Part shown: piece by piece, positions 1-55,587 of the stretch | How the letters are laid out: each line of letters begins with the position of its first letter | How positions within the stretch are numbered: position 1 is the first letter of the stretch | Source of the DNA: an uncultured Ruminococcus sp. | GTDB lineage: Bacteria; Bacillota; Clostridia; Oscillospirales; CAG-272 | DNA: 55,587 bases | Direction of reading: 5' to 3' | NCBI GenBank assembly: GCA_902779285.1 | Contig: CACZAZ010000002.1 | Span: forward strand, 1 to 55,587 | Notes under the pieces: generated by a model | What the model saw: only the letters and a program-made list of their open reading frames with translations | What the model was told of the DNA's origin: nothing | Databases searched by the model: none | Translations under genes and position numbers: made by a program

Positions 1-3000
1 GACGGGGTCTTTCTTCGCCGCCATCCTCGCCGGGATCAGACCCGCGAGATGCGTCAGCCCCATACTGATCAAGACCAGCGCGATCGCGCCGCCGACCGGC
101 AGCACCGCGGCGATATTGGAAATGCCCGAGAGCGCCCGCAGGATCAGATTGATCGGGATGCAGAAGAGCAGCGTGACGATAATGCCGATCAGTCCGGCGG
201 CGAAGCCGATGATCAGCGTCTCCGCGTTGAAGACGCGGGAAACGTCGCGTTTCGAGGCGCCGATCGCGCGCAGGATACCGATCTCTTTCGTCCGTTCAAG
301 CACCGAGATATAGGTGATGATGCCGATCATGATCGACGAGACGACGAGCGAGACAGATACGAAGGCGACCAGCACGTAGGTCACGGCGTTCAGGATCAGG
401 GTGACCGAGGTCATCAGCAGCGCCATCACGTCGGTGTAGGTGATCTGCTTATCCTCCGCCGCGTTCTCGTTGTAGCGGTCGATCACGGCGGTCACCTTAT
501 CCTTCTCCTCGAAGGTGGTGACGTAGATGCTGATGCTCGAAGGGTTATCCTCGTCGTAGACGTAGAGTTTCGCGAGCGTTTCCTCGTAGGAGGTGCCGGC
601 GCTCCCGTCGGGGACGAAATACTGGTACGCCGCCGCCTTTTGTTTTTCGTTGAACGAATCTATGATTTTGTCGAGTTCGGCGGCGCAGCGGGCGTCCTTG
701 GTCGCCTCGTTGACGGTGGGATCGGATTCGATCCGCGATTTTGCTTGGGCGCGCGCGAGCCGTCCGGTCACGCGGTCGAGTTCGTCGTCCGAGAGCCCCG
801 CAGCCCACGCGGTAAGCGCGTCCTCGGAGAGCTCGGTGGACGCGAGGTAGACCCCGACGACGTAGTTCTCCTTCGCCGTTCTGTCGGTGAGCGTCGCCGT
901 GATCGCCTCCGCGCCCGCCGCGATCTCGGCGTCGGACGGGGTGTTGCGGTAGGATTCGTAGAGCGCCTCGCCCCTCTCCTCGATCTCCTGCGCGACCTTG
1001 ATCGCGAGCAGGGTCCTGACCGTGGCGACGAGTTTCGCGTCGTTATCGAAATACGCGATATACGTGGAATATTCGGGATAGTACGCGTCGACCCACGCGA
1101 CGATCTCCTGACGGGTCGAGCCGATCGTCCCCATCACCTGCTCCACCGTTTCGTAGATCCGGAGGTTTATGGACTTGACCGTTTTGGTCTCGGGGTCGTA
1201 ATCGGTTTTCAGCATGGTTTCGAGCAGTTCCGCTTTCTCCCGCGGGGTAAGACCCGCGACGTATTCGGTCAAGCGCTGCGCCCGTTCCGGGTCGGTCTTC
1301 GGCAGCGTGTCGGGATCGACCGTGAAGGGCAGCCCGGTCAGAACGTCGGTATCGGGGTCCGCGAGCTGTTCCTTCACGATCTCGCTCTCCCGGGTCGACT
1401 CGATCAGGTATTTGGTCAGCGCCGACGTGTAGAGCAGCGTGCCGTTCGCGGAGGTGGAGGTGGCGTCGGGATTCTTCCGCAGGATACCCGAGACCCGGAG
1501 TTCGATCGACATTTCGTCGTTCGTGAGCATGGTCTCGAGCACCGCCTGCTGATTTGAGACGTTCTGCCACTTCCCTCCGATCTTCTGATACAGGCGGGCG
1601 GGCGCGACGGTGCGGAAGGTGCGCCCGAGGATATCCTCGTAGGACCACTTCTCGGTTTCGGGCTGCTCGATCTTGCTCCCGGTGAACGCCGCGACCATCA
1701 TCTGCCGCATATCCGCCTCGCTCTTCAGTCCGAGGGCGTAGAGCGTCAGGTCGTTGACCTCGTCGTGATCGTTCAGAACGAGCAGAACGTCGCCAGCCCC
1801 CGTCGGCCATTCCCCGGCGAGCAGGTCGTACTGCTCTTTGACGAGGTCCGCGACGAGTTTCCCGTCATTCCCGCCGAGCACTTCGCCCCATACGCTGTAG
1901 GACGAGAAGCTGGACGAGAAGGAATAGCTTGACGTCGCAGAGTCGGTCGGGGTCCCGCTGACGCTCGACATCAGGGCGTAGATATCCGACGAGACATACT
2001 CGCCCGTCGCGGGATCGCGCGTATAGACGGTCAGGGGGATGTCGTAGCCGTACCGGACCGTCGCGTCCACGCCGTCGAGGGCGCCGCCGTCGAGGTACGC
2101 TTTGAACGCCGCCAGATCGTTCTCGCTCTTGTCGGGCGCGAGCAGGGTGTTGATCAGGTTGTAGAAGACGGGGCTGCTGTAAATATTCCCGTCGTCCGTC
2201 GGGTGGTCCCTTCCGACGTCCCGCTGGTCCCCGAGGGAGGAGATCATCGAGACCAGGTCGGTCTCCTCACGGTTGATCGTGATCGGGTAGGACGAGAGCG
2301 CGTCCTCCTGGATGTGCCGGATATAGAGGTTGATGCCGTTCGAGAGCGCGAGGATCAGGGCGATGCCGATAATGCCGATGCTCCCGGCGAAACTGGTCAG
2401 AAACGTGCGCCCCTTCTTGGTCATCAGGTTGTTCAACGAGAGCGAAAGCGCGGTCAGAAGCGACATGGAACGCTTCTTCGGCTTTCCTTTTTTCTCTTCG
2501 CCTTTGCGGGGCTCCTCCGATTCGGCGGGGTCCGGGGAGGCGACGTTTTCGACGGGTTTCCCCGACGTCTTTTCGGTTTCGGGCTCCGAATCGGGGTCGT
2601 ACGGATCGCTGTCCCCGACGATCCCGCCGTCGAGCAGACGGATGATCCGGGTCGAGTAGCGTTCGGCAAGATCGGGGTTGTGGGTCACCATCACGACCAG
2701 TTTCTCGCGCGCCACCTCGCGGAGCAGGTCCATCACCTGGATACTGGTCTCGGTATCGAGCGCCCCGGTCGGCTCGTCTGCGAGCAGGACGTCGGGATCG
2801 TTCACCAGCGCGCGGGCGATCGCCACTCTTTGCATCTGTCCGCCGGAAAGTTGGTTCGGGCGTTTCTTGATCTGATCCCCGAGCCCCACGCGGACAAGCG
2901 CCCGGGTCGCGCGTTCTTTTCGCTCGGCTTTCGACACGCCGGAGAGCGTGAGCGCGAGTTCGACGTTGGCGAGTACGGTCTGGTGCGGGATCAGGTTGTA

Positions 3001-3273
3001 GTTCTGGAACACGAAGCCGACCGAATGGTTGCGGTAGGCGTCCCAATCGGCGTCGCGGTAGAGTTTGGTCGAGACGCCGCGGATGACGAGGTCGCCCGAC
3101 GTGTAGTGGTCGAGCCCGCCGATGATATTCAGGAGCGTGGTCTTCCCGCACCCGGAGGGACCCAGGATCGAGACGAACTCGTTTTCCCGGAAAGAGACCG
3201 TGACCCCCTTGAGGGCGGCGACCGCGCTCTCCCCCTCTCCGTATTCTTTTCTGACGTCGCGTAACGTGAGCAT
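1..3273 (-). CDS. MacB/FtsX-type ABC transporter, fused ATPase-permease (3' end runs off the window)
   Basis: My translation from ATG at 3273: [12 protein letters not shown], Walker [10 protein letters not shown], signature LSGGQMQR, Walker [13 protein letters not shown] loop, then [32 protein letters not shown] (MacB-like TM1). Absent from the ORF track, consistent with no stop inside the window. Confidence 0.9.
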
Positions 3274-3438
3274 GACCGCGTTTCCTTTCGTTATCCGACC
3301 GCGTCGGCGCATTTTTTACCGAATATCATTGTAGAGGAAATATTTGAACAGAAAAAGAACGAACGGGACCCGATTTGTAAACTTCTTCGGAGCGGACGAA
3401 AAAACGGTCCGGCGGGACGACGCTTTTTCGCTTCGGGG

Positions 3439-3467
3439 TTGCAATTCCCGCCGATTTGTGCTATACT
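3439..3467 (+). promoter_or_regulatory. sigma-A promoter for GT2 gene
   Basis: TTGCAA-17 bp-TATACT with TG extended -10. Confidence 0.7.
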
Positions 3468-3537
3468 GTTGGTAACTCCGGCGCGAAAACCCGGAGTCCG
3501 ACGAGAACGAAAAAGCGACAGACGGGAGGTTATCTCT

Positions 3538-4560
3538 ATGACGTTGATGACTTTTACCGTTCCGTGCTATAATTCCGAAGCGTATATGCGAAAATGTATC
3601 GATTCCCTGCTCCCCGCGGGGGACGATACCGAGATCATTATCGTTGACGACGGCTCGACCGACGCGACCGGCGAGATCGCAGACCGCTACGCCGAAGACC
3701 ACCCCGACCGCGTCCGCGTCATTCATCAGGAGAACGGAGGACACGGAGAGGGGGTCAATCAGGGCGTCCGGAACGCACGGGGCAAATACTTCAAGGTGGT
3801 CGATTCCGACGACTGGCTCGACGGGGACGCGCTTGCCGGACTGCTTTCCCGTATCCGGGAGCACGAGGCTGCCGGGGTCGACGTCGATATGTACGTCGCC
3901 AACTACGTCTACGAGCACGTCGCGGACGGAAAGACCTTCGTGATGGATTATCACCGGATATTCCCGAACGAAACCGTCTGTTCGTGGGAGGATATCCGTC
4001 CCTTCGGCATCACGCAGTACCTGATGATGCACTCTGTCTATTTCAAGACGGATATCCTCCGGAACTGCGGGCTGGAACTGCCGAAGCACACCTTCTACGT
4101 GGACAACCTGTTCATGTATAAGCCGCTCCCCGACGTCAAGACCATTTACTATATGCCGCTCGACCTCTACCGCTATTTTATCGGACGCGCCGATCAGTCG
4201 GTCACGCTCGAAAACGGGGCGAAGCGCTACGAACAGCAGATCCGCGTGACCAAGATGATGGTCGACTGCTTCGATCTGCGCGAGATGGGCGAGACCCGAC
4301 CGAAACTGCGGCGGTACCTGCTCCACGAACTCGGGATGATGGTCCTGATCTGCGCGGTCTTCACCTACGCCGACGACACCCCCGAGCGCCGCGCCAACTT
4401 CTTCGCGGTCTGGCAGTATATCAAGGACAAGGATCCCTGGCTCTACCGGCGGCTCCGCTGGACCACCACCGCGACGGTCGCGACGGGAAAATCCAAGTTC
4501 AGCCGCTGGCTCGACGTCTGCGGCTACCGGTTCTTCAAAAAGATCGTCAAATTCGGATAA
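3538..4560 (+). CDS. Glycosyltransferase family 2
   Basis: TFTVPCYN, IIIVDDGSTD, ENGGHG, KVVDSDD (DxD) motifs; GGAGG RBS before ATG 3538. Confidence 0.9.
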   Translation: MTLMTFTVPCYNSEAYMRKCIDSLLPAGDDTEIIIVDDGSTDATGEIADRYAEDHPDRVRVIHQENGGHGEGVNQGVRNARGKYFKVVDSDDWLDGDALAGLLSRIREHEAAGVDVDMYVANYVYEHVADGKTFVMDYHRIFPNETVCSWEDIRPFGITQYLMMHSVYFKTDILRNCGLELPKHTFYVDNLFMYKPLPDVKTIYYMPLDLYRYFIGRADQSVTLENGAKRYEQQIRVTKMMVDCFDLREMGETRPKLRRYLLHELGMMVLICAVFTYADDTPERRANFFAVWQYIKDKDPWLYRRLRWTTTATVATGKSKFSRWLDVCGYRFFKKIVKFG

Positions 4561-4618
4561 CGACTCGTTATCAAATCACGAATTGCGCCCTCGGCGCATC
4601 AGAATAAGGAGAAACACA

Positions 4619-6328
4619 ATGATCGCAAGACCCGAGCATCCGAAACCGCAATTCGAGCGCGAAGCGTGGCGCAACCTCAACGGGAAGTGGGATTTCCGCT
4701 TCGACGAATCGGACAGCGGCGAGGAAAGAGGGCTGATGAAAGCCGGCGCCGCCTACGACCGCGAGATCGTCGTTCCGTTCTGCCCCGAAAGCCGGCTGTC
4801 GGGGATCGGAGAGGTCGATTTTCACGCGGCGGTCTGGTACAGGCGGACCTTTGAACTTTCCGAAAAGGAGCTCGCGGGACGCGTTCTGCTCCATTTCGGC
4901 GCCGTCGACCACACCTGCAAGGTCTACGTCAACGAGGTCGAGGTCGGGCGGCACGTCGGGGGCTACGTCTCCTTCTGCTTTGATATCACCGACGCCGCGA
5001 AAGCCGGTGAGAATACCGTCGTCGTGTACGCAAAGGACGACAGCCGCGACCCGATGATCCCGTCGGGCAAGCAGAGCGACCGGTACGCCTCCTACGGCTG
5101 CTATTACACCCGGACCACCGGGATCTGGCAGACCGTCTGGCTTGAGTTCGCGCCCGAAACGCGCCTCGTTTCGACGAGATACTATCCCGACGCCGAAAAC
5201 GGCGTTGTGACCGTACAGGCGAAGCTCGAGGGAAACGCGGATCTTACCGCCGTCGCCTCCTTCGAGGGGCGCGAGGTCGGACGCGCGACGGTCAAGGGCG
5301 CGGGCGGGACGGTCACCTTCCCGATCCCCCTCTCGGAAAAGCATCTGTGGGAGATCGGGGACGGCAAACTCTACGATCTTACCTTCACCTTTGGTGAAGA
5401 TAAAGTCAAGAGTTATTTCGGTCTCCGCGATATCAAGATGGACGGGATGAAGTTCCGCCTGAACGGGAGATCGGTCTTTCAGCGGCTGGTGCTGGATCAG
5501 GGATTCTATCCCGACGGGATCTACACCGCCCCCTCCGACGAGGAACTGAAAAACGATATCCTCCGCTCGCTCGCGATGGGATTCAACGGCGCGCGTCCGC
5601 ACGAAAAGATCTTTGAGGAACGCTACCTCTACTACTGCGACAAACTCGGCTATATCGTCTGGGGCGAATACCCGAACTGGGGGCTCGACCACACGAAGCC
5701 GGAGGCGATCTATCCCATCCTGCCCGAATGGATCGAGGAGATGGAGCGCGACTTCAACCACCCCGCCATCGTCGGCTGGTGTCCCTTCAACGAAACGTGG
5801 GATCAGCACCATTGCCGTCAGTTCGATCCCCTGCTCTCGCTGGTCTACCGCACCACAAAGGCGATCGACCCGACGCGCCCCGCGATCGACACCAGCGGGA
5901 ACTTCCACGTCGAATCCGACATCCACGACGTCCACGACTACGAGCAGAAGCCCGACGTGATGGTCGAACACTTCGCCTCGCTGGTCACGGACGGCACCTA
6001 TATCGAGCCGATGAAGCGCAACGAGCGGCAGCCCTATACGCCCGGTAAGCCGGTCTTCGTCAGCGAGTACGGCGGGATCGGATGGAGCGTGGACGAATCC
6101 GCCTGGGGCTACGGCAACACCCCCAAAACCAAAGAGGAGTTCCTCACCCGGCTGAAGGGGCTGACCGACGCGCTGCTCGACAACCCGAAGATCTTCGCTT
6201 TCTGCTACACCCAGCTCACCGACGTCGAGCAGGAACAGAACGGTCTCTACACCTACGATCGCCGTCCGAAGTTCCCACCCGAACAGATCCACCCGATCTT
6301 CTCCCGCAAAGCCGCGATCGAGGATTGA
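4619..6328 (+). CDS. Glycoside hydrolase family 2 (beta-galactosidase/beta-glucuronidase-like)
   Basis: NLNGKWDF, LHFGAVD, GIWQTVWLE, NHPAIVGWCPFNE (acid/base), VSEYGG (nucleophile); AAGGAG RBS. Confidence 0.9.
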   Translation: MIARPEHPKPQFEREAWRNLNGKWDFRFDESDSGEERGLMKAGAAYDREIVVPFCPESRLSGIGEVDFHAAVWYRRTFELSEKELAGRVLLHFGAVDHTCKVYVNEVEVGRHVGGYVSFCFDITDAAKAGENTVVVYAKDDSRDPMIPSGKQSDRYASYGCYYTRTTGIWQTVWLEFAPETRLVSTRYYPDAENGVVTVQAKLEGNADLTAVASFEGREVGRATVKGAGGTVTFPIPLSEKHLWEIGDGKLYDLTFTFGEDKVKSYFGLRDIKMDGMKFRLNGRSVFQRLVLDQGFYPDGIYTAPSDEELKNDILRSLAMGFNGARPHEKIFEERYLYYCDKLGYIVWGEYPNWGLDHTKPEAIYPILPEWIEEMERDFNHPAIVGWCPFNETWDQHHCRQFDPLLSLVYRTTKAIDPTRPAIDTSGNFHVESDIHDVHDYEQKPDVMVEHFASLVTDGTYIEPMKRNERQPYTPGKPVFVSEYGGIGWSVDESAWGYGNTPKTKEEFLTRLKGLTDALLDNPKIFAFCYTQLTDVEQEQNGLYTYDRRPKFPPEQIHPIFSRKAAIED

Positions 6329-6344
6329 CGGAACGAAATCACAC

Positions 6345-6378
6345 TCCCCTGAAGCAGGAATGTTTCAGGGGGGTTTTT
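6345..6378 (+). terminator. Intrinsic terminator after GH2
   Basis: CCCCTGAAGCA-GGAA-TGTTTCAGGGG hairpin followed by a T run. Confidence 0.75.
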
Positions 6379-6428
6379 GTATTTCAGGGAGGGATATCCC
6401 GAAAACGGGACGCCGCGGGAAGGGGGGC

Positions 6429-6457
6429 TTGACAAATCTTTCCGACTCTGCTATACT
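6429..6457 (+). promoter_or_regulatory. Near-consensus sigma-A promoter upstream of the rpoA-paralog unit
   Basis: TTGACA (6429-6434), 17 bp, TATACT (6452-6457), with TG extended -10. Confidence 0.75.
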
Positions 6458-6568
6458 GATAGCCCTTTCGCTCCCGGGAGCGATTTTTGCCATTCCTTAT
6501 CAAAAAAAGTAAAAATCGGTTTTCGCGAGTATATTATGAAAAAAGAAACTCGGCAGCCTCCCCGACGC

Positions 6569-6612
6569 GTCGCTTTTCCGGCGACCGGATCGGTTCCGTT
6601 TTATCGTACAAT
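6569..6612 (+). promoter_or_regulatory. Dyad GTCGC-N7-GCGAC plus -10 (copy 1)
   Basis: GTCGCTTTTCCGGCGAC (6569-6585), 21 bp, TACAAT (6607-6612); same architecture at 7855 and 8681. Confidence 0.75.
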
Positions 6613-6648
6613 GAGAACGAAAACGAGGAATACAAGGAGAAGAGCGAA

Positions 6649-6846
6649 GTGAGTGAGAAACTGTTTAAGATCACGCTGATCGCAGGATCGGCAATGATGG
6701 GTTGTCTGGTACTTATGCTGATCGTTCCGTGTTACGTAACGATCGCCCTTTATTCCGTCAGTACGTTAACTACCGTCGTAACCGGTTTGCTGTCGAACTT
6801 TACGAACAAGGACGGCTCTCACGGCGGCAACAAGTTTATGCAATGA
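6649..6846 (+). CDS. Small 65-aa hydrophobic (1-2 TM) protein upstream of rpoA paralog
   Basis: AAGGAG RBS, GTG start, MSEKLFKITLIAGSAMMGCLVLMLIVPCYVTIALYSVSTLTTVVTGLLSNF...; lower GC than flanks. Confidence 0.55.
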   Translation: MSEKLFKITLIAGSAMMGCLVLMLIVPCYVTIALYSVSTLTTVVTGLLSNFTNKDGSHGGNKFMQ

Positions 6847-6887
6847 AAACCGTCAATAACGATCAATAACCAAAAGGAGAAAAAACC

Positions 6888-7838
6888 GTGTTCGAATTCT
6901 GCAAACCCGACGTCACCGTAAAAGTCAGCGAGAATCAAAGGAGCGCGACCGCATTTATCCAGCCGTTGGATCGCGGCTACGGGATCACCGTGGGCAACTC
7001 GATCCGCCGCGTGCTGCTCTCGGGGATGCCCGGCGCCGCCGCCGTGTGGATCAAGATCGACGGCGTGCAGCACGAGTTCACGACGCTCGACGGCGTCTGC
7101 GAGGACGTCCCGGAGATTGTTCTGAACGTCAAGGGGATCGTCGCCAAACTGCAAACCGACGAAGTAAAACTCGCAGAGATCGACGAGACCGGTCCCCGCA
7201 CCGTGAAAGCAGGGGATATCAAATCCGACGGCGACCTTGAGATCGTCAACCCCGGGCAGGTGATCGCGACGCTCGCGGACGGCGTGCGTTTCCAGATGGA
7301 GATCGCGTTTGCAAAGGGGCAGGGCTACGTTCCCGCCGAGAGAAACAAAGAACTCTATTCCCCGCTGCCGCTCGGCTCGATTTCGGTCGATTCGATCTTT
7401 ACTCCCGTCCAAAAGGTCGAATACTCGGTCGAGAATACCCGCGTCGGCGGCGACGTCGATTACGACAAACTGATCCTCTCCGTCACGACCAACGGCGCCC
7501 TCTCCCCCGACGCCGCGATCGCCACCGCGTCGAACGTCCTGATCCGGCATTTCGAGTGCCTGTCCTCGATCGCCGGAGGGGAAACGCCGAAAATGACCGG
7601 CGAAGACGAAAAGGACAAGCCGCTCTCCCCCGCCCTCTCCGCCGACGTCGAGCAGCTCGCCCTCTCCCGCCGGAGCTACAACTGCCTGAAACGCTCCGAG
7701 ATCGATACCGTCGGCGACCTCGTCTCCCGCACCGAAGAGGAGATCCTGAGGATCCGGAACCTCGGGCAAAAGTCCTTTGAGGAGATCCGCGACAAGATCG
7801 CGGAACTGGGTCTGACGTTCAAAAAAGAGGAAGAGTAA
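6888..7838 (+). CDS. rpoA: DNA-directed RNA polymerase alpha subunit, diverged orphan copy (probable paralog)
   Basis: PLDRGYGITVGNSIRRVLLS, IDGVQHEF, EDVPEIVLNVK, DSIFTPV, VENTRVG..DYDKL; CTD LSRRSYNCLKR and IRNLGQKS; AAGGAG RBS, GTG start; no rpsK/rpsD/rplQ neighbours. Confidence 0.95.
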   Translation: MFEFCKPDVTVKVSENQRSATAFIQPLDRGYGITVGNSIRRVLLSGMPGAAAVWIKIDGVQHEFTTLDGVCEDVPEIVLNVKGIVAKLQTDEVKLAEIDETGPRTVKAGDIKSDGDLEIVNPGQVIATLADGVRFQMEIAFAKGQGYVPAERNKELYSPLPLGSISVDSIFTPVQKVEYSVENTRVGGDVDYDKLILSVTTNGALSPDAAIATASNVLIRHFECLSSIAGGETPKMTGEDEKDKPLSPALSADVEQLALSRRSYNCLKRSEIDTVGDLVSRTEEEILRIRNLGQKSFEEIRDKIAELGLTFKKEEE

Positions 7839-7854
7839 AACTGCGGTTTTCCGC

Positions 7855-7898
7855 GTCGCTTTTCAGGCGACCAAGGCAGACGGTCTTTGAGGTAAAAT
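7855..7898 (+). promoter_or_regulatory. Dyad GTCGC-N7-GCGAC plus -10 (copy 2)
   Basis: GTCGCTTTTCAGGCGAC (7855-7871), 21 bp, TAAAAT (7893-7898). Confidence 0.75.
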
Positions 7899-7986
7899 AA
7901 CGGCAGAAAAAGAGTTTGTCTTGAAAAGCGCCTCTTTCTACGCAAAGTCGTTCCGAAATATGATAAGGGGAAAAGGAGAATTGACC

Positions 7987-8637
7987 ATGCACGATCGGAC
8001 CTATGAAAGCAATTATCCCGCCCTTTTCGCCGAAGTGATGCGGGAACGCCCGACCGACGAGCAAAACGGCGATGGAAAACCGACGCCTCCGCCGATAGGG
8101 CATGCGTCCCCCGAAGCGCTCGCCGGTCTGCGCTCGTTTATTGAAGAACACACGCAAAGAGTATCCGACGTATCCTTTGACGAGCCCGTATGCGCCGATG
8201 ATTTGGATTGGGGCCCTGTCTGCGGTGAGAGGCGGCAGATTTGTATGTCCCCGCCTCCCCGACGCGACAAGAGGTTTTCGCTCCCGCCCCTGAAGCCGAG
8301 TTTTCAAAAACAGTTCCTGTTGAAGATGATCGAGCGGGATATGACGGCGGTCGATTGCTACACCCGGGCAAACATAGACCGCAAACTTTTCTCCAAGATC
8401 TTTTCGAGCGAAACGTACAAGCCGCGCAAGGAAACCGCGATCGCCCTGATCATGACGCTCTCGCCCTCGGAAAGTGAAGCGGACGAACTTTTGAAATCGC
8501 TCGGCTACTGTCTTTCCGAAAGCAATCTTTTCGATCTGGTGATCCGATACTGCGTAAAAAACAAGATCCACGATCTCTTTGCCGTCAATGAATATCTCTA
8601 CGAGATGGATCTTCCGCTTCTCGGTTCCTGCGAATGA
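7987..8637 (+). CDS. Protein with C-terminal XRE/HTH-like domain of the type found on Firmicutes macro-domain proteins; no macro domain here
   Basis: DCYTRANIDRKLFSKI...YKPRKETAIAL...ADELLKSLGYCLSESNLFDLVIRY...NEYLYEMDLPLLG; AAAGGAG RBS before ATG 7987; N-terminal half is Pro/charged-rich. Confidence 0.7.
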   Translation: MHDRTYESNYPALFAEVMRERPTDEQNGDGKPTPPPIGHASPEALAGLRSFIEEHTQRVSDVSFDEPVCADDLDWGPVCGERRQICMSPPPRRDKRFSLPPLKPSFQKQFLLKMIERDMTAVDCYTRANIDRKLFSKIFSSETYKPRKETAIALIMTLSPSESEADELLKSLGYCLSESNLFDLVIRYCVKNKIHDLFAVNEYLYEMDLPLLGSCE

Positions 8638-8646
8638 TCCTTTTTC

Positions 8647-8680
8647 AAAAGACTCCGTGCGGTTCGCACGGAGTTTTTTT
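8647..8680 (+). terminator. Intrinsic terminator
   Basis: ACTCCGTGCG-GTT-CGCACGGAGT followed by a T run. Confidence 0.8.
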
Positions 8681-8724
8681 GTCGCTTTGGAGGCGACCTG
8701 TTGCAGCTCGTTTTGTCGTAAAAT
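8681..8724 (+). promoter_or_regulatory. Dyad GTCGC-N7-GCGAC plus -10 (copy 3)
   Basis: GTCGCTTTGGAGGCGAC (8681-8697), 21 bp, TAAAAT (8719-8724). Confidence 0.75.
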
Positions 8725-8779
8725 AAGGACGTCGGAAGAAAAACCGTCTGAAACAACATAACGAAAGAAGGAGCAATCA

Positions 8780-9409
8780 ATGGAAAAACGGATCACGGAA
8801 CTGGTATTCATTCTGGACAGGAGCGGGTCGATGGAGCATATCCGGCGGGCGACCGTCGCGAACTTCAACGAACTGCTCGACGCGCAGAAAGCCGAAGTAC
8901 ACGGCGACGAGGCGCGGATCTCGGTCTACTCGTTCAATCAGGCGCTCGACAAGGTTTGTTTCCGTTCGCCGCTCGACGAGGCGCGTCCGCTGACCGAGAG
9001 GAACTACGTCCCGAACGGCATGACCGCCCTGAACGACGCGGCGTGCGCCGTTTTGAACGAGATCTCCGGAGCGCAGAAAGAGGAGATCGACGGGGGCAGA
9101 AAGATCGTCACGGTCGTCTGCATCATCACCGACGGGCTCGAGAACGCGAGCCGGTTTTACAGACGCGCCGACTTAAAGCGTCTGATCGCGGCGAAAAAAG
9201 AGGAGGGGTGGAACTTCCTTTTCGCCGGGGCGAACTTCGACGTTGACGAGGAGGGCGAAGAACTCGGATTCGACAAGCGGGAACGGATCTCGTTTGAGGC
9301 GAGCGAGCGCGGCGTACACGATCTTGCGGAGCATGTTTCCTTTTGCTGCGCTTCCCTGCGCGAAGACCCCGAAGACGCGCCCGTCTCCCGTCCTCCCCGC
9401 CGCAAATAA
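8780..9409 (+). CDS. von Willebrand factor A (vWA) domain protein
   Basis: Complete MIDAS: LVFILDRSGSM (DxSxS), GMTALND (T), IITDGLENAS (D); GWNFLFAGAN. Confidence 0.9.
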   Translation: MEKRITELVFILDRSGSMEHIRRATVANFNELLDAQKAEVHGDEARISVYSFNQALDKVCFRSPLDEARPLTERNYVPNGMTALNDAACAVLNEISGAQKEEIDGGRKIVTVVCIITDGLENASRFYRRADLKRLIAAKKEEGWNFLFAGANFDVDEEGEELGFDKRERISFEASERGVHDLAEHVSFCCASLREDPEDAPVSRPPRRK

Positions 9410-9427
9410 AAACGGAAGGACGCCGAA

Positions 9428-9505
9428 ATGCTGTTCGAACTGATGATCGTTTTGATAATCGCCGGCATTCTTTCCGTGTACGATCACTACAAAAAGGGCG
9501 AATGA
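9428..9505 (+). CDS. Putative 25-aa single-TM peptide MLFELMIVLIIAGILSVYDHYKKGE
   Basis: GGAAGGA RBS-like element, ATG, hydrophobic core with charged tail; lies between the vWA stop and the terminator. Confidence 0.45.
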   Translation: MLFELMIVLIIAGILSVYDHYKKGE

Positions 9506-9517
9506 TCCCCCTAACAA

Positions 9518-9543
9518 AAGCGGCTGCCCGAGGGCAGCCGCTT
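9518..9543. terminator. Probable bidirectional terminator
   Basis: AAGCGGCTGCCC-GA-GGGCAGCCGCTT perfect hairpin between convergent genes. Confidence 0.65.
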
Positions 9544-9547
9544 GCGT

Positions 9548-9730
9548 TTACGGTTTTTCGTCCTGCTCCGTTTGTTCCGCCGTCTTTTTGCGGCGGCGGA
9601 CGCATTCGGTGAGAAGGTACTCGATCTGACCGTTCAGCGAGCGGAAGTCGTCCGCCGCCCACTGCGAAAGATCGGCGTAGAGTTTTGCCGAGAGACGGAG
9701 CGGGATCTGCTTCTTGCCCTCCGGCTCCAT
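9548..9730 (-). CDS. Arc-like ribbon-helix-helix DNA-binding protein
   Basis: [39 protein letters not shown]; start overlaps the SPFH stop (TGATG). Confidence 0.8.
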
Positions 9731-10752
9731 CAGTAGAGACTCCCGGAGTTGACGACGGGCTGGGCGTCGTGGTTGCCGCAGAGAACGACGAGCAGATTGG
9801 AGACCATCGTCGCCTTGCGTTCCTCGTCAAGCTGAACGGTCCCCTTTTCCGCGAGCCGATCGAGCGCCATTTCGACCATCCCGACCGCGCCGTCGACGAT
9901 CATCTTGCGGGCGTCGATGATAGCGGACGCCTGCTGTCTCTGGAGCATCACGGCGGCGATCTCGGGCGCGTAGGCGAGGTAGGTGATCCGCGCCTCGACG
10001 ATCTCAAGACCCGCCTCGTTCACCTTCGACTGGATCTCGTCGCGGATGCGGAGCGCGACCAGTTCGCTCGAGCCGCGCAGACTGCCCTCGTCCGCGATCC
10101 CGTCGCCCGTCGTGTCGACGTTGGGAGCGACGTCGTAGGGATAGAGCCGGACGATATTCCGGAGCGCGGCGTCGCATTGGAGCGAGAGGTATTCCTTGTA
10201 GTTATCGACGTTGAAGACCGCCTTCGCGGTGTCGACCACGCGCCAGGTCACGGCGATCCCGATCTCGACCGGGTTGCCGAGGCAGTCGTTGATCTTCTGC
10301 CGGTTGTTGCTGAGCGTCATGATCTTGAGCGAAATGCGGGTGTTCGCGACCGCCGCGGCGTTCTTCTGATTCGAGGTCTGCCGCTCCGCGGGGACGGAGG
10401 AGGTCGAAACGTCGCCGCTCTGATTCAGTTTGGTCTTGGCGGCGGGGTTGACCGACGTGCAGAACGGATTGACCCAGTAGAAGCCGTCGCCCTTCAGCGT
10501 GCCGTAGTATTTACCGAACAGCGTGAGCACCAGCGCCTCCTGCGGTTTCAGCACCTTGAAGCCGAGGATCAGGATCCAGCCGAGGCAGAGATACGCGACG
10601 CAGGTACCGAAAAGCCCCGGATAGGCGGGCGTATCCTCCGTCCCGAGCGAGGCGCAGACCAGCAGTCCGACGAACGCCGCGACGTAGAGCGCGAGCATCA
10701 GGATCAGCATCAAAAAGCCGATCTTTTTCCCTGTGATGACCTTTTCTTCCAT
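9730..10752 (-). CDS. SPFH/band-7 domain membrane protein
   Basis: Two N-terminal TM segments; [59 protein letters not shown]. Confidence 0.9.
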
Positions 10753-10785
10753 GATTTGATTCCCTTTCTCGTATGTGTTTCAATT

Positions 10786-10841
10786 TGATATCGTTTTGAT
10801 ATCACCAAACGCAGTATAGCACGAAGAAACGGATTTGTCAA
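10786..10841 (-). promoter_or_regulatory. sigma-A promoter of SPFH-RHH operon with downstream dyad operator
   Basis: Minus strand TTGACA (10836-10841)-17-TATACT (10813-10818); TGATATC-N5-GATATCA at 10786-10804 just downstream of the -10. Confidence 0.7.
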
Positions 10842-11008
10842 GGGGTCGGAAGAAAAAATTGCGAGACGTCTTCGCGGACGCGCAACGCGATCTGCCGCAA
10901 AGCGCGTGCGACCGTCCGCGCCCGTGCGCGTATGAATAAAGGAAAACCGCGCCGCGTCACCTTCCCGACCCGCGCCGCATATCCTGTAAACGGAAAGGAG
11001 GCGCCGAA

Positions 11009-11167
11009 ATGAAATGCTGTAAACAAAGCGTATCGCCGACGACGGTCGCGGCGCTCGCGTTCGCCGCCGGGATCCTCCTGACGCGGTTTTTGCCGCCGGT
11101 CGCCCTCTCGGTTTTGCTCGCGGCGTTGATCCTCGCCGCAGGGATCGCCGCCCTCCTCCGCAAATGA
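11009..11167 (+). CDS. Small 52-aa two-TM protein upstream of SpoVM-like gene
   Basis: AAAGGAGG RBS; MKCCKQSVSPTTVAALAFAAGILLTRFLPPVALSVLLAALILAAGIAALLRK. Confidence 0.7.
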   Translation: MKCCKQSVSPTTVAALAFAAGILLTRFLPPVALSVLLAALILAAGIAALLRK

Positions 11168-11211
11168 CCGACCGTAAGAAAGGAGCGTTTCCGCCCCCGC
11201 GGAAGAATCGT

Positions 11212-11292
11212 ATGAAGATCGTACTCGTCCGTCCGCCCCGCTTTCTCCGTCCTCTGCTCCGGAAACTCTGCGGAGTGAAAAAAGAAAAATAA
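11212..11292 (+). CDS. spoVM: Stage V sporulation protein SpoVM-like amphipathic peptide (26 aa)
   Basis: MKIVLVRPPRFLRPLLRKLCGVKKEK matches the size and pattern of B. subtilis SpoVM (MKFYTIKLPKFLGGIVRAMLGSFRKD), including Pro9; in-frame alternative ATG at 11164 overlaps the upstream stop. Confidence 0.7.
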   Translation: MKIVLVRPPRFLRPLLRKLCGVKKEK

Positions 11293-11318
11293 GATCCCCT
11301 TTTGCGTCGGGGGATCTT
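11291..11318. terminator. Terminator hairpin after spoVM
   Basis: AAGATCCCC...GGGGATCTT. Confidence 0.6.
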
Positions 11319-11333
11319 AAAGCGATCTACCTT

Positions 11334-11712
11334 TTCGTTTCCGGTCTGCGCCGGTTCCGTTTTTTGGAGACCGCCGGAGCAGGATGCAGAATCCCCGTTC
11401 TCGACCCGAAGCTATATCTACATACTGCGAGGGTTAGCGAGCAAAAACGCCCCAGTGGGGCGTTTTTACGAAGTGGTGTCGCCCCAAGCAAGGAGTGTGG
11501 GGTGTGCGACACGGCGCGCGCCCCGGACGACTATGCGACGGCGACTGGGCAACGAGAACGGGGAGAGGAAACGAATACTAAAAAAGGAGAAAACCGCCCA
11601 CCCGGGCGGTTTTCCACCTTAATTGCGTTCAACTATGCGAGGGAAATGCACAGAGAAAAATGCTTTAACGAATAATCAACGATCCCTTCGTTTCCGGTCT
11701 GCGCCGGTTCCG
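11334..11712. repeat. 26-bp direct repeats enclosing a 327-bp structured segment with a 12-bp inverted repeat
   Basis: TTCGTTTCCGGTCTGCGCCGGTTCCG at 11334-11359 and 11687-11712; TCCCCGTTCTCG (11392-11403) / CGAGAACGGGGA (11553-11564); internal hairpins. Confidence 0.8.
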
Positions 11713-11716
11713 GCGG

Positions 11717-12454
11717 TCAAGGCGTCAGCCACCGTCGGAGCAGCGCCTCGTACCGGGCTCTGTTTTCAAGCGCCTTGTCGCGCTGAAAAAGCGAGAGCGC
11801 CGAGATCCCGTTCCGGATCGCGATCACCGTTCCCTCCGGGAAGGCGGAGAAGGCGGGGTCGTGAGCGAAAACGGTATAGCCGAGTTTGATCCCGTACTCG
11901 CCCGAGAACGCCTGATCGGGCGTGCCTTCGGGGGCGAACTGCCGGATCTCGAGGAACGCGCCGGAACTCGACTGCGTTTCTTCAAGCACCTCGGGGTCCA
12001 TAAAGAACAGGATCGCGTTGCCGGTCTTGATCTCATCCGAGAGCAGTTCGCGGTTCGCCATGATCTGCGCGCCGCTGACCGTCAACCCGTCGTCCGCGTG
12101 TTCCTCGCGGAACGCCGCGATCTGATCGTTGGTCATCATAAACAGGAACGAGAACGCGATCTTCGCGTCGCGCCCGTCCTCGCCCGCGGCGGTCCCGACG
12201 GAGGTGATGATCGCGCTCTGCTGCGCCCCCGTGAACCCGCCCGGTCCGACGTAGTAGAAATAGTAGTCGGGCTCGCGGCGCCGGCAGGTGGAGAGCGTCA
12301 CGAAAAGCACCGCGAAGATACCGATCGCGGCGAGAATGACCCGCCATTTGTAATGGTACCAGAAGTTGTCGAACCAATGCCAGACCCTGCCGTGTCTGAC
12401 GTGCAGTTCGCCGCCCTCCAGTTTGTCCCGTCCGGGCTGCTCTTGCGGCTCCAT
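11717..12454 (-). CDS. Hypothetical membrane-anchored protein (NFWYHYKW motif before a TM helix)
   Basis: GAAGGAGGG RBS before ATG 12454; WFDNFWYHYKWRVILAAIGIFAVLFVTL then a soluble domain; promoter TTGATT-17-TATACT at 12482-12510. Confidence 0.75.
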   Translation of the reverse strand: MEPQEQPGRDKLEGGELHVRHGRVWHWFDNFWYHYKWRVILAAIGIFAVLFVTLSTCRRREPDYYFYYVGPGGFTGAQQSAIITSVGTAAGEDGRDAKIAFSFLFMMTNDQIAAFREEHADDGLTVSGAQIMANRELLSDEIKTGNAILFFMDPEVLEETQSSSGAFLEIRQFAPEGTPDQAFSGEYGIKLGYTVFAHDPAFSAFPEGTVIAIRNGISALSLFQRDKALENRARYEALLRRWLTP

Positions 12455-12712
12455 TTCGCCCTCCTTCGTTTCTTCTCTGCCAGTATAGCACAGATCGCTT
12501 TGAAAATCAAGTGTGGGAAAAACCGGGCGCCGGGACATGCCCCCCTTTTGACCCGGTCACGGTCGCGCCTGCGAGGTGTCAAAGCGCCGCCTGCGGGTCG
12601 TCACGACGCCCGTTGTGAGAGGGTCAAAAGAGCGCCGTTCCCGCGCGTAAAAGACGCCGTGAAAAGGCACGGGGGTCGTCGTGATTTTTTTAGGGAAATC
12701 GGGCGTTTTCCC

Positions 12713-12741
12713 TTGACAGACCGCCCCGCGTATGGTATACT
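12713..12741 (+). promoter_or_regulatory. sigma-A promoter of nuclease/ATPase operon
   Basis: TTGACA-17-TATACT with TG extended -10. Confidence 0.75.
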
Positions 12742-12772
12742 TTTCCCGACAAAACCGAGAGGGGGAAGATAG

Positions 12773-13843
12773 ATGAAACTGATCCATACCGCCGACCTGC
12801 ACCTCGGGTCGAAGATCGAGGGCAAGTTCCCGGAAAGCAAGTCCAAACAGCGCCGCGCGGAACTGCGAAACGCGTTTACCCGCATGATCGAGCGGGCGCG
12901 GGAACTCGGCGCCGAGGCGATTTTGATCGCGGGCGACGTCTTCGACACCGACCCGGCGACCCCGGAAGACTACGCTTTCTTTTTCGGCGCGATCAAGGCG
13001 AACGCCGATCTGACTTTCCTCCTGCTGCACGGCAACCACGACGCGGGCGTTCCCTTTCCCGCCGACGTCCCCAACCTCTTCACCTTCGGGGAGAAATGGA
13101 AGGTCTGGGAGGGGGACGGGGTCGCGGTGTCGGGGATCGAGATGACGGAGGACAACTGCGCCTCCCTCTACGACGGTTTCTCCCCCGTACCGGGCAAAAC
13201 CAATATCGTGACGCTCCACGGCGGGCTCGGTTCGTCGCCCGCCGTCGGGACGGTGGTGTTATCGAAACTCTCCGACCGGGGGATCGACTACCTTGCGCTG
13301 GGCGACTACCACGCGCGGCAGGACGGAAAACTCGACGCGCGGGGGGTCTGGGCGTACCCCGGCTGTCCCGAGGGGCGCGGCTTCGACGAGCCGGGCGAGA
13401 AGGGATTTCTGCTTCTGACGGTCGAAAACGGCGCGGTCAAGACCGAATTCATCCCCCACGCATACCGCACGCTCCGGGTGTACGACTGCGACGTTTCCGA
13501 AGCGCCGGACGAGTACGGGGCGATCGATACGGCGCGGAAACTGATCTCGGACGCCGACCCGAAGGACCCGATCCGCCTGATCTTCACCGGCGCGGTCACG
13601 TTCGACCGGACCAATCTCGCCCACAACGCGGAAACGCGGCTGAACGACGAGCGCATGCACTATTTCGTGTCGGTGAAGGACAAGACGAAAGCCGCCCTCG
13701 ATCTCGACGCGATACGGAAAGAGGTCTCCCTGCGCGGGGAGTTCCTCAACCTGCTCGACAAAAAAGAGGGGCTCTCGGACGAGGACAGGTCCGCGATCCT
13801 CGAACTCGGATTACGGGCGCTGACCGGACAAGACGTGAACTGA
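12773..13843 (+). CDS. SbcD/Mre11-like (YhaO-type) metallophosphoesterase
   Basis: IHTADLHLG, AGDVFD, HGNHD, TLHG, YLALGDYH, AYPGCPEGRGFDEPGEKG. Confidence 0.9.
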   Translation: MKLIHTADLHLGSKIEGKFPESKSKQRRAELRNAFTRMIERARELGAEAILIAGDVFDTDPATPEDYAFFFGAIKANADLTFLLLHGNHDAGVPFPADVPNLFTFGEKWKVWEGDGVAVSGIEMTEDNCASLYDGFSPVPGKTNIVTLHGGLGSSPAVGTVVLSKLSDRGIDYLALGDYHARQDGKLDARGVWAYPGCPEGRGFDEPGEKGFLLLTVENGAVKTEFIPHAYRTLRVYDCDVSEAPDEYGAIDTARKLISDADPKDPIRLIFTGAVTFDRTNLAHNAETRLNDERMHYFVSVKDKTKAALDLDAIRKEVSLRGEFLNLLDKKEGLSDEDRSAILELGLRALTGQDVN

Positions 13844-13855
13844 AAGGAGCCGAAT

Positions 13856-16060
13856 ATGAAACTGATCTCCTGTCATATCAACCGCTTCGGGGCGATCGCG
13901 GATAAAGACTACCGATTCGACCCCGCGCTGAACGGCGTCCTCGGTGAGAACGGCGCCGGAAAGACCACGCTCGCCGCGTTCCTCTCCGCGATGCTCTACG
14001 GGCTGCCCGGCGACCGCGTCAACGCGAAGGACCTGACCGCGAGAAAGCACTACTGTCCCTTCGGGGGCGGGAGTTTCGGCGGCTCGCTGATCTTTGAAAG
14101 CGATTCGGGCGACAAGTATCGGATCGAACGCACCTTCGACGAGAAGAGCGATACCCGCGACGAACTGACGGTCTATAAAAACGACCGCGAGATCGCGTGC
14201 GATAATCCCGGCGAAGAACTCTTCGGCGTGGACGAGGACGCGTTCACCCGGACGGTGTTCCTCTCCGCCGACACGCTCGATCCCGAGCCCGGAAAAACCA
14301 TCGTCGACCGTCTCTGCGAGGCGCTCTCGGCTTCCCCCGACGGCGTTCCGGCAAAGAAAGCCGTCGAAGCGCTGAATAACGCGGCGAAAAAGATCGTGCC
14401 GGAGCGCGGCGCCAAGAGCAGCGGCGAACTGTTTTTTGCAAAGAAAGCGGCGGCGGATATCGAGAACGAGCTCCGCGCGGCGCGGGATCAGGCGAAACTC
14501 CTGCCGGGGCTGAAAGAAGAACGCGCGAAAGCCGAGGCGGAACGGAAGGTCCTCGACGCCCGCAAACTTTGGGGTTCCTACGACGATCTGCTGTCTCAGG
14601 CGAACGCCGCCGAAAAGCGGCTCGCGGAGTCGGACGCCCGCTTCCAAAACGGCGTGCCGGACGAGACCTCGCTTGCAGACGCCGAGCAAAAGATTTTTCT
14701 CCGCGACCGTTTGACGCGCGACGCGGAAACGCCGTTCGTCCCGACTTCCCGGCAAGCCGAACTCGCCGCGAAATTTGAAACGAAGCGCCCGGACGAGGCG
14801 GCTCTCTCGGAAATGGAAAGCAAAGCGCGATCGATCCGCGAAGCGCAAGCGGTAACGATCCCGGTCGCAGATCCGCAAAACCCCTCCCCCGAAAAGCCGA
14901 AAAGCGCGGGGTGGCTGTTCCCCGTCGCCGCGATCGGGGGGCTCCTGTTCCTTGCGGGTCTGATCTTTCTGATCCTCTCGATGACCGTTCCCGGCGCGAT
15001 CCTGCTCGGGGTCGGGGTATTCGATCTCGGCGCCGCGGCGTTCATTATGATCCAGGGGAAGGTCTCGGCGCTGGAGAAAACGATCGCGATCACGGATCCC
15101 GGCGGCGCGGAACGGGCGCGGAGGATGCAGCTTGACGCGGATCTTTCGGCTCTGCTCGCGCCCTACGGCTATTCGTCGGGGGACGGCGCGCTCGCGGCGT
15201 TTGCCGAACTGAAGCGCGACCTGGACGACCTCGCGGCGCTCGAAAAAGAGAAGGCGCAAGCCGCCGAACGATGCGCGGAGGCGAAAGAACGGCTCGCCCT
15301 GCTCGACGGGGAACTGACCTCGTTCTTCGCGGGATACGGTCTCTCCTGTGACGCCGGATTCCGCTCGGCTCTGAACGCTCTTCGCGACGCGGTCCGGGAA
15401 CGGCAGATTCTGCGGCAGGACGCCGAGCGGGCGAGAAAGAGCGCGGAAGAGTTCGCCCGAAAGCAGGGATTGACCGAACGCCCGACGGGGGATCCCGCGG
15501 ATCCCGAAAAACTCGACGCGCTGAAAGAACGCGAGAATCAACTTCTGATCCGTATCCACGCCGCGGAGAAAGCGGCGAACGAGGTGCCGGAACTGGAGGA
15601 CGCGCTCGACCGCGCGAAAGAGCGGATCGAAACGTTGAAAGAACGCTACGACCGCCTGACCGCCGCCCGCGACCTGCTTGCACGGGCGCAGGAGGATCTG
15701 GTCAGCCGCTACGTGGATCCGGTGAAGACCTCCTTTACGGCATACGCCGACGCACTCTCCTCTTTTCTCGGGAAGAAGGTCTCGCTCGACGCACAGTTCA
15801 ATCTGACCTACGAGGAGGCGGGCGCGTATCGCAGCTATCGCCACCTGTCGGACGGGGAGAAGACCGTCGCCGCGCTCTGTCTCCGGATGGCGCTCGCGGA
15901 TAACCTGTACGAGGGAAAGGAGCAGCCGCCCCTGATCCTCGACGATCCGCTCGTGCATCTGGACGAAAACAACCTCAAACGCGCGATCGAACTTCTTCAC
16001 GAGGTCGCGAAGAAACGCCAGATCGTTTGCCTCACCTGTCACCCCAGCCGAGCGGTGTGA
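13856..16060 (+). CDS. SbcC/Rad50-like (YhaN-type) split AAA ATPase with coiled coils and central TM hairpin
   Basis: Walker A GENGAGKTT; C-terminal LSDGEK signature, LILDDPLVHLD, LTCH; hydrophobic GWLFPVAAIGGLLFLAGLIFLIL...GAAAFIMI. Confidence 0.85.
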   Translation: MKLISCHINRFGAIADKDYRFDPALNGVLGENGAGKTTLAAFLSAMLYGLPGDRVNAKDLTARKHYCPFGGGSFGGSLIFESDSGDKYRIERTFDEKSDTRDELTVYKNDREIACDNPGEELFGVDEDAFTRTVFLSADTLDPEPGKTIVDRLCEALSASPDGVPAKKAVEALNNAAKKIVPERGAKSSGELFFAKKAAADIENELRAARDQAKLLPGLKEERAKAEAERKVLDARKLWGSYDDLLSQANAAEKRLAESDARFQNGVPDETSLADAEQKIFLRDRLTRDAETPFVPTSRQAELAAKFETKRPDEAALSEMESKARSIREAQAVTIPVADPQNPSPEKPKSAGWLFPVAAIGGLLFLAGLIFLILSMTVPGAILLGVGVFDLGAAAFIMIQGKVSALEKTIAITDPGGAERARRMQLDADLSALLAPYGYSSGDGALAAFAELKRDLDDLAALEKEKAQAAERCAEAKERLALLDGELTSFFAGYGLSCDAGFRSALNALRDAVRERQILRQDAERARKSAEEFARKQGLTERPTGDPADPEKLDALKERENQLLIRIHAAEKAANEVPELEDALDRAKERIETLKERYDRLTAARDLLARAQEDLVSRYVDPVKTSFTAYADALSSFLGKKVSLDAQFNLTYEEAGAYRSYRHLSDGEKTVAALCLRMALADNLYEGKEQPPLILDDPLVHLDENNLKRAIELLHEVAKKRQIVCLTCHPSRAV

Positions 16061-16230
16061 CCTCTCTTATGCCTCCCCAACGGGGGAGGTGGCGCGGGAA
16101 CCGTGACGGAAGGGGCAAGGAGTACGTCCACTTTCTTAGAAGAAAGTGGAGCAAAGAATTTCAATATGGGAATTATTAAGCAAAACGGCGAGTGCGCTCG
16201 CCGTTTTGCTTTATTATCTTTGCTTGTGCG

Positions 16231-16257
16231 CGGGACGTCGAGGACGCCGTCCCCTAC
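16231..16257 (-). repeat. GTAG-type REP palindrome
   Basis: Minus strand GTAG-GGGACG-GCGTCCTCGA-CGTCCC-G; a second REP-like hairpin CCTCCCC/GGGGAGG lies at 16072-16089. Confidence 0.6.
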
Positions 16258-16274
16258 CGCAAACGCGTACTCCT

Positions 16275-17621
16275 TTACGCGTTCTCCTCGCTCGGGAGGA
16301 AATACTCTTCCCTGTCGGTCGGTTTATCGTCCTCGTAGATCCATTGCTGGGCGGGGAGGGTATTCTGCCACTTGCCGCCGGCGGCGCGATGTACTTCCTC
16401 GACGGCGATCTGCCACTTGGTGGTGACCTTGCGTTCGGGGTGGAACTCGAAATACTGCCCGCCGAAGAACGCGCCGAAGTAGGACGAATCGGTCTCCATC
16501 ACGACCGAGATCATATTGACCGTCTTATTGTGCAACTCAAACGGCTCGCCGTGCTTGGTCCCCACGAACGAGAACTCGTCGCGGGTCAGGCGGATCACGC
16601 CCTCGCCGCAGATCTCGCTCGTCACGGTCTTCGGAACGTAGTGATCGGTCGGGAGATAGCCGAGTTTGACCTTTTCCTCCAGCACGTAGTCGGGGTTATC
16701 CTTGATCGCGCGGTACTCGCGGCGGCGCTGCAGTTCAAACCAGACGCGCAGGTCTTTCGGGATCAGGCAATCGGGGGTCAGCGGGTGCAGATCGTAATAC
16801 TCGTCGATCGTCATCCCGTTCCCGCAGGCGGTGCAGCGGAAGGTGTTGCCCTCGCCGTAATTGGTCAGTTCCGCGCCGCACTTCGGACACCAGTAGAGAT
16901 GCTCCTCGAGTTTCACGGCGACGTCCTCGTTGCCGGCGTACTTGATCCGATGCTCGCGGTTCCAGGCGAAATCGTCGTTGTAGATCGCGGCGTTGATTTT
17001 GGCGTCCATCTCCGAAACCGACAATTCCTTGATCTCCTCGGGAGTGAACAGCCGATCCACCGTGATCACGACCTTGCCCGGGCGATTCTTGATGTTCCAT
17101 TGGGTGTTCGACAGGTACCCGCCCGAGATGCGGGTCGCGAGGACCGGAACGCCGAGATTCTTGAACAGTTCCGACGTGCCGGGGATGATCGGCTGGTTGG
17201 TGCCCGAGATGCTCGACTTCCCCTCCGGGAAGAAGATCACGTTCCCGCCCTTGTTGATCACCGACTTGATCTCGCGGATGCAATGGAAGTCCGCGACGAA
17301 GTTCTTTTTCGGAATGACGCGGCAGAGTTTGAAGATCAGGTGCATGTGCGCCCGGTGGAACTCGATGTCCGACGCCATATAGTTCATCGGCTGCGGATAC
17401 AGCGCGCAGCCCACGTACTCCCAGTCGCAGCGCGAGGTGTGATTCGAGACCACGATGAACGGCCCCTTGATCTTCTTCATACCGACGTTGTCGACCACCT
17501 CGCAGTTCATCTTCTTCGCCTGCGGTCCCGCGAGAACGTAACGCAGGATCTTGTAGAACAGCCGGTTGACCGGTTTTCCCTTGTGCTTCGCCAGATAAGT
17601 TTTGATGTCCAGTTCGCCCAT
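16275..17621 (-). CDS. PlsC-like lysophospholipid acyltransferase with C-terminal zinc-ribbon extension
   Basis: VVSNHTSRCD (HX4D), IFFPEGKSS; CPKC...CTAC. Confidence 0.85.
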   Translation of the reverse strand: MGELDIKTYLAKHKGKPVNRLFYKILRYVLAGPQAKKMNCEVVDNVGMKKIKGPFIVVSNHTSRCDWEYVGCALYPQPMNYMASDIEFHRAHMHLIFKLCRVIPKKNFVADFHCIREIKSVINKGGNVIFFPEGKSSISGTNQPIIPGTSELFKNLGVPVLATRISGGYLSNTQWNIKNRPGKVVITVDRLFTPEEIKELSVSEMDAKINAAIYNDDFAWNREHRIKYAGNEDVAVKLEEHLYWCPKCGAELTNYGEGNTFRCTACGNGMTIDEYYDLHPLTPDCLIPKDLRVWFELQRRREYRAIKDNPDYVLEEKVKLGYLPTDHYVPKTVTSEICGEGVIRLTRDEFSFVGTKHGEPFELHNKTVNMISVVMETDSSYFGAFFGGQYFEFHPERKVTTKWQIAVEEVHRAAGGKWQNTLPAQQWIYEDDKPTDREEYFLPSEENA

Positions 17622-17734
17622 ACTATGCTCCTTACGGTTTGTTTAGCGGGAATGATCCCCCATCTGTTTCAGTATACCAGATGAACGGATTTTTGTAAAG
17701 AGGTGCGGGTAATATTTTTGGGAGAATTCGGGTC

Positions 17735-18352
17735 TTACCCGATGAACATCTGGGTCCAATAGTTGCCGTCCGCGACGTAGCCGACCCCGATCACGGTAAA
17801 CGACGGATTCAGGATATTGGCGCGGTGTCCCTCCGAGTTCATCCAGCCGTCCACGACGGAGGCGGGGGTCGGGTAGCCCATCGCGATATTCTCACCCGCC
17901 GTCCGGTAGGCGAGCCCGAAGGCGCGCATCATCTCAAACGGCGAGCCGTAGGTCGGGCTGACGTGCGAGAAATAACGCTTTTCCCGCATATCGCGCGACT
18001 TGAAGCGGGCGACGCGCGAGAGTTCCCAGTTCTCCTCCAGTTTGCCAAGCCCCCGCTCCGCGCGGATCGCGTTCACGAGTTCGACGACCTCCCGCTCGTA
18101 CGCCGAAACCGAATCGTCCGGGAGCGGAACGTGCAGAACGTCGCCGGGGTAGATCCAATGCGGGTCCTTGATCTGCGGGTTGGCGGCGATGATCTCGTCA
18201 AGACCCACGCGGTAGCGCACGGCGGTTTTCCACATGGTGTCGCCGGGTACGACGGTATGATCGATCGTCGCGGCGGCGGCGGGGAGAGCGAGCAGCAGGG
18301 CAAAAAGCAAGGCGAGGAGGGAGATCCGGATCGGTTTTCGACTTTGTTTCAC
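17735..18352 (-). CDS. SafA/ExsA-like spore protein: signal peptide, LysM and CAP (YkwD-like) domains
   Basis: HTVVPGDTMWK..YRVGLDEIIAANPQIKDPHWIYPGDVL; CAP motifs YFSHVSPTYGSPF, AGENIA, WMNSEGHRANIL. Confidence 0.85.
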   Translation of the reverse strand: MKQSRKPIRISLLALLFALLLALPAAAATIDHTVVPGDTMWKTAVRYRVGLDEIIAANPQIKDPHWIYPGDVLHVPLPDDSVSAYEREVVELVNAIRAERGLGKLEENWELSRVARFKSRDMREKRYFSHVSPTYGSPFEMMRAFGLAYRTAGENIAMGYPTPASVVDGWMNSEGHRANILNPSFTVIGVGYVADGNYWTQMFIG

Positions 18353-18537
18353 GGTTTCATCCTTTCAAGTTTGTGATGGCGATAGTCTGCCCCGATCCAA
18401 CCGACGAAAAACAGGGGAACGCAGGGGAAAAAACCTATGTTTCCCGAGTACGGCGCCCCTTGACAGTTTTGAGGAAAGCGTGCTATAATTTTCCCGTATT
18501 CAGCCCGGCGTTCGCCGGGGAAACAAGGAGAGCCGAA

Positions 18538-19494
18538 ATGAAGTTTTCAAACGAGTTGATCCCGGTCGCAAAAGAGAACGCGCCGATGATCCCGCAGGAT
18601 CTTCCTATCGCGTGCCGCAAGGGGGAGCGCCTGTTCTGCCGCGACCCGTTCGTTTTACCCTACGACGGGGTCTATTACCTCTACCGCACGGCGGAGGAAA
18701 AAGGGGTCGAGTGCCTGTTGTCGACCGATCTGGAAACCTGGTCGGGACCCGTTCCCGTTTTTCGGAAACCCGACGATTTCGACGGCGAGGGGAGTTGGTT
18801 CTGGGCGCCCGAAGTCCACTACTACAAGGGGGCGTTCTACCTCTTTACCTCGGTCCGCGCCGCGAGCAACAAGCACCGGCAGATCTCGGTCTATCGGGCG
18901 TCAAATCCCCTCGGTCCGTTCGCGCACGTCTCGGTTTTGTCTCCGCTCGACTGGGACGCCATCGACGGGACGTTATTCCTCGATCCCGACGAAAACCCCT
19001 GGCTGATCTTCGTCCACGAGTGGACCTGTATGCCCGAGGGGAACGGGAGTATGGTCGCGATGCGGCTCTCGGACGATCTCTCGCGGGGGATCGCGGAACC
19101 GATCACGCTCTTTTTCGCCCGCGACCCCGAATGGGCGACGCAGGGGGTCACCGACGGACCCTTCCTCTACCGCACCGACGCGGGGGAACTGCGGATGATC
19201 TGGTCGAACTTTTCCGAGGACGGTTACGTCGTGGCGCTCGCCGGGTCGGACGACGGCAAACTCGACGGCAAGTGGCGCCAGATGGGGACGCTCTACCGCC
19301 GCGGGACGCGCCCGGACTTTCTTTTCGACGGCGGACACGGGATGATCTTCCGCGGCTTCGACGGGCGGGAACGGATCGTCTTCCACACCCCGAACAAGAA
19401 GAACAGGGAGACCGGCGTCTTCGAGCACGTTTCGGTCTATTATCTTGAAAGCGAAAACGGAGAGCCGGCGATCGGGGAGAGATGCGTTCGCTGA
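18538..19494 (+). CDS. Glycoside hydrolase family 43
   Basis: CRDPFVL, WAPEVHYYKG, AIDGTLF, TDGPFL, DGGHGMIF; promoter TTGACA-18-TATAAT (18460-18489); AAGGAG RBS. Confidence 0.85.
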   Translation: MKFSNELIPVAKENAPMIPQDLPIACRKGERLFCRDPFVLPYDGVYYLYRTAEEKGVECLLSTDLETWSGPVPVFRKPDDFDGEGSWFWAPEVHYYKGAFYLFTSVRAASNKHRQISVYRASNPLGPFAHVSVLSPLDWDAIDGTLFLDPDENPWLIFVHEWTCMPEGNGSMVAMRLSDDLSRGIAEPITLFFARDPEWATQGVTDGPFLYRTDAGELRMIWSNFSEDGYVVALAGSDDGKLDGKWRQMGTLYRRGTRPDFLFDGGHGMIFRGFDGRERIVFHTPNKKNRETGVFEHVSVYYLESENGEPAIGERCVR

Positions 19495-19658
19495 CGCTCT
19501 CGCTCATTATGTGAAGCGCCGGATCTGTCCGGCGCTTCGCTCGATTTGCCGTGCGGGGTCCCCTGCCCCGACGCGCGGCGCGATCATTGCCGAGCGCACC
19601 ACGCAGCGCCTCGCTGCGCCCGCGTCCGCACGGACGCGCTTACGGGCGCAGTTTTCTC

Positions 19659-19687
19659 TTGACTTTTTTATACTCTGATGTTATAAT
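19659..19687 (+). promoter_or_regulatory. sigma-A promoter of ileS (short leader, no room for a T-box)
   Basis: TTGACT-17-TATAAT ending about 50 nt before ATG 19738. Confidence 0.7.
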
Positions 19688-19737
19688 GAAAAATCATTAT
19701 GCAGTTTTTGCAGTTTTGCCGAAAGGAACCGTGGACG

Positions 19738-22700
19738 ATGAAGTTTGAAGAACTGTCCTCCAAACCGGATTTTTCCGAGATCCAGCCGGAAGTCCTGAAA
19801 TACTGGAAGGACGATCACACCTTTGAAAAATCGGTCGAGAGACCGACCGGGGGCGAGATCGTCTTCTACGACGGGCCTCCGTTCCCGACGGGCAAACCGC
19901 ATCACGGGACGGTCCTCGTCTCGTTCATCAAGGATATGATCTCCCGCTACTGGACGATGAACAACTACAGCGTTCCGCGCGTCTGGGGCTGGGACTGCCA
20001 CGGGCTTCCCATCGAGAACCAGGCGGAAGTGCAGATGGGGATCGAGGACAAGAACCAGATCGAAAAAACCATCGGGATCGACGTCTTCAACGACAAGTGC
20101 CGCGAGATCGTCTCGAACAACAACGAGGCGTGGCGCGAGTACGTCGAGCAGATGGCGCGCTGGGTGGACTACGACGGCGCGTACAAGACTATGAACACGC
20201 CCTTTATGGAGAGCGTGATGTGGGCGTTCAAGACCTGCTACGACAAGGGGCTGATCTACCGCGACTACCGCGTGACCCCCTACTGCACGCATTGCGAGAC
20301 TTCGCTCTCGATCTCGGACACCCGCGAATCGGATTCGACGAGACCGCGTCAGGATCGCTGGGTGGCGGTCAAATTCAGGACCTCGCTCACGGAAAACGGA
20401 AAACCCGTCTGTCTGCTTGCCTGGACGACCACCCCCTGGACCCTGCCGTCCAACCTCTGCCTCGCGGTCGGCCGGGACCTTCGCTACGCCTTCGTCGACG
20501 TGGGCGAGGAGATCTACGTCGCCTGCAAGGACACGTTGAAGAACTTCGTCAAGGTGTTCGGGGAGACCCCGGCGATCGTCCGCGAGTGCGCGGGCAGCGA
20601 CCTGCTCGGGATCGAATACGAGCCCATCTTCCCCTACTTTGCCGACCGGAAAAAGGACGGCGCGTTCCGCGTGGTCTCCGCCGACTACGTGGGCTCGGAC
20701 GAGGGCGTGGGGATCGTTCACACCGCTCCGGCGTTCGGTGAAGACGACTACTGGACCTGCAAGAACAACGGCATCCCGCTGGTCAACCCGGTCGACGCGA
20801 AAGGGCGCTTTACCCCCGAGATCACCGACTTCTACCCCCTGCAGGAGGAGAAGAACGTGATCGAGATGAATCCGATCGTGATCCGCTGGCTGTACGACAA
20901 GGGGATCGCCGTCGCGGACGGATCGATCGTCCACAACTATCCGCATTGCTGGCGCTGCAAACGTCCCCTGATCTACAAGGCGATGGACGCCTACTACTTC
21001 AATATCGGCAAGATCAAGGACAAGCTGATCGACTTCAACGGTAAGATCAACTGGATGCCCGAGACGGTCAAATACGGTCGTTTCGGCAACTGGCTTGCGG
21101 GCGCCCGCGACTGGAACATCTCGCGCAACCGCTACTGGTCCACCCCGATCCCGATCTGGACCTGCCCCGACTGCGGGAAAAAGGTCGTCGTTGGTTCCAT
21201 CGACGAGATCGAGAAGCTCTCGGGCGTCCGTCCCGACGATCTGCACCGGCAGTACCTCGACAAGATCCACTTCCCCTGCCCCGACTGCGGCGCGAAGATG
21301 ACCCGCGTGCCGGAGGTGCTCGACTGCTGGTTCGAGAGCGGGAGCGTGCCGTTCGCGTCCAAGCACTATCCGTTTGAAAACAAGGAGTGGTTCGAGAATC
21401 ACTTCCCCTCGGATTTCGTCGTCGAATACACCGGGCAGATCCGGTGCTGGTTCTACTATCTGCACGTCCTCTCGACGGCGCTCTTCGACCGTCCGGCGTT
21501 CAAGAACGGCGTCGTACACGGCACCATCCTCGCAAAAGACGGCAAGAAACTCTCGAAATCCTCGAAGAACTACACCGACCCGATGGAACTGATGAAGAAG
21601 TTCGGTACCGACGCCTTCCGGCTCTATCTGTACCAGACCAACGCCATGCTGATCGGGGACCTGCTCTTCGACGAGGCGGGGATCCTCGACGCGTATCAGC
21701 AGATCGTGCTTCCGTTCTGGAACGCCTGCAACTTCTTCATTTCCTACGCCAATATCGACGGTTTCGAACCGAAGACGGGGCTGCCCGAGAGCGATAACCA
21801 GCTCGACCGGTGGATCCTCGCGAAACTCGAGCAGACCGAGAAGACCATCACCGAGAATATGAACGCCTACCGCGTCAACCGCTACGTCGACGCGATCGCC
21901 TCGCTTGTGGACGGGCTGACCAACTGGTACATCCGCCGCTCGCGCAAGCGTTTCTGGGCGTCGGGGTACTCGGATGATAAGGCGGCGGCGTACGACACGC
22001 TCTACTACGTGCTGGTCAACCTCACCAAGCTGCTCGCTCCCGTTGCCCCGATCATCTCGGAGAAGATCTACCGCATCCTGACGGGCGAAGAATCGGTGCA
22101 TCTTGCCGCATGGCCGAATATCCCCGAGACCTACCGCGACGACGGGCTGGTCGAACGGGTCGATCTCGTCCAGCGGCTGATCTCGCTCGCGCGTTCGATC
22201 CGGCAGAAGAACCGGATCAAGAATCGGCAGCCGCTGCGCACCTTGAAGATCGCGCTCTCCGACCCTGCCGCGACCGAATCGATCAAACCGTTCGCCGCCG
22301 TGATCGCGGAGGAAATGAACGTCAAAGAGGTCCTGTTCATCGAGCGCGTCGACGATATCGCCTCGGTCGGCTACGACCCGAACTTCAACGAGATCCGCGC
22401 CCTCTGCCCCGACAAACTGCCCGCCGTCATCAAGGCGGTCAAGACCGGCGCTTTCGCGCTCCACGGCGACACCGTGACCGTCAAACTCGACGGGGGCGAC
22501 GCGGAACTCGACGCGAAGATCATCCTCGTCAAGTACACCGCGAAGGACGGCGCGTTCATCGCGAGCGAAGCCGGAATGGTGGTCTCTCTGGATCTTTCGA
22601 TCGACGAGGACCTCAAAGACGAAGGGCTTGCCCGCGAGATCGTCCGCAACGTGCAGGACGCCCGCAAGAGCGTTGGGCTCGCCATCACCGACCGCATCAT

Positions 22701-22851
22701 CCTGCAGGTCGAAAAAGGCAAGCTGCCCGAAAAGTGGACCGCGTTCATCTGCGGCGAGACCCTTGCCGAGATCGGATCGGTCGCGTCCCCCCTCTCCACC
22801 GTCGAGATCGAGGACGAGGGCATCGCGATCCTGCTCGGGAAGAAGGGCTGA
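19738..22851 (+). CDS. ileS: Isoleucyl-tRNA synthetase, type 2 (IleRS2)
   Basis: FYDGPPFPTGKPHHGT, WGWDCHGLP, LAWTTTPWTLPSN, GIVHTAPAFGEDD, DWNISRNRYW, KLSKS, NWYIRRSRKRFW, EGLAREIV. Confidence 0.95.
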   Translation: MKFEELSSKPDFSEIQPEVLKYWKDDHTFEKSVERPTGGEIVFYDGPPFPTGKPHHGTVLVSFIKDMISRYWTMNNYSVPRVWGWDCHGLPIENQAEVQMGIEDKNQIEKTIGIDVFNDKCREIVSNNNEAWREYVEQMARWVDYDGAYKTMNTPFMESVMWAFKTCYDKGLIYRDYRVTPYCTHCETSLSISDTRESDSTRPRQDRWVAVKFRTSLTENGKPVCLLAWTTTPWTLPSNLCLAVGRDLRYAFVDVGEEIYVACKDTLKNFVKVFGETPAIVRECAGSDLLGIEYEPIFPYFADRKKDGAFRVVSADYVGSDEGVGIVHTAPAFGEDDYWTCKNNGIPLVNPVDAKGRFTPEITDFYPLQEEKNVIEMNPIVIRWLYDKGIAVADGSIVHNYPHCWRCKRPLIYKAMDAYYFNIGKIKDKLIDFNGKINWMPETVKYGRFGNWLAGARDWNISRNRYWSTPIPIWTCPDCGKKVVVGSIDEIEKLSGVRPDDLHRQYLDKIHFPCPDCGAKMTRVPEVLDCWFESGSVPFASKHYPFENKEWFENHFPSDFVVEYTGQIRCWFYYLHVLSTALFDRPAFKNGVVHGTILAKDGKKLSKSSKNYTDPMELMKKFGTDAFRLYLYQTNAMLIGDLLFDEAGILDAYQQIVLPFWNACNFFISYANIDGFEPKTGLPESDNQLDRWILAKLEQTEKTITENMNAYRVNRYVDAIASLVDGLTNWYIRRSRKRFWASGYSDDKAAAYDTLYYVLVNLTKLLAPVAPIISEKIYRILTGEESVHLAAWPNIPETYRDDGLVERVDLVQRLISLARSIRQKNRIKNRQPLRTLKIALSDPAATESIKPFAAVIAEEMNVKEVLFIERVDDIASVGYDPNFNEIRALCPDKLPAVIKAVKTGAFALHGDTVTVKLDGGDAELDAKIILVKYTAKDGAFIASEAGMVVSLDLSIDEDLKDEGLAREIVRNVQDARKSVGLAITDRIILQVEKGKLPEKWTAFICGETLAEIGSVASPLSTVEIEDEGIAILLGKKG

Positions 22852-22868
22852 CCTCGTATTTCAAAAAA

Positions 22869-22909
22869 AAGACCCCGTTGCTCCAGATCGGAGCGACGGG
22901 GTTGCTTTT
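22869..22909. terminator. Bidirectional terminator between ileS and the AT-rich gene
   Basis: ACCCCGTTGCTCC-AGATC-GGAGCGACGGGGT flanked by A and T runs. Confidence 0.75.
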
Positions 22910-22921
22910 TACGAAAACCTA

Positions 22922-23956
22922 TCAAAAACTTACTTTGATATCTCGACAACTCAATCTGTGCGACAGGGCATAATCCAATTCCTCTTTTTCGCAAAAAAGA
23001 ACAATGCTCCCGTCTTCGCAGTAAATAGAGTTGAAAAGCCGAAAAACTTCTTTCGGCAATCGTTGAATCTTCACATACAGAGAAGCACAATTATCATCTG
23101 CCAATTTCGTCATTGAAGGATCCGAAAAGGCAGCATAAAACAACCGATCTTCGTACGCTCCAACATACGATCCAAACAAATACGATAAAAACGGATCAGG
23201 AGTACCCACCCCGTATATATTACCGAATCTAATACAGGTGCTCTGATAATAAAAGAGGTCAAAATAATATGCGCTATTTACCAACAGTAACGCGGTTTGG
23301 GGAGATATCGGTATATATGCATATCGGTGGTCAGAATCAAGCGTGTTTTCAAGAATACAAAACCTGTCGGAAATCATTATTACAGGAGAATCTGCGCGAA
23401 CAATCGACAAGTGCAACCCTCTAGTCAAATAAGAAGACAAAGAATCGTTTTGATTCGTATTTGAATCAGTCTTGTCCTTTTTTCTTTCGTCAATCGCTCT
23501 TATCCTTTCAAATTCATCTATAATAAGTGACGTGACTTTAATCGCGTCTTCCTGCGATTCGATTCTGTGTGTTCCGATCAAATACCTGTTGCTCCTGTAA
23601 ATGCCGGATTCGTCGCTTTTAATAACTTCACAAGTGTTAGCATGACGATAAGCGCAGAGGGAACAATATAATTTCAATAATTCCAACTGTTTTTTTGGTA
23701 GACAAACGTTCTCCAAAGCAGCGTCAATTTGCGAAATCAGCGGTGCAATCTCACATTCAAATGAAGCAATACGGTTTTCTAAAGCGTCATCTTGTTCGCC
23801 CATCGAATAATAACGGTTGGACGAAAAGTCGGTATGCTCATAAACGGGTCGGATCCTCTTTTGTTCTGCTCTGCTTTTGTCGTACACTTTCCCGCCTTGT
23901 GTTTTCCATTTGCGAATATGAAAAGCGGGATAAAGATGATTGTGTTGTTTCACCAT
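22922..23956 (-). CDS. AT-rich DUF4238-like protein (344 aa), probably horizontally acquired
   Basis: Likely start MVKQHNHLYPAFHIRKW resembles the DUF4238 N-terminal H-x-x-P-x-F-x-x-x-x-W pattern; later LENRIASFE, ISDRFCIL, YIPISPQTALLL; two sampled 60-mers are 33% and 40% GC. Confidence 0.65.
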   Translation of the reverse strand: MVKQHNHLYPAFHIRKWKTQGGKVYDKSRAEQKRIRPVYEHTDFSSNRYYSMGEQDDALENRIASFECEIAPLISQIDAALENVCLPKKQLELLKLYCSLCAYRHANTCEVIKSDESGIYRSNRYLIGTHRIESQEDAIKVTSLIIDEFERIRAIDERKKDKTDSNTNQNDSLSSYLTRGLHLSIVRADSPVIMISDRFCILENTLDSDHRYAYIPISPQTALLLVNSAYYFDLFYYQSTCIRFGNIYGVGTPDPFLSYLFGSYVGAYEDRLFYAAFSDPSMTKLADDNCASLYVKIQRLPKEVFRLFNSIYCEDGSIVLFCEKEELDYALSHRLSCRDIKVSF

Positions 23957-24354
23957 CAGAACGCCAGGGTTTCGGGCGGGGCGGTGAAGCTCGAAAGGGT
24001 GGCGGTGGCGCGGGTGAAGCAGTAGACCGCGGTGTTGCCGTCGTCGGGGTCGTACATGGCTTTCAGTTCGGGGTAGCGGTCGAGCATCGCGACGCGGGCG
24101 TCGCGATCGTCGAGTTCGCGCATCTCCCCGGCGATCCGGAGCCACTTCCCGTCCTTGCAGGCGCAGAGTTCGACCTTCGGATTCCGGTCGATCTGTTTGG
24201 CGACGTCCTTTTTCTTCCCGGTCTGGATGCAGAGTTTGCCGTCGTAGAGCAGGATGGTGCCGAAGGGACGAACGCGGGCTTGGTCGCCGTCAACGGTGGC
24301 GAGGTAGTAGGTCCCGGCGTCGCGCAGGAAATCGCAAACGGTGGAAAGCGTCAT
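23956..24354 (-). CDS. Pyridoxamine 5'-phosphate oxidase-like flavin-binding protein
   Basis: YYLATVDGDQARVRPFG, IQTGKKKDVAKQIDRNPKVELCA, WLRIAG. Confidence 0.85.
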   Translation of the reverse strand: MTLSTVCDFLRDAGTYYLATVDGDQARVRPFGTILLYDGKLCIQTGKKKDVAKQIDRNPKVELCACKDGKWLRIAGEMRELDDRDARVAMLDRYPELKAMYDPDDGNTAVYCFTRATATLSSFTAPPETLAF

Positions 24355-24388
24355 AGTGGTAACCTCCTCTGATTATCAGCGTTTTTTG

Positions 24389-25375
24389 TTATCGGATCGG
24401 TCCTTGCGCCGACAGGGCGCGGCGCAGGATCGCTTCGACCTCTTCTCTTGTCTTCGCCTCGCAGATCTCTCGGCGAAAGGCGGCGGCGTCGCGGAGCCCG
24501 AACAGGTACTGCGCCGCCTGTTTGCGCGATTCGAGAACGGCGATCTTCTCTCCCTTATCTTCGATCGCGAGATCGAGTTGCCGAAGCGCGGCTTCGAGCC
24601 GTTCGGCGGGGGTGACCTCCGGGATGGGTCTGCCGTCGATCGCGGCGCGGATCTCGCGGAACACGAACGGCCGCCCGACGGCGGCGCGCCCGACCATCAG
24701 CCCGTCGCACCCGGTCTCGTTCAGCATACGCAGGGCGCTTTTTGCGTCGACGACGTCTCCGTTGCCGACGACGGGGACCGAAACGGCGCGCTTGACCTCC
24801 CGGATCACCGAGAGATCGGCGGCGCCGGAATAGAACTGGCTGCGCGTCCGGGCGTGGAGAAAGATCGCTGAACACCCCGCGGATTCGGCGGCGCGGGCGC
24901 ACTCGGCGGCGTTCTTCTCGCTTGCGTCCCAGCCCGCCCGGATCTTGACCGTCACGGGAAGATCCACGGCTTTGACGACGGCGGAAACGATCCTCCCGAT
25001 CTTGTTCGGATCGCGCATCAGGGCGGAGCCCTCTCCGTTCGAGACGATCTTTCTCACCGGGCAGCCGAAATTGAGGTCGATCGCGGTGGGAGGAACGCCC
25101 CCGGCGGTCCCCGAAGCGACCATCTTCGCCGCCTCCGCCATGATCGCGGGATCCGAGCCGAAGAGCTGCACCGCGCCGGGTAGTTCGTCAAAGAGCAATC
25201 GGGCGAGCGGAGCAGACTTCCGATCCTGATAGACGAGGGCGCGGGCGGAGACCATCTCGCTCTCGGTAAAATCCGCGCCGTATTTTCTGCAGATCAAGCG
25301 CGCCGCACGGTCGGTATAGCCCGCCATCGGCGCCAAAAACAGCGGCGTTTCGCTTTGAAAATCCCCGATTCTCAT
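24389..25375 (-). CDS. dusB: tRNA-dihydrouridine synthase
   Basis: LAPMAGYTD, EMVSARAL, VQLFGSDP, IDLNFGCP, VTVKIRAGW, LHARTR, VVGNGDV, GLMVGRAA. Confidence 0.92.
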   Translation of the reverse strand: MRIGDFQSETPLFLAPMAGYTDRAARLICRKYGADFTESEMVSARALVYQDRKSAPLARLLFDELPGAVQLFGSDPAIMAEAAKMVASGTAGGVPPTAIDLNFGCPVRKIVSNGEGSALMRDPNKIGRIVSAVVKAVDLPVTVKIRAGWDASEKNAAECARAAESAGCSAIFLHARTRSQFYSGAADLSVIREVKRAVSVPVVGNGDVVDAKSALRMLNETGCDGLMVGRAAVGRPFVFREIRAAIDGRPIPEVTPAERLEAALRQLDLAIEDKGEKIAVLESRKQAAQYLFGLRDAAAFRREICEAKTREEVEAILRRALSAQGPIR

Positions 25376-25400
25376 AAACCGCCCCCCTTTCTTTACAAAT

Positions 25401-25432
25401 AGAGCCGCAGGCAGGATCCCTGCGGCTCTTTT
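25401..25432. terminator. Hairpin between the repeat-protein gene and dusB
   Basis: AGAGCCGCAGG...CCTGCGGCTCT-TTT. Confidence 0.55.
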
Positions 25433-25441
25433 CGCTAATCT

Positions 25442-28400
25442 TTACGGTGCGACCGGAACGCTGTTGATCAGGTGATCGATGAACTGCTGGATCGTCCGCG
25501 TCTGCCAACTGGGATCAATGAGCGTCAGTTTCGCCTGCGTGGACGCAGAGAAGTTAATCAGCCCCTTGGTGACGTAGTCGCCCATCGTCGTGTTCTGGAA
25601 GATCGAGGACATCGAGTTCGGACCGCTGCCGCCCAGTTCGTCGAGCCGCGCGTTCCCGGGCAGAAGCGACAGGAACCCGCTCGCCCGCTCGGTGTCCGAG
25701 AACATATCGGCGACGGTCAGGTTGCTCATCCGCGTGCCGAGCTGATCGAGTTCGGTATCCGAGACGGTATTGATGATGGTCGAGGTCTTGGTCACGCCGT
25801 CGTACCACCAATGCTCGACCTCGTCGTAGGTATAGCCGAGGATCTTGCCGACCTTGGTATCGTTCAGGTCGGATTCGAGGTTGTCGATCGTGCTGTCCGC
25901 GACCGCCTGGATCACGCCGGTCGCCCGGACGTTGCCGGGATCCGCGGGTGCGATATAGGTGGAGTACCAGACCCCGCCGACCTTCTCGTAACCCATGATC
26001 TCCCCGACCGTCATGGTGTGGGTGATGTCGTTCAGTTCTCCGACCCGTTTGGGCGCGAGCGACTTCATAACGCCGGTGACCGGGGTCGCAAGGGTACTGT
26101 CGGTGTACCAGACGCCGCCGTCGTAGGCGTAGCCCATCGCGTAACCGATCACGACGTTGACCGATTTTGCCGAGACCTGCGTCTCGTCCGAGAGGTCGCG
26201 GATCTTCATATCGGCAAAACTGACCATCACGCCGACCGCCTCTTCGGTGTAGGCGCGGTCCTTGTACCACTTGCCGTTCTTGGGATCGAGCGGGTCGAGT
26301 TCGTTATCGTACTTGTAGAGCGACAGCACCTTGCCGAGTTCCATATCCTCGATATCGTTCGAGAGGGTGTCGACGTAGGAGTCGCAGATCGCGCCGATGA
26401 CGCCCGACGCCTCCGCGTTCCCGGGGTCGGCGGGACCGATATAGGTGGAGTACCAGACGCCGCCGACCTTCTGGTAGCCGAGCAGTTCGCCGACCGGAAC
26501 GGTGGTCGAAACGGTGTCCATCTCTCCGACGGTCTTGGGAGCCAGCGCCTTCATCATCCCGGAAACGGGGGTCGCGAGGGTGTCGTCGGTGTACCAGACG
26601 CCGCCGCTGTAAGTATAGCCCATCGCCTCGCCGATCAGGATGGTCTTGGTCTTGGCGGTCACTTTCGACGAGTCTTTCAGATCCTCGACCGTCAGTTCCG
26701 CGAATTTCGCCATAATGCCGTCGGCGGGAACCGTCCGCGCGTCGTCCTTATACCACGTTCCGTAGTTCGGATCGAGCGGATCGTCGGTTTCGTAGCGGTA
26801 GAGTTCGAGGATCGAGCCGATCCGGATGGTCTTGACGTTGTCGCCCAGCCCGTTGATGTGGAAGTCCGCGATCGACGCCATAATGCCCGACGCCTTGACG
26901 TTGCCGGGATCACCGACGTCAACGTAGGTCTCGTACCAGACGCCGCCGACCTTCGTATAGCCGAGGAGTTCACCGATCGCGGTATCGTCTCCGATGGTCT
27001 CCATATTGCCGACGGTCTTGGGAGCGAGCGCCTTCATCATACCGGAAACGGGGGTCGCGTGGGTGGAATCGGTGTACCAGACGCCGCCGTAGAAGGAGTA
27101 GCCCATCGCGTCTCCGATTTGGACCGCCTTGATCTTCTCGGTGACGAGATCGTTGTTGCTGAGGTCCCCGATCGAAAGATCGGCAAGCGACGGCAGAACG
27201 CCCGACGCCGCGGACAGACAGTAGCGGTCGTCGTCGACGCCGAAACTGCGGAACTCGGCTTTGTACCAATTCCCCTCGAACAGGGTCAGTCCGGTCACGC
27301 CGCCGACCTTGACGGCGTTCACCTGGGACGAGATGCCGTCGATCGTGCAGTACGCGAGCGCGGAAATGGTGTCGGACTGCCGGACGTTGTTCTTGTCGTA
27401 CCAGAGTTTGACCGTCGCCTGTTCCCCGACGTGGTCGCCCGTCGTGTAGAGCATCGGGTCGCCCGCGTTGTCGTAGAGCGGAACGTCGACGGCGTGGAGA
27501 TTCAGAAGTTCGTGGAGCGGCATTCCCTTGGTCAACTCGTCGGAGGTGATCTTCCCGTCGATCAGGTCGCCGAGGAAGTAATTGGAGAGTTTCTGTTCAA
27601 TGCCCGCCGTCGGGTTGGACAGGTCGCCCGAAACGGCGTCCTTCGTCTTGTACCATTGATAGCGGAGCGCCTCGTTCTCGTCGAGCGGATCGACCTTCGG
27701 GAGCGGGTCGTCGCCGTGGTGATAGCCCATCGCCTCGCCGAGATAGACCTCGTCGAAGGCGTCCGCCACCTTGTAGGTATCGTCGTCGATCAGCCGTTTG
27801 AGATCGATGTTCGCCGTCGCGCGGTCGAGACCCGTGACGGGTTTGTTATCTTTATCGAGCCAGCCGGTGACCTTCTCGGCATCCAGCGGATCGTCCTTGA
27901 CGGGGGTGTATTTCAGAAGGTCCCCGACGTACAGTCCGTCGAGCGCGTCCGCGACTTGGAAATCGCCTCCCGTCAGGTCGGTGATCTTCTTTTTCGCGAG
28001 CGATTCGGACACGCGGTCGAGGTCCTCGCCGTTCGAGTCCTTCCAGCCGACGATATTGTCCTCGCCGTCCTTGACGGGCGTGTATTTCATAAGGTCCCCG
28101 ACGTACAGTCCTTCGAGTGCGTCATCGACTTCAAAATCGCCGCTCGTCAGTTCCTCGACCGGCTGTTTGGCGAGCGCCGCGGTGACGCGGTCGAGATCCT
28201 CTCCGTTCGAGTCCTTCCAGTCGACGATATTGCCGGAGCCGTCCTCGACCGGCGTATAGTTCATCAGGTCGCCGACGTACAGCCCCGCGATCAGGTCGTC
28301 GGTCGAGAAGCCGTCGCCCAGCAGATTCGTCAGTTTCTTGCCCGCGAGCGTGCGGTTGACGCGATCGGGGGGATTGCCGTCCCCTTTCAGCCAGCCGGTG

Positions 28401-29494
28401 ATGGCGCCGGTCGCGTCGAAGACCGGATCGTATTCCTGGAAGAAGCCGATGTAGGCGTTTGAGAGCAGCGCGTCGGTGTCGAGTCCGTTTTCGCCTAACC
28501 CGTTGACCGTGCCGTCAGCCAGCGCGCGCATCACGCCCTTGACTCTCGCTCCCTCGCCGTCGAGCCAGTCGACGACGATCCCGGTCGATTGATCGCCGTT
28601 GTAATAAACGGGGGTATACCCCATCAGGTCGCCGAGTTTCCGTCCGTTGATCAGAACGCCGACGTCGAGCGAGAGAGCCCCCGTCGCCTCGTCCTCGACG
28701 ATCAGGTCGCCGATGGTCTTGCCCGCGACGATGCCGTTCAGCACGGCGCTGTCTCCGTTTGAAACGCTCTTGACCAGAAGGTCGATCATCACGTCGTTCA
28801 TCCCGTCGTTGATAACCGTCAGCATATCGCCGCCGTTGCCGACCACGTCGAGCGTCCTGCCGAGATCGAGCGAGCCGAGCAGTTCGAGCAGCGTAGGTTT
28901 GGCGGGATCCTTATAGACGGGGAAATAATGCCCGGAGGAATCCTTTTCGTACTGCACGCCGGCGAGGTATCCGAGTTTGATCCCGGTGAGCAGGTCGGTC
29001 ATCTTCAGTTCGACGACCTCTTTCAGCGTTTTTCCGGTCAGCGCCTCGCGAGCCGGCTCCGCCAGAACGTCGCTCGGCAGGAACTGGAACAGATAGGAGA
29101 CGTCGGTATGTTCGAGAATCGCGGAAATGCCGCTCTTCGAGAAGATCTCTTTCACCGAAAGCGACCGCACGCCGGAGGGGATCTTCTCCATGACCTCGTC
29201 CGGGATCTTCAGACCCCATCTTTCGATCAGAAGGTCGATCGACACGGTCTTGTCGAGGTCCTGCAGTTCCTTGATCTCGGCGACGAACGCCTTGATAGTC
29301 ATAGCGGTCAGATCGACCTCGGCGTCCTCGTCGACGTACTGATCCTCGTTCACCGAGACGACACCCCATTTTTCAAGTTGATCGAGCGAGACCTTGGCGT
29401 AGGCATAGTAACCCACCCCGAAGATCGCCCCGATACAGGAGAGAAAGCCGAGGAAGAAAGCCAGGACCAAAGCGAGAAAACGCGAAACCGTCAT
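25442..29494 (-). CDS. 1350-aa N-terminally anchored acidic repeat protein of unknown function
   Basis: N-terminal TM; about 17-18 copies of a [VIL]G-x-x-[ML]-x-Y ... W motif; 174-bp DNA period (27926, 28100, 28274) and about 483-486-bp higher-order period; promoter TTGCAT-17-TATAAT (29575-29603). Confidence 0.85.
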   Translation of the reverse strand: MTVSRFLALVLAFFLGFLSCIGAIFGVGYYAYAKVSLDQLEKWGVVSVNEDQYVDEDAEVDLTAMTIKAFVAEIKELQDLDKTVSIDLLIERWGLKIPDEVMEKIPSGVRSLSVKEIFSKSGISAILEHTDVSYLFQFLPSDVLAEPAREALTGKTLKEVVELKMTDLLTGIKLGYLAGVQYEKDSSGHYFPVYKDPAKPTLLELLGSLDLGRTLDVVGNGGDMLTVINDGMNDVMIDLLVKSVSNGDSAVLNGIVAGKTIGDLIVEDEATGALSLDVGVLINGRKLGDLMGYTPVYYNGDQSTGIVVDWLDGEGARVKGVMRALADGTVNGLGENGLDTDALLSNAYIGFFQEYDPVFDATGAITGWLKGDGNPPDRVNRTLAGKKLTNLLGDGFSTDDLIAGLYVGDLMNYTPVEDGSGNIVDWKDSNGEDLDRVTAALAKQPVEELTSGDFEVDDALEGLYVGDLMKYTPVKDGEDNIVGWKDSNGEDLDRVSESLAKKKITDLTGGDFQVADALDGLYVGDLLKYTPVKDDPLDAEKVTGWLDKDNKPVTGLDRATANIDLKRLIDDDTYKVADAFDEVYLGEAMGYHHGDDPLPKVDPLDENEALRYQWYKTKDAVSGDLSNPTAGIEQKLSNYFLGDLIDGKITSDELTKGMPLHELLNLHAVDVPLYDNAGDPMLYTTGDHVGEQATVKLWYDKNNVRQSDTISALAYCTIDGISSQVNAVKVGGVTGLTLFEGNWYKAEFRSFGVDDDRYCLSAASGVLPSLADLSIGDLSNNDLVTEKIKAVQIGDAMGYSFYGGVWYTDSTHATPVSGMMKALAPKTVGNMETIGDDTAIGELLGYTKVGGVWYETYVDVGDPGNVKASGIMASIADFHINGLGDNVKTIRIGSILELYRYETDDPLDPNYGTWYKDDARTVPADGIMAKFAELTVEDLKDSSKVTAKTKTILIGEAMGYTYSGGVWYTDDTLATPVSGMMKALAPKTVGEMDTVSTTVPVGELLGYQKVGGVWYSTYIGPADPGNAEASGVIGAICDSYVDTLSNDIEDMELGKVLSLYKYDNELDPLDPKNGKWYKDRAYTEEAVGVMVSFADMKIRDLSDETQVSAKSVNVVIGYAMGYAYDGGVWYTDSTLATPVTGVMKSLAPKRVGELNDITHTMTVGEIMGYEKVGGVWYSTYIAPADPGNVRATGVIQAVADSTIDNLESDLNDTKVGKILGYTYDEVEHWWYDGVTKTSTIINTVSDTELDQLGTRMSNLTVADMFSDTERASGFLSLLPGNARLDELGGSGPNSMSSIFQNTTMGDYVTKGLINFSASTQAKLTLIDPSWQTRTIQQFIDHLINSVPVAP

Positions 29495-29633
29495 ATCGTT
29501 CTCCTTTCGGATGTCCCCTCGCGTACGCGAAGGGGAGCACGCACGCGTCCGTGCGAGTATAGTTCGATAGAATAATTATAGCACCAAAGAAAAAGAAATG
29601 CAAGGGGGTTGCGGGAAAGTCGCCGGGTTCCCC

Positions 29634-29775
29634 TCATTAGCGAGCGCAGCGAGCTACATCATTAACGAGCAGAGCGAGTTACATCATCAGCCCGCTTGCG
29701 GGCGACATCATTAGCGAAGCGCAGCGAGCTACATCATTGACCTCGTGCGACGCGGAGCAAAGCAAGAGGTCACAT
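29634..29775. repeat. Array of five hairpins separated by CATCAT linkers
   Basis: TAGC..GCTA, TAAC..GTTA, GCCCGC-TT-GCGGGC, TAGC..GCTA, TGACCTC..GAGGTCA. Confidence 0.7.
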
Positions 29776-29921
29776 CCGCCGGGTTCGACGCACGCGCGGG
29801 GCGCGTGCTACCGGATAACGCTCGCCCGAACTCTGTTAAACGGGCGGCTGTTTCGGAGGGGCGAGCGTCTTGTGTTTGCAAGCAAACACGACCGGTTCGA
29901 AATTGGGCGGAGGCACCATAG

Positions 29922-29958
29922 ATAGAAGGCAGGGCGCCCGCGGGCGCCCTGCCTTCTA
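29922..29958 (-). terminator. Perfect palindrome immediately 3' of tRNA-Leu (terminator candidate)
   Basis: ATAGAAGGCAGGGCGCCC-G-CGGGCGCCCTGCCTTCTAT-like dyad adjacent to the CCA end. Confidence 0.6.
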
Positions 29959-30047
29959 TGGTGCCGATGACCGGGTTCGAACCGGTACGGGAGTTAAGTC
30001 CCATCGGATTTTAAGTCCGAGGCGTCTGCCAGTTTCGCCACATCGGC
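29959..30047 (-). tRNA. tRNA-Leu (anticodon TAA)
   Basis: GCCGATG/CATCGGC acceptor stem, CT-TAA-AA anticodon loop, long variable arm, GGTTCGAACC T loop, encoded CCA; promoter TTGACT-17-TATACT (30064-30092). Confidence 0.97.
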
Positions 30048-30170
30048 TTGATATGCAGTCAACAGTATAGCATTCCGAAGAAAAAAAGTCAAGCCGAACG
30101 ATTGATTTTCCGTTCCGCGTCTGCTATAATAAGACGGTAGGATGCAACTTGGAACAGACGGAGAAAAAAT

Positions 30171-31064
30171 ATGAAATTCAAGCCGATCAAACCGATCAGA
30201 ACAGTCGAAAAAGTCGAGAATCAGCGGTTCGGAGAAGAGCGTTCGCTTTACGGAGCGCGCGGTCTTCAGGTCGAGAATTGCCGTTTTGAAGGAGAGGAGG
30301 ACGGAGAGTCCGCCCTGAAAGAGGGACGGAAGATCACCGTTCTTGATTCTTTTTTCGCTCTGCGCTATCCTTTCTGGCACGATACGGGTCTCGTCGTGAA
30401 GAACTGCGAGATGACCGAGACCTGCCGCGCCCCCTTCTGGTACGATAGGAACGTCGTGATGGACGGCTGCAAAATGCACGGCGTCAAGGCGTTCCGCGAG
30501 TGTCGGGAAGTGGAGATCAAGAACTCCGATATCGTCTCGCCCGAATTCGGGTGGCGGACGCAGAAGATCTCGCTCTTCGACACCTCGCTTTCGGGCGAAT
30601 ACGCCTTTTTCGGCGGGTCGCGGATCGTGGCGCGGGGGCTGCGTTTTACGGGCAAATACTCGTTTCAATACGTCAAGGACGCCGAGATCGCGGACAGCGA
30701 ACTCGACACCAAGGACGCCTTCTGGCACACGAAGGACGTCACCGTCCGCGACAGCGTGATCCGGGGCGAATACCTCGGCTGGTATTCCGAGAACCTCACG
30801 CTGATCCGCTGTAAGATCGTCGGTACCCAGCCGCTCTGCTACTGCCGCAATCTGACCCTGATCGACTGCGAGACCGAGAACTGCGACCTTGCGTTCGAGT
30901 ATTCCTCGGTCACGGCGACCCTTCGCGGACACGTCGTCTCGATCAAAAATCCCCTGTCCGGCAAGATCGTCTGCGATTCGGCGGGCGAGGTCATCTTAAA
31001 AGACTCGGTCTACCCCTGCGGATGCGAGATCGTGGTCGGGGGCGAACGCCGGGACCACTTGTGA
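30171..31064 (+). CDS. DUF3737 family beta-helix protein
   Basis: FGEERSLY, GEEDGESALKE, LRYPFWH, CRAPFWY, GKYSFQY, LDTKDAFWH, GEYLGW, GTQPLCYC, DLAFEYS; promoter TTGATT-17-TATAAT (30102-30130). Confidence 0.85.
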   Translation: MKFKPIKPIRTVEKVENQRFGEERSLYGARGLQVENCRFEGEEDGESALKEGRKITVLDSFFALRYPFWHDTGLVVKNCEMTETCRAPFWYDRNVVMDGCKMHGVKAFRECREVEIKNSDIVSPEFGWRTQKISLFDTSLSGEYAFFGGSRIVARGLRFTGKYSFQYVKDAEIADSELDTKDAFWHTKDVTVRDSVIRGEYLGWYSENLTLIRCKIVGTQPLCYCRNLTLIDCETENCDLAFEYSSVTATLRGHVVSIKNPLSGKIVCDSAGEVILKDSVYPCGCEIVVGGERRDHL

Positions 31065-31119
31065 CGGGATCCTTTCTTCCTACGACGGCAAAGTTACGTA
31101 TTGAAAGGGATCCGTAAAA

Positions 31120-32709
31120 ATGAATTACGAAAACGAAATACGGCGGCGGCGCACTTTTGCGATCATTTCGCACCCCGACGCCGGTAAAACCACGCTGACC
31201 GAAAAGTTCCTGCTCTACGGCGGCGCGATCCAGTCCGCGGGCTCGGTCAAGGGCAAACAGGGCGACCGCCACGCGACGTCGGACTGGATGGAGATCGAAA
31301 AGAAGCGCGGGATCTCGGTCACGTCGTCGGTCCTCCAGTTCGAGTACGACGGCTACTGCGTCAACATCCTCGACACCCCGGGACACCAGGATTTCTCCGA
31401 GGACACCTATCGTACGCTGATGGCGGCGGACAGCGCCGTCATGGTGATCGACGCGGCGAAGGGCATCGAGCCCCAGACCCGCAAACTGTTCCGCGTCTGC
31501 GCTCTGCGCGGCATCCCGATCTTCACCTTCATCAACAAACTCGACCGCGAGGCGCGCGATCCCTTCGACCTGCTCGACGAACTGGAAAAGGAGTTCGGCA
31601 TCGGGACCTATCCCGTCAACTGGCCGATCGGGTGCGGGCGCGATTTCCGCGGGGTCTTCGACCGGCAGAAACGCTGCGTCGAGGTCTTCGACGAATTCCA
31701 CCGGGGACGCGAACGGCTGCAGGCGATCGAATGCGACCTGACCGACGTCGCCAAGATGGACGAACTGATCGGTCCGTTCGCCCGCGAAAAACTCACCGAG
31801 CAGATCGAATTGCTCGACGTGGCGAGTTACGAATTCGACCTCGACCGCGTCCGGTGCGGCAAACTGTCGCCCGTCTTCTTCGGCTCGGCGCTGAACAATT
31901 TCGGGGTCGAGACCTTCCTGCAGAACTTCCTCAAAATGTCCCCTCCCCCTCTCCCGCATCTCTCGGAGGGCGTCGAGATCGACCCGGTTTCGGAGGGGTT
32001 TTCGGCGTTCGTGTTCAAGATCCAGGCGAATATGAACAAAGCGCACCGCGACCGCATCGCCTTCTTCCGCATCTGCTCGGGCAAGTTCGAGCGCGGAAAA
32101 GAGTATCGGCACGTGCGCACCGGCAAGAACGTGAAACTCTCGCAGCCCCAGCAGATGATGGCGCAGGAGCGCGAGGTGATCGACGAGGCGTACGCCGGGG
32201 ACATCATCGGCGTCTTCGATCCCGGCATCTACTCGATCGGGGACACGGTATGCGAGATCGGTAAAGAGATCCGCTACGCGGGCATCCCGACCTTCGCGCC
32301 CGAGCATTTTGCCGTGGTCGAGCAGATCGACTCGATGAAGCGCAAGCAGTTCGCCAAGGGGATGGAGCAGATCGCGGAAGAAGGCGCGATCCGCATCTTC
32401 CTCGAGCCCGGAATGGGGATGGAACGCGTCACGGTCGGCGTGGTCGGCGTGCTGCAGTTCGACGTGCTCGAATTCCGGATGGAGAGCGAGTACGGCGTCA
32501 AGTACCGCCGCTCGGATCTGCCGCACACGCTGATCCGCTATCTCCCCGAAGGGGTGGATCCCGCCGCGCTCAAACTGATGCAGTCGACGCGCCGCGTGAC
32601 CGACCTGAAGGGACGGAACCTGCTGATCTTTACCGCGGATTACGAGATCCGCTGGGCGGAGGAAAAGAACCCCGGTCTTTCTTTGATCGAATTCGATCAG
32701 GTCGTCTGA
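31120..32709 (+). CDS. prfC: Peptide chain release factor 3
   Basis: RRRTFAIISHPDAGKTT, SDWMEIEKKRGISVTSS, DTPGHQDFSEDTYRTL, INKLDR, GVVGVLQFDV. Confidence 0.97.
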   Translation: MNYENEIRRRRTFAIISHPDAGKTTLTEKFLLYGGAIQSAGSVKGKQGDRHATSDWMEIEKKRGISVTSSVLQFEYDGYCVNILDTPGHQDFSEDTYRTLMAADSAVMVIDAAKGIEPQTRKLFRVCALRGIPIFTFINKLDREARDPFDLLDELEKEFGIGTYPVNWPIGCGRDFRGVFDRQKRCVEVFDEFHRGRERLQAIECDLTDVAKMDELIGPFAREKLTEQIELLDVASYEFDLDRVRCGKLSPVFFGSALNNFGVETFLQNFLKMSPPPLPHLSEGVEIDPVSEGFSAFVFKIQANMNKAHRDRIAFFRICSGKFERGKEYRHVRTGKNVKLSQPQQMMAQEREVIDEAYAGDIIGVFDPGIYSIGDTVCEIGKEIRYAGIPTFAPEHFAVVEQIDSMKRKQFAKGMEQIAEEGAIRIFLEPGMGMERVTVGVVGVLQFDVLEFRMESEYGVKYRRSDLPHTLIRYLPEGVDPAALKLMQSTRRVTDLKGRNLLIFTADYEIRWAEEKNPGLSLIEFDQVV

Positions 32710-32717
32710 TATTCTTC

Positions 32718-32766
32718 AAAAACCCCCGCCCCCGGCGTTTTCTGCGCCGGAGGCGGGGGTTTTCTT
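32718..32766. terminator. Bidirectional terminator between prfC and the PHP gene
   Basis: AAAACCCCCGCC...GGCGGGGGTTTT. Confidence 0.7.
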
Positions 32767-32784
32767 TATTTTTTTGTGAGATCG

Positions 32785-33609
32785 TCAGAAGGGGAGATCG
32801 ATCGGCTCGCGCTTACGGTAGACGGTATAATGCGTGAATCCGAGCGGCGCGACCCGTTCTTCCGCCTCGCGGAAGCCGATACCGACCCGTGCGGCGGTAT
32901 GCGCGTCGGAGCCGAACGTGATCCTTTTCCCGCCGAGGTCGCGGTAGAGCGAGAGGATCGGCTCGTCGGGCATCATCATTCCGCCCGGCTCGCCGTCCGA
33001 GAGCCCCGACGTGTTGATCTCAAGCGCCGCTCCCCGCCGGATCACAGCGGAGAGGATCGCGGCGATCGCGTCGCGGCGGCGGGAGAGATCGACCTTGCGG
33101 CGGTACTTTCCGATCAGATAGCGGAGCGGACAGGTCAGGTGCGCGAGAACGTCGAAGTCGTTCGTTTCCGCCATCGTCAAAAGAAGCGACAGGTAGTGTG
33201 CGAACAGTCCCTCGATCTCCCCGTCGCTCCACGTTTCCCCGAAATCGCAGCGCGAGTAGGCGTCGTTCAATTTCCCGAACGAGAGACAATGGACCGACCC
33301 GATCACGAGGTCGTAATCGGCAAGCGACAGGACCGAGCGTCCGCCGTCCCGCGACGCGAAATAATCGCCGATCTCCACCCCGCGCGAAACCGACAGATCG
33401 GGGTAACGTTCCCCCGCCTCGGTCGCCTCACGGACCGATCGTGCAATCCTGTCGCGCGTCTCTTCCGGGTCGACCCCGAAAAGATCGGCGTGATCGGTGA
33501 TCGCAACGCCCGAAAGACCCCGCGCCCGAGCGGCAAGGCAGATCGCGTCAAAGCTCTCCTTCGAATCGTGCGAACAATGCGTGTGCAGATGCTGGTCGTA
33601 TGCGATCAT
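32785..33609 (-). CDS. PHP-domain histidinol-phosphatase (HisK family)
   Basis: DQHLHTHCSHD, ITDH, GVEIG, DLVIGSVH, DVLAHL, LEINTS, TFGSDAH; AAGGAG RBS before ATG 33609. Confidence 0.85.
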   Translation of the reverse strand: MIAYDQHLHTHCSHDSKESFDAICLAARARGLSGVAITDHADLFGVDPEETRDRIARSVREATEAGERYPDLSVSRGVEIGDYFASRDGGRSVLSLADYDLVIGSVHCLSFGKLNDAYSRCDFGETWSDGEIEGLFAHYLSLLLTMAETNDFDVLAHLTCPLRYLIGKYRRKVDLSRRRDAIAAILSAVIRRGAALEINTSGLSDGEPGGMMMPDEPILSLYRDLGGKRITFGSDAHTAARVGIGFREAEERVAPLGFTHYTVYRKREPIDLPF

Positions 33610-33799
33610 GCCGTCTCCTTCCGCGCCCGGCGGGCGTTTTTCCGTCTCATTATAGCAGACGCCCCGCCGCTCTGTCAAGCCCGCAAAAGAATTTGCCCGG
33701 CGCGTTACGGAAAACTTTCGATCCTGCGAAAATGTTCTTGCTTTCCTCGCCGTCAACCGTTATAATAGAGTATAGAACGAAAACAAGGACGGTGTTATT

Positions 33800-35167
33800 A
33801 TGAACTTCTTTTCCGAAGACTTTATGCTGAACGGCAAGACCGCGAAAAAACTCTACCATAAGTTTGCCGAGGGGCTGCCGATCATCGACTACCATTGCCA
33901 CATCCCGCCGGCGGAGATCGCGGAGGATCACCGCTTCTCGGGGATCACCGAACTGATGCTGGGGGGCGACCACTACAAGTGGCGGATGATGCGCTCGTTC
34001 GGGATCGAGGAAAAGTATATCACGGGCGACGCCCCGGACTTTGACAAGTTCCTCGCCTACGCGACGGCTTTGCCCATGGCGATCGGGAATCCCCTGCTCC
34101 ATTGGACGCAGCTCGAACTGAAGCGCTATTTCGGGATCGACGAGATGCTGACCCCCGGATCCGCGAAACGGATCTACGACAATGCGAACGCCCTGCTCGC
34201 GTCCGACGGCTACACCGCCCGCGGTCTGATCGCGCGCTCGAACGTCGAGGTGATCTGCACGACCGACGATCCCGCGGACGACCTGCACTACCACCGCGAG
34301 ATCAAGGCGTCGGGGATGATGACCCGCGTGCTTCCCGCGTTCCGTCCCGACAAAGCCGTGAATATCCGCAAGGACACGTTCCTCCCCTATATCGAAAAGA
34401 CCGGGGCGAAGACCTACGGAGAACTGCTCGAATGGCTCCGCTGCCGGATCGATTTCTTCCACGAGAACGGCTGCCGTCTCTCGGACCACGGGCTGGATTA
34501 CGTTCCCTACGCCGAGGGCGACCCCGCGCCGATCTTTGCCCGCGCGCTCGCGGGAGAGAACGTCACCCGGGAGGAAGCCGAGATCTATCAGACCGCCGTG
34601 ATCAAGTTCTGCGCGCGCGAATATTGCCGCCGCGGATGGGCGCTCCAGATACATACCGGGGCGATCCGGAACAACAACGCCCGCGCCTTCAAGGAACTCG
34701 GTCCCGACGCGGGATTCGACAGCATCAACGACCCGCGCACCTCGGAAAACGTCAACCGTCTGCTCAACTCCCTGGACGAGACCGACGAGTTGCCGAAGAC
34801 CATCCTCTATTCGCTGAATCCGAACGACAACTATACCTTGGCGACCTGTATGGGCAACTTCCAGCGCCCGCCCTTCAAATCGAAGATCCAGCTGGGCTCC
34901 GGCTGGTGGTTCAACGATCAGCGGGACGGGATGGAGGCGCAGCTCCGGGCGTTCGGCAACCTCGGCGTGCTCGGATGCTTCGTCGGGATGCTGACCGACT
35001 CGCGCAGTTTCGTGTCCTATCCCCGGCACGAGTATTTCCGCCGCATCCTCTGCAATCTGCTCGGCTCTTTCGTCGACCGCGGCGAGTACCCGGCGGATAT
35101 GGAGCTGCTCGGCAGGATCGTCCGCGGGATCTCGTACGAAAACGCGAAAGCGTACTTCGGGTTTTAA
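33800..35167 (+). CDS. uxaC: Glucuronate isomerase
   Basis: PIIDYHCH, GDHYKWRMMR, GNPLLHWTQLEL, CTTDDP, GSGWWFND, MLTDSRSF, YPRHEYFRR; promoter TTGCTT-17-TATAAT (33738-33766). Confidence 0.97.
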   Translation: MNFFSEDFMLNGKTAKKLYHKFAEGLPIIDYHCHIPPAEIAEDHRFSGITELMLGGDHYKWRMMRSFGIEEKYITGDAPDFDKFLAYATALPMAIGNPLLHWTQLELKRYFGIDEMLTPGSAKRIYDNANALLASDGYTARGLIARSNVEVICTTDDPADDLHYHREIKASGMMTRVLPAFRPDKAVNIRKDTFLPYIEKTGAKTYGELLEWLRCRIDFFHENGCRLSDHGLDYVPYAEGDPAPIFARALAGENVTREEAEIYQTAVIKFCAREYCRRGWALQIHTGAIRNNNARAFKELGPDAGFDSINDPRTSENVNRLLNSLDETDELPKTILYSLNPNDNYTLATCMGNFQRPPFKSKIQLGSGWWFNDQRDGMEAQLRAFGNLGVLGCFVGMLTDSRSFVSYPRHEYFRRILCNLLGSFVDRGEYPADMELLGRIVRGISYENAKAYFGF

Positions 35168-35579
35168 AAAGCGACGGGTTTTCCCGCTTTCTGCAAGCCG
35201 CGCCCTTTCTTTCCGGGTACGACCGCATCCCCGTAGCGGGCGCAGCGCCTGAAGCCGGAACAATGAACTTTCATAAAGAAACGGATCAGCGGAACGGCTC
35301 GGAATTCGCCGTTCCGTTGCTTTACAGCCGTTTCCGCAAAGTTTTCTTTACATTGACAAATAAAATTTACAGATTGGCGGTCGTTTGCGAAGCGAGGGGA
35401 GCGGGTTTGAAGTCTTTGACCGCAAAGCACGGGGCAGAACGGAGTTTTCATCCTGTTTTCGGGCGGCGCGGCGGTATTTCGGCTTTTTTTGACGTTTTCC
35501 GCGTCAGCCGTTGACCGTCGGGGGGAAGCCGTGCTATAATGGGAAAGGCAACCCAATCAAAACCGAAAGGAAACGTATT

Positions 35580-35936
35580 ATGAAAACGATCGGCAACGTC
35601 ATCTGGCTCATTCTGACCGGACTTGAAATGGCTCTCGCGTGGTTCTTCCTCGGCATTATCTGGTGCGTCACCATTATCGGCATCCCCTTCGGCAAGCAAT
35701 GCTTCAAGCTGGCGCGGGTCGCGATCTGGCCCATGGGCACGAAGGTCTCGACCGATTTCGGCAAGCACCCGATCGCCAACGTGATCTGGCTGATCTTCGG
35801 CGGGATCGGGCTCGGCTTCGGCTTTATCTTCGCGGGGATCCTCTGGTGCATCACCATTATCGGCATCCCGTTCGGCAAGCAGTGCTTCAAGCTCGCCAAG
35901 CTCGGATTCATCCCGTTCGGCGCGACCGTCGAATGA
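35580..35936 (+). CDS. YccF-family (DUF307) membrane protein with internal duplication
   Basis: Two copies of NVIW...IIGIPFGKQCFKLA; GAAAGGA RBS; promoter TTGACC-18-TATAAT. Confidence 0.9.
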   Translation: MKTIGNVIWLILTGLEMALAWFFLGIIWCVTIIGIPFGKQCFKLARVAIWPMGTKVSTDFGKHPIANVIWLIFGGIGLGFGFIFAGILWCITIIGIPFGKQCFKLAKLGFIPFGATVE

Positions 35937-36123
35937 CCCGTTTGCGCCCCGCCGCGTTTTGCGGCGGGGCGTATTACGTTCTCTGCAGGCGCAGAACGTG
36001 TCGTATACGTCGCTTACGGCGGATATATCGCTTTGCCAAGGGCGAAGAATCGCGCGGGGGTCGCCCCGCTTCTTTTCTTTTTGCCACCGTTGCGCGTTTT
36101 TCGCGGCGCAACGCGCATCCCTC

Positions 36124-36152
36124 TTGCATTTTTCTTTTTCTTGTGCTATAAT
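36124..36152 (+). promoter_or_regulatory. sigma-A promoter upstream of the riboswitch
   Basis: TTGCAT-17-TATAAT with TG extended -10. Confidence 0.75.
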
Positions 36153-36184
36153 GGTCGGGCAACCGGGAAACGCGGCTGCAAATC

Positions 36185-36234
36185 AGCGGAGTTCGGGCTC
36201 TAAATCCTTCGCTTTAAAAAACAAAACCAAGGAG
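36185..36234 (+). ncRNA. preQ1 class I riboswitch candidate
   Basis: P1 AGCGGAG/CTTCGCT, loop TTCGGGCTCTAAATC (cf. B. subtilis GUUCUAGCUACACCC), A-rich tail TTAAAAAACAAAACC abutting SD AAGGAG (cf. T. tengcongensis UUAACAAAACAAG); directly upstream of a VUT transporter. Confidence 0.75.
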
Positions 36235-36239
36235 AAACA

Positions 36240-36995
36240 ATGAAAAACAGAATCAAAGCAGACTGGGCGGATACGCGGCTTCTGTTCCGCTGTATCCCCG
36301 CGACCGTCGCCACGCTCTTCGCCGTGTCGGTCGTGATGATGAATCTTTTGGCGAACAAGACGATCTACCAGTCGGCATACCTTGCGCTCGACGGCGGGAT
36401 CCTTGTGTCCTGGCTGTCGTTTTTGTGTATGGACGTCGTGACGAAGGCGTTCGGGCCGAAGGCGGCGACCAAACTCTCGGTGTTCGCGATCGGCGTCAAC
36501 CTGATCGTCTGCTTCTTCTTTTATATCGTCAGCGTCATCCCGACGAAGGACGATTTCTCCGCGTTCAATCAGACCGTCGGCGGCACCTGGTTCATCCTGC
36601 TTTCCAGCACGGTCGCGTTTCTCTTTTCCGCTTTCATCAACAACTTTATGAACTGGGGGATCGGGCGGGCGTTCAAGCGGAATCCCGACGGCAAACTCGC
36701 CTTCTTTACCCGGTGCTACGCCTCGACCTTTCTCGGGCAGTTCTTCGACAATTTCATCTTTGCGATCCTGACCTTCACGGTCTTCGCCCCGATCTTCTGG
36801 GACGGCTTCTCCTGGACGATCCTGCAATGCTTCACCTGTTCGCTGCTCGGGGCGGGAGCGGAACTCTTCTGCGAGGTGATCTTCTCCCCGCTCGGCTATA
36901 AGATCGTGCGCCGCTGGGAGCGCGAGGGGATCGCGGATCCGTACCTCAAACGAACGTCCGCCGAAAACAGCGAAAGCGAGGGGGTTTTGGTATGA
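36240..36995 (+). CDS. VUT/YhhQ family queuosine-precursor transporter
   Basis: MNLLANK, FLCMDVVTKAFGPKAA, LSSTVAFL, TFLGQFFDNFIF; multi-TM. Confidence 0.85.
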   Translation: MKNRIKADWADTRLLFRCIPATVATLFAVSVVMMNLLANKTIYQSAYLALDGGILVSWLSFLCMDVVTKAFGPKAATKLSVFAIGVNLIVCFFFYIVSVIPTKDDFSAFNQTVGGTWFILLSSTVAFLFSAFINNFMNWGIGRAFKRNPDGKLAFFTRCYASTFLGQFFDNFIFAILTFTVFAPIFWDGFSWTILQCFTCSLLGAGAELFCEVIFSPLGYKIVRRWEREGIADPYLKRTSAENSESEGVLV

Positions 36996-37651
36996 ATATC
37001 GTCATAACGGGTTCGTCCCGCGGGATCGGGAAGGCGGTCGCGGAGCGGTTCCTCTCACTCGGGCATACGGTATTCGGGATCGATCTATTGCCCGCTTCGA
37101 TCCGGAACGAACGCTATTTACACACCGTCGCAGACGTGCGCGACGCCGCCTCGCTGCCCGATATTCCCTCCGTCGATATCCTCTTTCTCAACGCGGGGAC
37201 GCAGAACGGGGAGAACGATATCGAAACCAATCTTATCGGCGCGATGAACGCAGCCGAAAAATTCTGTGCGTCGCCCGCCCTGCGCTCGGTGCTTTTCAAC
37301 GCCTCGGCGTCCGCCGTCACCGGGCAGGAGTTCCCCGCCTACGCCGCGTCGAAAGCGGGGCTCGTCGGGTATATGAAGAACCTCGCGATCAAACTCGCCC
37401 CGCGCGGCGTGACGGTCAACGCGATCTCCCCCGGCGGGGTCTTGACCGAGTCAAACGACCCCGTGACGAGCGATCCCGCCCTCTGGAAAAAGATCATGGA
37501 CGTCACGCCCCTCGGAAAATGGGCAACGGTCGACGAGATCGCGGACTGGGTGATCTTCCTGACGCTCACCAACCGCTCCATGTCGGGGCAGAATCTGCTG
37601 ATCGACAACGGGGAGAAGGATCTCTATCCCACCTTCGTTTGGAAAGACTGA
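36992..37651 (+). CDS. Classical short-chain dehydrogenase/reductase
   Basis: VITGSSRGIG, NAG, ASAS, YAASK, VNAISPG; ATGA overlap with the VUT gene. Confidence 0.9.
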   Translation: MNIVITGSSRGIGKAVAERFLSLGHTVFGIDLLPASIRNERYLHTVADVRDAASLPDIPSVDILFLNAGTQNGENDIETNLIGAMNAAEKFCASPALRSVLFNASASAVTGQEFPAYAASKAGLVGYMKNLAIKLAPRGVTVNAISPGGVLTESNDPVTSDPALWKKIMDVTPLGKWATVDEIADWVIFLTLTNRSMSGQNLLIDNGEKDLYPTFVWKD

Positions 37652-37692
37652 AACAAAAACGCGGCGCGCCGAACGGCGCGCCGCAAGTTTTC

Positions 37693-37789
37693 AGGGTCGA
37701 TTACGGGGCGTTATTAAGGGTCGATCGCGGGGGCGTTTTCAGGGTCGATCACGGGGCGTTTTTAAGGGTCGATCACGGGGTGGCGTTTC
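37693..37789. repeat. Four tandem 24-bp repeats
   Basis: AGGGTCGAT at 37693, 37717, 37741, 37765; consensus AGGGTCGATCACGGGGCGTTTTTA. Confidence 0.9.
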
Positions 37790-38111
37790 ATTCTGCCCTC
37801 GTGTATTTTTTGCAAACCTTGTGATACGCGAACACGGTCAGGGGGATCCCGATAAGGCAGCCCGCGAGGATGATCGCCGCCGCCGCGAGGCGATGGACGG
37901 TCCCGACGCCGGCAGCCGCGAAGAACGGGAGCGAGAAGCACGCCCAGATCGCGGCGTTCGCCCGGTTGAAACCGCGGACGTCCGACACCTCGGGTCCCGG
38001 GACGCCCGAAAAAAACCACATCGGGGTCTTGCGAAACCACGCGAAAAGAGCGAGCCCGAACAGGATCAGGGGGAGCGGCAGGGTCGCAGCCAGCCAGATG
38101 AAGGTCTCCAC
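37788..38111 (-). CDS. Small hypothetical membrane protein (3 TM)
   Basis: AAGGAG RBS with GTG start; hydrophobic segments. Confidence 0.7.
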   Translation of the reverse strand: METFIWLAATLPLPLILFGLALFAWFRKTPMWFFSGVPGPEVSDVRGFNRANAAIWACFSLPFFAAAGVGTVHRLAAAAIILAGCLIGIPLTVFAYHKVCKKYTRAE

Positions 38112-38121
38112 GCAAGTCTCC

Positions 38122-38922
38122 TTACTTGCCGAGCGAAACGATCCGCTGCAAACGCTCGAAGGCGATCTTGAGATACTCGCGGTCGGGGGTGTCGGCGTAT
38201 TTGCCCTCGCGGAAAAGTTCGAGGGTCAGACTGCCCGCGTAGTCGGTCTTCCGCAGCCGCGTCATAATATCCGCGTAGTCGATATTGCCGTCAAAGGGCA
38301 TCAGGTGCGCGTCGGGGTCGGCGTAATAGTCGTTGTGGTCGCGCCCGAAATTGTCGTGGATGTGCGTGACCAGCAGGCGGTCGCCGTAGAAATCGAGGTA
38401 TTTCACCGTCTCGGTATAGCAATGCTCGTGTCCCCAGTCGTAGCAGAAGCCCACCCACGGATTCTGCTCGTATTTATCCATCAGAACCGCGAGATGCCCG
38501 AGCCGCCGCAGGTTTTCAAAAGCGAGTTTGACCTTCTTTTTGCCGGCGTAATCGACCAGAGCGTCGAAGCGTTCGTAGCCGATCCGCGAGATCTCGGGCG
38601 GGAACCAGCCGGACGAGACGTGCGTGACGATCGCAGGGATGCCCGCGCCCGCCGCCGCGTCGACCGAAAGGTAGATCCCGTCGAGCAGCGGTTTGCACGC
38701 GTCGCTTTCCAGCCAGATATCGTTGATCCCTCTCCACGGCGCGTGGAGCGAATCGCAGACGAGACCGAGTTTGTCGCACTTTTCACGGATCGCAAGGACG
38801 GTCTTCGGATCGTTATCCTCTGAGAAGACCGACTCGAATCCCGCGTCGCGGATCAGTTCGAGCGCGTCGATCTCCTTGACCCCCGAAAGGCAGGCAGCCG
38901 CGATCCCGAGTTTGTTTTTCAT
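38122..38922 (-). CDS. Sugar phosphate isomerase/epimerase (xylose isomerase-like TIM barrel)
   Basis: SLHAP, LAFENL, GFCYDWGHE, THIHDN, HLMPFDG, LTLE. Confidence 0.85.
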   Translation of the reverse strand: MKNKLGIAAACLSGVKEIDALELIRDAGFESVFSEDNDPKTVLAIREKCDKLGLVCDSLHAPWRGINDIWLESDACKPLLDGIYLSVDAAAGAGIPAIVTHVSSGWFPPEISRIGYERFDALVDYAGKKKVKLAFENLRRLGHLAVLMDKYEQNPWVGFCYDWGHEHCYTETVKYLDFYGDRLLVTHIHDNFGRDHNDYYADPDAHLMPFDGNIDYADIMTRLRKTDYAGSLTLELFREGKYADTPDREYLKIAFERLQRIVSLGK

Positions 38923-39118
38923 TTCGTTTTTCCTCTCTTTCGTCGTAGTCACGGCGTTTTCTTTTCGCTCCTATTATACCATTTTGCCGTGGAAAGTCAA
39001 GCGGAACGGGGTCGAAAAAACGAAACCGCACGCGGTTTTACGGCGCGTTTTCGGAAAATACTTGCGTTCACCCCCGGGACGTGGTATAATGTGGTGAAAA
39101 AGCAAAACGAGGTCCGTT

Positions 39119-39964
39119 ATGCAAAGAAGAGAAGACGAAGATATTTACGACCGCGCGCTCCGGGTCCTCCGGGGGAGCTTGATCCTGCAACTGACGATCT
39201 TTTTGATCATGGCCGCGCTCGGGTCGTTCATGATCTATCAGTCCCGCAAGTACGCGCCGATCGAACGGGAGGGCGCCGAAAGTTACGTCGGCTCGTTTGA
39301 GGAATACCGGAGCGAAGACCGCGTCCTCGCGTTTTCGGACGGCGCCGAATACCGGCTCTTCTCGGTCACCGCTACGGACGAACTCGAAACCGCCCTGAAC
39401 GGTTTGGAAAAAGGGACGGAACTGCGGCTTCTCGTCAATCCGAAGATCGACGACGTGATCGAGATACGGACCGCAACCGAGTATCTGTTGGACTTCGACG
39501 GATCCCAAGCCGCGATCTACGCCGACAGAAAGGATCTCTTCTGGATCGGCGTGATGTTTATCGGGCTGCCGCTGATCCTCCTGCTCCTACTTCAAATCGA
39601 ACGGATCGGCAAGAAAAAGGAGAAAAAGCGTCAACGCGTTCGCGACGGCAGGGCGAAAAAACAGAAGTTCCGGGGCAAAGGCACGCCGCCGCTGCGCGAC
39701 GCGGATATGACCAAACGCGGTCGGATCCTGCTCGAAGCGACCAAGGACAAATACGAGATCGTCTACCGCCGCCTGAAAAAGGTGAACGAGCTGATCGTCA
39801 ACGGGCGGGTCTACGACGAGATGAAGGCGGTGCTGGAGGTCGAACACACCCTCTCCGCCGAGATCGACGGTCACAAGATCGAGGCGGGATTACAGGAGAT
39901 CGGCACGATCAGTTTCATCCGCTTCGACGGGGAGACGCTGGCGGAGAAACGGCGCGTCATCTGA
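39119..39964 (+). CDS. Hypothetical membrane protein (2 TM plus soluble domains)
   Basis: Long ORF with GAGG RBS and TTGCGT-17-TATAAT promoter; no recognised family. Confidence 0.7.
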   Translation: MQRREDEDIYDRALRVLRGSLILQLTIFLIMAALGSFMIYQSRKYAPIEREGAESYVGSFEEYRSEDRVLAFSDGAEYRLFSVTATDELETALNGLEKGTELRLLVNPKIDDVIEIRTATEYLLDFDGSQAAIYADRKDLFWIGVMFIGLPLILLLLLQIERIGKKKEKKRQRVRDGRAKKQKFRGKGTPPLRDADMTKRGRILLEATKDKYEIVYRRLKKVNELIVNGRVYDEMKAVLEVEHTLSAEIDGHKIEAGLQEIGTISFIRFDGETLAEKRRVI

Positions 39965-40011
39965 TCCCCTTTCCGCAACAAAACAGAAACGTCCGCACGG
40001 TTTCGTGCGGA

Positions 40012-40209
40012 CGCGGTTTTTTTCTGCGGTTTTTCGCGGTTTTTGCGGTTTTTGCGGTTTTTCTGCGGTTTTTGCGGTTTTTCGCGGTTTCTTCTACGGT
40101 TTTTTCTGCGGTTTTTCGCGGTTTTTTCTGCGGTTTTTCTGCTGTTTTTCTGCGGTTTTTTCTGCGGTTTTTCGCGGTTTTCGCGGTTTTCGCGGTTTTC
40201 GCGGTTTTT
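40012..40209. repeat. 19-unit GCGG-T(4-7) array, mean period 10.4 bp
   Basis: T-tract starts at 40017, 30, 40, 49, 58, 69, 78, 88, 100, 112, 122, 134, 145, 156, 168, 178, 187, 196, 205; follows terminator-like hairpin GTCCGCACG/CGTGCGGAC. Confidence 0.9.
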
Positions 40210-41653
40210 ATTCGGTCGCCAAGCCCGCCGCAAGGCGGACGCAGCGGTAGCCGCCGTCGTAGTATCCCTGCCCCTTCAGTTCGGTGATCCGATCGCAGAA
40301 GTGCGGCAGGATCTCGCGGTCGGTGAGCAGGCGGTCGAGCGCCCGACGGAGATCGGGAAGTTCGGCGTACTCTCCCGTGGCGTCCCCGAACTCTCTGCCG
40401 TGGATCGCGCCGTAGACCTCGTGTCCCCCGATATGCTTCATAAAGAGTTTGGGAATCGGGTAGTAGGCGAGTTCGCTCGGCTTGGTGACCAAAAGATCGG
40501 ACACCGGCATCAGCAGATTGGTCGCGTAGACCGCCGAGAAAATATCGTCGTCGCAGATCAGCGTGACGCCCCGCGCCTCTCCTTCCCGGATCTCGGACGC
40601 GTAGCGCTTCAGCCCCTCGAAGTCGTTTCGGAAACAGCGCAGCCCGCCGAGCGCCCCGATCCGGGCTTTCAAGCGTTCGTACACCCCGGCGTGGTCGCCC
40701 GCGTTGAGGAACAGCGCCGCCTCGCCCCGTTCGACGTAGGGCGTCAGGTGTTCGATCATCCCGAGGAACAGGTCTCCCCCGGCGCCGGCACCCCCGACGT
40801 TGAGCAGGATCCGTATGGGTCCGCCCGACGCGATCCGCTCTTTGCGGAGGCGGTTATCCTCCTCGAGATCGCGGAGCAGTTCGTGGTCGACGTAGCAGCC
40901 GACCGCGTAAAGGTCGCTCTCCGGGATCCCTTTCAGGGGGGGTTTGGCGAATCCCTCGAGCGTTTTGTACCCGAGATAAGCGAACGGGGTCTGCACGGTA
41001 TGGATCGCGCCCTCGGACAGATGGAGTCCCATCGGCCAGTTGTCGGGGATCGCGTTGACGACGTGCGTCATACCGGCGTGGACCGCCGCCTGGCTCGGCC
41101 AAACGTGGGTGGCGATATAGGGCGTATCCTTGTCGATATGCGAAAAGAGCGGGACCAGCAGTTCGCTGTTTTTCTGATCCTTCGCGTTGTAGGTGATCTT
41201 CTTGAACCCCTCGGAGTTGAGCGGCTCCCAGATCAGCCGGTTGAACAGCCGCGATCTCTGCGAGATGCGGGAGGCGAGCGAGTACAGATCGTTCTGCTCG
41301 CGGATCATCTTCGACCCGGTCGCGTCGAACGAAGCGAGGTCGAGCCAATACGGGGTAAAGCCGAGCGCTCTCGCGCAGGACGCCATCGCGATCGAGATGC
41401 GGTAATGCCCGAAGCCCATCCGGATATTCCCGACGATCAGGGGCTTGCCGTCCATCGTCTCCGTCCCGTCTCCCGAGACGATATTCCGCGCCCCGATGTG
41501 CGAAAGCTGCCCGATCGGGGGGAACGCGAAGCGGTAGTCGGTCTTACTGTCGTCGCCGTATTTTTTCAGATATTTCGCCTTGGACTTTTCGGCTTTCTTC
41601 ACGGTTTTCCGGTCGATCGGATTGCCGAAAACGGTTTTCGTCCTGTCGGTCAT
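40208..41653 (-). CDS. GT-B-fold glycosyltransferase-like protein (MGDG-synthase/UgtP-like remote homolog)
   Basis: MGFGHYRI (cf. GxGH), IATHVW, LLNVGGAG, DLLVTKPSE, GGHE; ATGA overlap with GH36. Confidence 0.6.
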   Translation of the reverse strand: MTDRTKTVFGNPIDRKTVKKAEKSKAKYLKKYGDDSKTDYRFAFPPIGQLSHIGARNIVSGDGTETMDGKPLIVGNIRMGFGHYRISIAMASCARALGFTPYWLDLASFDATGSKMIREQNDLYSLASRISQRSRLFNRLIWEPLNSEGFKKITYNAKDQKNSELLVPLFSHIDKDTPYIATHVWPSQAAVHAGMTHVVNAIPDNWPMGLHLSEGAIHTVQTPFAYLGYKTLEGFAKPPLKGIPESDLYAVGCYVDHELLRDLEEDNRLRKERIASGGPIRILLNVGGAGAGGDLFLGMIEHLTPYVERGEAALFLNAGDHAGVYERLKARIGALGGLRCFRNDFEGLKRYASEIREGEARGVTLICDDDIFSAVYATNLLMPVSDLLVTKPSELAYYPIPKLFMKHIGGHEVYGAIHGREFGDATGEYAELPDLRRALDRLLTDREILPHFCDRITELKGQGYYDGGYRCVRLAAGLATE

Positions 41654-43287
41654 ATCAAAACACCCTTTCTCGTATTGTAAACGATCACGTCGTCACGCCC
41701 GGCGTGGGCGTAGGTGATCCGGATCGTATCTCCCTCTCTCCGGTAATTTTTGACGCGGGCGCCCCGGAAGAGCGACAGCGCGCGGGTGAGCAGATCGAGC
41801 TTCTCCCCGTCGTAGTCGGCAATATTGTCGCTCGTCATCAGCAGCCGCCCGAACAGAGCGTTCAGCGTGATCAAAGCCGTTCTCCTGTCAAAAGAGAGCG
41901 AGAGATTATCGTCGCGGAGCAGGAACACGTCGGGATCGCACCCGAAAAGCACGCCGTCGAAGAGCGAACGGTAGACGGTGTTCTGCAGCGTGATCTTGGT
42001 CGAGACGCGCTCGCGGTGCATAAAGCGCATAAACCACGCGTCGTCGAATTTGAGCGAAACGTCGGGTCCCACCCGCATATAATCGAACTTGCCCGCCGCC
42101 GGGAAGAGCGGCGCGCCGCACCCGAGGATCAGTTTGTCCCCGAGGCAATCGCGCAGGAAAGCGAAGGCGTCCGAGGCGACCTGCGCCCGCGTCCTTCCGG
42201 GATAGGTCGGCAGACACGCGGCGTAGAGGAAATCGAGTTTGAAGAAGTCGAAGCCCATCCCGGCGTAGTGCGCAAGACACTTCCGGATATAGTCCCGTGC
42301 CTCCCGGTCGTCCAGGTCGAGCGCGTAAAAGCCGCTCCAGTTCGAGCCGCAGACGATCGGCTGCCCGTTTTCATCCCTGCGGAACAGGTCGGGGCGCTCG
42401 GTGAACAGGCGGCTCCTGCTCTCCGCGACGAAGGGAGAGAGCCAGATCCCGGCACGGATGCCGCGTTCGTGCGCCCGCTCGACGAAGGGAGAGAGCCCGT
42501 GCGGGAACTTGACGGGATCGACGTCGAGCCAATCCCCGACGAAGGTCTCGTAGCCGTCGTCGATCTGGAACAGATCGAATCGCTCGTCAAGCGCCGCGAG
42601 ATCCCGCGAAAGGATCTCTTCGTTTACGTTCTGATAGTAGTTGTACCACGACGTATAGCCGAGCAGTTTTTCGGCTTTTCGGGGGGAAAACGCGTCCCGG
42701 AACGCCGAAACCCCCTCCGCGATCGACGGATACGAGAGGTAGTCGCAGAGCGTGAACTCCTCCCCCGCCGAAACCGCAGCCCCGTCGAGGTCGCTCGTCA
42801 ACGTCATCTTGCCCGTCGTGCGGTCGACTTCAAACAGAAGGAACGCGTTCTCGCCGTTCAGATTCGCGAAGAAGCATTCGCGCTCGCCGCGGCGGTAGAA
42901 CAGGTCGTAGCCGTGCAGGGTATTCTCGTCGTAGCGGTAGAACGAAGCGTCGCCGTAGCGGTCGAACGCGAAGCGAGAGAGCAGAAAGCGCGGGAGCCGG
43001 GTGACGTCGCGCTCCGTTTCGGAAAGATACGTCTCTTTCGTGTCGGTCCAGGACTGGTAGCCGTTCAGAAAGAACAGGTCGGACAGCCCGTCGCCCGTCG
43101 TCCCCGGAAGATCGTGTTCGGTCTCCCGGTAGGATCGCAGCGTCAGGTCGCGTTTTGCCCGCAGGGTGACGGTACGCCGCCCCGCTTCGTCGCGGATAAA
43201 GAGGGTCGCGTCGTCGTTTTCGATATTGCAGGAGAGCGTCCTATCCTCCCCGTCGACGCGATAGAACAGGTCGAAGACGCACCGCAT
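41650..43287 (-). CDS. Alpha-galactosidase (GH36-like)
   Basis: GYTSWYNYY, FQIDDGYE, KFPHGL, GIWLSPF, FKLDFLY (nucleophile), RVGPD (acid/base). Confidence 0.85.
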   Translation of the reverse strand: MRCVFDLFYRVDGEDRTLSCNIENDDATLFIRDEAGRRTVTLRAKRDLTLRSYRETEHDLPGTTGDGLSDLFFLNGYQSWTDTKETYLSETERDVTRLPRFLLSRFAFDRYGDASFYRYDENTLHGYDLFYRRGERECFFANLNGENAFLLFEVDRTTGKMTLTSDLDGAAVSAGEEFTLCDYLSYPSIAEGVSAFRDAFSPRKAEKLLGYTSWYNYYQNVNEEILSRDLAALDERFDLFQIDDGYETFVGDWLDVDPVKFPHGLSPFVERAHERGIRAGIWLSPFVAESRSRLFTERPDLFRRDENGQPIVCGSNWSGFYALDLDDREARDYIRKCLAHYAGMGFDFFKLDFLYAACLPTYPGRTRAQVASDAFAFLRDCLGDKLILGCGAPLFPAAGKFDYMRVGPDVSLKFDDAWFMRFMHRERVSTKITLQNTVYRSLFDGVLFGCDPDVFLLRDDNLSLSFDRRTALITLNALFGRLLMTSDNIADYDGEKLDLLTRALSLFRGARVKNYRREGDTIRITYAHAGRDDVIVYNTRKGVLI

Positions 43288-43288
43288 A

Positions 43289-44746
43289 TCAGTTCTCCTC
43301 CGTTTCGCCGGATCCGTTTTCGGGCGCGGTTTTCACTTCAGCGGTTTCGGGCGCGGGATCCTCCTTTACGATGGTACGCATAATTTTCTTCTCGTTATAG
43401 AAGGTCAGGAGCAGAGCCCCGAGCAGGCAGAACGCGATCGCGACGATCGCGACCCAGCGCAGCCCGAAAACCGACGCAGCAATGCTGTTGGGATCAGTTT
43501 CCTCTGTCCGGGTCGCGCGAAGGATCGCGAGCGAGGTGAAGACCAGCATCGCGATCGACTGCCCCCATTTCATAGCGAAGGTGCGGGCGGCGAAGAACAT
43601 TCCCTCTTTGTTCTCGCCGGTCACGCGGCCGTCTGCCTCGGCAACGTCCGCAACGATCGCCTGCGGGATGATGCCGAGCAGCGCCATCGGGAAGGCGGCG
43701 ATCACGCAGATAGCCACGCCGAAGACCGCGCCGGGCAGAATATTCACGTTGATCAGCGCCGTGATGAGGTACGCCAGCGCCAGACCGAGGAAGCCCGCGA
43801 TCGTCAGTTTTTTCTTGCCGAATTTGCGGGTCAGCCCAGAAACCATCGGATAGAAGGCGGCGGAAAGCACCGTCATCCCGCCCATAAAGTACATCGTCAT
43901 CGAAATACCGAGTTTCATCGAGGTCTGCACGAAGAAGGGCAGCCCCGTCTGGAAGAGCGTCAGCCCGATCCAGTACATAATATCCGAGCCGACGAAGACG
44001 CGGAACTCGCGGTTTTTGAAGGTGCTGCCGAGGGCGCGGAACATATTGACGCCGGAGGGCTTGGTCTCGACGAAATCCTTTTCGTGAAGAAGGAAGGTCG
44101 GGAGCAGCATACAGACGCACGCGATCGCGGCGAGGACGATGAAGCAGACGCGGTAGCTGCCGTTGAAGCCGAAAGACCCCTGCAGCATCCCGGCGAACAC
44201 CATCGGCGAGTAGGCGAGCAGCGTGCCGGCGAAGAAGGTCAGCGAGATGGCGGTCGAAATGAACATCCGGTCGTCCTGGGTCTTTCCGAACTCGGAGATC
44301 AGGGCGTTATACGGTGTGCAGTACATGGTCATAAACAGGTAGAACAGGATGATGAACACCGAGACCCAGACCACGTTCTTCGGGCTGATCCCGTCGACCG
44401 GAGCGCAGAAGAGCAGTACCGTCACGACGGACAGCGGGATCGCCGCGATCTGCATAAAGGGGATGCGCCTGCCCCGACGGCTCTTGCAGCGGTCGCTGAG
44501 ATTGGCGATCAGCGGGTCGGTCACGGCGTCGAAGATACGGCTCGCCGCGGTGATCAGCCCGAGGATCGTCAGAACGCCGAAGACGATCAAGCCCGGCTTG
44601 ATGAATTGGATCGCGCCGAGTTCGATATTCTCCTTGCTCGGGAGATAGAAGGTCACCAGCATCGCGTTGATGATCCCGCTGAGCGTGGACCATCCGAGTT
44701 GCCCCACGGCAAAAATGATCATCTGTTTTTTCGTCAGTCGTTTCAT
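43289..44746 (-). CDS. GPH-family MFS glycoside transporter (MelB-like)
   Basis: SRIFDAVTDPLIANLSDR..SRRGRRIPF, PYNALISE, AIVADVAEAD...EGMFFAARTF. Confidence 0.9.
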   Translation of the reverse strand: MKRLTKKQMIIFAVGQLGWSTLSGIINAMLVTFYLPSKENIELGAIQFIKPGLIVFGVLTILGLITAASRIFDAVTDPLIANLSDRCKSRRGRRIPFMQIAAIPLSVVTVLLFCAPVDGISPKNVVWVSVFIILFYLFMTMYCTPYNALISEFGKTQDDRMFISTAISLTFFAGTLLAYSPMVFAGMLQGSFGFNGSYRVCFIVLAAIACVCMLLPTFLLHEKDFVETKPSGVNMFRALGSTFKNREFRVFVGSDIMYWIGLTLFQTGLPFFVQTSMKLGISMTMYFMGGMTVLSAAFYPMVSGLTRKFGKKKLTIAGFLGLALAYLITALINVNILPGAVFGVAICVIAAFPMALLGIIPQAIVADVAEADGRVTGENKEGMFFAARTFAMKWGQSIAMLVFTSLAILRATRTEETDPNSIAASVFGLRWVAIVAIAFCLLGALLLTFYNEKKIMRTIVKEDPAPETAEVKTAPENGSGETEEN

Positions 44747-44822
44747 AATGCCACCCGATATCTTTTACCGATATCTTCTCCTTTCAGATGGGTCTGTCGT
44801 CTCCCCCGCGGGGAGGGAAAAA

Positions 44823-45428
44823 TCATTTTTTGAGCATATAGAGGAAGGTTTCGTTCAGCATCCGGATCTCGCCGATCTGATCGGTCAACTGATCCTGACG
44901 CACGATCCCGCCCTCCATCGCCAGCTTCTTCGCCAGCGCCAGCACGGCGTGGGTCGTCGTATAGTAGAACAGCGAGGGGTCCCGGATCTCGCGGACGCTC
45001 CCGTCCTGCAGCCCTTCGTTATAGGCGGCAAGATACGCGTCGCGGAAGACGTCGAGGTTGTCGGAATACTCGTCCAGCCCCTTGACCCGCTGTTCCACGC
45101 AGAATGCGTCGAACTCGTAAAGGAAGCGGTAGAGTTCGGGACGGAAGGCGAACAGATCGACGTAGGAAGCGTAGAACTTGACGAGTTTGGTGTAGCCGTT
45201 GACCGGCTTGCTCTCCCTGAGGAAGTACTGCGCCACCTCTCCCTGCAGTTTCAGGGCGACGGCGACGATCAGCGACGATTTTGCCGAGAAATAGCGGTAG
45301 ACCGTCGCCTCCCCGACCCCCGCCTCCTGCGCGACGTCGCGCACCGTAACCTGCGACAGCGGGCGGGACAGAAACAACTTGGTCGCCGTGTCGACCACGT
45401 AGTTCCGTTTGGCGTCCATTACAGACAT
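44823..45428 (-). CDS. TetR/AcrR family transcriptional regulator
   Basis: VTVRDVAQEAGVGEATVYRYFSAK HTH. Confidence 0.92.
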   Translation of the reverse strand: MSVMDAKRNYVVDTATKLFLSRPLSQVTVRDVAQEAGVGEATVYRYFSAKSSLIVAVALKLQGEVAQYFLRESKPVNGYTKLVKFYASYVDLFAFRPELYRFLYEFDAFCVEQRVKGLDEYSDNLDVFRDAYLAAYNEGLQDGSVREIRDPSLFYYTTTHAVLALAKKLAMEGGIVRQDQLTDQIGEIRMLNETFLYMLKK

Positions 45429-45521
45429 TTGCGTTTCTCCTTTCGTATTCCGCGGCCGTCCGCCCGTTTTTGCGGTTTTTTCGTGCGATCCGCGGTTTTT
45501 GTGACCTTTTCGCTATCAAAC

Positions 45522-45569
45522 TGATAGATAGTCTATCATTATTATAGCAAGACTTCTATCATCTGTCAA
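45522..45569 (-). promoter_or_regulatory. Promoter and palindromic operator of the TetR operon
   Basis: Minus strand TTGACA (45564-45569)-17-TATAAT (45541-45546); TGATAGA-N3-TCTATCA at 45522-45538; extra TCTATCA half-site in the spacer. Confidence 0.8.
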
Positions 45570-45732
45570 GGGGGGACGATCATTTTTTTCGCGGCGTCGG
45601 AAAAGATGCGAACGGTCGCGTCAACCGGCGGCGTCCGTTTTGGCGCTTTTCCCCCTCAAAAGGGTTGCAAAAACCGCTTTTTTCGAGTATAATGGTAAGA
45701 AAAAGCCGACGTTATTTTGTGAGGTGACGGGC

Positions 45733-46380
45733 TTGACGGATACAACAAAACGGAAAAGAGGGGCGGTACTGATCCTCTCGCTTCTTCTGATCGCGGTTTT
45801 TACCTATCTCGGCGGACTGTGTTTTTCGATCGGGCGGACGTGGCTGAAGATCCTTCTTTTGGTCCTCGTCAATTACGCCAACGCCGCGGTCGCGCTGATC
45901 GCTATGAAAATAACGGGCGTCAAACCCGAATTTGACCTGAAGAACGTCAGGCAGTACGGGATCGGCGTCGCGATCGCGCTCATACTCTCGCTTGCGATCG
46001 CGTTTGTTCCGGCGCTCTGCGGGTTTTCGCTCGTCGGTCAGCACAGCGATTTCTCGTGGTTTCGGATCGTCTACGGGTTTTTGTTCTATTTTCTTGTCGT
46101 GGGTCCCGTCGAGGAGTTGATCTTCCGGGTCTATCTCCAGGATACGCTGACCTCCTTCTTTATAAAAAGGAAGTATCTCGGCGTGATTCTGGCAGCTCTG
46201 CTCTTCGGGCTGTCGCATCTGATCAACGGCTCGCTCGTACAGGTCCCGTTTACCTTCGGCATCGGGCTTGTGTTCGGGACCTGCCGCTATAAGATCCGGG
46301 ACTGCAAATACCCCGGTTTGGCGGTCGGGCACGGTCTTTACGATTTTCTGAACGAGATCGTCCGCATTTTTATCGTCTGA
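45733..46380 (+). CDS. CPBP (CAAX protease/Abi) intramembrane metalloprotease
   Basis: GPVEELIFR, FGLSH, GHGLYD; GAGGTG RBS with TTG start; promoter TTGCAA-17-TATAAT (45665-45693). Confidence 0.88.
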   Translation: MTDTTKRKRGAVLILSLLLIAVFTYLGGLCFSIGRTWLKILLLVLVNYANAAVALIAMKITGVKPEFDLKNVRQYGIGVAIALILSLAIAFVPALCGFSLVGQHSDFSWFRIVYGFLFYFLVVGPVEELIFRVYLQDTLTSFFIKRKYLGVILAALLFGLSHLINGSLVQVPFTFGIGLVFGTCRYKIRDCKYPGLAVGHGLYDFLNEIVRIFIV

Positions 46381-46381
46381 C

Positions 46382-46418
46382 AAAAAAAACGACCGAAGCG
46401 TTCGCTTCGGTCGTTTTT
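46382..46418. terminator. Bidirectional terminator
   Basis: AAAAAAACGACCGAAGC-GTTC-like loop-GCTTCGGTCGTTTTT. Confidence 0.75.
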
Positions 46419-46430
46419 GATTGTAAAGGA

Positions 46431-47144
46431 TTATTCCTTGTCGGCGGCTTCGGCTTTGTCGGCGTTCAGCACCTTGTAGATCACAGCCGCGAGAGCGGCC
46501 CCCGCAAGCGGCGCGACGATGAACATCCAGACCTGGGCAAGCGCGTCGGTCGTGCCGTCGAAGATCAGGGCGTTCAGCGCGGTCGCAAGACTTCTGGCAG
46601 GGTTGACCGAGGTCCCGGTCAGCGGAATGCCGATCAGGTGGACCAGCGTCAGCGTGAAGCCGATGATCACGCCGGCTTTCTTGCTCGTGCCGGCTTTCTC
46701 GTCGGTGACGTTCAGGATCACGTAGACGAAGACGCAGGTCAGGATGATCTCGGTGAGCAGCGAAGCGACGATCGCGCCGGCATCAAGATCGCCGCCGATC
46801 ACGTAGTTGCACGCGTCGCCGATACGTCCGATACCCGCCATTTTCACGATCCCGAAGATCGCGAGTCCGCCGACGAAGCCGCCGACGATCTGGGCGCAGA
46901 CGTACGCGCAGCACTCGGTCCAGGTCATTCTCCCGGTCAGAGCGCAACCCAGCGACACGGCGGGGTTGATGTGGCAGCCCGACACCCGTCCGACCGAGTA
47001 CGCCATCGCCACGATGACGAGCCCGAAGGTCATCGCCGTCGCAACGAGCGAGCCGCCGGTCAAAGCAGCCACTCCGCAGGCGGCGAAGACGAGGACGAAT
47101 GTCCCGATACATTCCGCAATGAGTTTGTTCAGCAGGTTTTTCAT
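46431..47144 (-). CDS. MIP family channel (aquaporin Z-like)
   Basis: AECIGTF, SGCHINPAVS, GTSVNPARS, W-MFIVAPLAG. Confidence 0.93.
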   Translation of the reverse strand: MKNLLNKLIAECIGTFVLVFAACGVAALTGGSLVATAMTFGLVIVAMAYSVGRVSGCHINPAVSLGCALTGRMTWTECCAYVCAQIVGGFVGGLAIFGIVKMAGIGRIGDACNYVIGGDLDAGAIVASLLTEIILTCVFVYVILNVTDEKAGTSKKAGVIIGFTLTLVHLIGIPLTGTSVNPARSLATALNALIFDGTTDALAQVWMFIVAPLAGAALAAVIYKVLNADKAEAADKE

Positions 47145-47278
47145 AGTTTCCTCCGATTTTTTTGATCCTCCCCCGCGGGGGGAGTCCGGGCGGACTTTTT
47201 CGCCCGCCTTCATTTGTATCATACACCTTTTGCGGGGAAAAGTCAAGGTGTTCGCGGAGACGTTTTAACTTATAACCA

Positions 47279-47314
47279 AAAAGAACTCCGGGCGGACCCG
47301 GAGTTCTTTTTTTG
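47279..47314. terminator. Terminator after nifJ
   Basis: AAAAGAACTCCGGG..CCCGGAGTTCTTTT. Confidence 0.75.
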
Positions 47315-47324
47315 TTTGGAAGAA

Positions 47325-50300
47325 TTACGAATAGAAATCTCCAAACTTCTTGAGGCGCTCGTAGCGGGCCTTCGCGTTGGCTTCCGCCTTGGCGAACAGA
47401 TCCTTCGCTCTTTCGGGGAAGGACTGCGCCAGACGAGCGTACCGCGCTTCGTTCGAGATGAACGCCTGGTAGTCGCCGGTCGGATCCTTGCTGTCGACCG
47501 AGAGTTTGTTGTGCTCGAGGGTCGGGTTGTAGCGGAACATATTCCAGTAGCCCGCCTCGACCGCACGCTTCATCTCCTGCTGGCAGTTCTGCATACCGCC
47601 CTTCTTGATGCCGTGCATCTCGCAGGGAGCGTAGCCGATGATGAGCGACGGTCCGTGGTACGCTTCCGCCTCGGTCAGGGCTTTGAGCAGCTGATTCATA
47701 TCGGCGCCCATCGCGACCTGCGCGACGTAGACGTAGCCGTAGGACATCGCGATCTCCGCGAGGTTCTTCTTGCCGATCGCTTTGCCCGCGGCGGCAAACT
47801 GCGCGACCTGTCCGATATTGGACGCCTTGGACGCCTGTCCGCCGGTGTTGGAGTAGACCTCGGTATCGAAGACCATCACGTTGACGTCCTCACCGGAGGC
47901 GAGAACGTGGTCGAGACCGCCGAAGCCGATATCGTAAGCCCAGCCGTCGCCGCCGAAGATCCAGACCGACTTCTTCGACAGATAATCCTTCTCAAGCAGG
48001 ATCTTCTTGCCGAGTTCGCAGTCGCAGCCCTCGATCGCGGCAACCAGCTTCTTGGTCGCTTCGGTGTTCTTCGCGCCGTCCTCGAAGGTGTCGAGATATT
48101 CGGCGCAAGCCGCCTTGACGTCGTCCTTCTTCGCGTTCGCCGCGAGCTCTTCGACGTAGCCCTTCAGCTTCTCGCGGATGGTCTTCTGTCCGAGGGCAAG
48201 TCCGAGACCGTGCTCGGCGTTGTCTTCAAACAGGGAGTTCGCCCAAGCCGGACCCTTGCCGGTCTCGCGGTTGACGGTGTACGGGGTCGCGGGAGCCGAG
48301 CCGCCCCAGATGGAGGAGCACCCGGTCGCGTTCGAGATATACATCCGCTCGCCGAACAGCTGGGTGATGAGGCGGGCGTAGGAGGTCTCGGCGCAGCCCG
48401 CGCAGGAGCCCGAGAACTCAAGCAGCGGCTGCTTGAACTGGCTTCCCTTGACGGTCGGCGCGATCAGTTCGGGTTTCTCGGACACGTTCGCCACGGCGTA
48501 ATTGAACGCCGCCTGCTGGTCGAGCTGGCTTTCCTGCGGGACCATACGGATCGCGTAATCCGCGGCGCTCGCCTTGACGCCCGCGGCAGCCGCCTTCTTG
48601 TCGGCGCCCTGGTTGACCGGGCAAGCCTTCACGCAGAGGGTGCAGCCCATGCAGTCGAGCGGAGAGACCGCGACGGTGAACTTGTACTCGGTCTTGGCGA
48701 CCGGTTTCGGGGAGAACTTGGTGACCTTCGGAGCCGCCTTCGCCTCGGCAGCCGTCATCGCGAACGGACGGATGGTGGCGTGCGGGCAGACGAAAGAGCA
48801 GTTGTTGCACCCGATGCACTTCTCGGGGTTCCATTCGGGAACGTAGACGGCAACGCCGCGCTTCTCGAACGCAGCGGCGCCCTGCGGGAGCGTACCGTCG
48901 ACGTAGGGAACGAACGCGGAGACGGGCAGACTGTCGCCGTCCATCTTGCCGACGGGGGTGACGATCTTGTTGACGAACTCGGCGAGTTCGGGGCGATCGG
49001 ACTTGACGGGTTTCTCCGCCTTATCCTTGCCCGCGTTCTTCCACGCCTCGGGGATCTTGACCTCGACCAGCGCCCCGGCGCCCTGCTCGATCGCCTTGTG
49101 GTTCTGCGCGACGACGTCCTCGCCGAACTTGGAGTAGGACTTGGTCGCCATGTACTTCATGTAGTTGATCGCGTCCGCGGTGGGCAGGATCTTCGCGAGG
49201 GCGAAGAAAGCCGACTGAAGCACGGTGTTCTTGACCTTCGGGTTGCCGACCTCTTTCGCGGCGATCGCGGTCGCGTTGATGATGTAAAACTTCACGCCGT
49301 TGTTCGCGATGTAGGACTTGACCGAGTTCGGCAGGTGCTTGTCGAGATCCGCCTCGGTCCACTGGCAGTCGAGCAGGAAGGTGCCGCCCGGCTTGACGTC
49401 CTGCACGATCTTGTAGCCCTTCAGGATGTACGCCACGTTATGGCAGGCGACGAAGTTCGCCTTCGTGATGTAGTAGGGCGCCTTGATCGGCTTGTCGCCG
49501 AAACGCAGGTGCGAGATGGTGATACCGCCGGTCTTCTTCGAGTCGTACTGGAAGTACGCCTGAATGAACTTGTCGGTGTGGTCGCCGATGATCTTGATGG
49601 AGTTCTTGTTCGCGCCGACGGTGCCGTCGCCGCCCAGCCCCCAGAACTTGCAGGCGATGGTCCCCGCGGGAGCGGTGTCGGGAGCGACCTTCTCGGGAAG
49701 CGAAAGCCCGGTCACGTCGTCCTTGATGCCGATGGTGAAGTTGTGCTTCGGCTCTCTCTTCTTCAGGTTCTCGTAAACCGCGAAGATGGACGCCGGGGTG
49801 GTGTCCTTCGAACCCAGACCGTATCTGCCGCCCACGACCTTCGCCTTCACGCCGGTCTGCGCCAGCGCCGCGACGACGTCGAGGTAGAGCGGCTCGCCGA
49901 GAGCGCCGGCTTCCTTGGTTCTGTCAAGGACGGCGATCTTCTTCGCGCTCTGCGGAATTGCTTCCGCGAGTTTCGCGGCGACGAACGGACGGTAGAGACG
50001 GACCTTGATAAGACCGACCTTCTCGCCGGCGGCGAGCATATAGTCGATCACTTCCTCCGCCACGTCGCAGACCGAGCCCATCGCGATGATCACGCGGTCG
50101 GCGTCGGGCGCGCCGTAGTAGTTGAAGAGTTTATAGTCGGTGCCGAGTTTGGCGTTGACCTTGCCCATGTACTCCTCGACGATCGCGGGGAGCGCGTCGT
50201 AGTAGGAGTTGCACGCCTCGCGGTGCTGGAAGAAGATATCGCCGTTCTCAGCCGAGCCGCGCAGCACGGGATGCTCGGGGTTGATGGAGCGCTCGCGGAA

Positions 50301-50933
50301 CGCCTTGATCGCGTCCCAGTCGACCATCTCGGCAAGATCCTTGTAATCCCACGCCTCGATCTTCTGGATCTCGTGCGAGGTACGGAAACCGTCGAAGAAG
50401 TTGATGAACGGAACTCTGCCCTTGATGGTCGCGAGGTGCGCGACGGCGCCGAGGTCCATGATCTCCTGCTGGTTGGATTCCGCGAGCATCGCAAAACCGG
50501 TCTGACGGCAGGCGTAGACGTCGGAATGATCGCCGAAGATGTTCAGCGCGTGCGAGGCGACGCAGCGAGCCGAAACGTGGATGACGCAGGGGAGCAGTTC
50601 GCCCGCGATCTTATACATGTTGGGGATCATCAGAAGAAGCCCCTGGGACGCGGTGTAGGTGGTGGTCAGAGCGCCCGCGGCAAGCGAGCCGTGCACGGCG
50701 CCCGCGGCGCCCGCCTCCGACTGCATCTCCATAACCTTGACTTTCTCTCCGAAGATGTTTCTTGCGGGGCCGCCGAAAATGTTCTTATCGGTCGCGCTCC
50801 AGGTGTCGGTCACTTCTGCCATGGGGCTGGAAGGAGTGATCGGGTAGATGGCAGCGACCTCGGTGAACGCGTACGAAACGTGCGCCGCCGCGGTGTTGCC
50901 GTCCATGGAAATCTTTTTTCTTTCGATCGCCAT
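47325..50933 (-). CDS. nifJ: Pyruvate:ferredoxin (flavodoxin) oxidoreductase
   Basis: AAIYPITPSSPM, EMQSEAGAAG, GLGGDGTV, CIGCNNCSFVCPH, CMGCTLCVKACP, FSGSCAGC, GGDGWAYDIG, YSNTGGQ. Confidence 0.97.
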   Translation of the reverse strand: MAIERKKISMDGNTAAAHVSYAFTEVAAIYPITPSSPMAEVTDTWSATDKNIFGGPARNIFGEKVKVMEMQSEAGAAGAVHGSLAAGALTTTYTASQGLLLMIPNMYKIAGELLPCVIHVSARCVASHALNIFGDHSDVYACRQTGFAMLAESNQQEIMDLGAVAHLATIKGRVPFINFFDGFRTSHEIQKIEAWDYKDLAEMVDWDAIKAFRERSINPEHPVLRGSAENGDIFFQHREACNSYYDALPAIVEEYMGKVNAKLGTDYKLFNYYGAPDADRVIIAMGSVCDVAEEVIDYMLAAGEKVGLIKVRLYRPFVAAKLAEAIPQSAKKIAVLDRTKEAGALGEPLYLDVVAALAQTGVKAKVVGGRYGLGSKDTTPASIFAVYENLKKREPKHNFTIGIKDDVTGLSLPEKVAPDTAPAGTIACKFWGLGGDGTVGANKNSIKIIGDHTDKFIQAYFQYDSKKTGGITISHLRFGDKPIKAPYYITKANFVACHNVAYILKGYKIVQDVKPGGTFLLDCQWTEADLDKHLPNSVKSYIANNGVKFYIINATAIAAKEVGNPKVKNTVLQSAFFALAKILPTADAINYMKYMATKSYSKFGEDVVAQNHKAIEQGAGALVEVKIPEAWKNAGKDKAEKPVKSDRPELAEFVNKIVTPVGKMDGDSLPVSAFVPYVDGTLPQGAAAFEKRGVAVYVPEWNPEKCIGCNNCSFVCPHATIRPFAMTAAEAKAAPKVTKFSPKPVAKTEYKFTVAVSPLDCMGCTLCVKACPVNQGADKKAAAAGVKASAADYAIRMVPQESQLDQQAAFNYAVANVSEKPELIAPTVKGSQFKQPLLEFSGSCAGCAETSYARLITQLFGERMYISNATGCSSIWGGSAPATPYTVNRETGKGPAWANSLFEDNAEHGLGLALGQKTIREKLKGYVEELAANAKKDDVKAACAEYLDTFEDGAKNTEATKKLVAAIEGCDCELGKKILLEKDYLSKKSVWIFGGDGWAYDIGFGGLDHVLASGEDVNVMVFDTEVYSNTGGQASKASNIGQVAQFAAAGKAIGKKNLAEIAMSYGYVYVAQVAMGADMNQLLKALTEAEAYHGPSLIIGYAPCEMHGIKKGGMQNCQQEMKRAVEAGYWNMFRYNPTLEHNKLSVDSKDPTGDYQAFISNEARYARLAQSFPERAKDLFAKAEANAKARYERLKKFGDFYS

Positions 50934-51180
50934 TTTTCTTCCTCCGTTTATTATTTATCAATCTGAATAGGATCACAAATTAATCCAGATAGCATTATAG
51001 CACACCCGTCCCGAAAAGTAAAGGGGTTTTCTTTTCCTTTTCCTAAAAAAATACGCGCGCCCGCGCGAGAACTTTCCCCGCGATCTCCCCCGCCTTTTCC
51101 GCGGGTGCGTTTCGTACCTTGACTAATTCCGATCATTCTTCTATAATTAAGTTGAAACAAAACGTCAACGGGAGGTCGTT

Positions 51181-52308
51181 ATGAAGCTGCGCGCCGTTTC
51201 TTTCGTATTGCTCCTCGCCACGGGGCTTCTTTTGCTCGCGTCGTGCGGTCCGGCTCCAAAGACCGCGGACGTATCCACAGCGCCTGCAACCGAAGGGCAG
51301 ACCTACACGCTCCAAGCCAACGCCGAGGGGAAAGTCGAAAACGGGCGGATCGAGCAATTCTATACCGACCGGGCGCCGGCGTCGGTCACGGGGGAGGCGA
51401 TCGCGCAATACATCGCCGACGACCGCTCCTCCGACGCGCTCGCAGAGCTCTATGCCGACGCGGACGAGGTTTCGTCGCTCCCGATCCTCGGGACGTACCT
51501 TGAAAAAACGTCACTCTTCGTGTGCCTGTTCAAAAAGCAGGGCGAGTTGATCGGGGCGCACGCTCTCGCACTCGATCCCGACGGGAGCGTGACGGGGGAA
51601 CTCTCAGCTCTGCTCGGGGGAACCGTCGGAACGCCGTTTGCAGACGCCACCTGTTTTGAAAAAATCTCCGCTTGTCTCTCGGCGTATCCCGATTTTGAAA
51701 TCCTCGGCGTCGTGTATCAGGATCCGGGGCTGTCGCGGATCTATCCCGTCGGGAAGAACGCGGAGGACGATCGGATCCTGTATTACGAAAACGAACTGAC
51801 GGAATTCCGGCTGGTGGAGCCCTTTTCCACGATTGAAGACGGTCGGGCGGCGTTCGACGCTTACTGGGCGTTTAAAGCAACCGTTCTTTCCTCTCTCCAA
51901 ATTTTTGAATGGACAAACTATGATCGGTATCCCTACATCAACAAGTACAGGTATCAGGACGTTTGTTCTTCCGGCGCGGACGCAGCATCCTATCAGTATC
52001 TGTATGACTCCGATTGGTATTTGCTTGTTCCGTTGCTGAACACGGACGGCGAAGAAGGTGATTGCGCGTTATATTTGCTTTATCAAAACAACAAACTGAT
52101 CGCCGAAACGATATTGCAAGTCGATCCGGACGGAGTTATCCGCGCCGCCAAAGAACGCGTCTCCGAAAAAGACCCCGCGACCGGCAAGTATATCGGGCTC
52201 GACGGGATCGACTACGCGACCGAGTGCGAAAGGATCCTGCCGTCCGACAAAACGACCGTCAAGGGGATCGGTTTTGACGGCGAGAACTATTTCGTCGTAT
52301 ACCGCTGA
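51181..52308 (+). CDS. Hypothetical lipoprotein
   Basis: Lipobox LLLASC; GGGAGG RBS; promoter TTGACT..TATAAT; no recognised family. Confidence 0.75.
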   Translation: MKLRAVSFVLLLATGLLLLASCGPAPKTADVSTAPATEGQTYTLQANAEGKVENGRIEQFYTDRAPASVTGEAIAQYIADDRSSDALAELYADADEVSSLPILGTYLEKTSLFVCLFKKQGELIGAHALALDPDGSVTGELSALLGGTVGTPFADATCFEKISACLSAYPDFEILGVVYQDPGLSRIYPVGKNAEDDRILYYENELTEFRLVEPFSTIEDGRAAFDAYWAFKATVLSSLQIFEWTNYDRYPYINKYRYQDVCSSGADAASYQYLYDSDWYLLVPLLNTDGEEGDCALYLLYQNNKLIAETILQVDPDGVIRAAKERVSEKDPATGKYIGLDGIDYATECERILPSDKTTVKGIGFDGENYFVVYR

Positions 52309-52320
52309 TCCCCTCACTTT

Positions 52321-52352
52321 AAAAAACCTCCCTTTGCGGGAGGTTTTTTGTT
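52321..52352. terminator. Intrinsic terminator
   Basis: AAAAAACCTCCC-TTTGC-GGGAGGTTTTTT. Confidence 0.75.
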
Positions 52353-52448
52353 TTGGATCATGGGATTTCTTCTTTTCTCTTGACAAATCGAAAAGAGGAA
52401 AGGTATAATAACCATATATATAGCATCCCCCGAAAGAAAGGCAAAACT

Positions 52449-53639
52449 ATGGACTACCGTTTTTCCTCGGCGTTTGCGAATCTGGCGCCGTCCGCGATCC
52501 GCGAGATCTTAAAGAACGCGGGCGACCCGTCGGTGATCGCGTTCGCCGCCGGCAACCCCAACGCCGCGTCCTTCCCGCTGGAAGATATCCGGCAACTGAC
52601 GTCGGACATCCTCGACCGGAACGGCCCCGCCGCCCTGCAGTACGGGACGACCGAGGGCTATACCCCCTTGCGCGAAGCGGTCGCCCGTCGGCAGAAGGAG
52701 CGCTTTCACGTCGGGCGCGATTTCGACGACGTACTGATCACGTCCGGCGGTCAGCAGGCGCTGGAACTTGCCTGCCGCGTGTTCTGCGATCCCGGCGACG
52801 CGGTGATCTGCGAGGACCCGAGTTTCATCGGCGCGCTGAACGCGTTCCGCGGGGTCGGCGCACGGGTGGTCGGCGTTCCGCTCGGACGCGACGGGATGGA
52901 TATCGCGATCCTGGAGGAAAAACTGAAGAGCGAGCCCCGCGCCCGCCTGATCTACGTTATCTCGAACTTCCAGAACCCCGCCGGGATCTGCACCTCGCTT
53001 GCAAAGCGGAAAGAGATCTATCGGCTGGCGAAGCAGTACGGCGTGATGATCCTGGAGGACAACCCGTACGGGGAACTCCGCTTCTCGGGCGAGGATATCC
53101 CGACCATCAAGAGCATGGACGAAGACGGGATCGTGGTCTACGCCTCCTCGTTTTCGAAGATCCTCTCGTCGGGGATGCGGGTCGGATTCGCCGTCGCGCC
53201 GAAGGCGGCGATCGCGAAGATGACCGTCTGCAAGCAGACCGAGGACGTGCATACCAACCTGCTCTTCCAGATGCTCTGCCACCGCTTTATGACCGAGCGC
53301 GATTTTGACGCGCACGTGAAGACCATTCGCGATCTTTACCGCAAGAAGTGCGAGATCATGCTCGGGGCGATGGAGTTCAGCTTCCCCGCCGCGGTCGAAT
53401 TCACCCGACCCGAGGGAGGGCTCTTCGTCTGGTGCACGCTGCCCGAAAAGATCGATCTGCTCTCCTTCGTGAAAGCCGCGATGGAGAAAAAGGTCGCCGT
53501 CGTGCCGGGTACGGCGTTCGCCACCGACACGCAAAAATACACCGCGCACTCCTTCCGCGTGACCTACGCGACCCCGACCGACGAGCAGCTCGCAGAGGGC
53601 GTTTCGATCCTCGGGGAGATCGCGCGGGAAATGACGTAA
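52449..53639 (+). CDS. PLP-dependent class I aminotransferase (LysN/Aro8-like)
   Basis: PSAIREIL, QYGTTEG, ITSGGQQAL, FQNPAG, EDNPYG, SFSKILSSGMRVG, PEGGLFVW; promoter TTGACA-18-TATAAT. Confidence 0.9.
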   Translation: MDYRFSSAFANLAPSAIREILKNAGDPSVIAFAAGNPNAASFPLEDIRQLTSDILDRNGPAALQYGTTEGYTPLREAVARRQKERFHVGRDFDDVLITSGGQQALELACRVFCDPGDAVICEDPSFIGALNAFRGVGARVVGVPLGRDGMDIAILEEKLKSEPRARLIYVISNFQNPAGICTSLAKRKEIYRLAKQYGVMILEDNPYGELRFSGEDIPTIKSMDEDGIVVYASSFSKILSSGMRVGFAVAPKAAIAKMTVCKQTEDVHTNLLFQMLCHRFMTERDFDAHVKTIRDLYRKKCEIMLGAMEFSFPAAVEFTRPEGGLFVWCTLPEKIDLLSFVKAAMEKKVAVVPGTAFATDTQKYTAHSFRVTYATPTDEQLAEGVSILGEIAREMT

Positions 53640-53654
53640 CTTTGGAGATTTGAT

Positions 53655-54650
53655 ATGATTGGAGACTTGAAAACGGTTTTGTCCGGGGTACAGCCCTCGG
53701 GAAATCTGACCATCGGAAACTATCTGGGGGCGATCAAGAATTTTTCCGCGTTCGCGGGGGAATACAAGCCCTTTTACTGCGTCGTCGACCTGCACGCGAT
53801 CACCGTCCGGCAGGTCCCCGCGGAGTTGCGCCGCCGCACCTACGAGACGCTGGCGCTCTATATCGCGTCGGGGCTGGATCCCGAGAAGAACGTCCTGTTC
53901 GTCCAGTCGCACGTGCCGGCGCACGCCGAACTCGGCTGGATCCTCGACTGCTACACCATGTTCGGGGAACTCTCGCGCATGACGCAGTTCAAGGATAAGA
54001 GCGCGAAGCACGCCGACAACATCAACGCGGGGCTTTTCACCTATCCGACCCTGATGGCGGCGGATATCCTGCTCTATCAAGCCGATCTCGTCCCGATCGG
54101 CGCCGACCAGAAGCAGCACCTGGAACTCGCCCGCAATATCGCGGACCGCTTCAACCAGGTCTACGGCGAGACCTTTACCGTGCCGGAGCCCTATATCCCG
54201 AAGTCGGGAATGAAGATCATGTCGCTGCAGGAGCCGACCCTCAAAATGTCGAAGTCGGACCCCAACCCGAACGCCGTCGTCCGCATCCTCGACCCCCGCG
54301 ACGAGATCCTCCGCAAGTTCAAACGCGCCGTCACCGATTCGGGCGCGGAGGTCCGCTTCTCCCCCGACAAGCCCGGCGTCTCGAATCTGATGACCATCTA
54401 TTCCTGCTTCTCCGGCAAATCGTTCGACGAGATCGAAGCGGAGTTTGCCGGCAAGGGTTACGGCGATTTCAAAGCCGCCGTAGGGGAGGTCACGGCGGAC
54501 GCGCTGCTCCCCGTGCAGAACGAGTTCAACCGCTTGATGGGCGACAAAACGTACCTCGAATCCGTGATGAGATCCGGCGCCGAGCAGGCGTCGTACTACG
54601 CCCGCAAGACCCTCTCCAAAGTCCGTCGCAAGATCGGCTTCGTCAACTGA
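53655..54650 (+). CDS. trpS: Tryptophanyl-tRNA synthetase
   Basis: SGVQPSGNLTIGNY, VDLHAIT, FVQSHV, YPTLMAADILLY, VPIGADQKQHLE, KMSKS. Confidence 0.97.
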   Translation: MIGDLKTVLSGVQPSGNLTIGNYLGAIKNFSAFAGEYKPFYCVVDLHAITVRQVPAELRRRTYETLALYIASGLDPEKNVLFVQSHVPAHAELGWILDCYTMFGELSRMTQFKDKSAKHADNINAGLFTYPTLMAADILLYQADLVPIGADQKQHLELARNIADRFNQVYGETFTVPEPYIPKSGMKIMSLQEPTLKMSKSDPNPNAVVRILDPRDEILRKFKRAVTDSGAEVRFSPDKPGVSNLMTIYSCFSGKSFDEIEAEFAGKGYGDFKAAVGEVTADALLPVQNEFNRLMGDKTYLESVMRSGAEQASYYARKTLSKVRRKIGFVN

Positions 54651-54656
54651 AACAAC

Positions 54657-54774
54657 GCCGCGCACACCGAACTCGGTGTGCGCGGCAATTCATGACGGCG
54701 TAGCCGTCAATTCATGCGGGCTTGCCCGCAATTCACGACGCCCCGACGGGAATCCCGTCGGGGCGTCAATTCAT
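54657..54774. repeat. Array of four hairpins separated by AATTCA(T/C) linkers
   Basis: Hairpins 54657-54686, 54694-54708, 54716-54729, 54737-54767, each followed by AATTCA[T/C]. Confidence 0.75.
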
Positions 54775-54789
54775 TTATCGCGGTCCGGA

Positions 54790-55587
54790 TTATCTCTGAA
54801 CTCTGCCGCTGCCCGATCCGCCGGCGAGAGCTTTCACCTCGTCGACCGTGACCATATTGTAGTCGCCCTGGATCGAGTGCTTGAGACACGACGCCGCGAC
54901 CGCGAACTCGATCGCCTCCTGCGTGGAATAACCCGACAGGAGCGCGTAGATCAGACCGCCGCCGAAGCTGTCGCCGCCGCCGACGCGGTCGACGATGTGC
55001 ATGTGGTACGACTTCGAGAAGCAGTAGTCCTTGCCGTCGTAGAGCAGACCCGCCCAGTCGTTGTCGTTCGCGGAGATCGAGGAACGGAGGGTGATCGCGA
55101 CCTTCTTGAAGCCGAACTTGTCCGCGAGCTGCCGCGCCACGCTCTTGTAGCCCTCGTGGTTGAGCTTGCCGCTGTCGATATCGGTGTTCTCCGCGTCGAT
55201 GCCGAAGACGTCGTGCGCGTCCTCCTCGTTCGAGATGCAGACGTCGACGTAGTCCATCAGTTTGGTCATGGTCGCGCGCGCTTCGTCGCGGGTCCAGAGC
55301 TTCTTGCGGTAGTTGAGGTCGCAGGAGACGGTCAGCCCCTTCGCCTTCGCCGCCTTGCACGCCTCGAGGGTGATCGCGGCGACCGAGGGATTCAAAGCCG
55401 GGGTGATGCCGGTGAAGTGGAACCAATCGGCTCCGTCAAAGATCGCGTCCCAATCGAAATCCGCGGCGGACGCGGTCGCGATCGAGGAGCCCGCGCGGTC
55501 ATAGATGACCTTCGAGGGACGCTGGCTCGCGCCCTTCTCGCAGTAGTAGACACCGATACGGTCGCCGCCGCGCACGATCTTCGAGGT
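54790..55587 (-). CDS. kdgK: 2-keto-3-deoxygluconate kinase (PfkB family), 5' end beyond window
   Basis: GVYYCEKGASQRPSKVIYDRA, WFHFTGITPAL, SCDLNYRKKLW, IVDRVGGGDSF. Confidence 0.9.
   Translation of the reverse strand, partial: TSKIVRGGDRIGVYYCEKGASQRPSKVIYDRAGSSIATASAADFDWDAIFDGADWFHFTGITPALNPSVAAITLEACKAAKAKGLTVSCDLNYRKKLWTRDEARATMTKLMDYVDVCISNEEDAHDVFGIDAENTDIDSGKLNHEGYKSVARQLADKFGFKKVAITLRSSISANDNDWAGLLYDGKDYCFSKSYHMHIVDRVGGGDSFGGGLIYALLSGYSTQEAIEFAVAASCLKHSIQGDYNMVTVDEVKALAGGSGSGRVQR

Follow-up and report, generated by a model that had tools for sequence, protein, structure and literature searches.

We analysed a 55,587-nucleotide stretch of DNA from an uncultured Ruminococcus sp. (contig CACZAZ010000002.1, referred to here as the window), in which a cassette on the forward strand carries three small gene units. 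The first consists of a gene for a 65-aa membrane protein with a GTG start (6649..6846) and, predicted to be co-transcribed with it, rpoA2 (6888..7838), which encodes a full-length, 316-aa RNA polymerase alpha-subunit paralogue with N-terminal dimerisation and insert domains and a C-terminal domain (PF01193/PF01000/PF03118). The second encodes a 216-aa regulator, 7987 (7987..8637), whose C-terminal ~115 aa are the helix-turn-helix (HTH) domain of the Macro-HTH family. The third encodes a cytoplasmic, 209-aa von Willebrand factor type A (vWA) protein with an intact MIDAS metal-binding motif (DRSGSM ... T ... D; 8780..9409), followed by a hydrophobic peptide ORF of 25 aa (9428..9505) and a terminator hairpin that ends the unit (9518..9543; -26.5 kcal/mol, z -4.3). 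This is the gene content described in an earlier, sequence-only reading of the DNA, and Pfam supports it for rpoA and vWA. The 65-aa protein has an orthologue in the related locus L033 (83% identity, dN/dS 0.17), and a small TM protein also follows vWA in L033 and L154. RNA of rpoA2 and vWA is present in gut metatranscriptomes, in contigs that cover 6735-6950 (65-aa gene into rpoA2), 8822-9225 (vWA) and 9313-9515 (end of vWA and the 25-aa ORF); this evidence is contig-level, carries no 5'-end information and may include DNA carry-over.

Each unit is preceded by a copy of the dyad GTCGC-N7-GCGAC, located exactly 21 nt 5' of a TAnnnT hexamer and directly followed by a C. Specifically, P1 (6569..6612) contains the dyad at 6569-6585, the C, 20 nt and the -10 hexamer TACAAT (6607-6612), with a predicted start at ~6619; P2 (7855..7898) contains the dyad at 7855-7871 and TAAAAT (7893-7898), with a predicted start at ~7905; and P3 (8681..8724) contains the dyad at 8681-8697 and TAAAAT (8719-8724), with a predicted start at ~8731. 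Neither reading of the sequence nor a consensus promoter scan shows a TTGACA-like hexamer 16-18 bp 5' of the three -10 boxes. The coordinates, the spacing and the missing -35 agree with the sequence-only reading, as does the 20/21 identity of copies 1 and 2, whose common sequence is CGCGTCGCTTTTC[C/A]GGCGACC. P1 is predicted to drive the small TM gene and rpoA2, and P2 the regulator gene itself, which would amount to autoregulation. P1 is a degenerate copy, in which C replaces the T before the dyad and inner position 11 is also C, and P2 departs from the family consensus in lacking the T before the dyad, so both may bind weakly. P3 is near the family consensus and appears to be the module's ancestral vWA promoter.

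Further signals flank the dyad promoters. A strong intrinsic terminator (8647..8680; 9-bp GC-rich core stem followed by T7; -21.8 kcal/mol, z -4.7) adjoins the third dyad; its minimum-free-energy fold has 15 pairs, an upstream A run pairing with the T run. Since this terminator stands directly before P3, vWA needs a promoter of its own. Upstream of P1, the promoter scan finds a strong sigma-70-type promoter (6429..6457; TTGACA-17-TATACT, with TG before the -10), kept in all cassette variants of this chromosomal slot (L030, L033). Immediately 3' of its predicted start is the short hairpin TCGCTCCCGGGAGCGA followed by T5 (6468..6488; -9.4 kcal/mol, z -1.2), which resembles a weak terminator or attenuator. 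This constitutive-looking promoter could contribute to rpoA2 expression through read-through of the weak hairpin.

The window holds four matches to GTCGC-N7-GCGAC, compared with 0.43 expected, and none of 100 shuffles gave four. The fourth copy, at 50428, is within a coding sequence and unrelated to the three promoter copies. Across the 2.0-Mb genome there are 12 perfect dyads, and the extended form with a -10 at the fixed distance occurs only at the window's three sites: at 95% completeness, the genome contains no other dyad + C + N20 + TAnnnT, and the nearest relaxed matches (1-3 mismatches) are inside coding sequence and have no -10. The genome-wide scan suggested by the sequence-only reading yields no further members of the regulon. 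The locus is not an assembly artefact, since contigs with the same arrangement are found in independent bovine-gut DNA runs; none of the strain differences listed, which come from four such runs, touches a dyad arm or a -10 box.

We examined the regulator and its origin. Its HTH domain matches the family profile at E 8.8e-59 (a profile built with the window's own sequence included) and its relatives at E ~1e-27, and it carries the family motif Y-x-x-A-N-[IVL]-D-R-K. An in-frame deletion created the gene by fusing a neighbouring gene's leader and first 7 codons to codon ~117 of a parent that encodes a 327-360-aa Cys-rich/Tudor-like-HTH protein; the Cys-rich/Tudor-like N-terminus is missing in the window, and the sensor-less product could be inactive or altered. 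In the AF2 model, residues 101-216 are all-helical with pLDDT >90. The top Foldseek PDB matches, C.Esp1396I, 434 Cro/repressor, DdrO and P22 c2, reach TM 0.66-0.78 over the target, all with E >1; PDB profile matches to C-proteins are weak (E 0.25-0.6), and no Pfam or NCBIfam HTH model matches the regulator. As modelled, the C-terminal domain looks like a lambda-cI/XRE-like helical fold. The genome has one HTH-domain gene of this type.

The same promoter unit recurs across Clostridia. In 89 non-redundant loci, the dyad lies just 3' of an HTH-domain gene, usually a Macro-HTH fusion, and before a small vWA gene, with the motif usually starting 2-50 nt past the HTH gene stop. TAnnnT stands exactly 21 nt from the dyad in 85 of the 89 loci and 20 nt from it in three. 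Over the 85 aligned sites the arms GTCGC/GCGAC are invariant (85/85), and the inner Y-T/A-R, the flanking T and C, the -10 and a Y(-1)R(+1) step are conserved; the pyrimidine/purine start is predicted 7 nt past the -10, which puts the dyad centre at -42. These sites have no conserved -35 or TG extension, and the spacer holds at most 0.45 bit per position. The motif also tracks the regulator. Among 201 genomes of the order, it is present in 46 of the 54 with an HTH-domain gene and in 14 of the 147 without one (both, 46; HTH only, 8; motif only, 14; neither, 133; odds ratio ~55), and a reversed control pattern gave ~24 hits, enough to account for most motif-only genomes. In one genome (G084), a short HTH-only protein is encoded next to two dyad promoters driving Sel1-repeat genes, suggesting that the regulator/dyad pair is portable. 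We found no published study of the Macro-HTH/vWA module, and from this distribution the dyad/-10 unit appears to be the signature vWA promoter of a widespread, unstudied Clostridia module. The window locus shares with it the HTH domain, dyad-N21-TAnnnT and vWA; the N-terminal Macro domain is absent, both from the 216-aa regulator and from its 327-360-aa relatives.

Cassette variants in the same chromosomal slot connect the three dyads to the regulator. All three occur in slot cassettes with the HTH-domain gene, namely the window, L033/L034 and L149-L152; L035/L036, 3-kb contigs that cover only the HTH-vWA end, contain P3, the single site within their reach. Where the slot carries another regulator (87/93-aa wHTH, HTH_73), dyads are absent, and the L030 cassette has a different repeated motif. 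In L033/L034, the -10 boxes have drifted from TACAAT to TATGAT and from TAAAAT to TATAAT, as have the loops and spacers, while the arms and the spacing are kept. The slot variants can be read as a natural swap experiment that favours regulator-operator pairing. Shared geometry and conservation in sibling cassettes likewise agree with the proposal that the three sites form one co-regulated promoter set. One sibling cassette also holds a candidate defence helicase.

The spare alpha subunit noticed in the sequence-only reading is a genuine paralogue. The canonical rpoA lies on contig C9 in an rpsM-rpsK-rpsD-rpoA-rplQ operon and is 51% identical to rpoA2, which forms a separate, long-stemmed clade (support 100/100). 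RpoA2 scores 338 bits against TIGR02027, above the equivalog cut-off of 227.8, and keeps the equivalents of R45, R265, N268, C269, G296, K298 and S299. The L033/L034 rpoA2 is 89% identical to the window's, dN/dS is 0.20-0.22, and the gene is sporadic, found in 1 of 41 genomes of a genus/order sample. These features mark rpoA2 as a true second alpha subunit gene, divergent and under purifying selection, whose product may enter RNA polymerase.

We consider it probable, at roughly 60%, that a private regulon of three promoters is switched on by the HTH protein in the manner of a class II activator. In this model, the three dyads would be operators within sigma-A-type promoters that lack a -35, each built as GTCGC(Y)(T)-N3-(A)(R)GCGAC (17 bp), an invariant C, 20 bases, TAnnnT and a Y/R start 7 nt on, a geometry that centres the palindrome at -42. 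A dimer of the HTH domain would sit on the palindrome, replace the missing -35 contact and recruit RNA polymerase, on the model of lambda cI at PRM and of ComR/Rgg/PlcR-type regulators. The Clostridia module would be a one-component system, in which a C-terminal lambda-cI/XRE-like HTH is fused to a sensor, usually Macro, with a dyad promoter and then a small vWA gene downstream. The bovine-gut lineage would use a Cys-rich and Tudor-like domain as sensor, and its vWA promoter P3 would have been copied twice, as P2 before the regulator operon (positive autoregulation) and as P1 before the TM protein and rpoA2; in the window strain, the in-frame deletion has taken the sensor part and left the DNA-binding half. 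Beyond the sequence-only reading, the analysis adds a conserved module promoter, a deletion-derived HTH gene and rpoA2 and regulator promoters that appear to have been copied from the vWA promoter within this lineage. The start sites, binding of the HTH protein to the palindromes and the inducing signal are likewise predicted components of the model, and promoter anatomy suggests activation rather than repression. At the three window sites, the dyad centre is 42 nt 5' of the predicted Y/R start, as had been proposed. These sites have no -35, and the 85 aligned sites conserve no TG extension, as expected of class II promoters, where transcription depends on an activator that contacts sigma region 4 or alpha.

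Repression by the same protein is the most serious alternative, although we regard it as unlikely. Here, the HTH protein would block the -35 region until a signal at its N-terminal sensor (Macro, or Cys-rich/Tudor-like) freed the promoters, which would then fire without an activator. Many XRE-family proteins are repressors, and a site overlapping the -35 region is a classic repressor position too; the operator overlaps a region that RNA polymerase must occupy. Repressors are among the closest fold matches (434, P22 c2, DdrO; E >1), and sensor-HTH one-component factors of ADP-ribose-linked systems have been described as negative regulators (PMC9503650, section 3.8). However, with neither a -35 nor a conserved TG in the 85 sites, the bare promoter should be weak. 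The distance from dyad to -10 is base-exact at 95% of sites, even between phylogenetically very remote hosts, which is expected of a protein that touches polymerase and is not required for occlusion. Moreover, an autorepressor that had lost its sensor and become fixed in natural populations would keep the regulon off, whereas RNA of both rpoA2 and vWA is present.

It is improbable that P1 and P2 are functionless relics of local duplication, with rpoA2 expressed from the constitutive promoter at 6429-6457. The two copies are nearly identical and their flanks are off consensus, and the strong promoter stands 110 nt 5' of P1 with a weak hairpin alone in between. Against this, L033/L034 and L149-L152 retain the arms, spacing and -10 of P1 and P2, in L033/L034 amid drifted loops, spacers and -10 letters, and the differences listed from the four DNA runs spare the arms and -10 boxes.

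We give very little weight to a reading of the dyad as an RNA hairpin in a cis-regulatory leader, with TAnnnT as loop or spacer and translation controlled by anti-Shine-Dalgarno pairing with the vWA ribosome-binding site. In most loci the stretch from the dyad to the -10 is complementary to that site in a locus-specific manner (mean duplex energy -14.4 kcal/mol within a locus vs -9.5 kcal/mol across loci, p = 1e-10), and most Macro-HTH loci lack a terminator in the interval from regulator gene to dyad. However, the invariant arms never covary, indicating conservation of sequence rather than structure; as RNA, the hairpins are no stabler than shuffles (z -1.0, -1.7); the invariant T1, A2 and T6 of TAnnnT with Y/R 7 nt on form a sigma-A promoter signature; the window has a strong terminator directly before dyad 3; and no Rfam family matches. 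The pairing is better read as an insulator that silences read-through transcripts; transcripts from the dyad promoter start past the anti-Shine-Dalgarno segment. Equally doubtful is a trans-encoded binder (WYL/DriD-like, CRP/FNR-like or other) of a larger stress regulon with the adjacent HTH protein merely a target, for which the truncated regulator and the off-consensus P1 and P2 might speak, but which is opposed by a genome (95% complete) without a further site, by a cassette without a WYL or cNMP-binding domain, and by a motif that follows the HTH-domain gene over 201 genomes and the cassette variants. The sequence-only reading had left the binder as either the adjacent protein or a trans-encoded factor; co-occurrence and the site before its own gene make 7987 the likely one, and the lack of a further genomic site argues against a trans-encoded regulator or a wider regulon. 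The two regulator types that it cited, WYL/DriD and CRP/FNR, are not supported: WYL domains are absent from every protein encoded in the cassette and in its variants, and the regulator's domain, as modelled, looks lambda-cI/XRE-like rather than CRP/FNR-like.

Activation by the HTH protein can be compared with known systems. Lambda cI at PRM binds a site centred at -42 in class II-type activation, and in the controller C-proteins of R-M systems (C.Esp1396I) and the ComR/Rgg/PlcR regulators of Firmicutes a dimer of the five-helix XRE fold sits on a palindrome over or in place of the -35, with a good -10 at a set spacing. The proposed activator would share with these the palindrome at the -35 region and, as predicted, autoregulation through the same site, but the window's domain is C-terminal, has two extra helices, goes with other sensor domains in its family and matches no Pfam HTH model. 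CRP/FNR class II promoters, with a site at -41.5, resemble the window in geometry alone (palindrome centre ~-42, no -35); there is no cNMP-binding/winged-helix protein here, the half-sites are GTCGC instead of TGTGA, and the palindrome spans 17 bp rather than 22 bp. The Macro-HTH/vWA module of Firmicutes shares the HTH domain family, operator, 21-nt distance to the -10 and vWA target family. In contrast to it, the window's regulator has no Macro domain, its relatives having the Cys-rich and Tudor-like N-terminus that the window has lost, and there are three promoters instead of one, the extra two driving the regulator and an rpoA paralogue. Francisella, like the window genome, has two non-identical, full-length rpoA genes, the second outside the ribosomal operon. 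Unlike Francisella alpha1 and alpha2, which are both constitutive core subunits and pair as a heterodimer throughout the genus (PMC3294249), rpoA2 is sporadic, in a variable cassette and behind a predicted regulated promoter.

ARG-centric systems, for which a role against ADP-ribosylation by viruses has been predicted (Iyer, Burroughs, Anantharaman, Aravind 2022, PMC9503650, section 3.8), resemble the window's relatives in combining a one-component regulator of the sensor-HTH type with a vWA 'chaperone', enzymes that process ADP-ribose and variable effectors. The window's regulator family and operator are different, and RNA polymerase alpha genes are not mentioned in these systems (PMC9503650). 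The window's own cassette contains no ADP-ribose-processing domain. Of the roles suggested in the sequence-only reading, nothing ties the dyad/rpoA2 unit to DNA damage, and a response to phage attack gains indirect support from the helicase of the sibling cassette and from related rpoA paralogues beside ADP-ribose-processing genes. One related paralogue lies beside Macro-HTH/vWA (L153), and another belongs to a gene row that also includes vWA, an ADP-ribosylglycohydrolase, a PHP phosphoesterase and an alpha-CTD-only protein (L154). These neighbours hint at a link between the related rpoA paralogues and ADP-ribosylation.

We searched the window and its assembly for the palindrome GTCGC-N7-GCGAC (the dyad). 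The window holds four copies where 0.43 are expected; none of 100 dinucleotide-preserving shuffles has as many. Three copies are intergenic (6569, 7855 and 8681), and each is followed by a C and then, exactly 21 nt past the dyad, by a -10 hexamer (TACAAT, TAAAAT and TAAAAT), so that the fixed spacing claimed by a sequence-only reading holds. The fourth (50428) lies inside coding sequence and carries no further shared features. No TTGACA-like hexamer stands 16-18 bp upstream of the three -10 boxes, and a consensus promoter scan gave no match at the three dyad sites; the same scan detects a strong promoter at 6429-6457. The first dyad promoter (P1) precedes a gene for a 65-aa membrane protein (6649-6846) and rpoA2 (6888-7838), which encodes a complete RNA polymerase alpha subunit with all three Pfam domains (TIGR02027, 338 bits; cut-off 227.8). 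P2 precedes the gene of a 216-aa protein without any Pfam match (7987-8637), referred to below as the regulator, and P3 precedes a vWA protein gene (8780-9409) with an intact metal-binding site (DxSxS...T...D) and an ORF for a 25-aa hydrophobic peptide (9428-9505). The third dyad directly follows a strong terminator (-21.8 kcal/mol, z -4.7, T7), and the vWA gene therefore needs its own promoter. In the whole assembly (2.0 Mb in 137 contigs, 59% G+C, 95% complete) there are 12 perfect dyads, and the extended form with a -10 at the fixed distance is found only at the window's three sites; a relaxed genome scan allowing up to 3 mismatches returned coding-sequence look-alikes only. Since neither scan gave a further site, the dyad regulon is real and strictly local, and a wider genomic regulon is rejected.

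Using the C-terminal 115 residues of the regulator, we found relatives in 7 of 40 related genomes, where the domain forms the C-terminus of Macro-domain proteins. Directly 3' of their genes comes the same dyad with its -10 at 21 nt, and then a vWA gene, an arrangement that we call the Macro-HTH/vWA module. A profile scan of the domain over one genome per species recovered at least 600 loci in Oscillospiraceae, Lachnospiraceae, Acutalibacteraceae, Ruminococcus and others. All loci fetched hold 89 non-redundant dyads that precede a vWA-type gene, with TAnnnT at 21 nt in 85, at 20 nt in three and absent in one. The aligned sites share the consensus A-W-W-T-GTCGC-Y-T-N3-A-R-GCGAC-C, 20 poorly conserved bases (at most 0.45 bit per base) and T-A-t-a-a-T, with neither a conserved -35 nor a conserved TG extension across the 85 sites. 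A pyrimidine stands 6 nt past the -10 in 84 of 85 and a purine 7 nt past it in 80 of 85; because this pair matches the classical -1/+1 preference, the start can be placed, and the centre of the 17-bp palindrome then falls at -42 relative to the predicted start, as had been estimated from the window's three copies. All three window sites match the family geometry, with starts predicted at about 6619, 7905 and 8731. P3 is near the family consensus. In P1 and P2, CGC stands in place of the flanking T, and inner position 11 of P1 is C where the family has A or G.

Further evidence comes from the chromosomal slot of the cassette, which is bordered by a GH2 glycosidase gene on one side and an RHH/SPFH pair on the other, and which holds differing cassettes in related bovine and other gut metagenome contigs, with rpoA2 and the vWA gene common to all. 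The conserved right border (9548-10752, minus strand) consists of a gene for a 60-aa ribbon-helix-helix protein overlapping by one base that of a 340-aa SPFH/Band-7 membrane protein, which has a weak PADLOC match (PDC-M05B, E 9e-5). In the cassettes that encode the HTH domain (L033/L034 and L149-L152), all three positions carry a dyad with N21 and TAnnnT, although the loops, spacers and -10 letters have drifted; the anticipated conservation of dyad and rpoA2 in relatives is seen in these cassettes. Two 3-kb contigs covering the HTH-vWA end only (L035/L036) have P3, the one site that they span. No dyad is present in the cassettes with other small HTH proteins (L030/L031, L147 and L148), whose regulators are an 87/93-aa winged helix and/or HTH_73. 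One of these, L030, has a repeated promoter motif of its own, GGGCGGWCAGTTYTG-N15-TATMCT, at two corresponding places, before the first gene (4229-4270) and before the vWA gene (8783-8825), beside a winged-helix protein of 87 aa and an HTH_73 protein. From these comparisons, cassettes appear to have exchanged regulator and operator together. A near-consensus sigma-70 promoter (6429-6488 with its downstream element: TTGACA-17-TATACT with TG, then directly a short hairpin and T5) lies in the same slot; its promoter part (6429-6457) is kept in every cassette variant (the window, L030 and L033), and its product may be a very short RNA or a read-through into P1 and rpoA2.

To ask which protein recognizes the dyad, we searched 201 genomes of the order for both the motif and the HTH domain. 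Both occur in 46 genomes, the domain only in 8, the motif only in 14 and neither in 133 (counted by hand), an odds ratio of about 55. With about 24 matches, a reversed control pattern explains most of the motif-only cases; several others stand at the beginning of a contig, which truncates the upstream gene. The usual distance from the stop of the domain gene to the motif is 2-50 nt. The window's genome has one regulator-family gene and exactly three dyad promoter sites. Co-occurrence, cassette swaps and this match of one gene to three sites all point to the HTH domain itself as the probable dyad binder, in agreement with the earlier suggestion that the adjacent protein, encoded at 7987, could fill this role. 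Pfam does not recognize an HTH in the 216-aa protein, and an AlphaFold model of residues 101-216 (pLDDT above 90) is all-helical, with C.Esp1396I, 434 Cro and repressor, DdrO and P22 c2 as best PDB matches (target-normalised TM 0.66-0.78, none statistically significant); a lambda-cI/XRE-like fold is likely on this model. The HTH protein has no match in Pfam, NCBIfam or PADLOC that would make it a WYL-type, CRP-type or other known regulator. Of the unit first envisaged, the local regulon, the class II geometry and the adjacent HTH protein as probable binder are supported; WYL, CRP and a link to DNA damage are not. The pair is also reused for other cargo: in genome G084 (L165, C4:94000-106000) a 161-aa HTH-only family member (579-1064) accompanies two dyad-N21 promoters 8 kb apart (1441 and 9609), which precede genes for Sel1/TPR-like repeat proteins and for a MORN-repeat protein; a vWA gene is missing there.

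We infer that the regulator activates these promoters, possibly with repression at high occupancy, and give this reading a probability of roughly 0.6-0.65. It follows from the missing -35 and TG extension across 85 sites, from a spacing between dyad and -10 that is held to the base among very distantly related genomes, from the position of the dyad at -42, where lambda cI sits at PRM and CRP/FNR at class II promoters, and from the practice of the Firmicutes XRE-fold regulators ComR, Rgg and PlcR, which work from palindromes in place of the -35. That the HTH protein is purely a repressor is unlikely when set against these features; in its favour, the dyad overlaps the footprint of polymerase, and negative regulation is described for sensor-HTH factors in ADP-ribose-linked systems (PMC9503650). 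A role of the dyad as an RNA element is very unlikely, as its arms are invariant in 85 of 85 sites and show no covariation, its hairpins are no more stable than shuffles (z -1.0 and -1.7), and an Rfam search at E up to 1 returned two sub-threshold chance matches, neither at a dyad.

The segment between dyad and -10 behaves differently from the arms. In most loci, as noted for about 80 of the Macro-HTH/vWA module (e.g. L005, L006, L007, L083, L087 and L114), it is complementary to the vWA ribosome-binding site and covaries with it, the mean duplex energy being -14.4 kcal/mol within a locus vs -9.5 kcal/mol between mismatched loci (p = 1e-10). Because this segment lies upstream of the predicted start, it would be present only in read-through transcripts from the regulator gene. 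The spacer would probably serve as an insulator that keeps read-through RNA untranslated and lets RNA from the dyad promoter be translated.

The short regulator of the window proves to be a deletion derivative when the window is aligned to L152/L149 and set against L033. Its closest homologues over all 216 residues (95%, 89% and 70% identical) are 327-360 aa long; at their N-terminus a Cys-rich motif precedes a stretch with a sub-threshold match to the PcrA/UvrD Tudor domain. P2 is retained in the window, as are the 5' leader, ribosome-binding site and initial seven codons (MHDRTYE vs MHKWTYDE) of the gene that comes first after P2 in L033, and these codons run in frame into regulator codon ~117. 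Contigs of two further bovine-gut DNA runs share this arrangement, indicating a natural allele, and the DNA-binding half is intact (dN/dS 0.39 vs L033). An apparent 103-aa truncated regulator in L149-L151 is a gene-calling difference, the DNA being identical to that of the full-length L152.

The suggestion of a second alpha subunit is supported: the housekeeping rpoA sits on contig C9 (secY-adk-map-rpsM-rpsK-rpsD-rpoA-rplQ) and is 51% identical to rpoA2, making the window's gene a true paralogue. Its database homologues form a tight clade of ten clusters (77-98% identity, next dropping to ~55%), which a maximum-likelihood tree supports at 100/100 on a stem of 0.75 changes per site, outside the canonical rpoA of genus and order and grouped (99/93) with other long-branched non-canonical alphas. 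Among the 40 related genomes, two full rpoA genes occur in the window's genome only. One other, congeneric genome has an rpoA2-like fragment (L029, G010:C70:40739-41080; 62% identical to rpoA2 residues 11-124) with no dyad in the 5 kb upstream; as the fragment lies at the very contig end, a second rpoA2-bearing species is likely. The gene has a dN/dS of 0.20-0.22, like the flanking GH2 gene, and keeps R45 (assembly) as well as R265, N268, C269, G296, K298 and S299 (DNA binding). The clade has lost both acidic residues at the positions of E. coli D259/E261 (EELDLS to EQLxLS), and V264 is Q or R; since that patch touches sigma region 4 in E. coli, altered partner contacts of rpoA2 are plausible. 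Low-depth assembled metatranscriptome contigs, in which DNA carry-over is possible, match at 95-99% identity over 6735-6950 (across the junction of the small gene and rpoA2), 7051-7802 and 8822-9515 (from the vWA gene to the peptide ORF), with none over the regulator gene. A phage origin of rpoA2 was rejected, as its best phage-collection matches, on unannotated fecal contigs, are at most 47% identical and no closer than cellular rpoA; the HTH domain appears in only 2 phage records.

Sibling cassettes bring a polymerase theme. Three different proteins of the variants (L030 5891-6715; L147 3042-3887; P0122 residues 95-132) contain a short segment that resembles, weakly and below threshold, the Tudor domain of PcrA/UvrD and the RID domain of CarD/TRCF; both domains contact the beta subunit of polymerase in known proteins. 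Between rpoA2 and the vWA gene, L030 encodes a 658-aa Schlafen-group-3-like helicase (6725-8701) that aligns over its full length with the PADLOC candidate defence family PDC-S41 (E 9e-278). A repeated W-T-Y-[DEN]-E..C..[LY]L motif is common to L033 6491-7066 and L147 3042-3887.

Non-canonical rpoA paralogues also recur beside the module. In L153 (2906-5936) the order is Macro-HTH, dyad-N21-TAAAAT, vWA and an rpoA paralogue behind its own sigma-70-type promoter (TTGATT-17-TACAAT). L154 (1-5219, all on one strand) opens with a one-mismatch dyad, N21 and TATAAT, followed by genes for a vWA protein, a TM protein (70 aa), an acidic protein (79 aa), an ADP-ribosylglycohydrolase, a PHP phosphoesterase and an AsnC-type HTH protein; next come the gene for an alpha-CTD-only protein (139 aa) and a divergent rpoA of full length. 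Both paralogues fall among the long-branched non-canonical alphas. These two rows, together with the Tudor-like proteins and the candidate defence helicase that adjoin rpoA2 in its slot, raise the doubtful possibility that the HTH/vWA module and divergent rpoA paralogues form an undescribed host system that guards the polymerase. The signal could be phage-driven ADP-ribosylation of the alpha C-terminal domain, for example, or another attack on polymerase, upon which the regulator would switch on a replacement or decoy alpha together with the vWA protein. Such a counter-measure is attractive because R265 of alpha is ADP-ribosylated by Alt and ModA of phage T4 (PMC8120803, PMC9503650). It is not established, because the window cassette has no ADP-ribose-processing domain, the paralogues keep R265, and the paper predicting ADP-ribosylation counter-systems does not mention alpha genes (PMC9503650). 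A second full-length alpha, moreover, occurs in only about 2 of 50 module-bearing genomes, which also argues against a general coupling and makes the link between module and rpoA paralogues facultative. Separately, a 135-aa protein that by eye resembles a YbjN chaperone (L032 5367-5774, minus strand) is encoded head to head with a non-canonical rpoA (P0012); YbjN-type chaperones are listed as partners of ADP-ribosylglycohydrolase systems (PMC9503650).

A literature search found no description of the regulator family, the module, the operator or clostridial rpoA paralogues, and documented two-alpha bacteria in Francisella only. To our knowledge, a single alpha subunit is assumed for bacteria outside Francisella. 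The regulatory logic follows a known pattern; what is new is the content of the regulon, a putatively inducible second alpha, and its recurrence beside ADP-ribose modules. Operator and promoter are fixed base for base for a regulator family found in a quarter of the order's genomes and in many other Clostridia, providing an immediately testable protein-DNA pair. If a divergent alpha under purifying selection does lie behind a dedicated signal-dependent promoter, the composition of the core enzyme would be changeable on demand, and the rpoA paralogues beside Macro, ADP-ribosylglycohydrolase and vWA genes make it testable whether phage modification of polymerase is answered by spare or decoy subunits.

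Follow-up and report, generated by a model that had tools for sequence, protein, structure and literature searches.

The window, the whole stretch of 55,587 nucleotides that was analyzed, belongs to contig C2 of a 2.0-Mb rumen Clostridia MAG (G000) with 2.6% estimated contamination. It carries a full-length gene for an RNA polymerase alpha subunit, here called rpoA2 (product, alpha2), outside the alpha operon. The flanks are those described in the original prediction, with GT2 and GH2 genes upstream and a regulator gene, a vWA gene and an RHH/Band_7 pair downstream. The features of the locus are as follows:

6343..6384, + strand: terminator of the upstream GH2 gene, a 14-bp stem and a T-run directly after the GH2 stop at 6328
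6429..6457, + strand: predicted sigma-70-type promoter, TTGACA-17-TGcTATACT, 11/12 matches
6569..6612, + strand: predicted promoter P1, dyad GTCGCTTTTCCGGCGAC(C) at 6569-6586, 20 nt, then the -10 hexamer TACAAT at 6607-6612
6649..6846, + strand: small ORF of 65 aa with two hydrophobic segments, GTG start, AAGGAG 9 nt upstream
6888..7838, + strand: rpoA2, orphan RNA polymerase alpha subunit, full-length, 316 aa
7855..7898, + strand: predicted promoter P2, dyad GTCGCTTTTCAGGCGAC(C), 20 nt, then TAAAAT at 7893-7898
7987..8637, + strand: truncated regulator of 216 aa, linker and C-terminal XRE/Cro-type HTH domain kept
8647..8685, + strand: terminator hairpin after the regulator gene, 15-nt arms that are 93% complementary, then a T-run
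8681..8724, + strand: predicted promoter P3, dyad GTCGCTTTGGAGGCGAC(C), 20 nt, then TAAAAT at 8719-8724
8780..9409, + strand: stand-alone vWA protein of 209 aa, MIDAS motif DRSGS, family phrog_7371

The start codon of rpoA2 is GTG, preceded by GGAG 8 nt upstream, and the identity of the gene is confirmed by a score of 338 bits against the TIGR02027 equivalog model (cut-off 227.8). The protein is above the cut-off for PF01193, PF01000 and PF03118, and its Pfam domains are RNA_pol_L at residues 26-222, the insert at 55-172 and the CTD at 242-306. It aligns end to end with the solved Firmicute alpha subunits 8i23 and 6wvj, and an AF2 model gives the two-domain alpha fold (pLDDT 86.8, CTD confident) with H1 at 31-45, H3 at 207-229 and a disordered linker at 239-246. 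The motifs quoted in the original prediction, GNSIRR, LSRRSYNCLK and RNLGQKS, lie at residues 36-41, 259-268 and 290-296, respectively. Codon usage is ameliorated, with a GC3 of 0.82 as in native neighbors. A phage origin is rejected, given that rpoA2 has no match in PHROG and that no phage structural genes are found nearby.

The same genome also holds a canonical rpoA beside rpsD and rplQ, on contig C9, in the order secY-adk-map-rpsM-rpsK-rpsD-rpoA-rplQ, and the two RpoA proteins are 51% identical. Since the operon copy is present as well, rpoA2 is a genuine second alpha gene, as had been proposed, and not the product of a simple relocation.

The dyad GTCGC-N7-GCGACC stands upstream of rpoA2, the truncated XRE-type regulator gene and the vWA gene, each time with 20 nt between it and a -10 hexamer. 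The 2.0-Mb genome has three copies of the form GTCGC(T/C)TT-N-GCGACC, all of them at the rpoA2 locus. P1 has no match to a -35 element, and the center of its dyad is ~30 nt before the start of the -10 hexamer (~ -42). The arrangement of dyad, 20 nt and -10 hexamer is conserved in strains that are ~85% identical: dyad and spacing of P1 recur in loci L114 and L115, and the P3 arrangement in L114, L115 and L116, while the dyad is absent from the locus variants of two other MAGs (G115 and G101). A dyad operator at about -42 that is shared by the rpoA2, regulator and vWA promoters points to one small three-gene regulon, whose promoters the HTH protein would regulate. The locus may be read as a compact candidate regulon, with one dyad, three promoters and a type of HTH regulator that carries an RNAP-type Tudor domain.

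The small ORF at 6649..6846 closely resembles a 65-aa gene of L114 and L115, and is predicted to be co-transcribed with rpoA2 from P1. The promoter predicted at 6429..6457, which is followed by a small hairpin and T-run at 6468-6483, lies within a stretch conserved among all locus variants, in blocks homologous to L034 and L114. No credible match to an Rfam family was found between 6200 and 9700.

Full-length relatives of the regulator (327-365 aa) also contain a Cys-rich segment and a UvrD/PcrA-type Tudor domain. In the window, a ~1-kb deletion at ~8005 has taken out both of these parts, and what is left of the gene is fused to the first codons of a 191-aa gene; the window's regulator is thus the product of a deletion and may no longer be active. 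The best structural match of the Tudor domain of the full-length regulators is the C-terminal Tudor of UvrD, 7egt_B (probability 1.0; 42% identity over 38 columns), with 6yi2 as a further match, and below-threshold matches to Pfam PcrA_UvrD_tudor recur in five regulator homologues. These regulators share the Tudor domain with RNAP-binding Tudor proteins (the UvrD/PcrA C-terminal Tudor, the CarD/Mfd RID and RapA), although here it is fused to an XRE-type HTH and not to a helicase, and it is lost from the window's copy.

Near-identical alleles have had the cassettes around rpoA2 swapped between them; these cassettes carry, among others, a candidate defence helicase as well as RelB-like and Mrr_N-like genes. 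A search for a clean empty site in relatives found only the RHH-Band_7 pair to be syntenic in G050 and G017, and thus gave no borders for the insertion.

Residues were compared, in E. coli numbering, among 11 proteins of the window's clade (clade A), 21 of a wider orphan group (group W, ~20 rpoA clusters) and 59 canonical sequences. In rpoA2, the beta contacts R45 and L48, the beta' contacts E80, K86, V173, V180 and K200, and the dimer residues 35, 38, 46 and 227 are all kept. Assembly residues are identical or conservative across the 11 clade-A members with the exception of positions 39 and 50, which make up two changes (L39V and S/T50G) in a dimer cluster of six positions. An otherwise invariant Arg, R150 of E. 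coli, is Q in clade A, and helix H3 is remodeled across the whole orphan family. Given L39V, S/T50G, the R150 to Q change and the altered H3, assembly of alpha2 could be impaired or specific to certain partners.

The CTD bears out what had been predicted for its DNA-binding surface. The UP-element residues R265, N268, N294, G296, K298 and S299 are all present in rpoA2, together with C269. R265, C269, G296, K298 and S299 occur in 11/11 clade-A proteins and N268 in 10/11; in group W, the 265-determinant residues are found in 21/21, but C269 in 18/21. The unusual Arg noticed before R265 is likewise real, position 264 being R in rpoA2, Q in 9/11 and R in 2/11 members of clade A, and V in 57/59 canonical sequences. 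The acidic residues at 259/261 are also missing in the window's clade.

Purifying selection on rpoA2 is evident from a dN/dS of 0.19-0.28 overall, which matches that of neighboring housekeeping-type genes; it is below 0.35 in both NTD and CTD, with 0.06-0.25 for the NTD, and across 11 proteins a single site varies within residues 26-50. The reading frame is intact throughout ~10 clusters of 76-97% identity, and likewise throughout ~20 that are more distant. These orthologues and the dN/dS lead us to reject a pseudogene. Compared over the same genome pairs, the rpoA2 protein evolves 2.5-40 times as fast as the canonical copy. Four RNA libraries contain pieces of rpoA2 at no less than 95% identity, with depths close to those of canonical rpoA; the pieces come from low-depth assembled contigs that may include DNA carry-over. 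Pieces of the vWA gene occur in RNA libraries too.

In an RpoA tree, a branch with support of 100/98 separates clade A and group W from every canonical sequence, and the clade-A stem is ~1 substitution per site. Ten or more derived residues are common to clade A and group W; those shared by the orphan family are A213P, A221S, K222N, L230C, F231L/I, F267Y, V292I, L300F, V303I and L314F. The context is non-ribosomal at all clade-A loci and at 9/9 group W loci examined. Within the genus, rpoA2 is present in 3/201 sampled species genomes, and within the order in 1-2/401 genomes. Forcing clade A together with the canonical sequences of the genus costs 51 log-likelihood units (AU p = 0.002), and this, with the tree, rejects a recent duplication within the genus. 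rpoA2 belongs to a distinct orphan RpoA family, which is found in gut and rumen Clostridia away from the ribosomal operon and has spread among them. The family is previously undescribed; the literature on rpoA paralogues yielded only Francisella, the duplications listed in PMC3294249 and plastid cases.

Among distant family members, the genes that accompany the orphan alpha gene encode a Macro-HTH protein, a vWA protein of the family seen in the window, AsnC, an ADP-ribosylglycohydrolase and a protein of the alphaCTD-only kind. The vWA family phrog_7371 is the most constant partner: it adjoins the orphan alpha, together with the same HTH domain, in clade A, L053, L093 and L118, the last two of which also have ARH and the alphaCTD-only gene. 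No partner genes are found in 5/9 group W contexts, and pairs of Macro-HTH and vWA are common where there is no second rpoA. The surroundings of the orphan alphas in L092, L093 and L118 yielded no ART domain. A search for the alphaCTD-only marker across the class returned 1/399 genomes (G681), which has a single rpoA and the marker in an unrelated context. In G000, no Macro, ARH, ART, HTH_73 or PDC-S41 homologue was found, the last being present only in the G115 locus variant, and hence a link of rpoA2 to ADP-ribose, if there is one, would be by descent only.

Two sets of published work bear on such a link. Firstly, the alpha subunit, R265 in particular, is a phage target: Alt and ModA of T4 ADP-ribosylate Arg265 (PMC2988021), and a phage Rac-mediated cleavage of alpha is known (PMC7552054). 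These are attack mechanisms of phages in Proteobacteria, and no such enzyme was found here; in rpoA2, R265 is kept while its neighboring residues are changed. Secondly, Iyer et al. 2022 predicted systems of ARG, sensor-HTH, vWA and phosphatase genes that would act against viral ADP-ribosylation (PMC9503650). The L093 and L118 clusters resemble the ARG-centric systems of section 3.8 of that paper: their ADP-ribosylglycohydrolase comes without a recognizable ART, they encode a one-component regulator of the sensor-HTH type, a vWA protein and a Macro domain, they give weak phosphatase hits of the DSP type, their add-ons vary, and they evolve fast and swap modules. They differ in that the sensor of the L093/L118 type is Macro (or Tudor), not Nudix or WYL, and in that the clusters of these relatives also encode a paralogue of RNAP alpha and an alphaCTD-only protein, neither of which is mentioned in PMC9503650. 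At the window locus, the HTH (7987-8637) and vWA (8780-9409) components are present, whereas ARG, Macro and sensor domain are absent. Resistance of a second alpha to modification, which had been put forward at the outset, may find indirect support in the Macro and ADP-ribosylglycohydrolase neighbors of distant orphan members. The window's clade would then have lost these genes and changed the residues around R265 instead.

We tentatively favor, with slightly less belief than doubt, the reading that the rpoA2 product is an inducible alpha subunit, spare or alternative, that belongs to a conflict-type module and enters the RNAP core. Given that the determinants for dimerization, for beta and beta' and for UP-element DNA are all kept, alpha2 would replace one or both canonical alphas. 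It would be expressed from its own promoter and not with the ribosomal genes. The resulting polymerase would have a changed alphaCTD surface next to R265, with the acidic 259/261 residues gone and V264 replaced by Q or R, and a remodeled dimerization helix H3. The older genomic home of the family would be the cluster of Macro-HTH, vWA, ADP-ribosylglycohydrolase, AsnC and alphaCTD-only genes; as this cluster matches predicted host systems that undo phage ADP-ribosylation, rpoA2 can be read as an inducible spare alpha, which would keep or redirect transcription when the housekeeping alpha is under attack.

A more specific form of this proposal is that the orphan alpha, the alphaCTD-only protein, Macro-HTH, vWA and ADP-ribosylglycohydrolase together guard RNAP from phage enzymes that modify alpha. 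The spare alpha would be induced, in some lineages erasers would clean that alpha, and in the window's lineage the surface of the alpha around R265 would have been altered instead, letting transcription survive the attack. We regard this as distinctly unlikely as it stands; if true, it would be the first host counter-measure built on a duplicate of the targeted core-enzyme subunit. Should the link to ADP-ribose hold, the long-standing question of how hosts answer phage modification of alpha Arg265 would become testable with defined genes, namely those for alpha2, the alphaCTD-only protein, ARH, Macro-HTH and vWA.

In the textbook view, bacterial RNA polymerase is alpha2-beta-beta'-omega and its two alphas are identical, to which Francisella is, to our knowledge, the sole studied exception. 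The family described here adds putative second alpha genes in uncultured gut and rumen Clostridia that are under selection, appear to move between lineages, and have recurrent partners as well as predicted operators of their own. If alpha2 becomes part of the polymerase, the core enzyme would be switchable and would present a different surface to activators and UP elements.

Francisella has two rpoA genes, and its RNAP contains the heterodimer (PMC3294249, PMC1891329). This precedent bears on a plausible if unlikely alternative, in which alpha2 is a Francisella-like alternative alpha, in an oriented alpha1/alpha2 heterodimer or an alpha2 homodimer, that serves ordinary regulation such as stress or growth phase and has no connection to phage or ADP-ribosylation. 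The retained assembly and DNA-binding determinants, the purifying selection, the predicted regulated promoters and the lack of ADP-ribose enzymes in G000 all agree with it, and the changes in H1 and H3 (L39V, S50G, A213P, A221S, K222N, L230C and F231L), of which L39V, S50G and several in H3 are fixed, could alter dimer specificity. The likeness to Francisella extends to two non-identical full-length genes, one in the ribosomal operon and one elsewhere, with an accelerated second copy and changed residues in the dimerization helices. The analogy fails on origin, however. In Francisella the duplication took place within the lineage, both copies are universal in the genus, and the heterodimer was shown to be oriented, with beta bound by alpha1 only. 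rpoA2, by comparison, belongs to a separate, horizontally distributed family, keeps both R45 and L48, and has its own predicted operator-controlled promoter as well as vWA and HTH partners. Its rarity in genus and order, the rejection of a local duplication, the swapped flanking cassettes with their candidate defence helicase, RelB-like and Mrr_N-like genes, and the recurrence of Macro, ARH and vWA neighbors in distant members also speak against a purely physiological role. Other rpoA duplications are known from Chloroflexus spp., Streptomyces avermitilis, Psychromonas ingrahamii and Leptospira borgpetersenii (PMC3294249). These too give more than one rpoA per genome, and the Chloroflexus paralogues also keep the assembly residues, but they are lineage-specific or very recent segmental duplicates, and descriptions of them mention neither a shared family nor conserved partners or regulatory dyads.

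It is also conceivable, though quite improbable, that alpha2 acts outside RNAP as a decoy or sensor. Here alpha2, or the alphaCTD-only protein in relatives, would bait alpha-targeting phage proteins such as ADP-ribosyltransferases and proteases, and would either soak them up or report the attack to partners such as the vWA protein. The long clade stem, the 2.5- to 40-fold faster protein evolution and the island-like variability of the locus would fit such a role, as would the alphaCTD-only paralogues next to orphan alpha genes and the phages known to ADP-ribosylate or cleave alpha (PMC2988021; PMC7552054). An alphaCTD-like stretch of the BREX kinase PglW (E 1.7e-6), the sole PADLOC match of rpoA2, can be cited in its favor as well. 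A CTD would suffice as bait, yet it is the beta- and beta'-binding core of the NTD that is most conserved, as seen from residues 26-50 and the low NTD dN/dS, and PADLOC has no defence model that matches rpoA2 or its fixed partners.

That rpoA2 is a horizontally acquired hitch-hiker, decaying or without function, was already disfavored and is very improbable. Its faster evolution relative to the canonical copy, the deletion in the neighboring regulator and the very patchy distribution across the genus point in this direction, but the ORF is intact over both the closer and the more distant clusters, dN/dS equals that of the neighboring housekeeping-type genes, functional residues are invariant, codon usage is ameliorated, and pieces of the gene occur in RNA libraries.

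Finally, an assembly or binning artefact, by which a second rpoA would come from another organism in the metagenome, is hardly credible. The genome is a MAG with some estimated contamination, and two MAGs of the same genus, G207 and G010, do show two canonical copies through mixing: both hits in G207 are in rpsD-rpoA-rplQ contexts and are not orphan genes, and the partial second hit in G010 is a canonical operon copy at a contig end, without blastn similarity to the window. rpoA2, unlike these copies, is not in the rpsD-rpoA-rplQ context. The composition of its contig is among the most typical of the bin, with a tetranucleotide correlation to the rest of the genome of 0.995 for C2 and 0.988 for C9 (median 0.988). 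Both the orphan and the canonical copy are carried by G115 and G101 as well, which brings the total to three MAGs including G000, and divergence from these two follows the same gradient at the rpoA2 locus, flanking genes included, as at the canonical locus. On these grounds, contamination and mis-binning are rejected. The arrangement is also reproduced by independent samples, one contig of which covers 5869-9279 at 97% identity.

rpoA2 is a selected second gene for the RNA polymerase alpha subunit, it belongs to a new orphan family, and it is represented in RNA libraries. The features of its locus, in window positions, are as follows:

6429-6457, near-consensus sigma-70-type promoter (TTGACA-17-TGcTATACT), in a stretch kept across all locus variants
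6569, 7855 and 8681, dyad copies from a motif search of the G000 genome
6888-7838, plus strand, rpoA2, a 316-codon ORF with a GTG start and GGAG 8 nt 5' of it
7987-8637, plus strand, regulator gene
8780-9409, plus strand, vWA gene

All three Pfam domains of bacterial alpha are detected in the rpoA2 product, which scores 338 bits against the RpoA equivalog model TIGR02027 (cut-off, 227.8 bits) and can be aligned over its full length with alpha subunits from Firmicute polymerases of solved structure. Its AF2 model (pLDDT 86.8) places dimerization helix H1 at 31-45 and H3 at 207-229; residues 239-246 form a disordered linker, and the CTD is modeled with confidence. GT2 and GH2 genes flank rpoA2 on the 5' side, and vWA, RHH and Band_7 genes on the 3' side. 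On re-analysis, the domains, flanks and motifs described in the original prediction were found to be correct. Antisense to rpoA2, the ORF at 6819-7769 is a shadow frame. Three independent metagenomes show an in-frame 3-nt deletion at 7821, near the acidic C-terminal tail (KKEEE).

The genome, G000, is a 2.0-Mb MAG that is 95% complete with 2.6% contamination, and the window makes up its entire contig C2. A search of it located the canonical rpoA that the original prediction of a second alpha called for beside rpsD and rplQ: it lies on contig C9, in secY-adk-map-rpsM-rpsK-rpsD-rpoA-rplQ, and its protein is 51% identical to that of rpoA2. Simple relocation of rpoA is hence ruled out, the canonical copy being still in its operon. 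An assembly or binning artefact is opposed by composition, parallel divergence, copy pairs in other genomes and an independent contig. The tetranucleotide profiles of C2 (the contig carrying rpoA2) and C9 correlate with the rest of the bin at 0.995 and 0.988, respectively (median 0.988). Flanking genes at the two loci diverge in parallel from the sister species G115 and G101, both yak-rumen Clostridia MAGs: those of the canonical locus are 92.5% and 86.8% identical to G115 and G101, respectively, and those of the rpoA2 locus 86-91% and 75-85%. In each of these two genomes, rpoA2 accompanies a canonical rpoA. Finally, one 3.4-kb contig from an independent bovine-gut sample spans 5869-9279 at 97% identity.

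In two other genomes of the genus with two rpoA matches each, G010 and G207, both copies are operon-type, which indicates MAG mixing; G207:C37, G207:C27 and G010:C70 are all ribosomal-operon contexts. The GC of G207 is ~41-44% versus 59% in G000, which points to a very wide GC range inside this GTDB genus. It should also be noted that the dS of canonical rpoA between G000 and G115 (L003:8049-9044 versus L050) is 0.06, against 0.26-0.48 for other genes of the same pair, and that identity is 97.8% in the ribosomal operon and 92.5% in the adjacent ABC transporter genes. The low dS suggests strong codon constraint or recent operon exchange.

Of 201 species genomes sampled from the genus, three have a member of the close rpoA2 clade. 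Order-wide (401 genomes, 178 genera), only G000 and G356, the latter 76% complete, have two rpoA matches, and a search of ~185,000 species genomes returned only G115 and G101. In the protein collection, ~10 rpoA2 clusters at 76-97% identity are followed by a gap down to <=56%. In an unrooted ML tree of 62 sequences, clade A (rpoA2 and its close relatives) has a stem of ~1.0 substitutions per site and joins W, a wider group of ~20 clusters of orphan alphas; A and W together split from all canonical sequences with support of 100/98. A constraint joining clade A to the canonical sequences of the genus is rejected (delta lnL 51, AU p = 0.002). All nine W contexts examined lie outside ribosomal operons, and A and W have derived residues in common (E. 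coli numbering), both in H3 (A213P, A221S, K222N, L230C, F231L/I) and in the CTD (F267Y, V292I, L300F, V303I, L314F). Given the split, the rejected constraint, the non-ribosomal contexts and the derived residues, we conclude that these sequences form an orphan RpoA family and that rpoA2 is not a local duplicate, within-genus duplication being ruled out by the tree and the AU test. Since the tree is unrooted, ancient duplication and transfer from outside are indistinguishable as origins of rpoA2.

The assembly and DNA-binding residues of the rpoA2 product are intact, and the surface beside R265 is altered. Retained are the beta contacts R45 and L48, the beta' contacts at 80, 86, 173, 180 and 200, the dimer residues 35, 38, 46 and 227, and the 265 determinant (R265, N268, C269, G296, K298, S299). 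Specific to clade A are L39V and S/T50G, both within a dimer cluster named previously (PMC3294249). Further clade A-specific changes are R150Q, A273S and M289I, V264 to Q or R, and E259Q and D261 to N, A or S, with loss of the acidic residues. These acidic residues belong to the '261 determinant', through which E. coli alpha touches region 4 of sigma. W retains V264, E259 and D/E261.

Pairwise dN/dS of rpoA2 among G000, G115 and G101 is 0.19-0.28, similar to that of neighboring genes (0.12-0.36); canonical rpoA is lower (0.02-0.17). The NTD and CTD are both constrained, the linker less so, and residues 26-50 have one variable site across 11 proteins. Across the same genome pairs, the protein has diverged 2.5-40 times as much as its canonical counterpart. 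GC3 is 0.82, like that of native neighbors. Pieces of rpoA2 at >=95% identity occur in four RNA libraries at a depth of 2.4-7.2, and one of the four also has fragments of the vWA gene. Canonical rpoA is represented in these runs by pieces at a depth of 2-6.6, a rough comparison because the data are assembled contigs.

The locus has a private candidate regulon of three promoters, and vWA, HTH, Macro and ADP-ribosylglycohydrolase (ARH) neighbors recur in the family. A search of all of G000 for the dyad GTCGC-N7-GCGAC in its GTCGC(T/C)TT...GCGACC version gives three copies, all of them at this locus. Exactly 20 nt 3' of each copy lies a -10-like hexamer, with a -35 match at none of the three; the dyad center is ~30 nt ahead of the -10 start, i.e. 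about -42. These promoters precede a 65-aa two-TM ORF with rpoA2, the regulator gene, and the vWA gene, respectively. In L114 and L115, from ~85% identical strains, the half-sites, 7-nt spacer length and 20-nt distance are kept, and the spacer bases differ. Ten nt past the promoter at 6429-6457 is a short GC hairpin with a T-run (region 6429-6483); homology among locus variants stops at 6476, within this hairpin, which could be a leader/attenuator or a recombination joint.

Over its C-terminal 100 residues, the 216-aa regulator shares 42-44% identity with Macro-domain proteins at their C-terminus. Its closest relatives are longer (327-365 aa) and contain a small beta domain as well as a Cys-rich segment. 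In the AF2 model of the 327-aa form, the beta domain best matches the UvrD C-terminal Tudor 7egt_B (probability 1.0, TM 0.75, 42% identity over 38 columns) and also matches 6yi2, an RNAP-binding UvrD Tudor domain, while the helical domain matches XRE/Cro-type HTH proteins (434 Cro, C.Esp1396I, SinR, DdrO, ImmR; probability 0.9-0.97). Pfam PcrA_UvrD_tudor matches under the gathering threshold were obtained repeatedly, in five homologues. Compared with L114:5397-7083, the window is missing ~1 kb at ~8005, a deletion that takes out a 191-aa gene and the Cys-rich and Tudor N-terminal half of the regulator and leaves an in-frame HTH-only protein. The window's copy of the regulator gene arose by deletion; strain L116, whose downstream sequence is 98.6% identical, retains the complete gene for 327 aa.

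Cassettes around rpoA2 differ between close strains, with the rpoA2 and vWA genes conserved amid them:

G115:C123 (L034 4364-8701), wHTH and HTH_73; rpoA2; 274-aa Tudor-like protein and PDC-S41 helicase
G101, rpoA2; HTH_73
L114, RelB-like and 65 aa; rpoA2; 191 aa and full regulator
L116, Mrr_N-like and full regulator

In G115, the wHTH-like and HTH_73 genes encode 87 and 85 aa, the 274-aa protein is Tudor-like at its N-terminus, and the 658-aa DUF2075/Schlafen-type helicase matches the PADLOC candidate PDC-S41 at 921 bits. The L114 and G115 rpoA2 alleles are near-identical (dN 0.013) despite their different cassettes, and both upstream variants were found within one metagenome.

Distant family members have the following arrangements:

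L053, Macro-HTH; vWA; orphan rpoA
L093:1028-5942, Macro-HTH; vWA; ADP-ribosylglycohydrolase; AsnC; alphaCTD-only; orphan rpoA
L118:1-6942, the L093 arrangement with extra NYN and CpsB genes
L092, alphaCTD-only; orphan rpoA

The alphaCTD-only protein of the L093/L118 cluster has 133 aa, and the two full alphas, 64% identical, fall in separate W subclades; this conserved cluster is present in two deep branches of the family. Weak DSP-phosphatase and YpsA-SLOG matches lie near this cluster. The vWA proteins beside orphan alphas are all phrog_7371. Seven of 40 relatives carry the vWA gene; directly 5' of it, in four of five loci inspected, is a gene with the same C-terminal HTH-like domain. These four, all lacking a second rpoA, are L095 (G028), L096 (G020), L098 (G031) and L099 (G027), their vWA genes are of the phrog_7371 family, and the 5' gene is a full Macro-HTH in L095, L098 and L099. 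HTH or Macro-HTH plus vWA looks like a widespread accessory module. Given that the Macro-HTH and vWA pair occurs without a second rpoA, the orphan alpha has become attached to a mobile module of two genes, and it has stayed associated with them over a divergence of alpha down to 50% identity. A search for ADP-ribosyltransferase (ART) domains near the orphan alphas of L092, L093 and L118 found none, as did one for Macro and ARH homologues in the G000 genome.

Francisella is the studied two-alpha case, with duplicates also in Chloroflexus, S. avermitilis, Psychromonas and Leptospira (PMC3294249); beyond these, our literature search returned nothing further on rpoA paralogues. For none of these cases has a transferable family with partner genes been described. 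Iyer et al. 2022 predicted host systems against viral ADP-ribosylation, composed of ADP-ribosylglycohydrolase (ARG) without ART, a sensor-HTH regulator, phosphatases, a vWA chaperone, Macro and variable effectors, with fast evolution and module swapping as hallmarks; RpoA goes unmentioned (PMC9503650). The gene clusters of L093 and L118 follow this scheme with one addition, alpha, the classic T4 Alt/ModA target, modified at Arg265 (PMC2988021). Another phage causes alpha cleavage (PMC7552054).

The rpoA2 product may be an inducible alpha, spare or alternative, that is incorporated into RNAP; the role of the orphan family would be tied to ADP-ribose-based conflict. We tentatively favor rpoA2 as a spare alpha in a conflict module, at slightly less than an even chance. 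Eraser-bearing lineages keep V264, E259 and D261, and clade A, which has no erasers, has changed them, a pattern that fits this reading and proves nothing. A purely physiological alternative alpha, to be weighed with the intact polymerase contacts on one side and the Macro and ARH neighbors on the other, is unlikely, though far from negligible. Doubtful to a greater degree is a decoy outside RNAP, with the fast divergence of the protein to be set against the strongly conserved NTD core. A relic or an artefact takes what probability remains.

Two further observations concern the surroundings. On the minus strand, 9548-10752 holds a coupled pair, a 60-aa RHH_5-like gene and a Band_7/SPFH gene, which is the sole part of the neighborhood still syntenic in more distant genus members (G050, G017). 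At 22000-24000, GC falls to 0.50, compared with 0.59 for the genome.

Follow-up and report, generated by a model that had tools for sequence, protein, structure and literature searches.

Many gut and rumen bacteria encode Tgt and QueA and do not synthesize preQ1, and the source of preQ1 in such bacteria is an acknowledged gap (PMC11130926). The locus described here, in which a preQ1-I-like leader precedes a transporter gene and the gene of a classical SDR, raises the question of whether such a pair could supply preQ1 and, if so, from which compound. It lies in a 55,587-nt stretch (referred to as the window) of contig CACZAZ010000002.1 (assembly GCA_902779285.1) from an uncultured Ruminococcus sp. 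of the CAG-272 lineage.

Layout of the locus

An initial annotation had described a promoter, an aptamer abutting the Shine-Dalgarno sequence, a YhhQ/VUT transporter gene joined by an ATGA overlap to an SDR gene, and a terminator-like hairpin, and every one of these elements was located (Table 1).

Table 1. Features of the locus, numbered from the first nucleotide of the window.
Feature	Position	Strand	Remarks
Putative sigma-70-type promoter	36124..36152	+	read directly from the sequence
-35 element TTGCAT	36124-36129	+	17-nt spacer to the extended -10
Extended -10 element TGcTATAAT	36144-36152	+	
preQ1-I-like aptamer, 50-nt leader	36185..36234	+	Shine-Dalgarno sequence is its 3' end
P1, 5' strand	36185-36191	+	AGCGGAG, pairs with CUUCGCU
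Aptamer loop UUCGGGCUCUAAAUC, 15 nt	36192-36206	+	presumed specificity C at 36206
P1, 3' strand	36207-36213	+	CUUCGCU
A-rich tail	36214-36226	+	
Tail CC	36227-36228	+	
Shine-Dalgarno sequence AAGGAG	36229-36234	+	
VUT/QPTR-family (YhhQ-like) transporter, 251 aa	36240..36995	+	PF02592; ATG at 36240
Classical SDR, 219 aa	36992..37651	+	PF13561/PF00106; ATG overlaps the VUT TGA (ATGA)
GC-rich hairpin GCGGCGCGCCGaacgGCGCGCCGC(A), 11 bp	37660..37685		between convergent genes

The promoter was not called by the consensus promoter scanner because its -35 element agrees at only 3 of 6 positions; a TGnTAnAAT box also lies 5' of the leader motif in two other loci (L001 and L005). As judged from the ATGA overlap, the SDR gene is translationally coupled to the VUT gene, and metatranscriptome contigs cover both genes, with one contig crossing their junction (36826-37085). 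The terminator scan placed the hairpin on the minus strand, counting 10 GC pairs before a T-rich tail; downstream of it on the plus strand there is no more than AAGTTTTC. The hairpin is likely a bidirectional terminator closing the two-gene operon. A domain search of the window revealed no queuosine gene, and no third conserved operon gene was found across the loci.

A divergent leader RNA

The assignment of the leader to the preQ1 class, already proposed in the initial annotation, is upheld by its motif and by P1 covariation, which point to a divergent subtype, and not by the Rfam scan. With the RF00522 (PreQ1) model the leader reaches 16.9 bits where the gathering score is 39, at E 0.53 in a search of 361 nt; this match is by itself not significant, and no Rfam model reaches gathering level in the window. 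The same score of 39 was reached in none of 40 carrier genomes, where values ranged from 16.9 to 21.6 bits with the present leader included, and RF02680 (preQ1-III) had no match in these 40 genomes, the control genomes being silent as well. Neither the sub-threshold score nor the sister VUT-amidase module presented below had figured in the initial annotation.

A model of our own (R1) scores 80.6 bits at the leader and as a rule finds one copy per genome. A 25-base pattern of the motif, for which approximately 0.02 matches are expected by chance in 596 Gb, matched in at least 120 species, an occurrence far above chance, and the motif is nearly identical in loci fetched through the SDR protein instead of the RNA. 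Divergent copies of the motif were seen at L130 and L149. Metatranscriptome contigs of several organisms cover positions 36185-36237.

The structure is deduced from comparative data only, single-sequence folding of the leader being no better than that of shuffles (z 0.6). The 7-bp P1 is 96.8% paired, compared to 46-59% in slid-partner controls, with compensatory changes in three of its seven pairs (AU/CG/UA; CG to AU in 10 sequences). Across 62 aligned sequences the type-I signature is invariant, with UU after the P1 5' strand and UC before the P1 3' strand, as is an A-rich tail, in which a conserved C adjoins the Shine-Dalgarno sequence; the invariance of the loop in this RNA set is partly by construction, because the loci were gathered by exact pattern. 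A candidate P2 would pair the loop GG with the tail CC, both of which are invariant and hence show no covariation.

With the type-I preQ1-I aptamers (RF00522; the Carnobacterium antarcticum aptamer, PMC11625349) the leader shares the small H-type layout, the UU, the UC, the A-rich tail with its C, the Shine-Dalgarno sequence at the 3' end, and the place before queT/yhhQ-type transporters, QueT and YhhQ being the classical targets of preQ1 riboswitches (PMC11625349, PMC5372724). It differs from them in a P1 of 7 bp (5 in the Rfam model), a loop of 15 nt compared to about 12, a tail approximately 7 nt longer, and a P2 that is here a candidate only. The gene 3' of the motif is VUT in about 110 of the 120 loci listed and QueT in two (L117 and L118); in Fusicatenibacter faecihominis both forms occur, a near-canonical preQ1-I upstream of QueT and the variant motif upstream of VUT-SDR. 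The leader is best read as a divergent, enlarged preQ1-I subtype, a conserved motif of the pseudoknot type, for which we infer both ligand and polarity by analogy.

The transporter-SDR pair and its carriers

Membership of the transporter in the YhhQ/VUT family, as initially annotated, was confirmed with 85.1 bits against PF02592 (cut-off 27.2; E 8.2e-24). Against TIGR00697 ('queuosine precursor transporter') it scores 37.9 bits, under the cut-off of 50.95, and the sequence places it in a divergent clade of the VUT/QPTR family as a putative precursor transporter. Among the characterised YhhQ/QPTR proteins (COG1738, PF02592), that of E. coli imports preQ0 and preQ1 and the Chlamydia trachomatis homologue is queuine-specific (PMC5372724, PMC11130926), the latter being a precedent for queuine transport by the VUT protein here. 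The Pfam family, the preQ1-riboswitch association, and a putative role in precursor salvage are shared with these proteins. In contrast to them, the present clade falls under the TIGR00697 cut-off, is always SDR-coupled and sometimes fused, and has a sister clade coupled to an amidase; no description of a YhhQ/QPTR protein with a dehydrogenase or amidase partner was found in the literature searched.

Conservation of the VUT-SDR linkage, which had been suggested as a check, proved extensive. The SDR gene lies directly 3' of VUT in 74 loci among the matches listed, in addition to the window. In a tree of VUT proteins, that of the window falls in the SDR-linked clade, in which all members with a known partner have the SDR (75 of 75), and the cleanly separated sister clade (support 1.0) has in all 28 such cases an aryl-acylamidase-like amidase, which is sometimes fused to VUT. 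VUT-SDR fusion proteins form at least four distinct clusters, and three loci fetched through the SDR protein alone show the same pair between unrelated flanks. The two genes are by these signs inseparable: they adjoin in every clade member, share translational coupling, and in some cases form a single fused gene. The same riboswitch precedes the SDR and the amidase modules, which argues that its ligand is their common product instead of their differing substrates.

The pair occurs in more than 70 species of Clostridia and Bacilli, and also in phages. In IMG/VR, 24 viral contigs keep it, and some of these (approximately 160 kb, jumbo-phage clusters) carry the order VUT-SDR-QueF-QueC-QueD-QueE-FolE, in which the QueF beside the SDR is a genuine, separate gene (PF14489, 113 bits). 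INPHARED contained no SDR relative at E 1e-20, and the published phage 7-deazaguanine DNA-modification clusters that were searched (PMC6884629, PMC10516641) make no mention of the pair. Unlike those clusters (Hutinet et al. 2019; Cui et al. 2023), the locus of the window is chromosomal and would serve tRNA modification.

A census of queuosine genes covered 51 motif-bearing genomes, mostly MAGs, so that its absences rest on incomplete assemblies, with a pattern that is consistent across the 51. Genes for tgt, queA, and queH are present in 50, 51, and 39 carriers, respectively. No carrier has queC over the cut-off or a true queF, amidase-linked genomes included, and the co-occurrence of tgt with queF absence that had been suggested for inspection is thus borne out. 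Retention of tgt and queA in the absence of queC and queF implies that the carriers need external preQ1. The genome of the window itself has tgt, queA, and a QueG-like match of 111.7 bits, and lacks queC and queF. Weak 'QueF' matches (ORFs of 183-207 aa, 22-35 bits) span only model positions 1-58 and were read as FolE-like T-fold proteins. Since QueT occurs in only 9 of the 51 carriers, and is absent from the window's own genome, the VUT module is usually the sole recognisable precursor transporter. An IU-nucleoside hydrolase (QueK family) was detected in 21 carriers with no pattern between module types, and was absent from the other 30 and from the window's own genome; Qng1 (PF10343) had no match in any genome, controls included.

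The SDR and the reaction it may catalyse

The SDR matches PF13561 (E 3.9e-26) and PF00106 (E 3.5e-21), and none of the 211 NCBIfam models matched reaches its cut-off, the best being a FabG subfamily at 94 bits compared to the 222 needed. It bears the TGxxxGxG cofactor motif, the NAG motif, and the Asn-Ser-Tyr-Lys tetrad of classical SDRs, the tetrad being of the ordinary alcohol/carbonyl type. In 24 diverse orthologues the invariant residues include G7, G11, G13, N67-A68-G69, N80, S105/S107, Y117, and K121 (alignment-tool numbering) but no Cys, the C-terminal FVW is conserved, and the QueF domain PF14489 was not detected in the SDR by domain search. Another residue without variation among the orthologues is Asp31, where beta-2 ends. 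An Asp at this position is the NAD(H) signature in the established classification of classical SDRs, which favours an oxidative role. An AlphaFold2 model (pLDDT 93.1) has a Rossmann fold, and the nearest PDB folds, by sequence search and by Foldseek with the model, are generic SDRs of at most 30% identity; no substrate clue, and nothing queuine-specific, emerged from NCBIfam, the PDB sequence search, the model, or Foldseek. The initial annotation knew of no SDR among the queuosine enzymes, and we found none in the pathways that have been described. With the recurrence of the pair in more than 70 species and in phages, the protein is a strong candidate for an undescribed queuosine-salvage enzyme. 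Of the two chemistries initially put forward, reduction of preQ0 to preQ1 and oxidation of the queuine cyclopentenediol, the latter is the candidate reaction that fits best with the evidence.

In the mechanism proposed here, plentiful preQ1 would fold the aptamer and block the adjacent Shine-Dalgarno sequence, keeping both proteins off. When preQ1 is scarce, VUT would import a base that is related to queuosine but no direct substrate of Tgt, and the cytoplasmic NAD+-dependent SDR would turn it into preQ1. The imported base would be an N-substituted preQ1, most likely queuine, whose allylic 4'-hydroxyl the SDR would oxidise to an enone; since this would put the preQ1 nitrogen beta to the carbonyl, preQ1 would leave by elimination. 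The SDR would in this way stand in for the radical-SAM queuine lyase QueL through different chemistry, and as it has an SDR fold and no radical-SAM CxxxCxxC cluster, whatever function the two share would be a matter of analogy and not of homology. For the sister clade, the aryl-acylamidase-like amidase would free preQ1 from an N-acyl form. That the locus is a two-gene queuosine-precursor salvage operon, with a divergent preQ1-I-type translational riboswitch and an SDR yielding preQ1 from the import, is a reading to which we give about half of our confidence. A more tentative proposal, which we think has perhaps one chance in three, is that the SDRs are a new family of NAD+-dependent queuine dehydrogenase/lyases, a non-homologous replacement of QueL that would be widespread among Firmicutes of the rumen and gut and borrowed by phages putting preQ1 into DNA, together with an amidase 'uncaging' N-acyl-preQ1 and a fourth preQ1-I subtype. 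As a unifying idea, 'uncaging' of preQ1 is weakened because the amidase has no obvious abundant natural substrate.

The closest known arrangement is that of C. difficile, where (Yuan et al. 2019, as summarised in PMC11477304 and PMC11130926) a preQ1-I riboswitch controls queK-qrtT-queL, encoding a transporter and enzymes that convert queuosine and queuine to preQ1. Both systems have a preQ1-class riboswitch before a transporter and one or more enzymes that make, or here would make, preQ1 from a non-usable derivative, in a Firmicute host with tgt and queA and no de novo pathway. They differ in the transporter (VUT/QPTR here, the ECF S-component QrtT there), in the enzyme (an NAD-type SDR here, a radical-SAM lyase and a nucleoside hydrolase there), and in the riboswitch, here an enlarged variant under the Rfam cut-off, and at the present locus both substrate and reaction are putative.

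Among the other explanations, the one closest to the initial annotation makes the SDR a substitute for QueF, with VUT importing preQ0, as YhhQ-type transporters do (PMC5372724), and the SDR reducing its nitrile group, at the expense of NAD(P)H, to give preQ1. All 51 carriers lack QueF and yet need preQ1, as this reading would have it, and like QueF the SDR would deliver preQ1 with a nicotinamide cofactor. QueF, the NADPH-dependent 7-cyano-7-deazaguanine reductase, is an unrelated T-fold protein, whereas the invariant Asp31 of the Rossmann-fold SDR points to NAD, its tetrad is that of alcohol/carbonyl enzymes, and it lacks an invariant catalytic Cys such as QueF uses for its thioimide intermediate. 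We know of no precedent for four-electron nitrile reduction by an SDR, and the amidase-linked sister genomes are without QueF too. In the jumbo-phage clusters the SDR would be redundant beside a genuine QueF and a full preQ0 pathway, which makes this role unlikely, and overall we regard it as highly improbable. An oxidative, NAD-type enzyme would also suit the salvage of 7-deazapurine (deoxy)nucleosides, such as queuosine or the dPreQ1 nucleoside of phage DNA, with the SDR as an oxidative nucleosidase that oxidises the sugar 3'-OH and eliminates the base from nucleosides that phosphorylases handle poorly. Elimination by way of a keto-sugar is an established reaction elsewhere, the pair sits within phage 7-deazaguanine clusters, and the window's own genome and 30 of the 51 carriers lack the QueK-family hydrolase. 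Set against this are the characterised VUT/QPTR members, which carry bases and not nucleosides (PMC5372724, PMC11130926), the doubtful steady supply of free preQ1 nucleosides, and the point that queuine freed from queuosine would still be no usable substrate in an organism with preQ1-dependent Tgt and QueA. Nucleoside salvage is therefore, to our mind, improbable, if less so than nitrile reduction.

The remaining two explanations concern the ligand and the pathway. The enlarged aptamer may sense another ligand, queuine or an imported precursor, as a substrate-induced ON switch in which P1 formation would free the Shine-Dalgarno sequence from an anti-SD UCCU at the loop/P1 junction. The longer loop and tail and the Rfam score far under the cut-off are compatible with this, the two subtypes in F. 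faecihominis hint at differing roles, and an ON switch is conceivable because the alternative UCCUU/AAGGA pairing, which overlaps the P1 3' strand, differs in energy from the P1 fold by no more than about 1 kcal/mol. This alternative hairpin is lost where P1 varies, however, and the ligand-specifying C, UU, and tail C of type-I preQ1-I are retained (hallmarks: PMC11625349). A common end-product ligand also fits better with an identical variant before QueT and in front of two VUT clades whose partner enzymes differ, and we consider another ligand unlikely, to much the same degree as nucleoside salvage. Finally, the module may be unrelated to queuosine, the VUT clade importing some other vitamin-like compound for the SDR to reduce or oxidise, and the leader being merely preQ1-I-like. 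Both VUT and the RNA do score under their TIGR00697 and Rfam cut-offs, and the window is without a queuosine gene, but QueT is preceded by the same RNA motif, phage copies lie inside FolE-QueD-QueE-QueC-QueF clusters, and every carrier genome appears to be auxotrophic for preQ1 and to retain tgt and queA; the chance of this explanation is very slight, on a par with that of the QueF substitute.

QueK/QueL is to our knowledge so far the only route from queuine, and the VUT-SDR module, with just two genes, a soluble enzyme, and candidate substrates that are defined, is a concrete and testable candidate for a second queuine-to-preQ1 route. Its riboswitch subtype is entirely missed by Rfam-based annotation, and the queuosine regulons of rumen and gut MAGs are consequently under-annotated at present. 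Since the host animal relies on microbes for its queuine, bacteria using this micronutrient up in the making of preQ1 would compete with their host for it.

Layout and surroundings of the VUT-SDR operon

The operon pairs a gene for a YhhQ/QPTR-like transporter (VUT) with one for a 219-aa short-chain dehydrogenase/reductase (SDR). A promoter, a preQ1-I-like leader, the two genes with the SDR ATG overlapping the VUT TGA as ATGA, and a terminator-like hairpin, all proposed in the initial annotation, are present in a reading of 35800-37900 combined with the ORF list. The putative promoter (17-nt spacer) is a sequence-level reading that was not called by a consensus promoter scanner, because its -35 element matches at only three of six positions. 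Both genes are covered by gut metatranscriptome contigs, and one such contig of 260 nt spans their junction, which weakly suggests co-transcription. The flanking genes of the window (YccF, glucuronate isomerase, a xylose-isomerase-like TIM barrel, and others) show no queuosine connection. Several repeat arrays also occur in the window; that at 40019-40209 generates spurious low-complexity ORFs on both strands.

Features of the window and of three comparison loci
Feature	Position	Strand	Description
1350-aa ORF	25442-29494	-	no Pfam match
174-nt tandem repeats	27892-28367		internal to the 1350-aa ORF
25-nt repeats	29634-29738		4 tandem copies
tRNA	29962-30047	-	86 nt, long variable arm, 56 bits; ~220 nt from the 25-nt repeats
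-35-like element	36124-36129	+	TTGCAT
Extended -10 element	36144-36152	+	TGcTATAAT
Leader motif	36185-36234		before VUT gene
P1 stem of leader	36185-36191 with 36207-36213		7 bp
VUT gene	36240-36995	+	Vut_1 membrane protein; PF02592, E 8e-24
SDR gene	36992-37651	+	classical SDR; PF13561, PF00106
GC hairpin	37660-37685		11 bp; between operon and convergent gene
24-nt repeats	37687-37780		4 tandem copies (GTTTTAAGGGTCGATCACGGGGC); intergenic, directly past the hairpin
9-11-nt repeats	40019-40209		~18 tandem copies (TTTTTCTGCGG); between ORF 39119-39964 and 3' end of the DUF6937/DUF6938 gene
DUF6937/DUF6938 gene	40208-41653	-	
Near-canonical preQ1-I aptamer	L136 (G026, F. faecihominis), contig C10, ~31950-31997	-	immediately before QueT gene
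Flavin_Reduct gene	L001 (metagenome contig), 2598-3098		PF01613
Flavin_Reduct gene	L003 (metagenome contig), 4676-5236		PF01613

The leader RNA

For the leader, Rfam gave no match at gathering level, and in a permissive scan of 361 nt PreQ1 (RF00522) matched 36182-36236 with 16.9 bits against a gathering score of 39 (E 0.53), which taken alone is noise, but comparative data do support a preQ1-I-like element. Folding of the single sequence was no better than that of shuffles. Three loci with unrelated flanks, retrieved through SDR homologues only ~70% identical, carry a near-identical 52-nt element immediately 5' of the VUT start. A pattern of 25 specified bases, for which our own arithmetic predicts ~0.02 chance matches in a 596-Gb genome collection, was found there at no fewer than 120 loci (at least 120, from as many species records). 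Among the matches listed, the carriers are Clostridia and Bacilli, nearly all from ruminant or other gut samples, with Fusicatenibacter faecihominis and Clostridiales bacterium NK3B98 as cultured representatives.

Over 62 distinct sequences P1 is 96.8% paired; sliding the partner strand lowers this to 46-59%. Compensatory double changes occur at three of the P1 pairs. The candidate partners of the pseudoknot P2, GG in the loop and CC in the tail, are invariant and thus give no covariation signal; an exact pattern was used to gather the loci and accounts for part of the loop's invariance. Variants exist nonetheless, such as UUCGGGCUCAAAAUC in locus L129, UUCGGGUCCGAUAUC in L130, and larger loops in viral leaders. 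The covariance model derived from these sequences scores the window at 80.6 bits, and in nearly all of the 51 genomes searched it hits a single site.

The leader shares the hallmarks of type-I preQ1-I aptamers (Wedekind review, PMC11625349): UU follows the 5' strand of P1, UC precedes its 3' strand, and the A-rich tail has a conserved C adjoining the Shine-Dalgarno. However, its P1 has 7 bp versus 5 bp in the Rfam model, its loop 15 nt versus ~12, and its tail is ~7 nt longer, differences that explain why the model misses it. In two genomes the motif also stands before the gene of a QueT-type ECF S-component, and F. faecihominis carries the variant before VUT-SDR together with a near-canonical aptamer before QueT (P1 CAUGUG/CACAUG, loop UUCGUGACCUUC), which at 25.1 bits lies below the RF00522 gathering score of 39 and is therefore also missed by standard annotation. 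Neither Rfam 15 nor a full-text search of the published literature yielded an enlarged preQ1-I subtype. We read the leader as a real, divergent preQ1-I subtype, whose ligand and polarity we infer by analogy.

Enzyme partners of the transporter

In essentially every listed locus not truncated by a contig end, the first gene 3' of the motif is VUT. Among the matches listed, the second is an orthologue of the SDR in 74 loci plus the window, and a ~490-aa amidase-signature protein in 27, the closest solved relative of which is an aryl acylamidase (PDB 4yj6, E 3e-139); no conserved third gene was found in these loci. In a tree of their VUTs, the amidase-linked proteins form one clade (28/28, support 1.0), and the SDR-linked proteins, including that of the window, its sister. 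The VUT-SDR linkage proposed initially is thus conserved, holding for 75/75 clade members with a known partner and extending to fusion proteins: locus L056 encodes a single 546-aa VUT-SDR protein, and such fusions form four distinct clusters, down to 47% identity, in a 5.8-billion-protein collection. VUT-amidase fusions of ~710 aa occur in L057, L084, and L125, and the separate motif-VUT-amidase module in L013, L020, L032, L048, L052, L062, L079, L080, L098, L109, L123, L126, and others. In genome G039 an SDR-type VUT and an amidase module each follow a motif copy of their own, so the two modules are not simply interchangeable. A full-text search of the published literature returned no pairing of YhhQ/QPTR with a dehydrogenase or amidase. 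A Flavin_Reduct gene lies beside VUT-SDR in two unrelated metagenome contigs, upstream of the pair in one and directly downstream in the other; this neighbour is not conserved across the wider locus set.

By its motifs (TGxxxGxG, NAG, and an Asn80-Ser-Tyr117-Lys121 tetrad), the enzyme is an ordinary classical SDR. Its AlphaFold2 model has a pLDDT of 93.1; no named family claims it, and the closest structures are generic (≤30% identity). The pair also occurs in 24 IMG/VR viral contigs, with the order VUT-SDR-QueF-(HNH)-QueC-QueD-QueE-FolE in those of ~160 kb. Just 5' of the viral VUT start (L142, L145, L148, L155, L157-L159, L161-L163) stands a leader variant in which a P1 stem encloses a ~21-nt loop (UUUUGUAA...CCUUGACAyC) and an A-rich tail is followed by AAGGAG; it scores only 13-28 bits with the covariance model described above. 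This may be a further preQ1-I-like subtype, with possible pairing between its loop CCUU and the AAGG of the Shine-Dalgarno.

Queuosine genes and the proposed role

A gene census covered 51 genomes that carry the motif, among them that of the window itself (95% complete). As anticipated, the motif co-occurs with tgt (50/51) and with absence of genuine queF (0/51); queA is present in 51/51, queH in 39/51, and queC above cut-off in none of the 51. Weak 'queF' matches were rejected as 183-207-aa FolE-like ORFs. Most queH-less genomes hold a QueG-like gene (111.7 bits in the window's own genome, under the model cut-off). With tgt and queA present and queC and queF absent, the carriers need free preQ1. 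QueT is found in nine of the 51 genomes, excluding the window's own, and most carriers have no recognisable precursor transporter besides the VUT module. While preQ1 as cargo would need no enzyme, the transporter always has an enzyme partner, which suggests import of a compound in need of conversion. IU-nucleoside hydrolase is patchy (21/51; absent from the own genome). In four small Bacilli genomes its gene (~315 bits, PF01156) lies 6-9 kb from a tgt-queA-queH cluster on the same contig (G006 C10, G045 C10, G046 C21, G047 C1) and could encode a QueK-like queuosine hydrolase.

A QueF-like reduction of preQ0 by the SDR, suggested initially as a QueF-independent route to preQ1, is unlikely. All aligned orthologues have Asp31 where beta-2 ends, and in the standard SDR classification an Asp at this position marks an NAD(H) user, typically oxidising; moreover, the viral SDR coexists with a genuine nitrile reductase (QueF, 113 bits) and is therefore no substitute for it. 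Alternatively, the SDR may free 7-deazapurine bases from nucleosides by oxidation. The variant aptamer, for its part, could have a ligand different from preQ1 or work as an ON switch. An anti-SD UCCU at the loop/P1 junction is able to pair with the Shine-Dalgarno, and the resulting fold has nearly the same energy as P1.

On chemical grounds, the best candidate for an alcohol substrate whose NAD+-dependent oxidation would yield preQ1 is queuine. Queuine imported by VUT would be oxidised by the SDR at its allylic hydroxyl, placing the preQ1 nitrogen beta to the carbonyl, and preQ1 would then leave by elimination. Chlamydia has a VUT member that carries queuine (PMC11130926), and the preQ1-I-controlled queK-qrtT-queL operon of C. 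difficile (PMC11477304) provides a precedent for the logic. On similar reasoning, the amidase would release preQ1 from an N-acylated derivative, although N-acyl-preQ1 as its substrate is a guess; N-formyl-preQ1 occurs in phage DNA (PMC10516641). That two different enzymes have one riboswitch subtype in common is consistent with a ligand that both produce. In our reading, the operon would serve riboswitch-controlled salvage of a queuosine precursor, its new parts being a previously undescribed enzyme and an aptamer subtype absent from current annotation.

Follow-up and report, generated by a model that had tools for sequence, protein, structure and literature searches.

Bacterial intergenic minisatellites, or VNTR loci, are exemplified by the mycobacterial MIRU-VNTR. 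Bidirectional intrinsic terminators carry an A-tract as the 5' shoulder and a U-tract as the 3' tail of their hairpin. On the scale of whole sequences, A-tracts with a periodicity of 10-11 bp have been described in prokaryotic genomes (PMC3431218, PMC4060949), and the latter source credits Bolshoy and co-workers with finding a surplus of bent DNA near prokaryotic promoters and terminators. At the sabA gene of Helicobacter pylori, a T/A-tract adjoining the -35 element acts as a 'rheostat' that tunes the binding of RNA polymerase (PMC4081817), and for the primary binding sites of Rho a [(YC)N9-13]n spacing has been proposed as a model (PMC6144790).

The locus we compare with these systems lies in the genome of an uncultured Clostridia MAG of rumen type (G000; 2.0 Mb, 137 contigs), within a stretch of 55,587 nucleotides called the window here. 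Positions 40017-40209 of its + strand form an imperfect tandem array of 19 units, in which T4-7 is followed by GCGG, CGCGG or CTGCGG. A parse of the 193-bp sequence gave 18 runs of at least four T (lengths 4-7), with starts from 40017 to 40205, and one degenerate unit, TTTCTTCTACGG at 40088, which brings the total to 19. The units are 9-13 bp long with a mean of 10.4 bp (188 bp between the first and the last start, divided by 18). Position, unit number, mean and range thus agree with the original prediction, which had also described the plus strand as almost free of A; the composition of 40017-40209 is T106 G52 C34 A1, a single A in 193 nt. On the - strand, the array reads (A4-7 CCGC[G/AG])n.

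Tandem Repeats Finder describes the array with a period of 11, 18.5 copies and a score of 220, and together with the unit parse this establishes head-to-tail copies of a short unit, as in a minisatellite. Some adjoining units are identical, including four T4CGCGG in succession, and a 20-bp block of two units, CTGCGGTTTTTCGCGGTTTT, is present three times. The expectation for the two-unit pattern in shuffles of the window is 0.01, and 40017-40209 is the sole array of this word in G000. Two other tandem repeats of the window have different units: one at 37687-37780, with a 24-bp unit in four copies (or 48 bp in two), GTTTTAAGGGTCGATCACGGGGC, lies just downstream of a short-chain dehydrogenase gene (36992-37651), and a 25-bp repeat at 29634-29738 (4.2 copies, 71% matches) has a tRNA gene (29962-30047, - strand) at a distance of about 220 bp.

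The array follows the last gene of a four-gene sugar operon on the - strand, which encodes a TetR regulator, an MFS_2 transporter, a melibiase-like hydrolase and a 481-aa protein with the domains DUF6937 and DUF6938 (40208-41653, - strand; DUF6937/8 in the following). Since the TAA stop codon of the latter (complement of 40208-40210) belongs to the last T-run, the array begins at the stop codon. At its other end is a bidirectional intrinsic-terminator hairpin of 10-11 bp, CGTCCGCACG-GTTT-CGTGCGGACG (39989-40014), which a consensus scan flagged on both strands. Its - strand side runs straight into TTTCTGTTTTG, and on the + strand side it is followed by CGG and T7, the first unit of the array. 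The array thus takes up the entire space from the DUF6937/8 stop codon to the hairpin, and the 3'UTR of the operon reads UAA-(A4-7CCGC[G/AG])n-hairpin-UUUCUGUUUUG; a placement in the 3' UTR had already been suggested in the original prediction and is supported.

This position also makes the array non-coding. Neither its 9-13-bp units nor a 56-bp indel (see below) are multiples of three, and open reading frames run across it because each strand lacks A or T, so that no stop codons are possible. Given the varying unit lengths, the 56-bp indel and frames that are open merely for want of A or T, we rejected a coding repeat. We also rejected a phase-variable contingency locus (SSR), since the array is located past a stop codon and before a terminator, not in an ORF or a promoter spacer.

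Beyond the hairpin, G000 has a convergent gene for a 281-aa protein (39119-39964, + strand) with no match in Pfam or NCBIfam, and beyond this gene the promoter of an AP_endonuc_2/xylose-isomerase-like gene (38973-39000, - strand; TTGACT-16-TG-TATAAT). The 281-aa gene and its own promoter amount to an insertion of about 1 kb between the hairpin and the AP_endonuc_2 promoter. It is missing from G294, G300, G346, G414 and the metagenome contig L061, the array-bearing species with this flank assembled. There, hairpin and promoter are adjacent, and a strong promoter, TTGACT-16-TGnTATAAT, located about 25-45 bp past the hairpin drives the same-strand AP_endonuc_2-type gene. The hairpin-adjacent promoter of these relatives is taken as the ancestral arrangement, into which the module has been inserted in G000. 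The module (39001-39988) is shared with a yak-rumen MAG (L008, 80% aa identity), in which the 281-aa gene has its closest named relative; the contig of this MAG stops 8 nt past the gene.

Look-ups with exact proteins for alleles of the same species returned one further full contig and one partial contig. The full one, ENA contig ERZ27280307, shows 0 mismatches to the window in 3400 + 2306 flanking bases and has 14 units. It lacks exactly 56 bp (5 units) between two copies of CTGCGGTTTTTCGCGGTTTT, which form a 20-bp direct repeat (40106-40125 and 40162-40181, + strand) bounding the segment 40106-40181. The partial one, Logan contig ERR3224600, matches the window at 100% identity as far as 40198 (18 units) and ends within the array. 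With 14 units between identical flanks, the second assembly leaves the exact copy number uncertain; the difference between 19 and 14 may reflect heterogeneity in the population or a collapse by the assembler.

That the array as such is an artefact, a misassembled or inflated low-complexity stretch, could be argued from these two assemblies, which differ precisely between the direct repeats, and from the contigs of G420 and Logan ERR3224600, both of which terminate inside the array. Yet eight independent assemblies or contigs, which represent six or more species-level genomes, have an array at the same site, and the Logan contig confirms 18 units without a mismatch. We regard an artefact as extremely improbable; the assembled sequences leave no doubt that there is an array, and the doubt is limited to its exact copy number.

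For relatives of this locus, we first searched 150 other genomes of the genus for the pattern and then all 212 genomes at the protein level. The DUF6937/8 gene occurs in six other species with 86-93% aa identity, and an array was present at the same site in 7/7 orthologous loci at this level of identity (G000, G294, G300, G346, G414, G420 and L061). We counted 9-10 units in G294, 7-8 in G346, 6-7 in G300, 6 in G414 and 6 in L061 (91% identity); G420 has at least 4, its contig starting inside the array. Copy number at one locus therefore differs among related genomes, as in minisatellites, and ranges from 6 to 19 units over the seven species-level loci. In every allele, array units are the only spacer: they begin at the stop codon (AATAAAACCGC...) and continue up to the hairpin (...AAAAACCGC-GTCC...). 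Where the hairpins at this place vary among species, the changes are compensatory, as in GTCCGGACGG/CCGTCCGGAC versus GTCCGGGTGG/CCACCCGGAC, and the hairpins act like real structures.

The array is absent from 73 metagenome orthologues with 54-74% aa identity and from G027 (76% nucleotide identity), and in many array-less orthologues the site holds a plain terminator, or the next gene follows at once. DNA matches in G006 and G002 proved to be low-complexity look-alikes and were discarded, one probably lying within a coding T-rich stretch and the other in an unrelated intergenic region. Presence in 7/7 close loci and in none of about 74 distant orthologues marks the array, on sequence comparison, as a clade-specific feature that arose once and was then inherited.

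How the array changed after its origin can be read from the alleles. Whereas the third-codon identity of the adjacent gene across the clade is 69-90%, a manual count on the orthologous arrays found a perfect core of GCGG with at least four T in about 85% or more of the units. G414 and L061, the two most similar alleles, with 90% identity in the third positions of codons, differ in T-run lengths and one 1-nt indel only. Differences between units are mostly indels in T-runs and collapsed units, and the odd spacers seen in relatives, such as CGGTGCGG, GCGATGCGGTCTGCGG, CGGGTGCGG and GCGATGCGGTCTGCGGTGCG, are readable as units with collapsed T-runs (1-3 T in CGGTGCGG, CGGGTGCGG and GCGATGCGGTCTGCGGTGCG). 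For the core to stay pure while the gene diverges, either continual regeneration by duplication or purifying selection is needed, and the data do not separate the two. Regeneration by duplication is usual for minisatellites.

Overall, we consider it probable that the array is a non-coding minisatellite which was born by slippage at the shoulder of a terminator, its curvature (see below) being a by-product. The ancestral order was probably a TAA stop codon, AAACCGC, the hairpin and a T-run. Slipped-strand duplication would then have copied the shoulder word once (an A-run with CCGC on the mRNA strand, GCGG with a T-run on the + strand), and turnover since would have consisted of gain and loss of units and changes in T-run length, with expansion to about 19 units in the lineage of this strain. 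The array would be carried passively as the 3'UTR of the DUF6937/8 operon, ending at the hairpin terminator, and no sequence-specific function would be needed. We infer this slippage origin and near-neutrality from several features. In each allele the array fills the space between stop codon and hairpin exactly, and its occurrence is restricted to one clade. The series of unit numbers (19 or 14, 9-10, 7-8, 6-7, 6, 6) and the slippage-type differences fit such a history, and the purity of the core would fit continual regeneration. In G000, the array has persisted although the next promoter was displaced by about 1 kb, and in the relatives its A-tracts stand in no fixed helical register to that promoter. 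The lack of an Rfam match (see below) and the reading frames, which A-free and T-free strands would explain, are also consistent with a minisatellite.

The shoulder word itself is widespread in the genome. No other word ends terminator stems in G000 as often as GCGGTTTT, or AAAACCGC, of which there are 262 copies, a large share of them paired in hairpins; a word so frequent provides a ready substrate for shoulder duplication, and its recurrence also keeps a functional reading alive. Short arrays occur at two unrelated gene ends, one of 5 units in G300:C62 (L032 1500-1552) and one of 3 units in G346:C2 (L034 1500-1530), both in the order stop codon, short spacer, (A5-7CCGC)n, hairpin, T-run. 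That the same word formed arrays between stop codon and terminator hairpin at these ends would again agree with expansion from a terminator shoulder.

Two isolated GCGGTTTT words are located in the leader of the TetR operon (45472-45500, + strand). Both copies exist as originally predicted, but the proposal that the motif brackets the operon fails, as they are missing from the same leader in four relatives, where the promoter and the TetR-type palindromes are conserved; the leader words are probably coincidental. In the promoter region of this operon (45500-45560), palindromes of the type TATCA/TGATAGA overlap a TTGACA...TATAAT promoter, and the four relatives conserve this region, unlike the downstream leader.

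Several observations count against a minisatellite. Third codon positions have diverged by 10-31%, yet all 7/7 loci have kept the array, with at least 6 units where its assembly is complete. The core of GCGG and T-run is much purer than the neighbouring spacer, and purifying selection would give the same picture. The word is found beside three different hairpins whose stems are without it, which purely local slippage would explain incompletely. Finally, the pattern is nearly confined to the genus: three consecutive GCGGTTTT words spaced by 0-4 nt were found in 4/151 genomes of the genus, including G000, and in 1/400 genomes elsewhere in the class, there with a different 12-bp unit. These observations bear on the possibility that (A4-7CCGC)n is a lineage-specific cis element 5' of intrinsic terminators, where a putative protein, bound to the RNA of the 3'UTR or to the curved duplex, would set termination efficiency or mRNA stability. 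Such an element would explain the array in 7/7 loci, the pure core against diverging flanks and the word beside three unrelated hairpins. We nevertheless hold it to be quite unlikely.

To assess the DNA shape of the array, we applied four dinucleotide wedge models (Bolshoy-Trifonov, De Santis, AA-wedge and Calladine-Drew) and traced the resulting path of the helix; the parameters and hence the values are approximate. The ratio of end-to-end distance to contour length (d/L) was 0.59-0.87 for the array, which places it under the 1st percentile in 4/4 models, the genome mean being 0.95-0.99. As controls, a sequence with a 15-bp period stayed straight and an ideally phased synthetic sequence bent more than the array. 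In a scan of 198,094 windows of the genome (203-bp loci), the array ranked 2nd for curvature with the Trifonov and 3rd with the De Santis model. The A/T runs of at least 4 nt recur near 10-11 bp, as in phased A-tracts, with a mean spacing of 10.4 bp, a coherence of 0.62 at 10.5 bp and a best coherence of 0.63 at 10.55 bp. The strong intrinsic curvature that is predicted would result from every unit having an A-tract and being close to one helical turn in length. For the G000 allele, the strong bend of the original prediction is thus upheld by modelling. Other top-curved 203-bp loci in G000 (C6:58681, C60:8671, C35:21501) are A/T-tract-rich promoter regions, divergent ones among them.

The relatives do not share this regularity. 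The mean A-tract spacing of 10.4 bp in G000 compares with about 10 bp in the 14-unit form, 11.5 bp in G294, about 11.8 bp in G346, 10.2 bp in G414 and 9.6 bp in L061, and spacing is irregular in G300. Over eight alleles, coherence at 10.5 bp ranges from 0.32 to 0.96, the seven complete arrays spanning 0.32-0.86 and the four-tract fragment of G420 giving 0.96. Phasing is destroyed in relatives because T-runs inside the units collapse. Conservation of the period in relatives, which had been put forward as a check on the bend, therefore fails, with means from 9.6 to about 12 bp. In five relatives, the A-tract nearest to the -35 element lies at a distance of 57.5, 61.5, 66, 86.5 and 66 bp from it, which modulo 10.5 leaves 5.0, 9.0, 3.0, 2.5 and 3.0. 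With no conserved helical register between the A-tracts and the next promoter, we rejected a promoter-phased bend.

These results weigh on the idea of an architectural DNA element, in which a static bend under selection would recruit a nucleoid-associated protein, organise the boundary between the convergent genes or, ancestrally, stimulate the next promoter. The extreme rank of the predicted curvature, in the company of promoter regions, is consistent with such a role, as are the position of the array upstream of the strong TTGACT-16-TGnTATAAT promoter in five relatives and the reported excess of bent DNA around prokaryotic promoters and terminators, for which we rely on the summary in PMC4060949 referred to above. 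However, a period that drifts over the range given, coherence as low as 0.32-0.38 in some alleles and collapsed T-runs within the arrays are hard to reconcile with selection for shape. In addition, the nearest A-tract is separated from the -35 element by 57-87 bp and by the terminator hairpin, and occurs there in every rotational phase; in G000 the promoter is about 1 kb distant, yet the array is longest there; and the curvature is itself a prediction from approximate wedge parameters. An architectural element, which the original prediction had inferred, is thus unsupported, and we judge it to be improbable. According to the models, curvature stands for the G000 allele, and the inference that the shape itself is conserved fails.

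The array could also act at the level of RNA, as a cis element (A4-7CCGC)n in the 3'UTR that serves as an unstructured spacer holding the terminating ribosome off the hairpin, as a platform for an RNA-binding protein or ribonuclease that determines mRNA stability, or as a helper in termination. At all three loci of the genus, the arrays are oriented with their A-rich strand as RNA between the stop codon and a canonical hairpin with U-run, and the core word is retained in all orthologues. The - strand RNA has little predicted structure inside the array, the clear structure being the terminator hairpin, and its CC dimers recur every 9-13 nt, similar to the [(YC)N9-13]n spacing proposed for Rho (PMC6144790). 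Against this, unit number and spacing vary freely over a threefold range, about 74 more distant orthologues do without the tract, and neither the corresponding proteins nor an Rfam family could be detected. Searches for the RNA-binding domain of Rho (PF07497), in which the controls were positive, gave no match in G000 (95% complete) and none in five relatives with an array (G294, G300, G346, G414, G420), and Hfq (PF17209) was not found in G000. We therefore rejected a Rho rut site, in spite of a spacing that resembles the published model, as well as an Hfq module of A-rich tract and U-tail. In searches with Rfam covariance models, region 38900-40400 had 0 matches at E <= 1, and the sole match in the whole window at the gathering score was one tRNA, by which we rejected a known ncRNA. 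All in all, an RNA-level element seems unlikely to us.

Intrinsic terminators may be the only means of termination in this lineage, considering the six genomes searched for Rho, whose assemblies are 81-97% complete. Elsewhere in the window, 11586-11625 is one of at least five paralogous non-coding stretches (the others being G000 C4:14025, C4:14280, C16:18753 and C45:11871), which have about 150 nt in common and centre on a terminator-like hairpin, GGAGAAAACCGCC...GGCGGTTTTC, followed by CCTTAAT. The copy at 11586-11625 has no Rfam match at the gathering score; the stretches may belong to one leader-RNA family or be copies of a small repeat element.

On the opposite strand, the array might constitute a series of weak tandem terminators or an insulator, which would assist the main terminator in keeping transcripts of the convergent 281-aa gene from running on into the antisense of the operon. 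Adjoining CGCGG/CTGCGG words can pair into hairpins of 5-6 bp, each followed by a U-run, at 12 sites on the + strand within the array. The consensus scan found 16 sites of hairpin plus T-run in a 1.5-kb region, where 3.7 were expected from shuffles, and the + strand RNA folds better than shuffles (z = -4.45). However, the stems are very short and the scan permits G-T pairs, while the main hairpin with its T7 already appears adequate. Moreover, the relatives with an assembled flank have no convergent gene, so that the arrangement predates any such need. We consider backup termination very improbable.

If the array is a minisatellite, as we favour, then phased A-tracts that rank among the most curved DNA of a genome can arise merely by the expansion of a repeated terminator shoulder word. 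The orthologues, in which the helical phase is not preserved, advise caution against reading function from curvature alone. At the same time, the alleles offer a natural length series of 6-19 units for the effects of A-rich 3'UTR spacers or of bent DNA on termination. Should (A4-7CCGC)n be a cis element after all, it would represent an undescribed terminator-associated recognition element in poorly known Clostridia of gut and rumen.

Among the known systems, Rho utilisation sites (PMC6144790) resemble the array in that its RNA has more C than G, is largely free of structure and shows CC dimers at intervals of 9-13 nt ahead of a transcript end; the difference is that no Rho RNA-binding domain was detected in G000 and five relatives, and that an intrinsic terminator directly follows. 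With the sabA tract, the array has in common a slippage-prone intergenic T-run repeat whose length alters the local shape of the DNA. Unlike that tract, it is located after a stop codon and before a terminator, with the next promoter at 57-87 bp (relatives) or about 1 kb (G000) and in no conserved register. The likeness to bidirectional terminators is found in the hairpin at 39989-40014, which stands between an A-run and a T-run and was flagged on both strands, but here the A-run shoulder is repeated 6-19 times, not once.

Kinetoplast-type bent A-tract DNA is similar to the array in having A/T runs of 4-7 nt about every helical turn, here over about 190 bp and with a predicted curvature among the highest of the genome. 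The phasing of the array is looser, with 9-13 bp per unit and the coherence of 0.62 at 10.5 bp given above, and is not conserved in orthologues, and its curvature is a predicted one. Compared to bacterial intergenic VNTRs, the array has far shorter units (9-13 bp) of irregular length, it is a single locus instead of a dispersed family, the shoulder word of the terminator itself can be recognised in the unit, and variation within the species is one possible reading of the assemblies with 14 and 19 units. What the array shares with VNTRs are head-to-tail non-coding units at the end of an operon, a copy number that varies between lineages, and gain and loss of units. The closest kinds are therefore bacterial intergenic VNTRs and the phased A-tract bent DNA of prokaryotic genomes (PMC3431218, PMC4060949).
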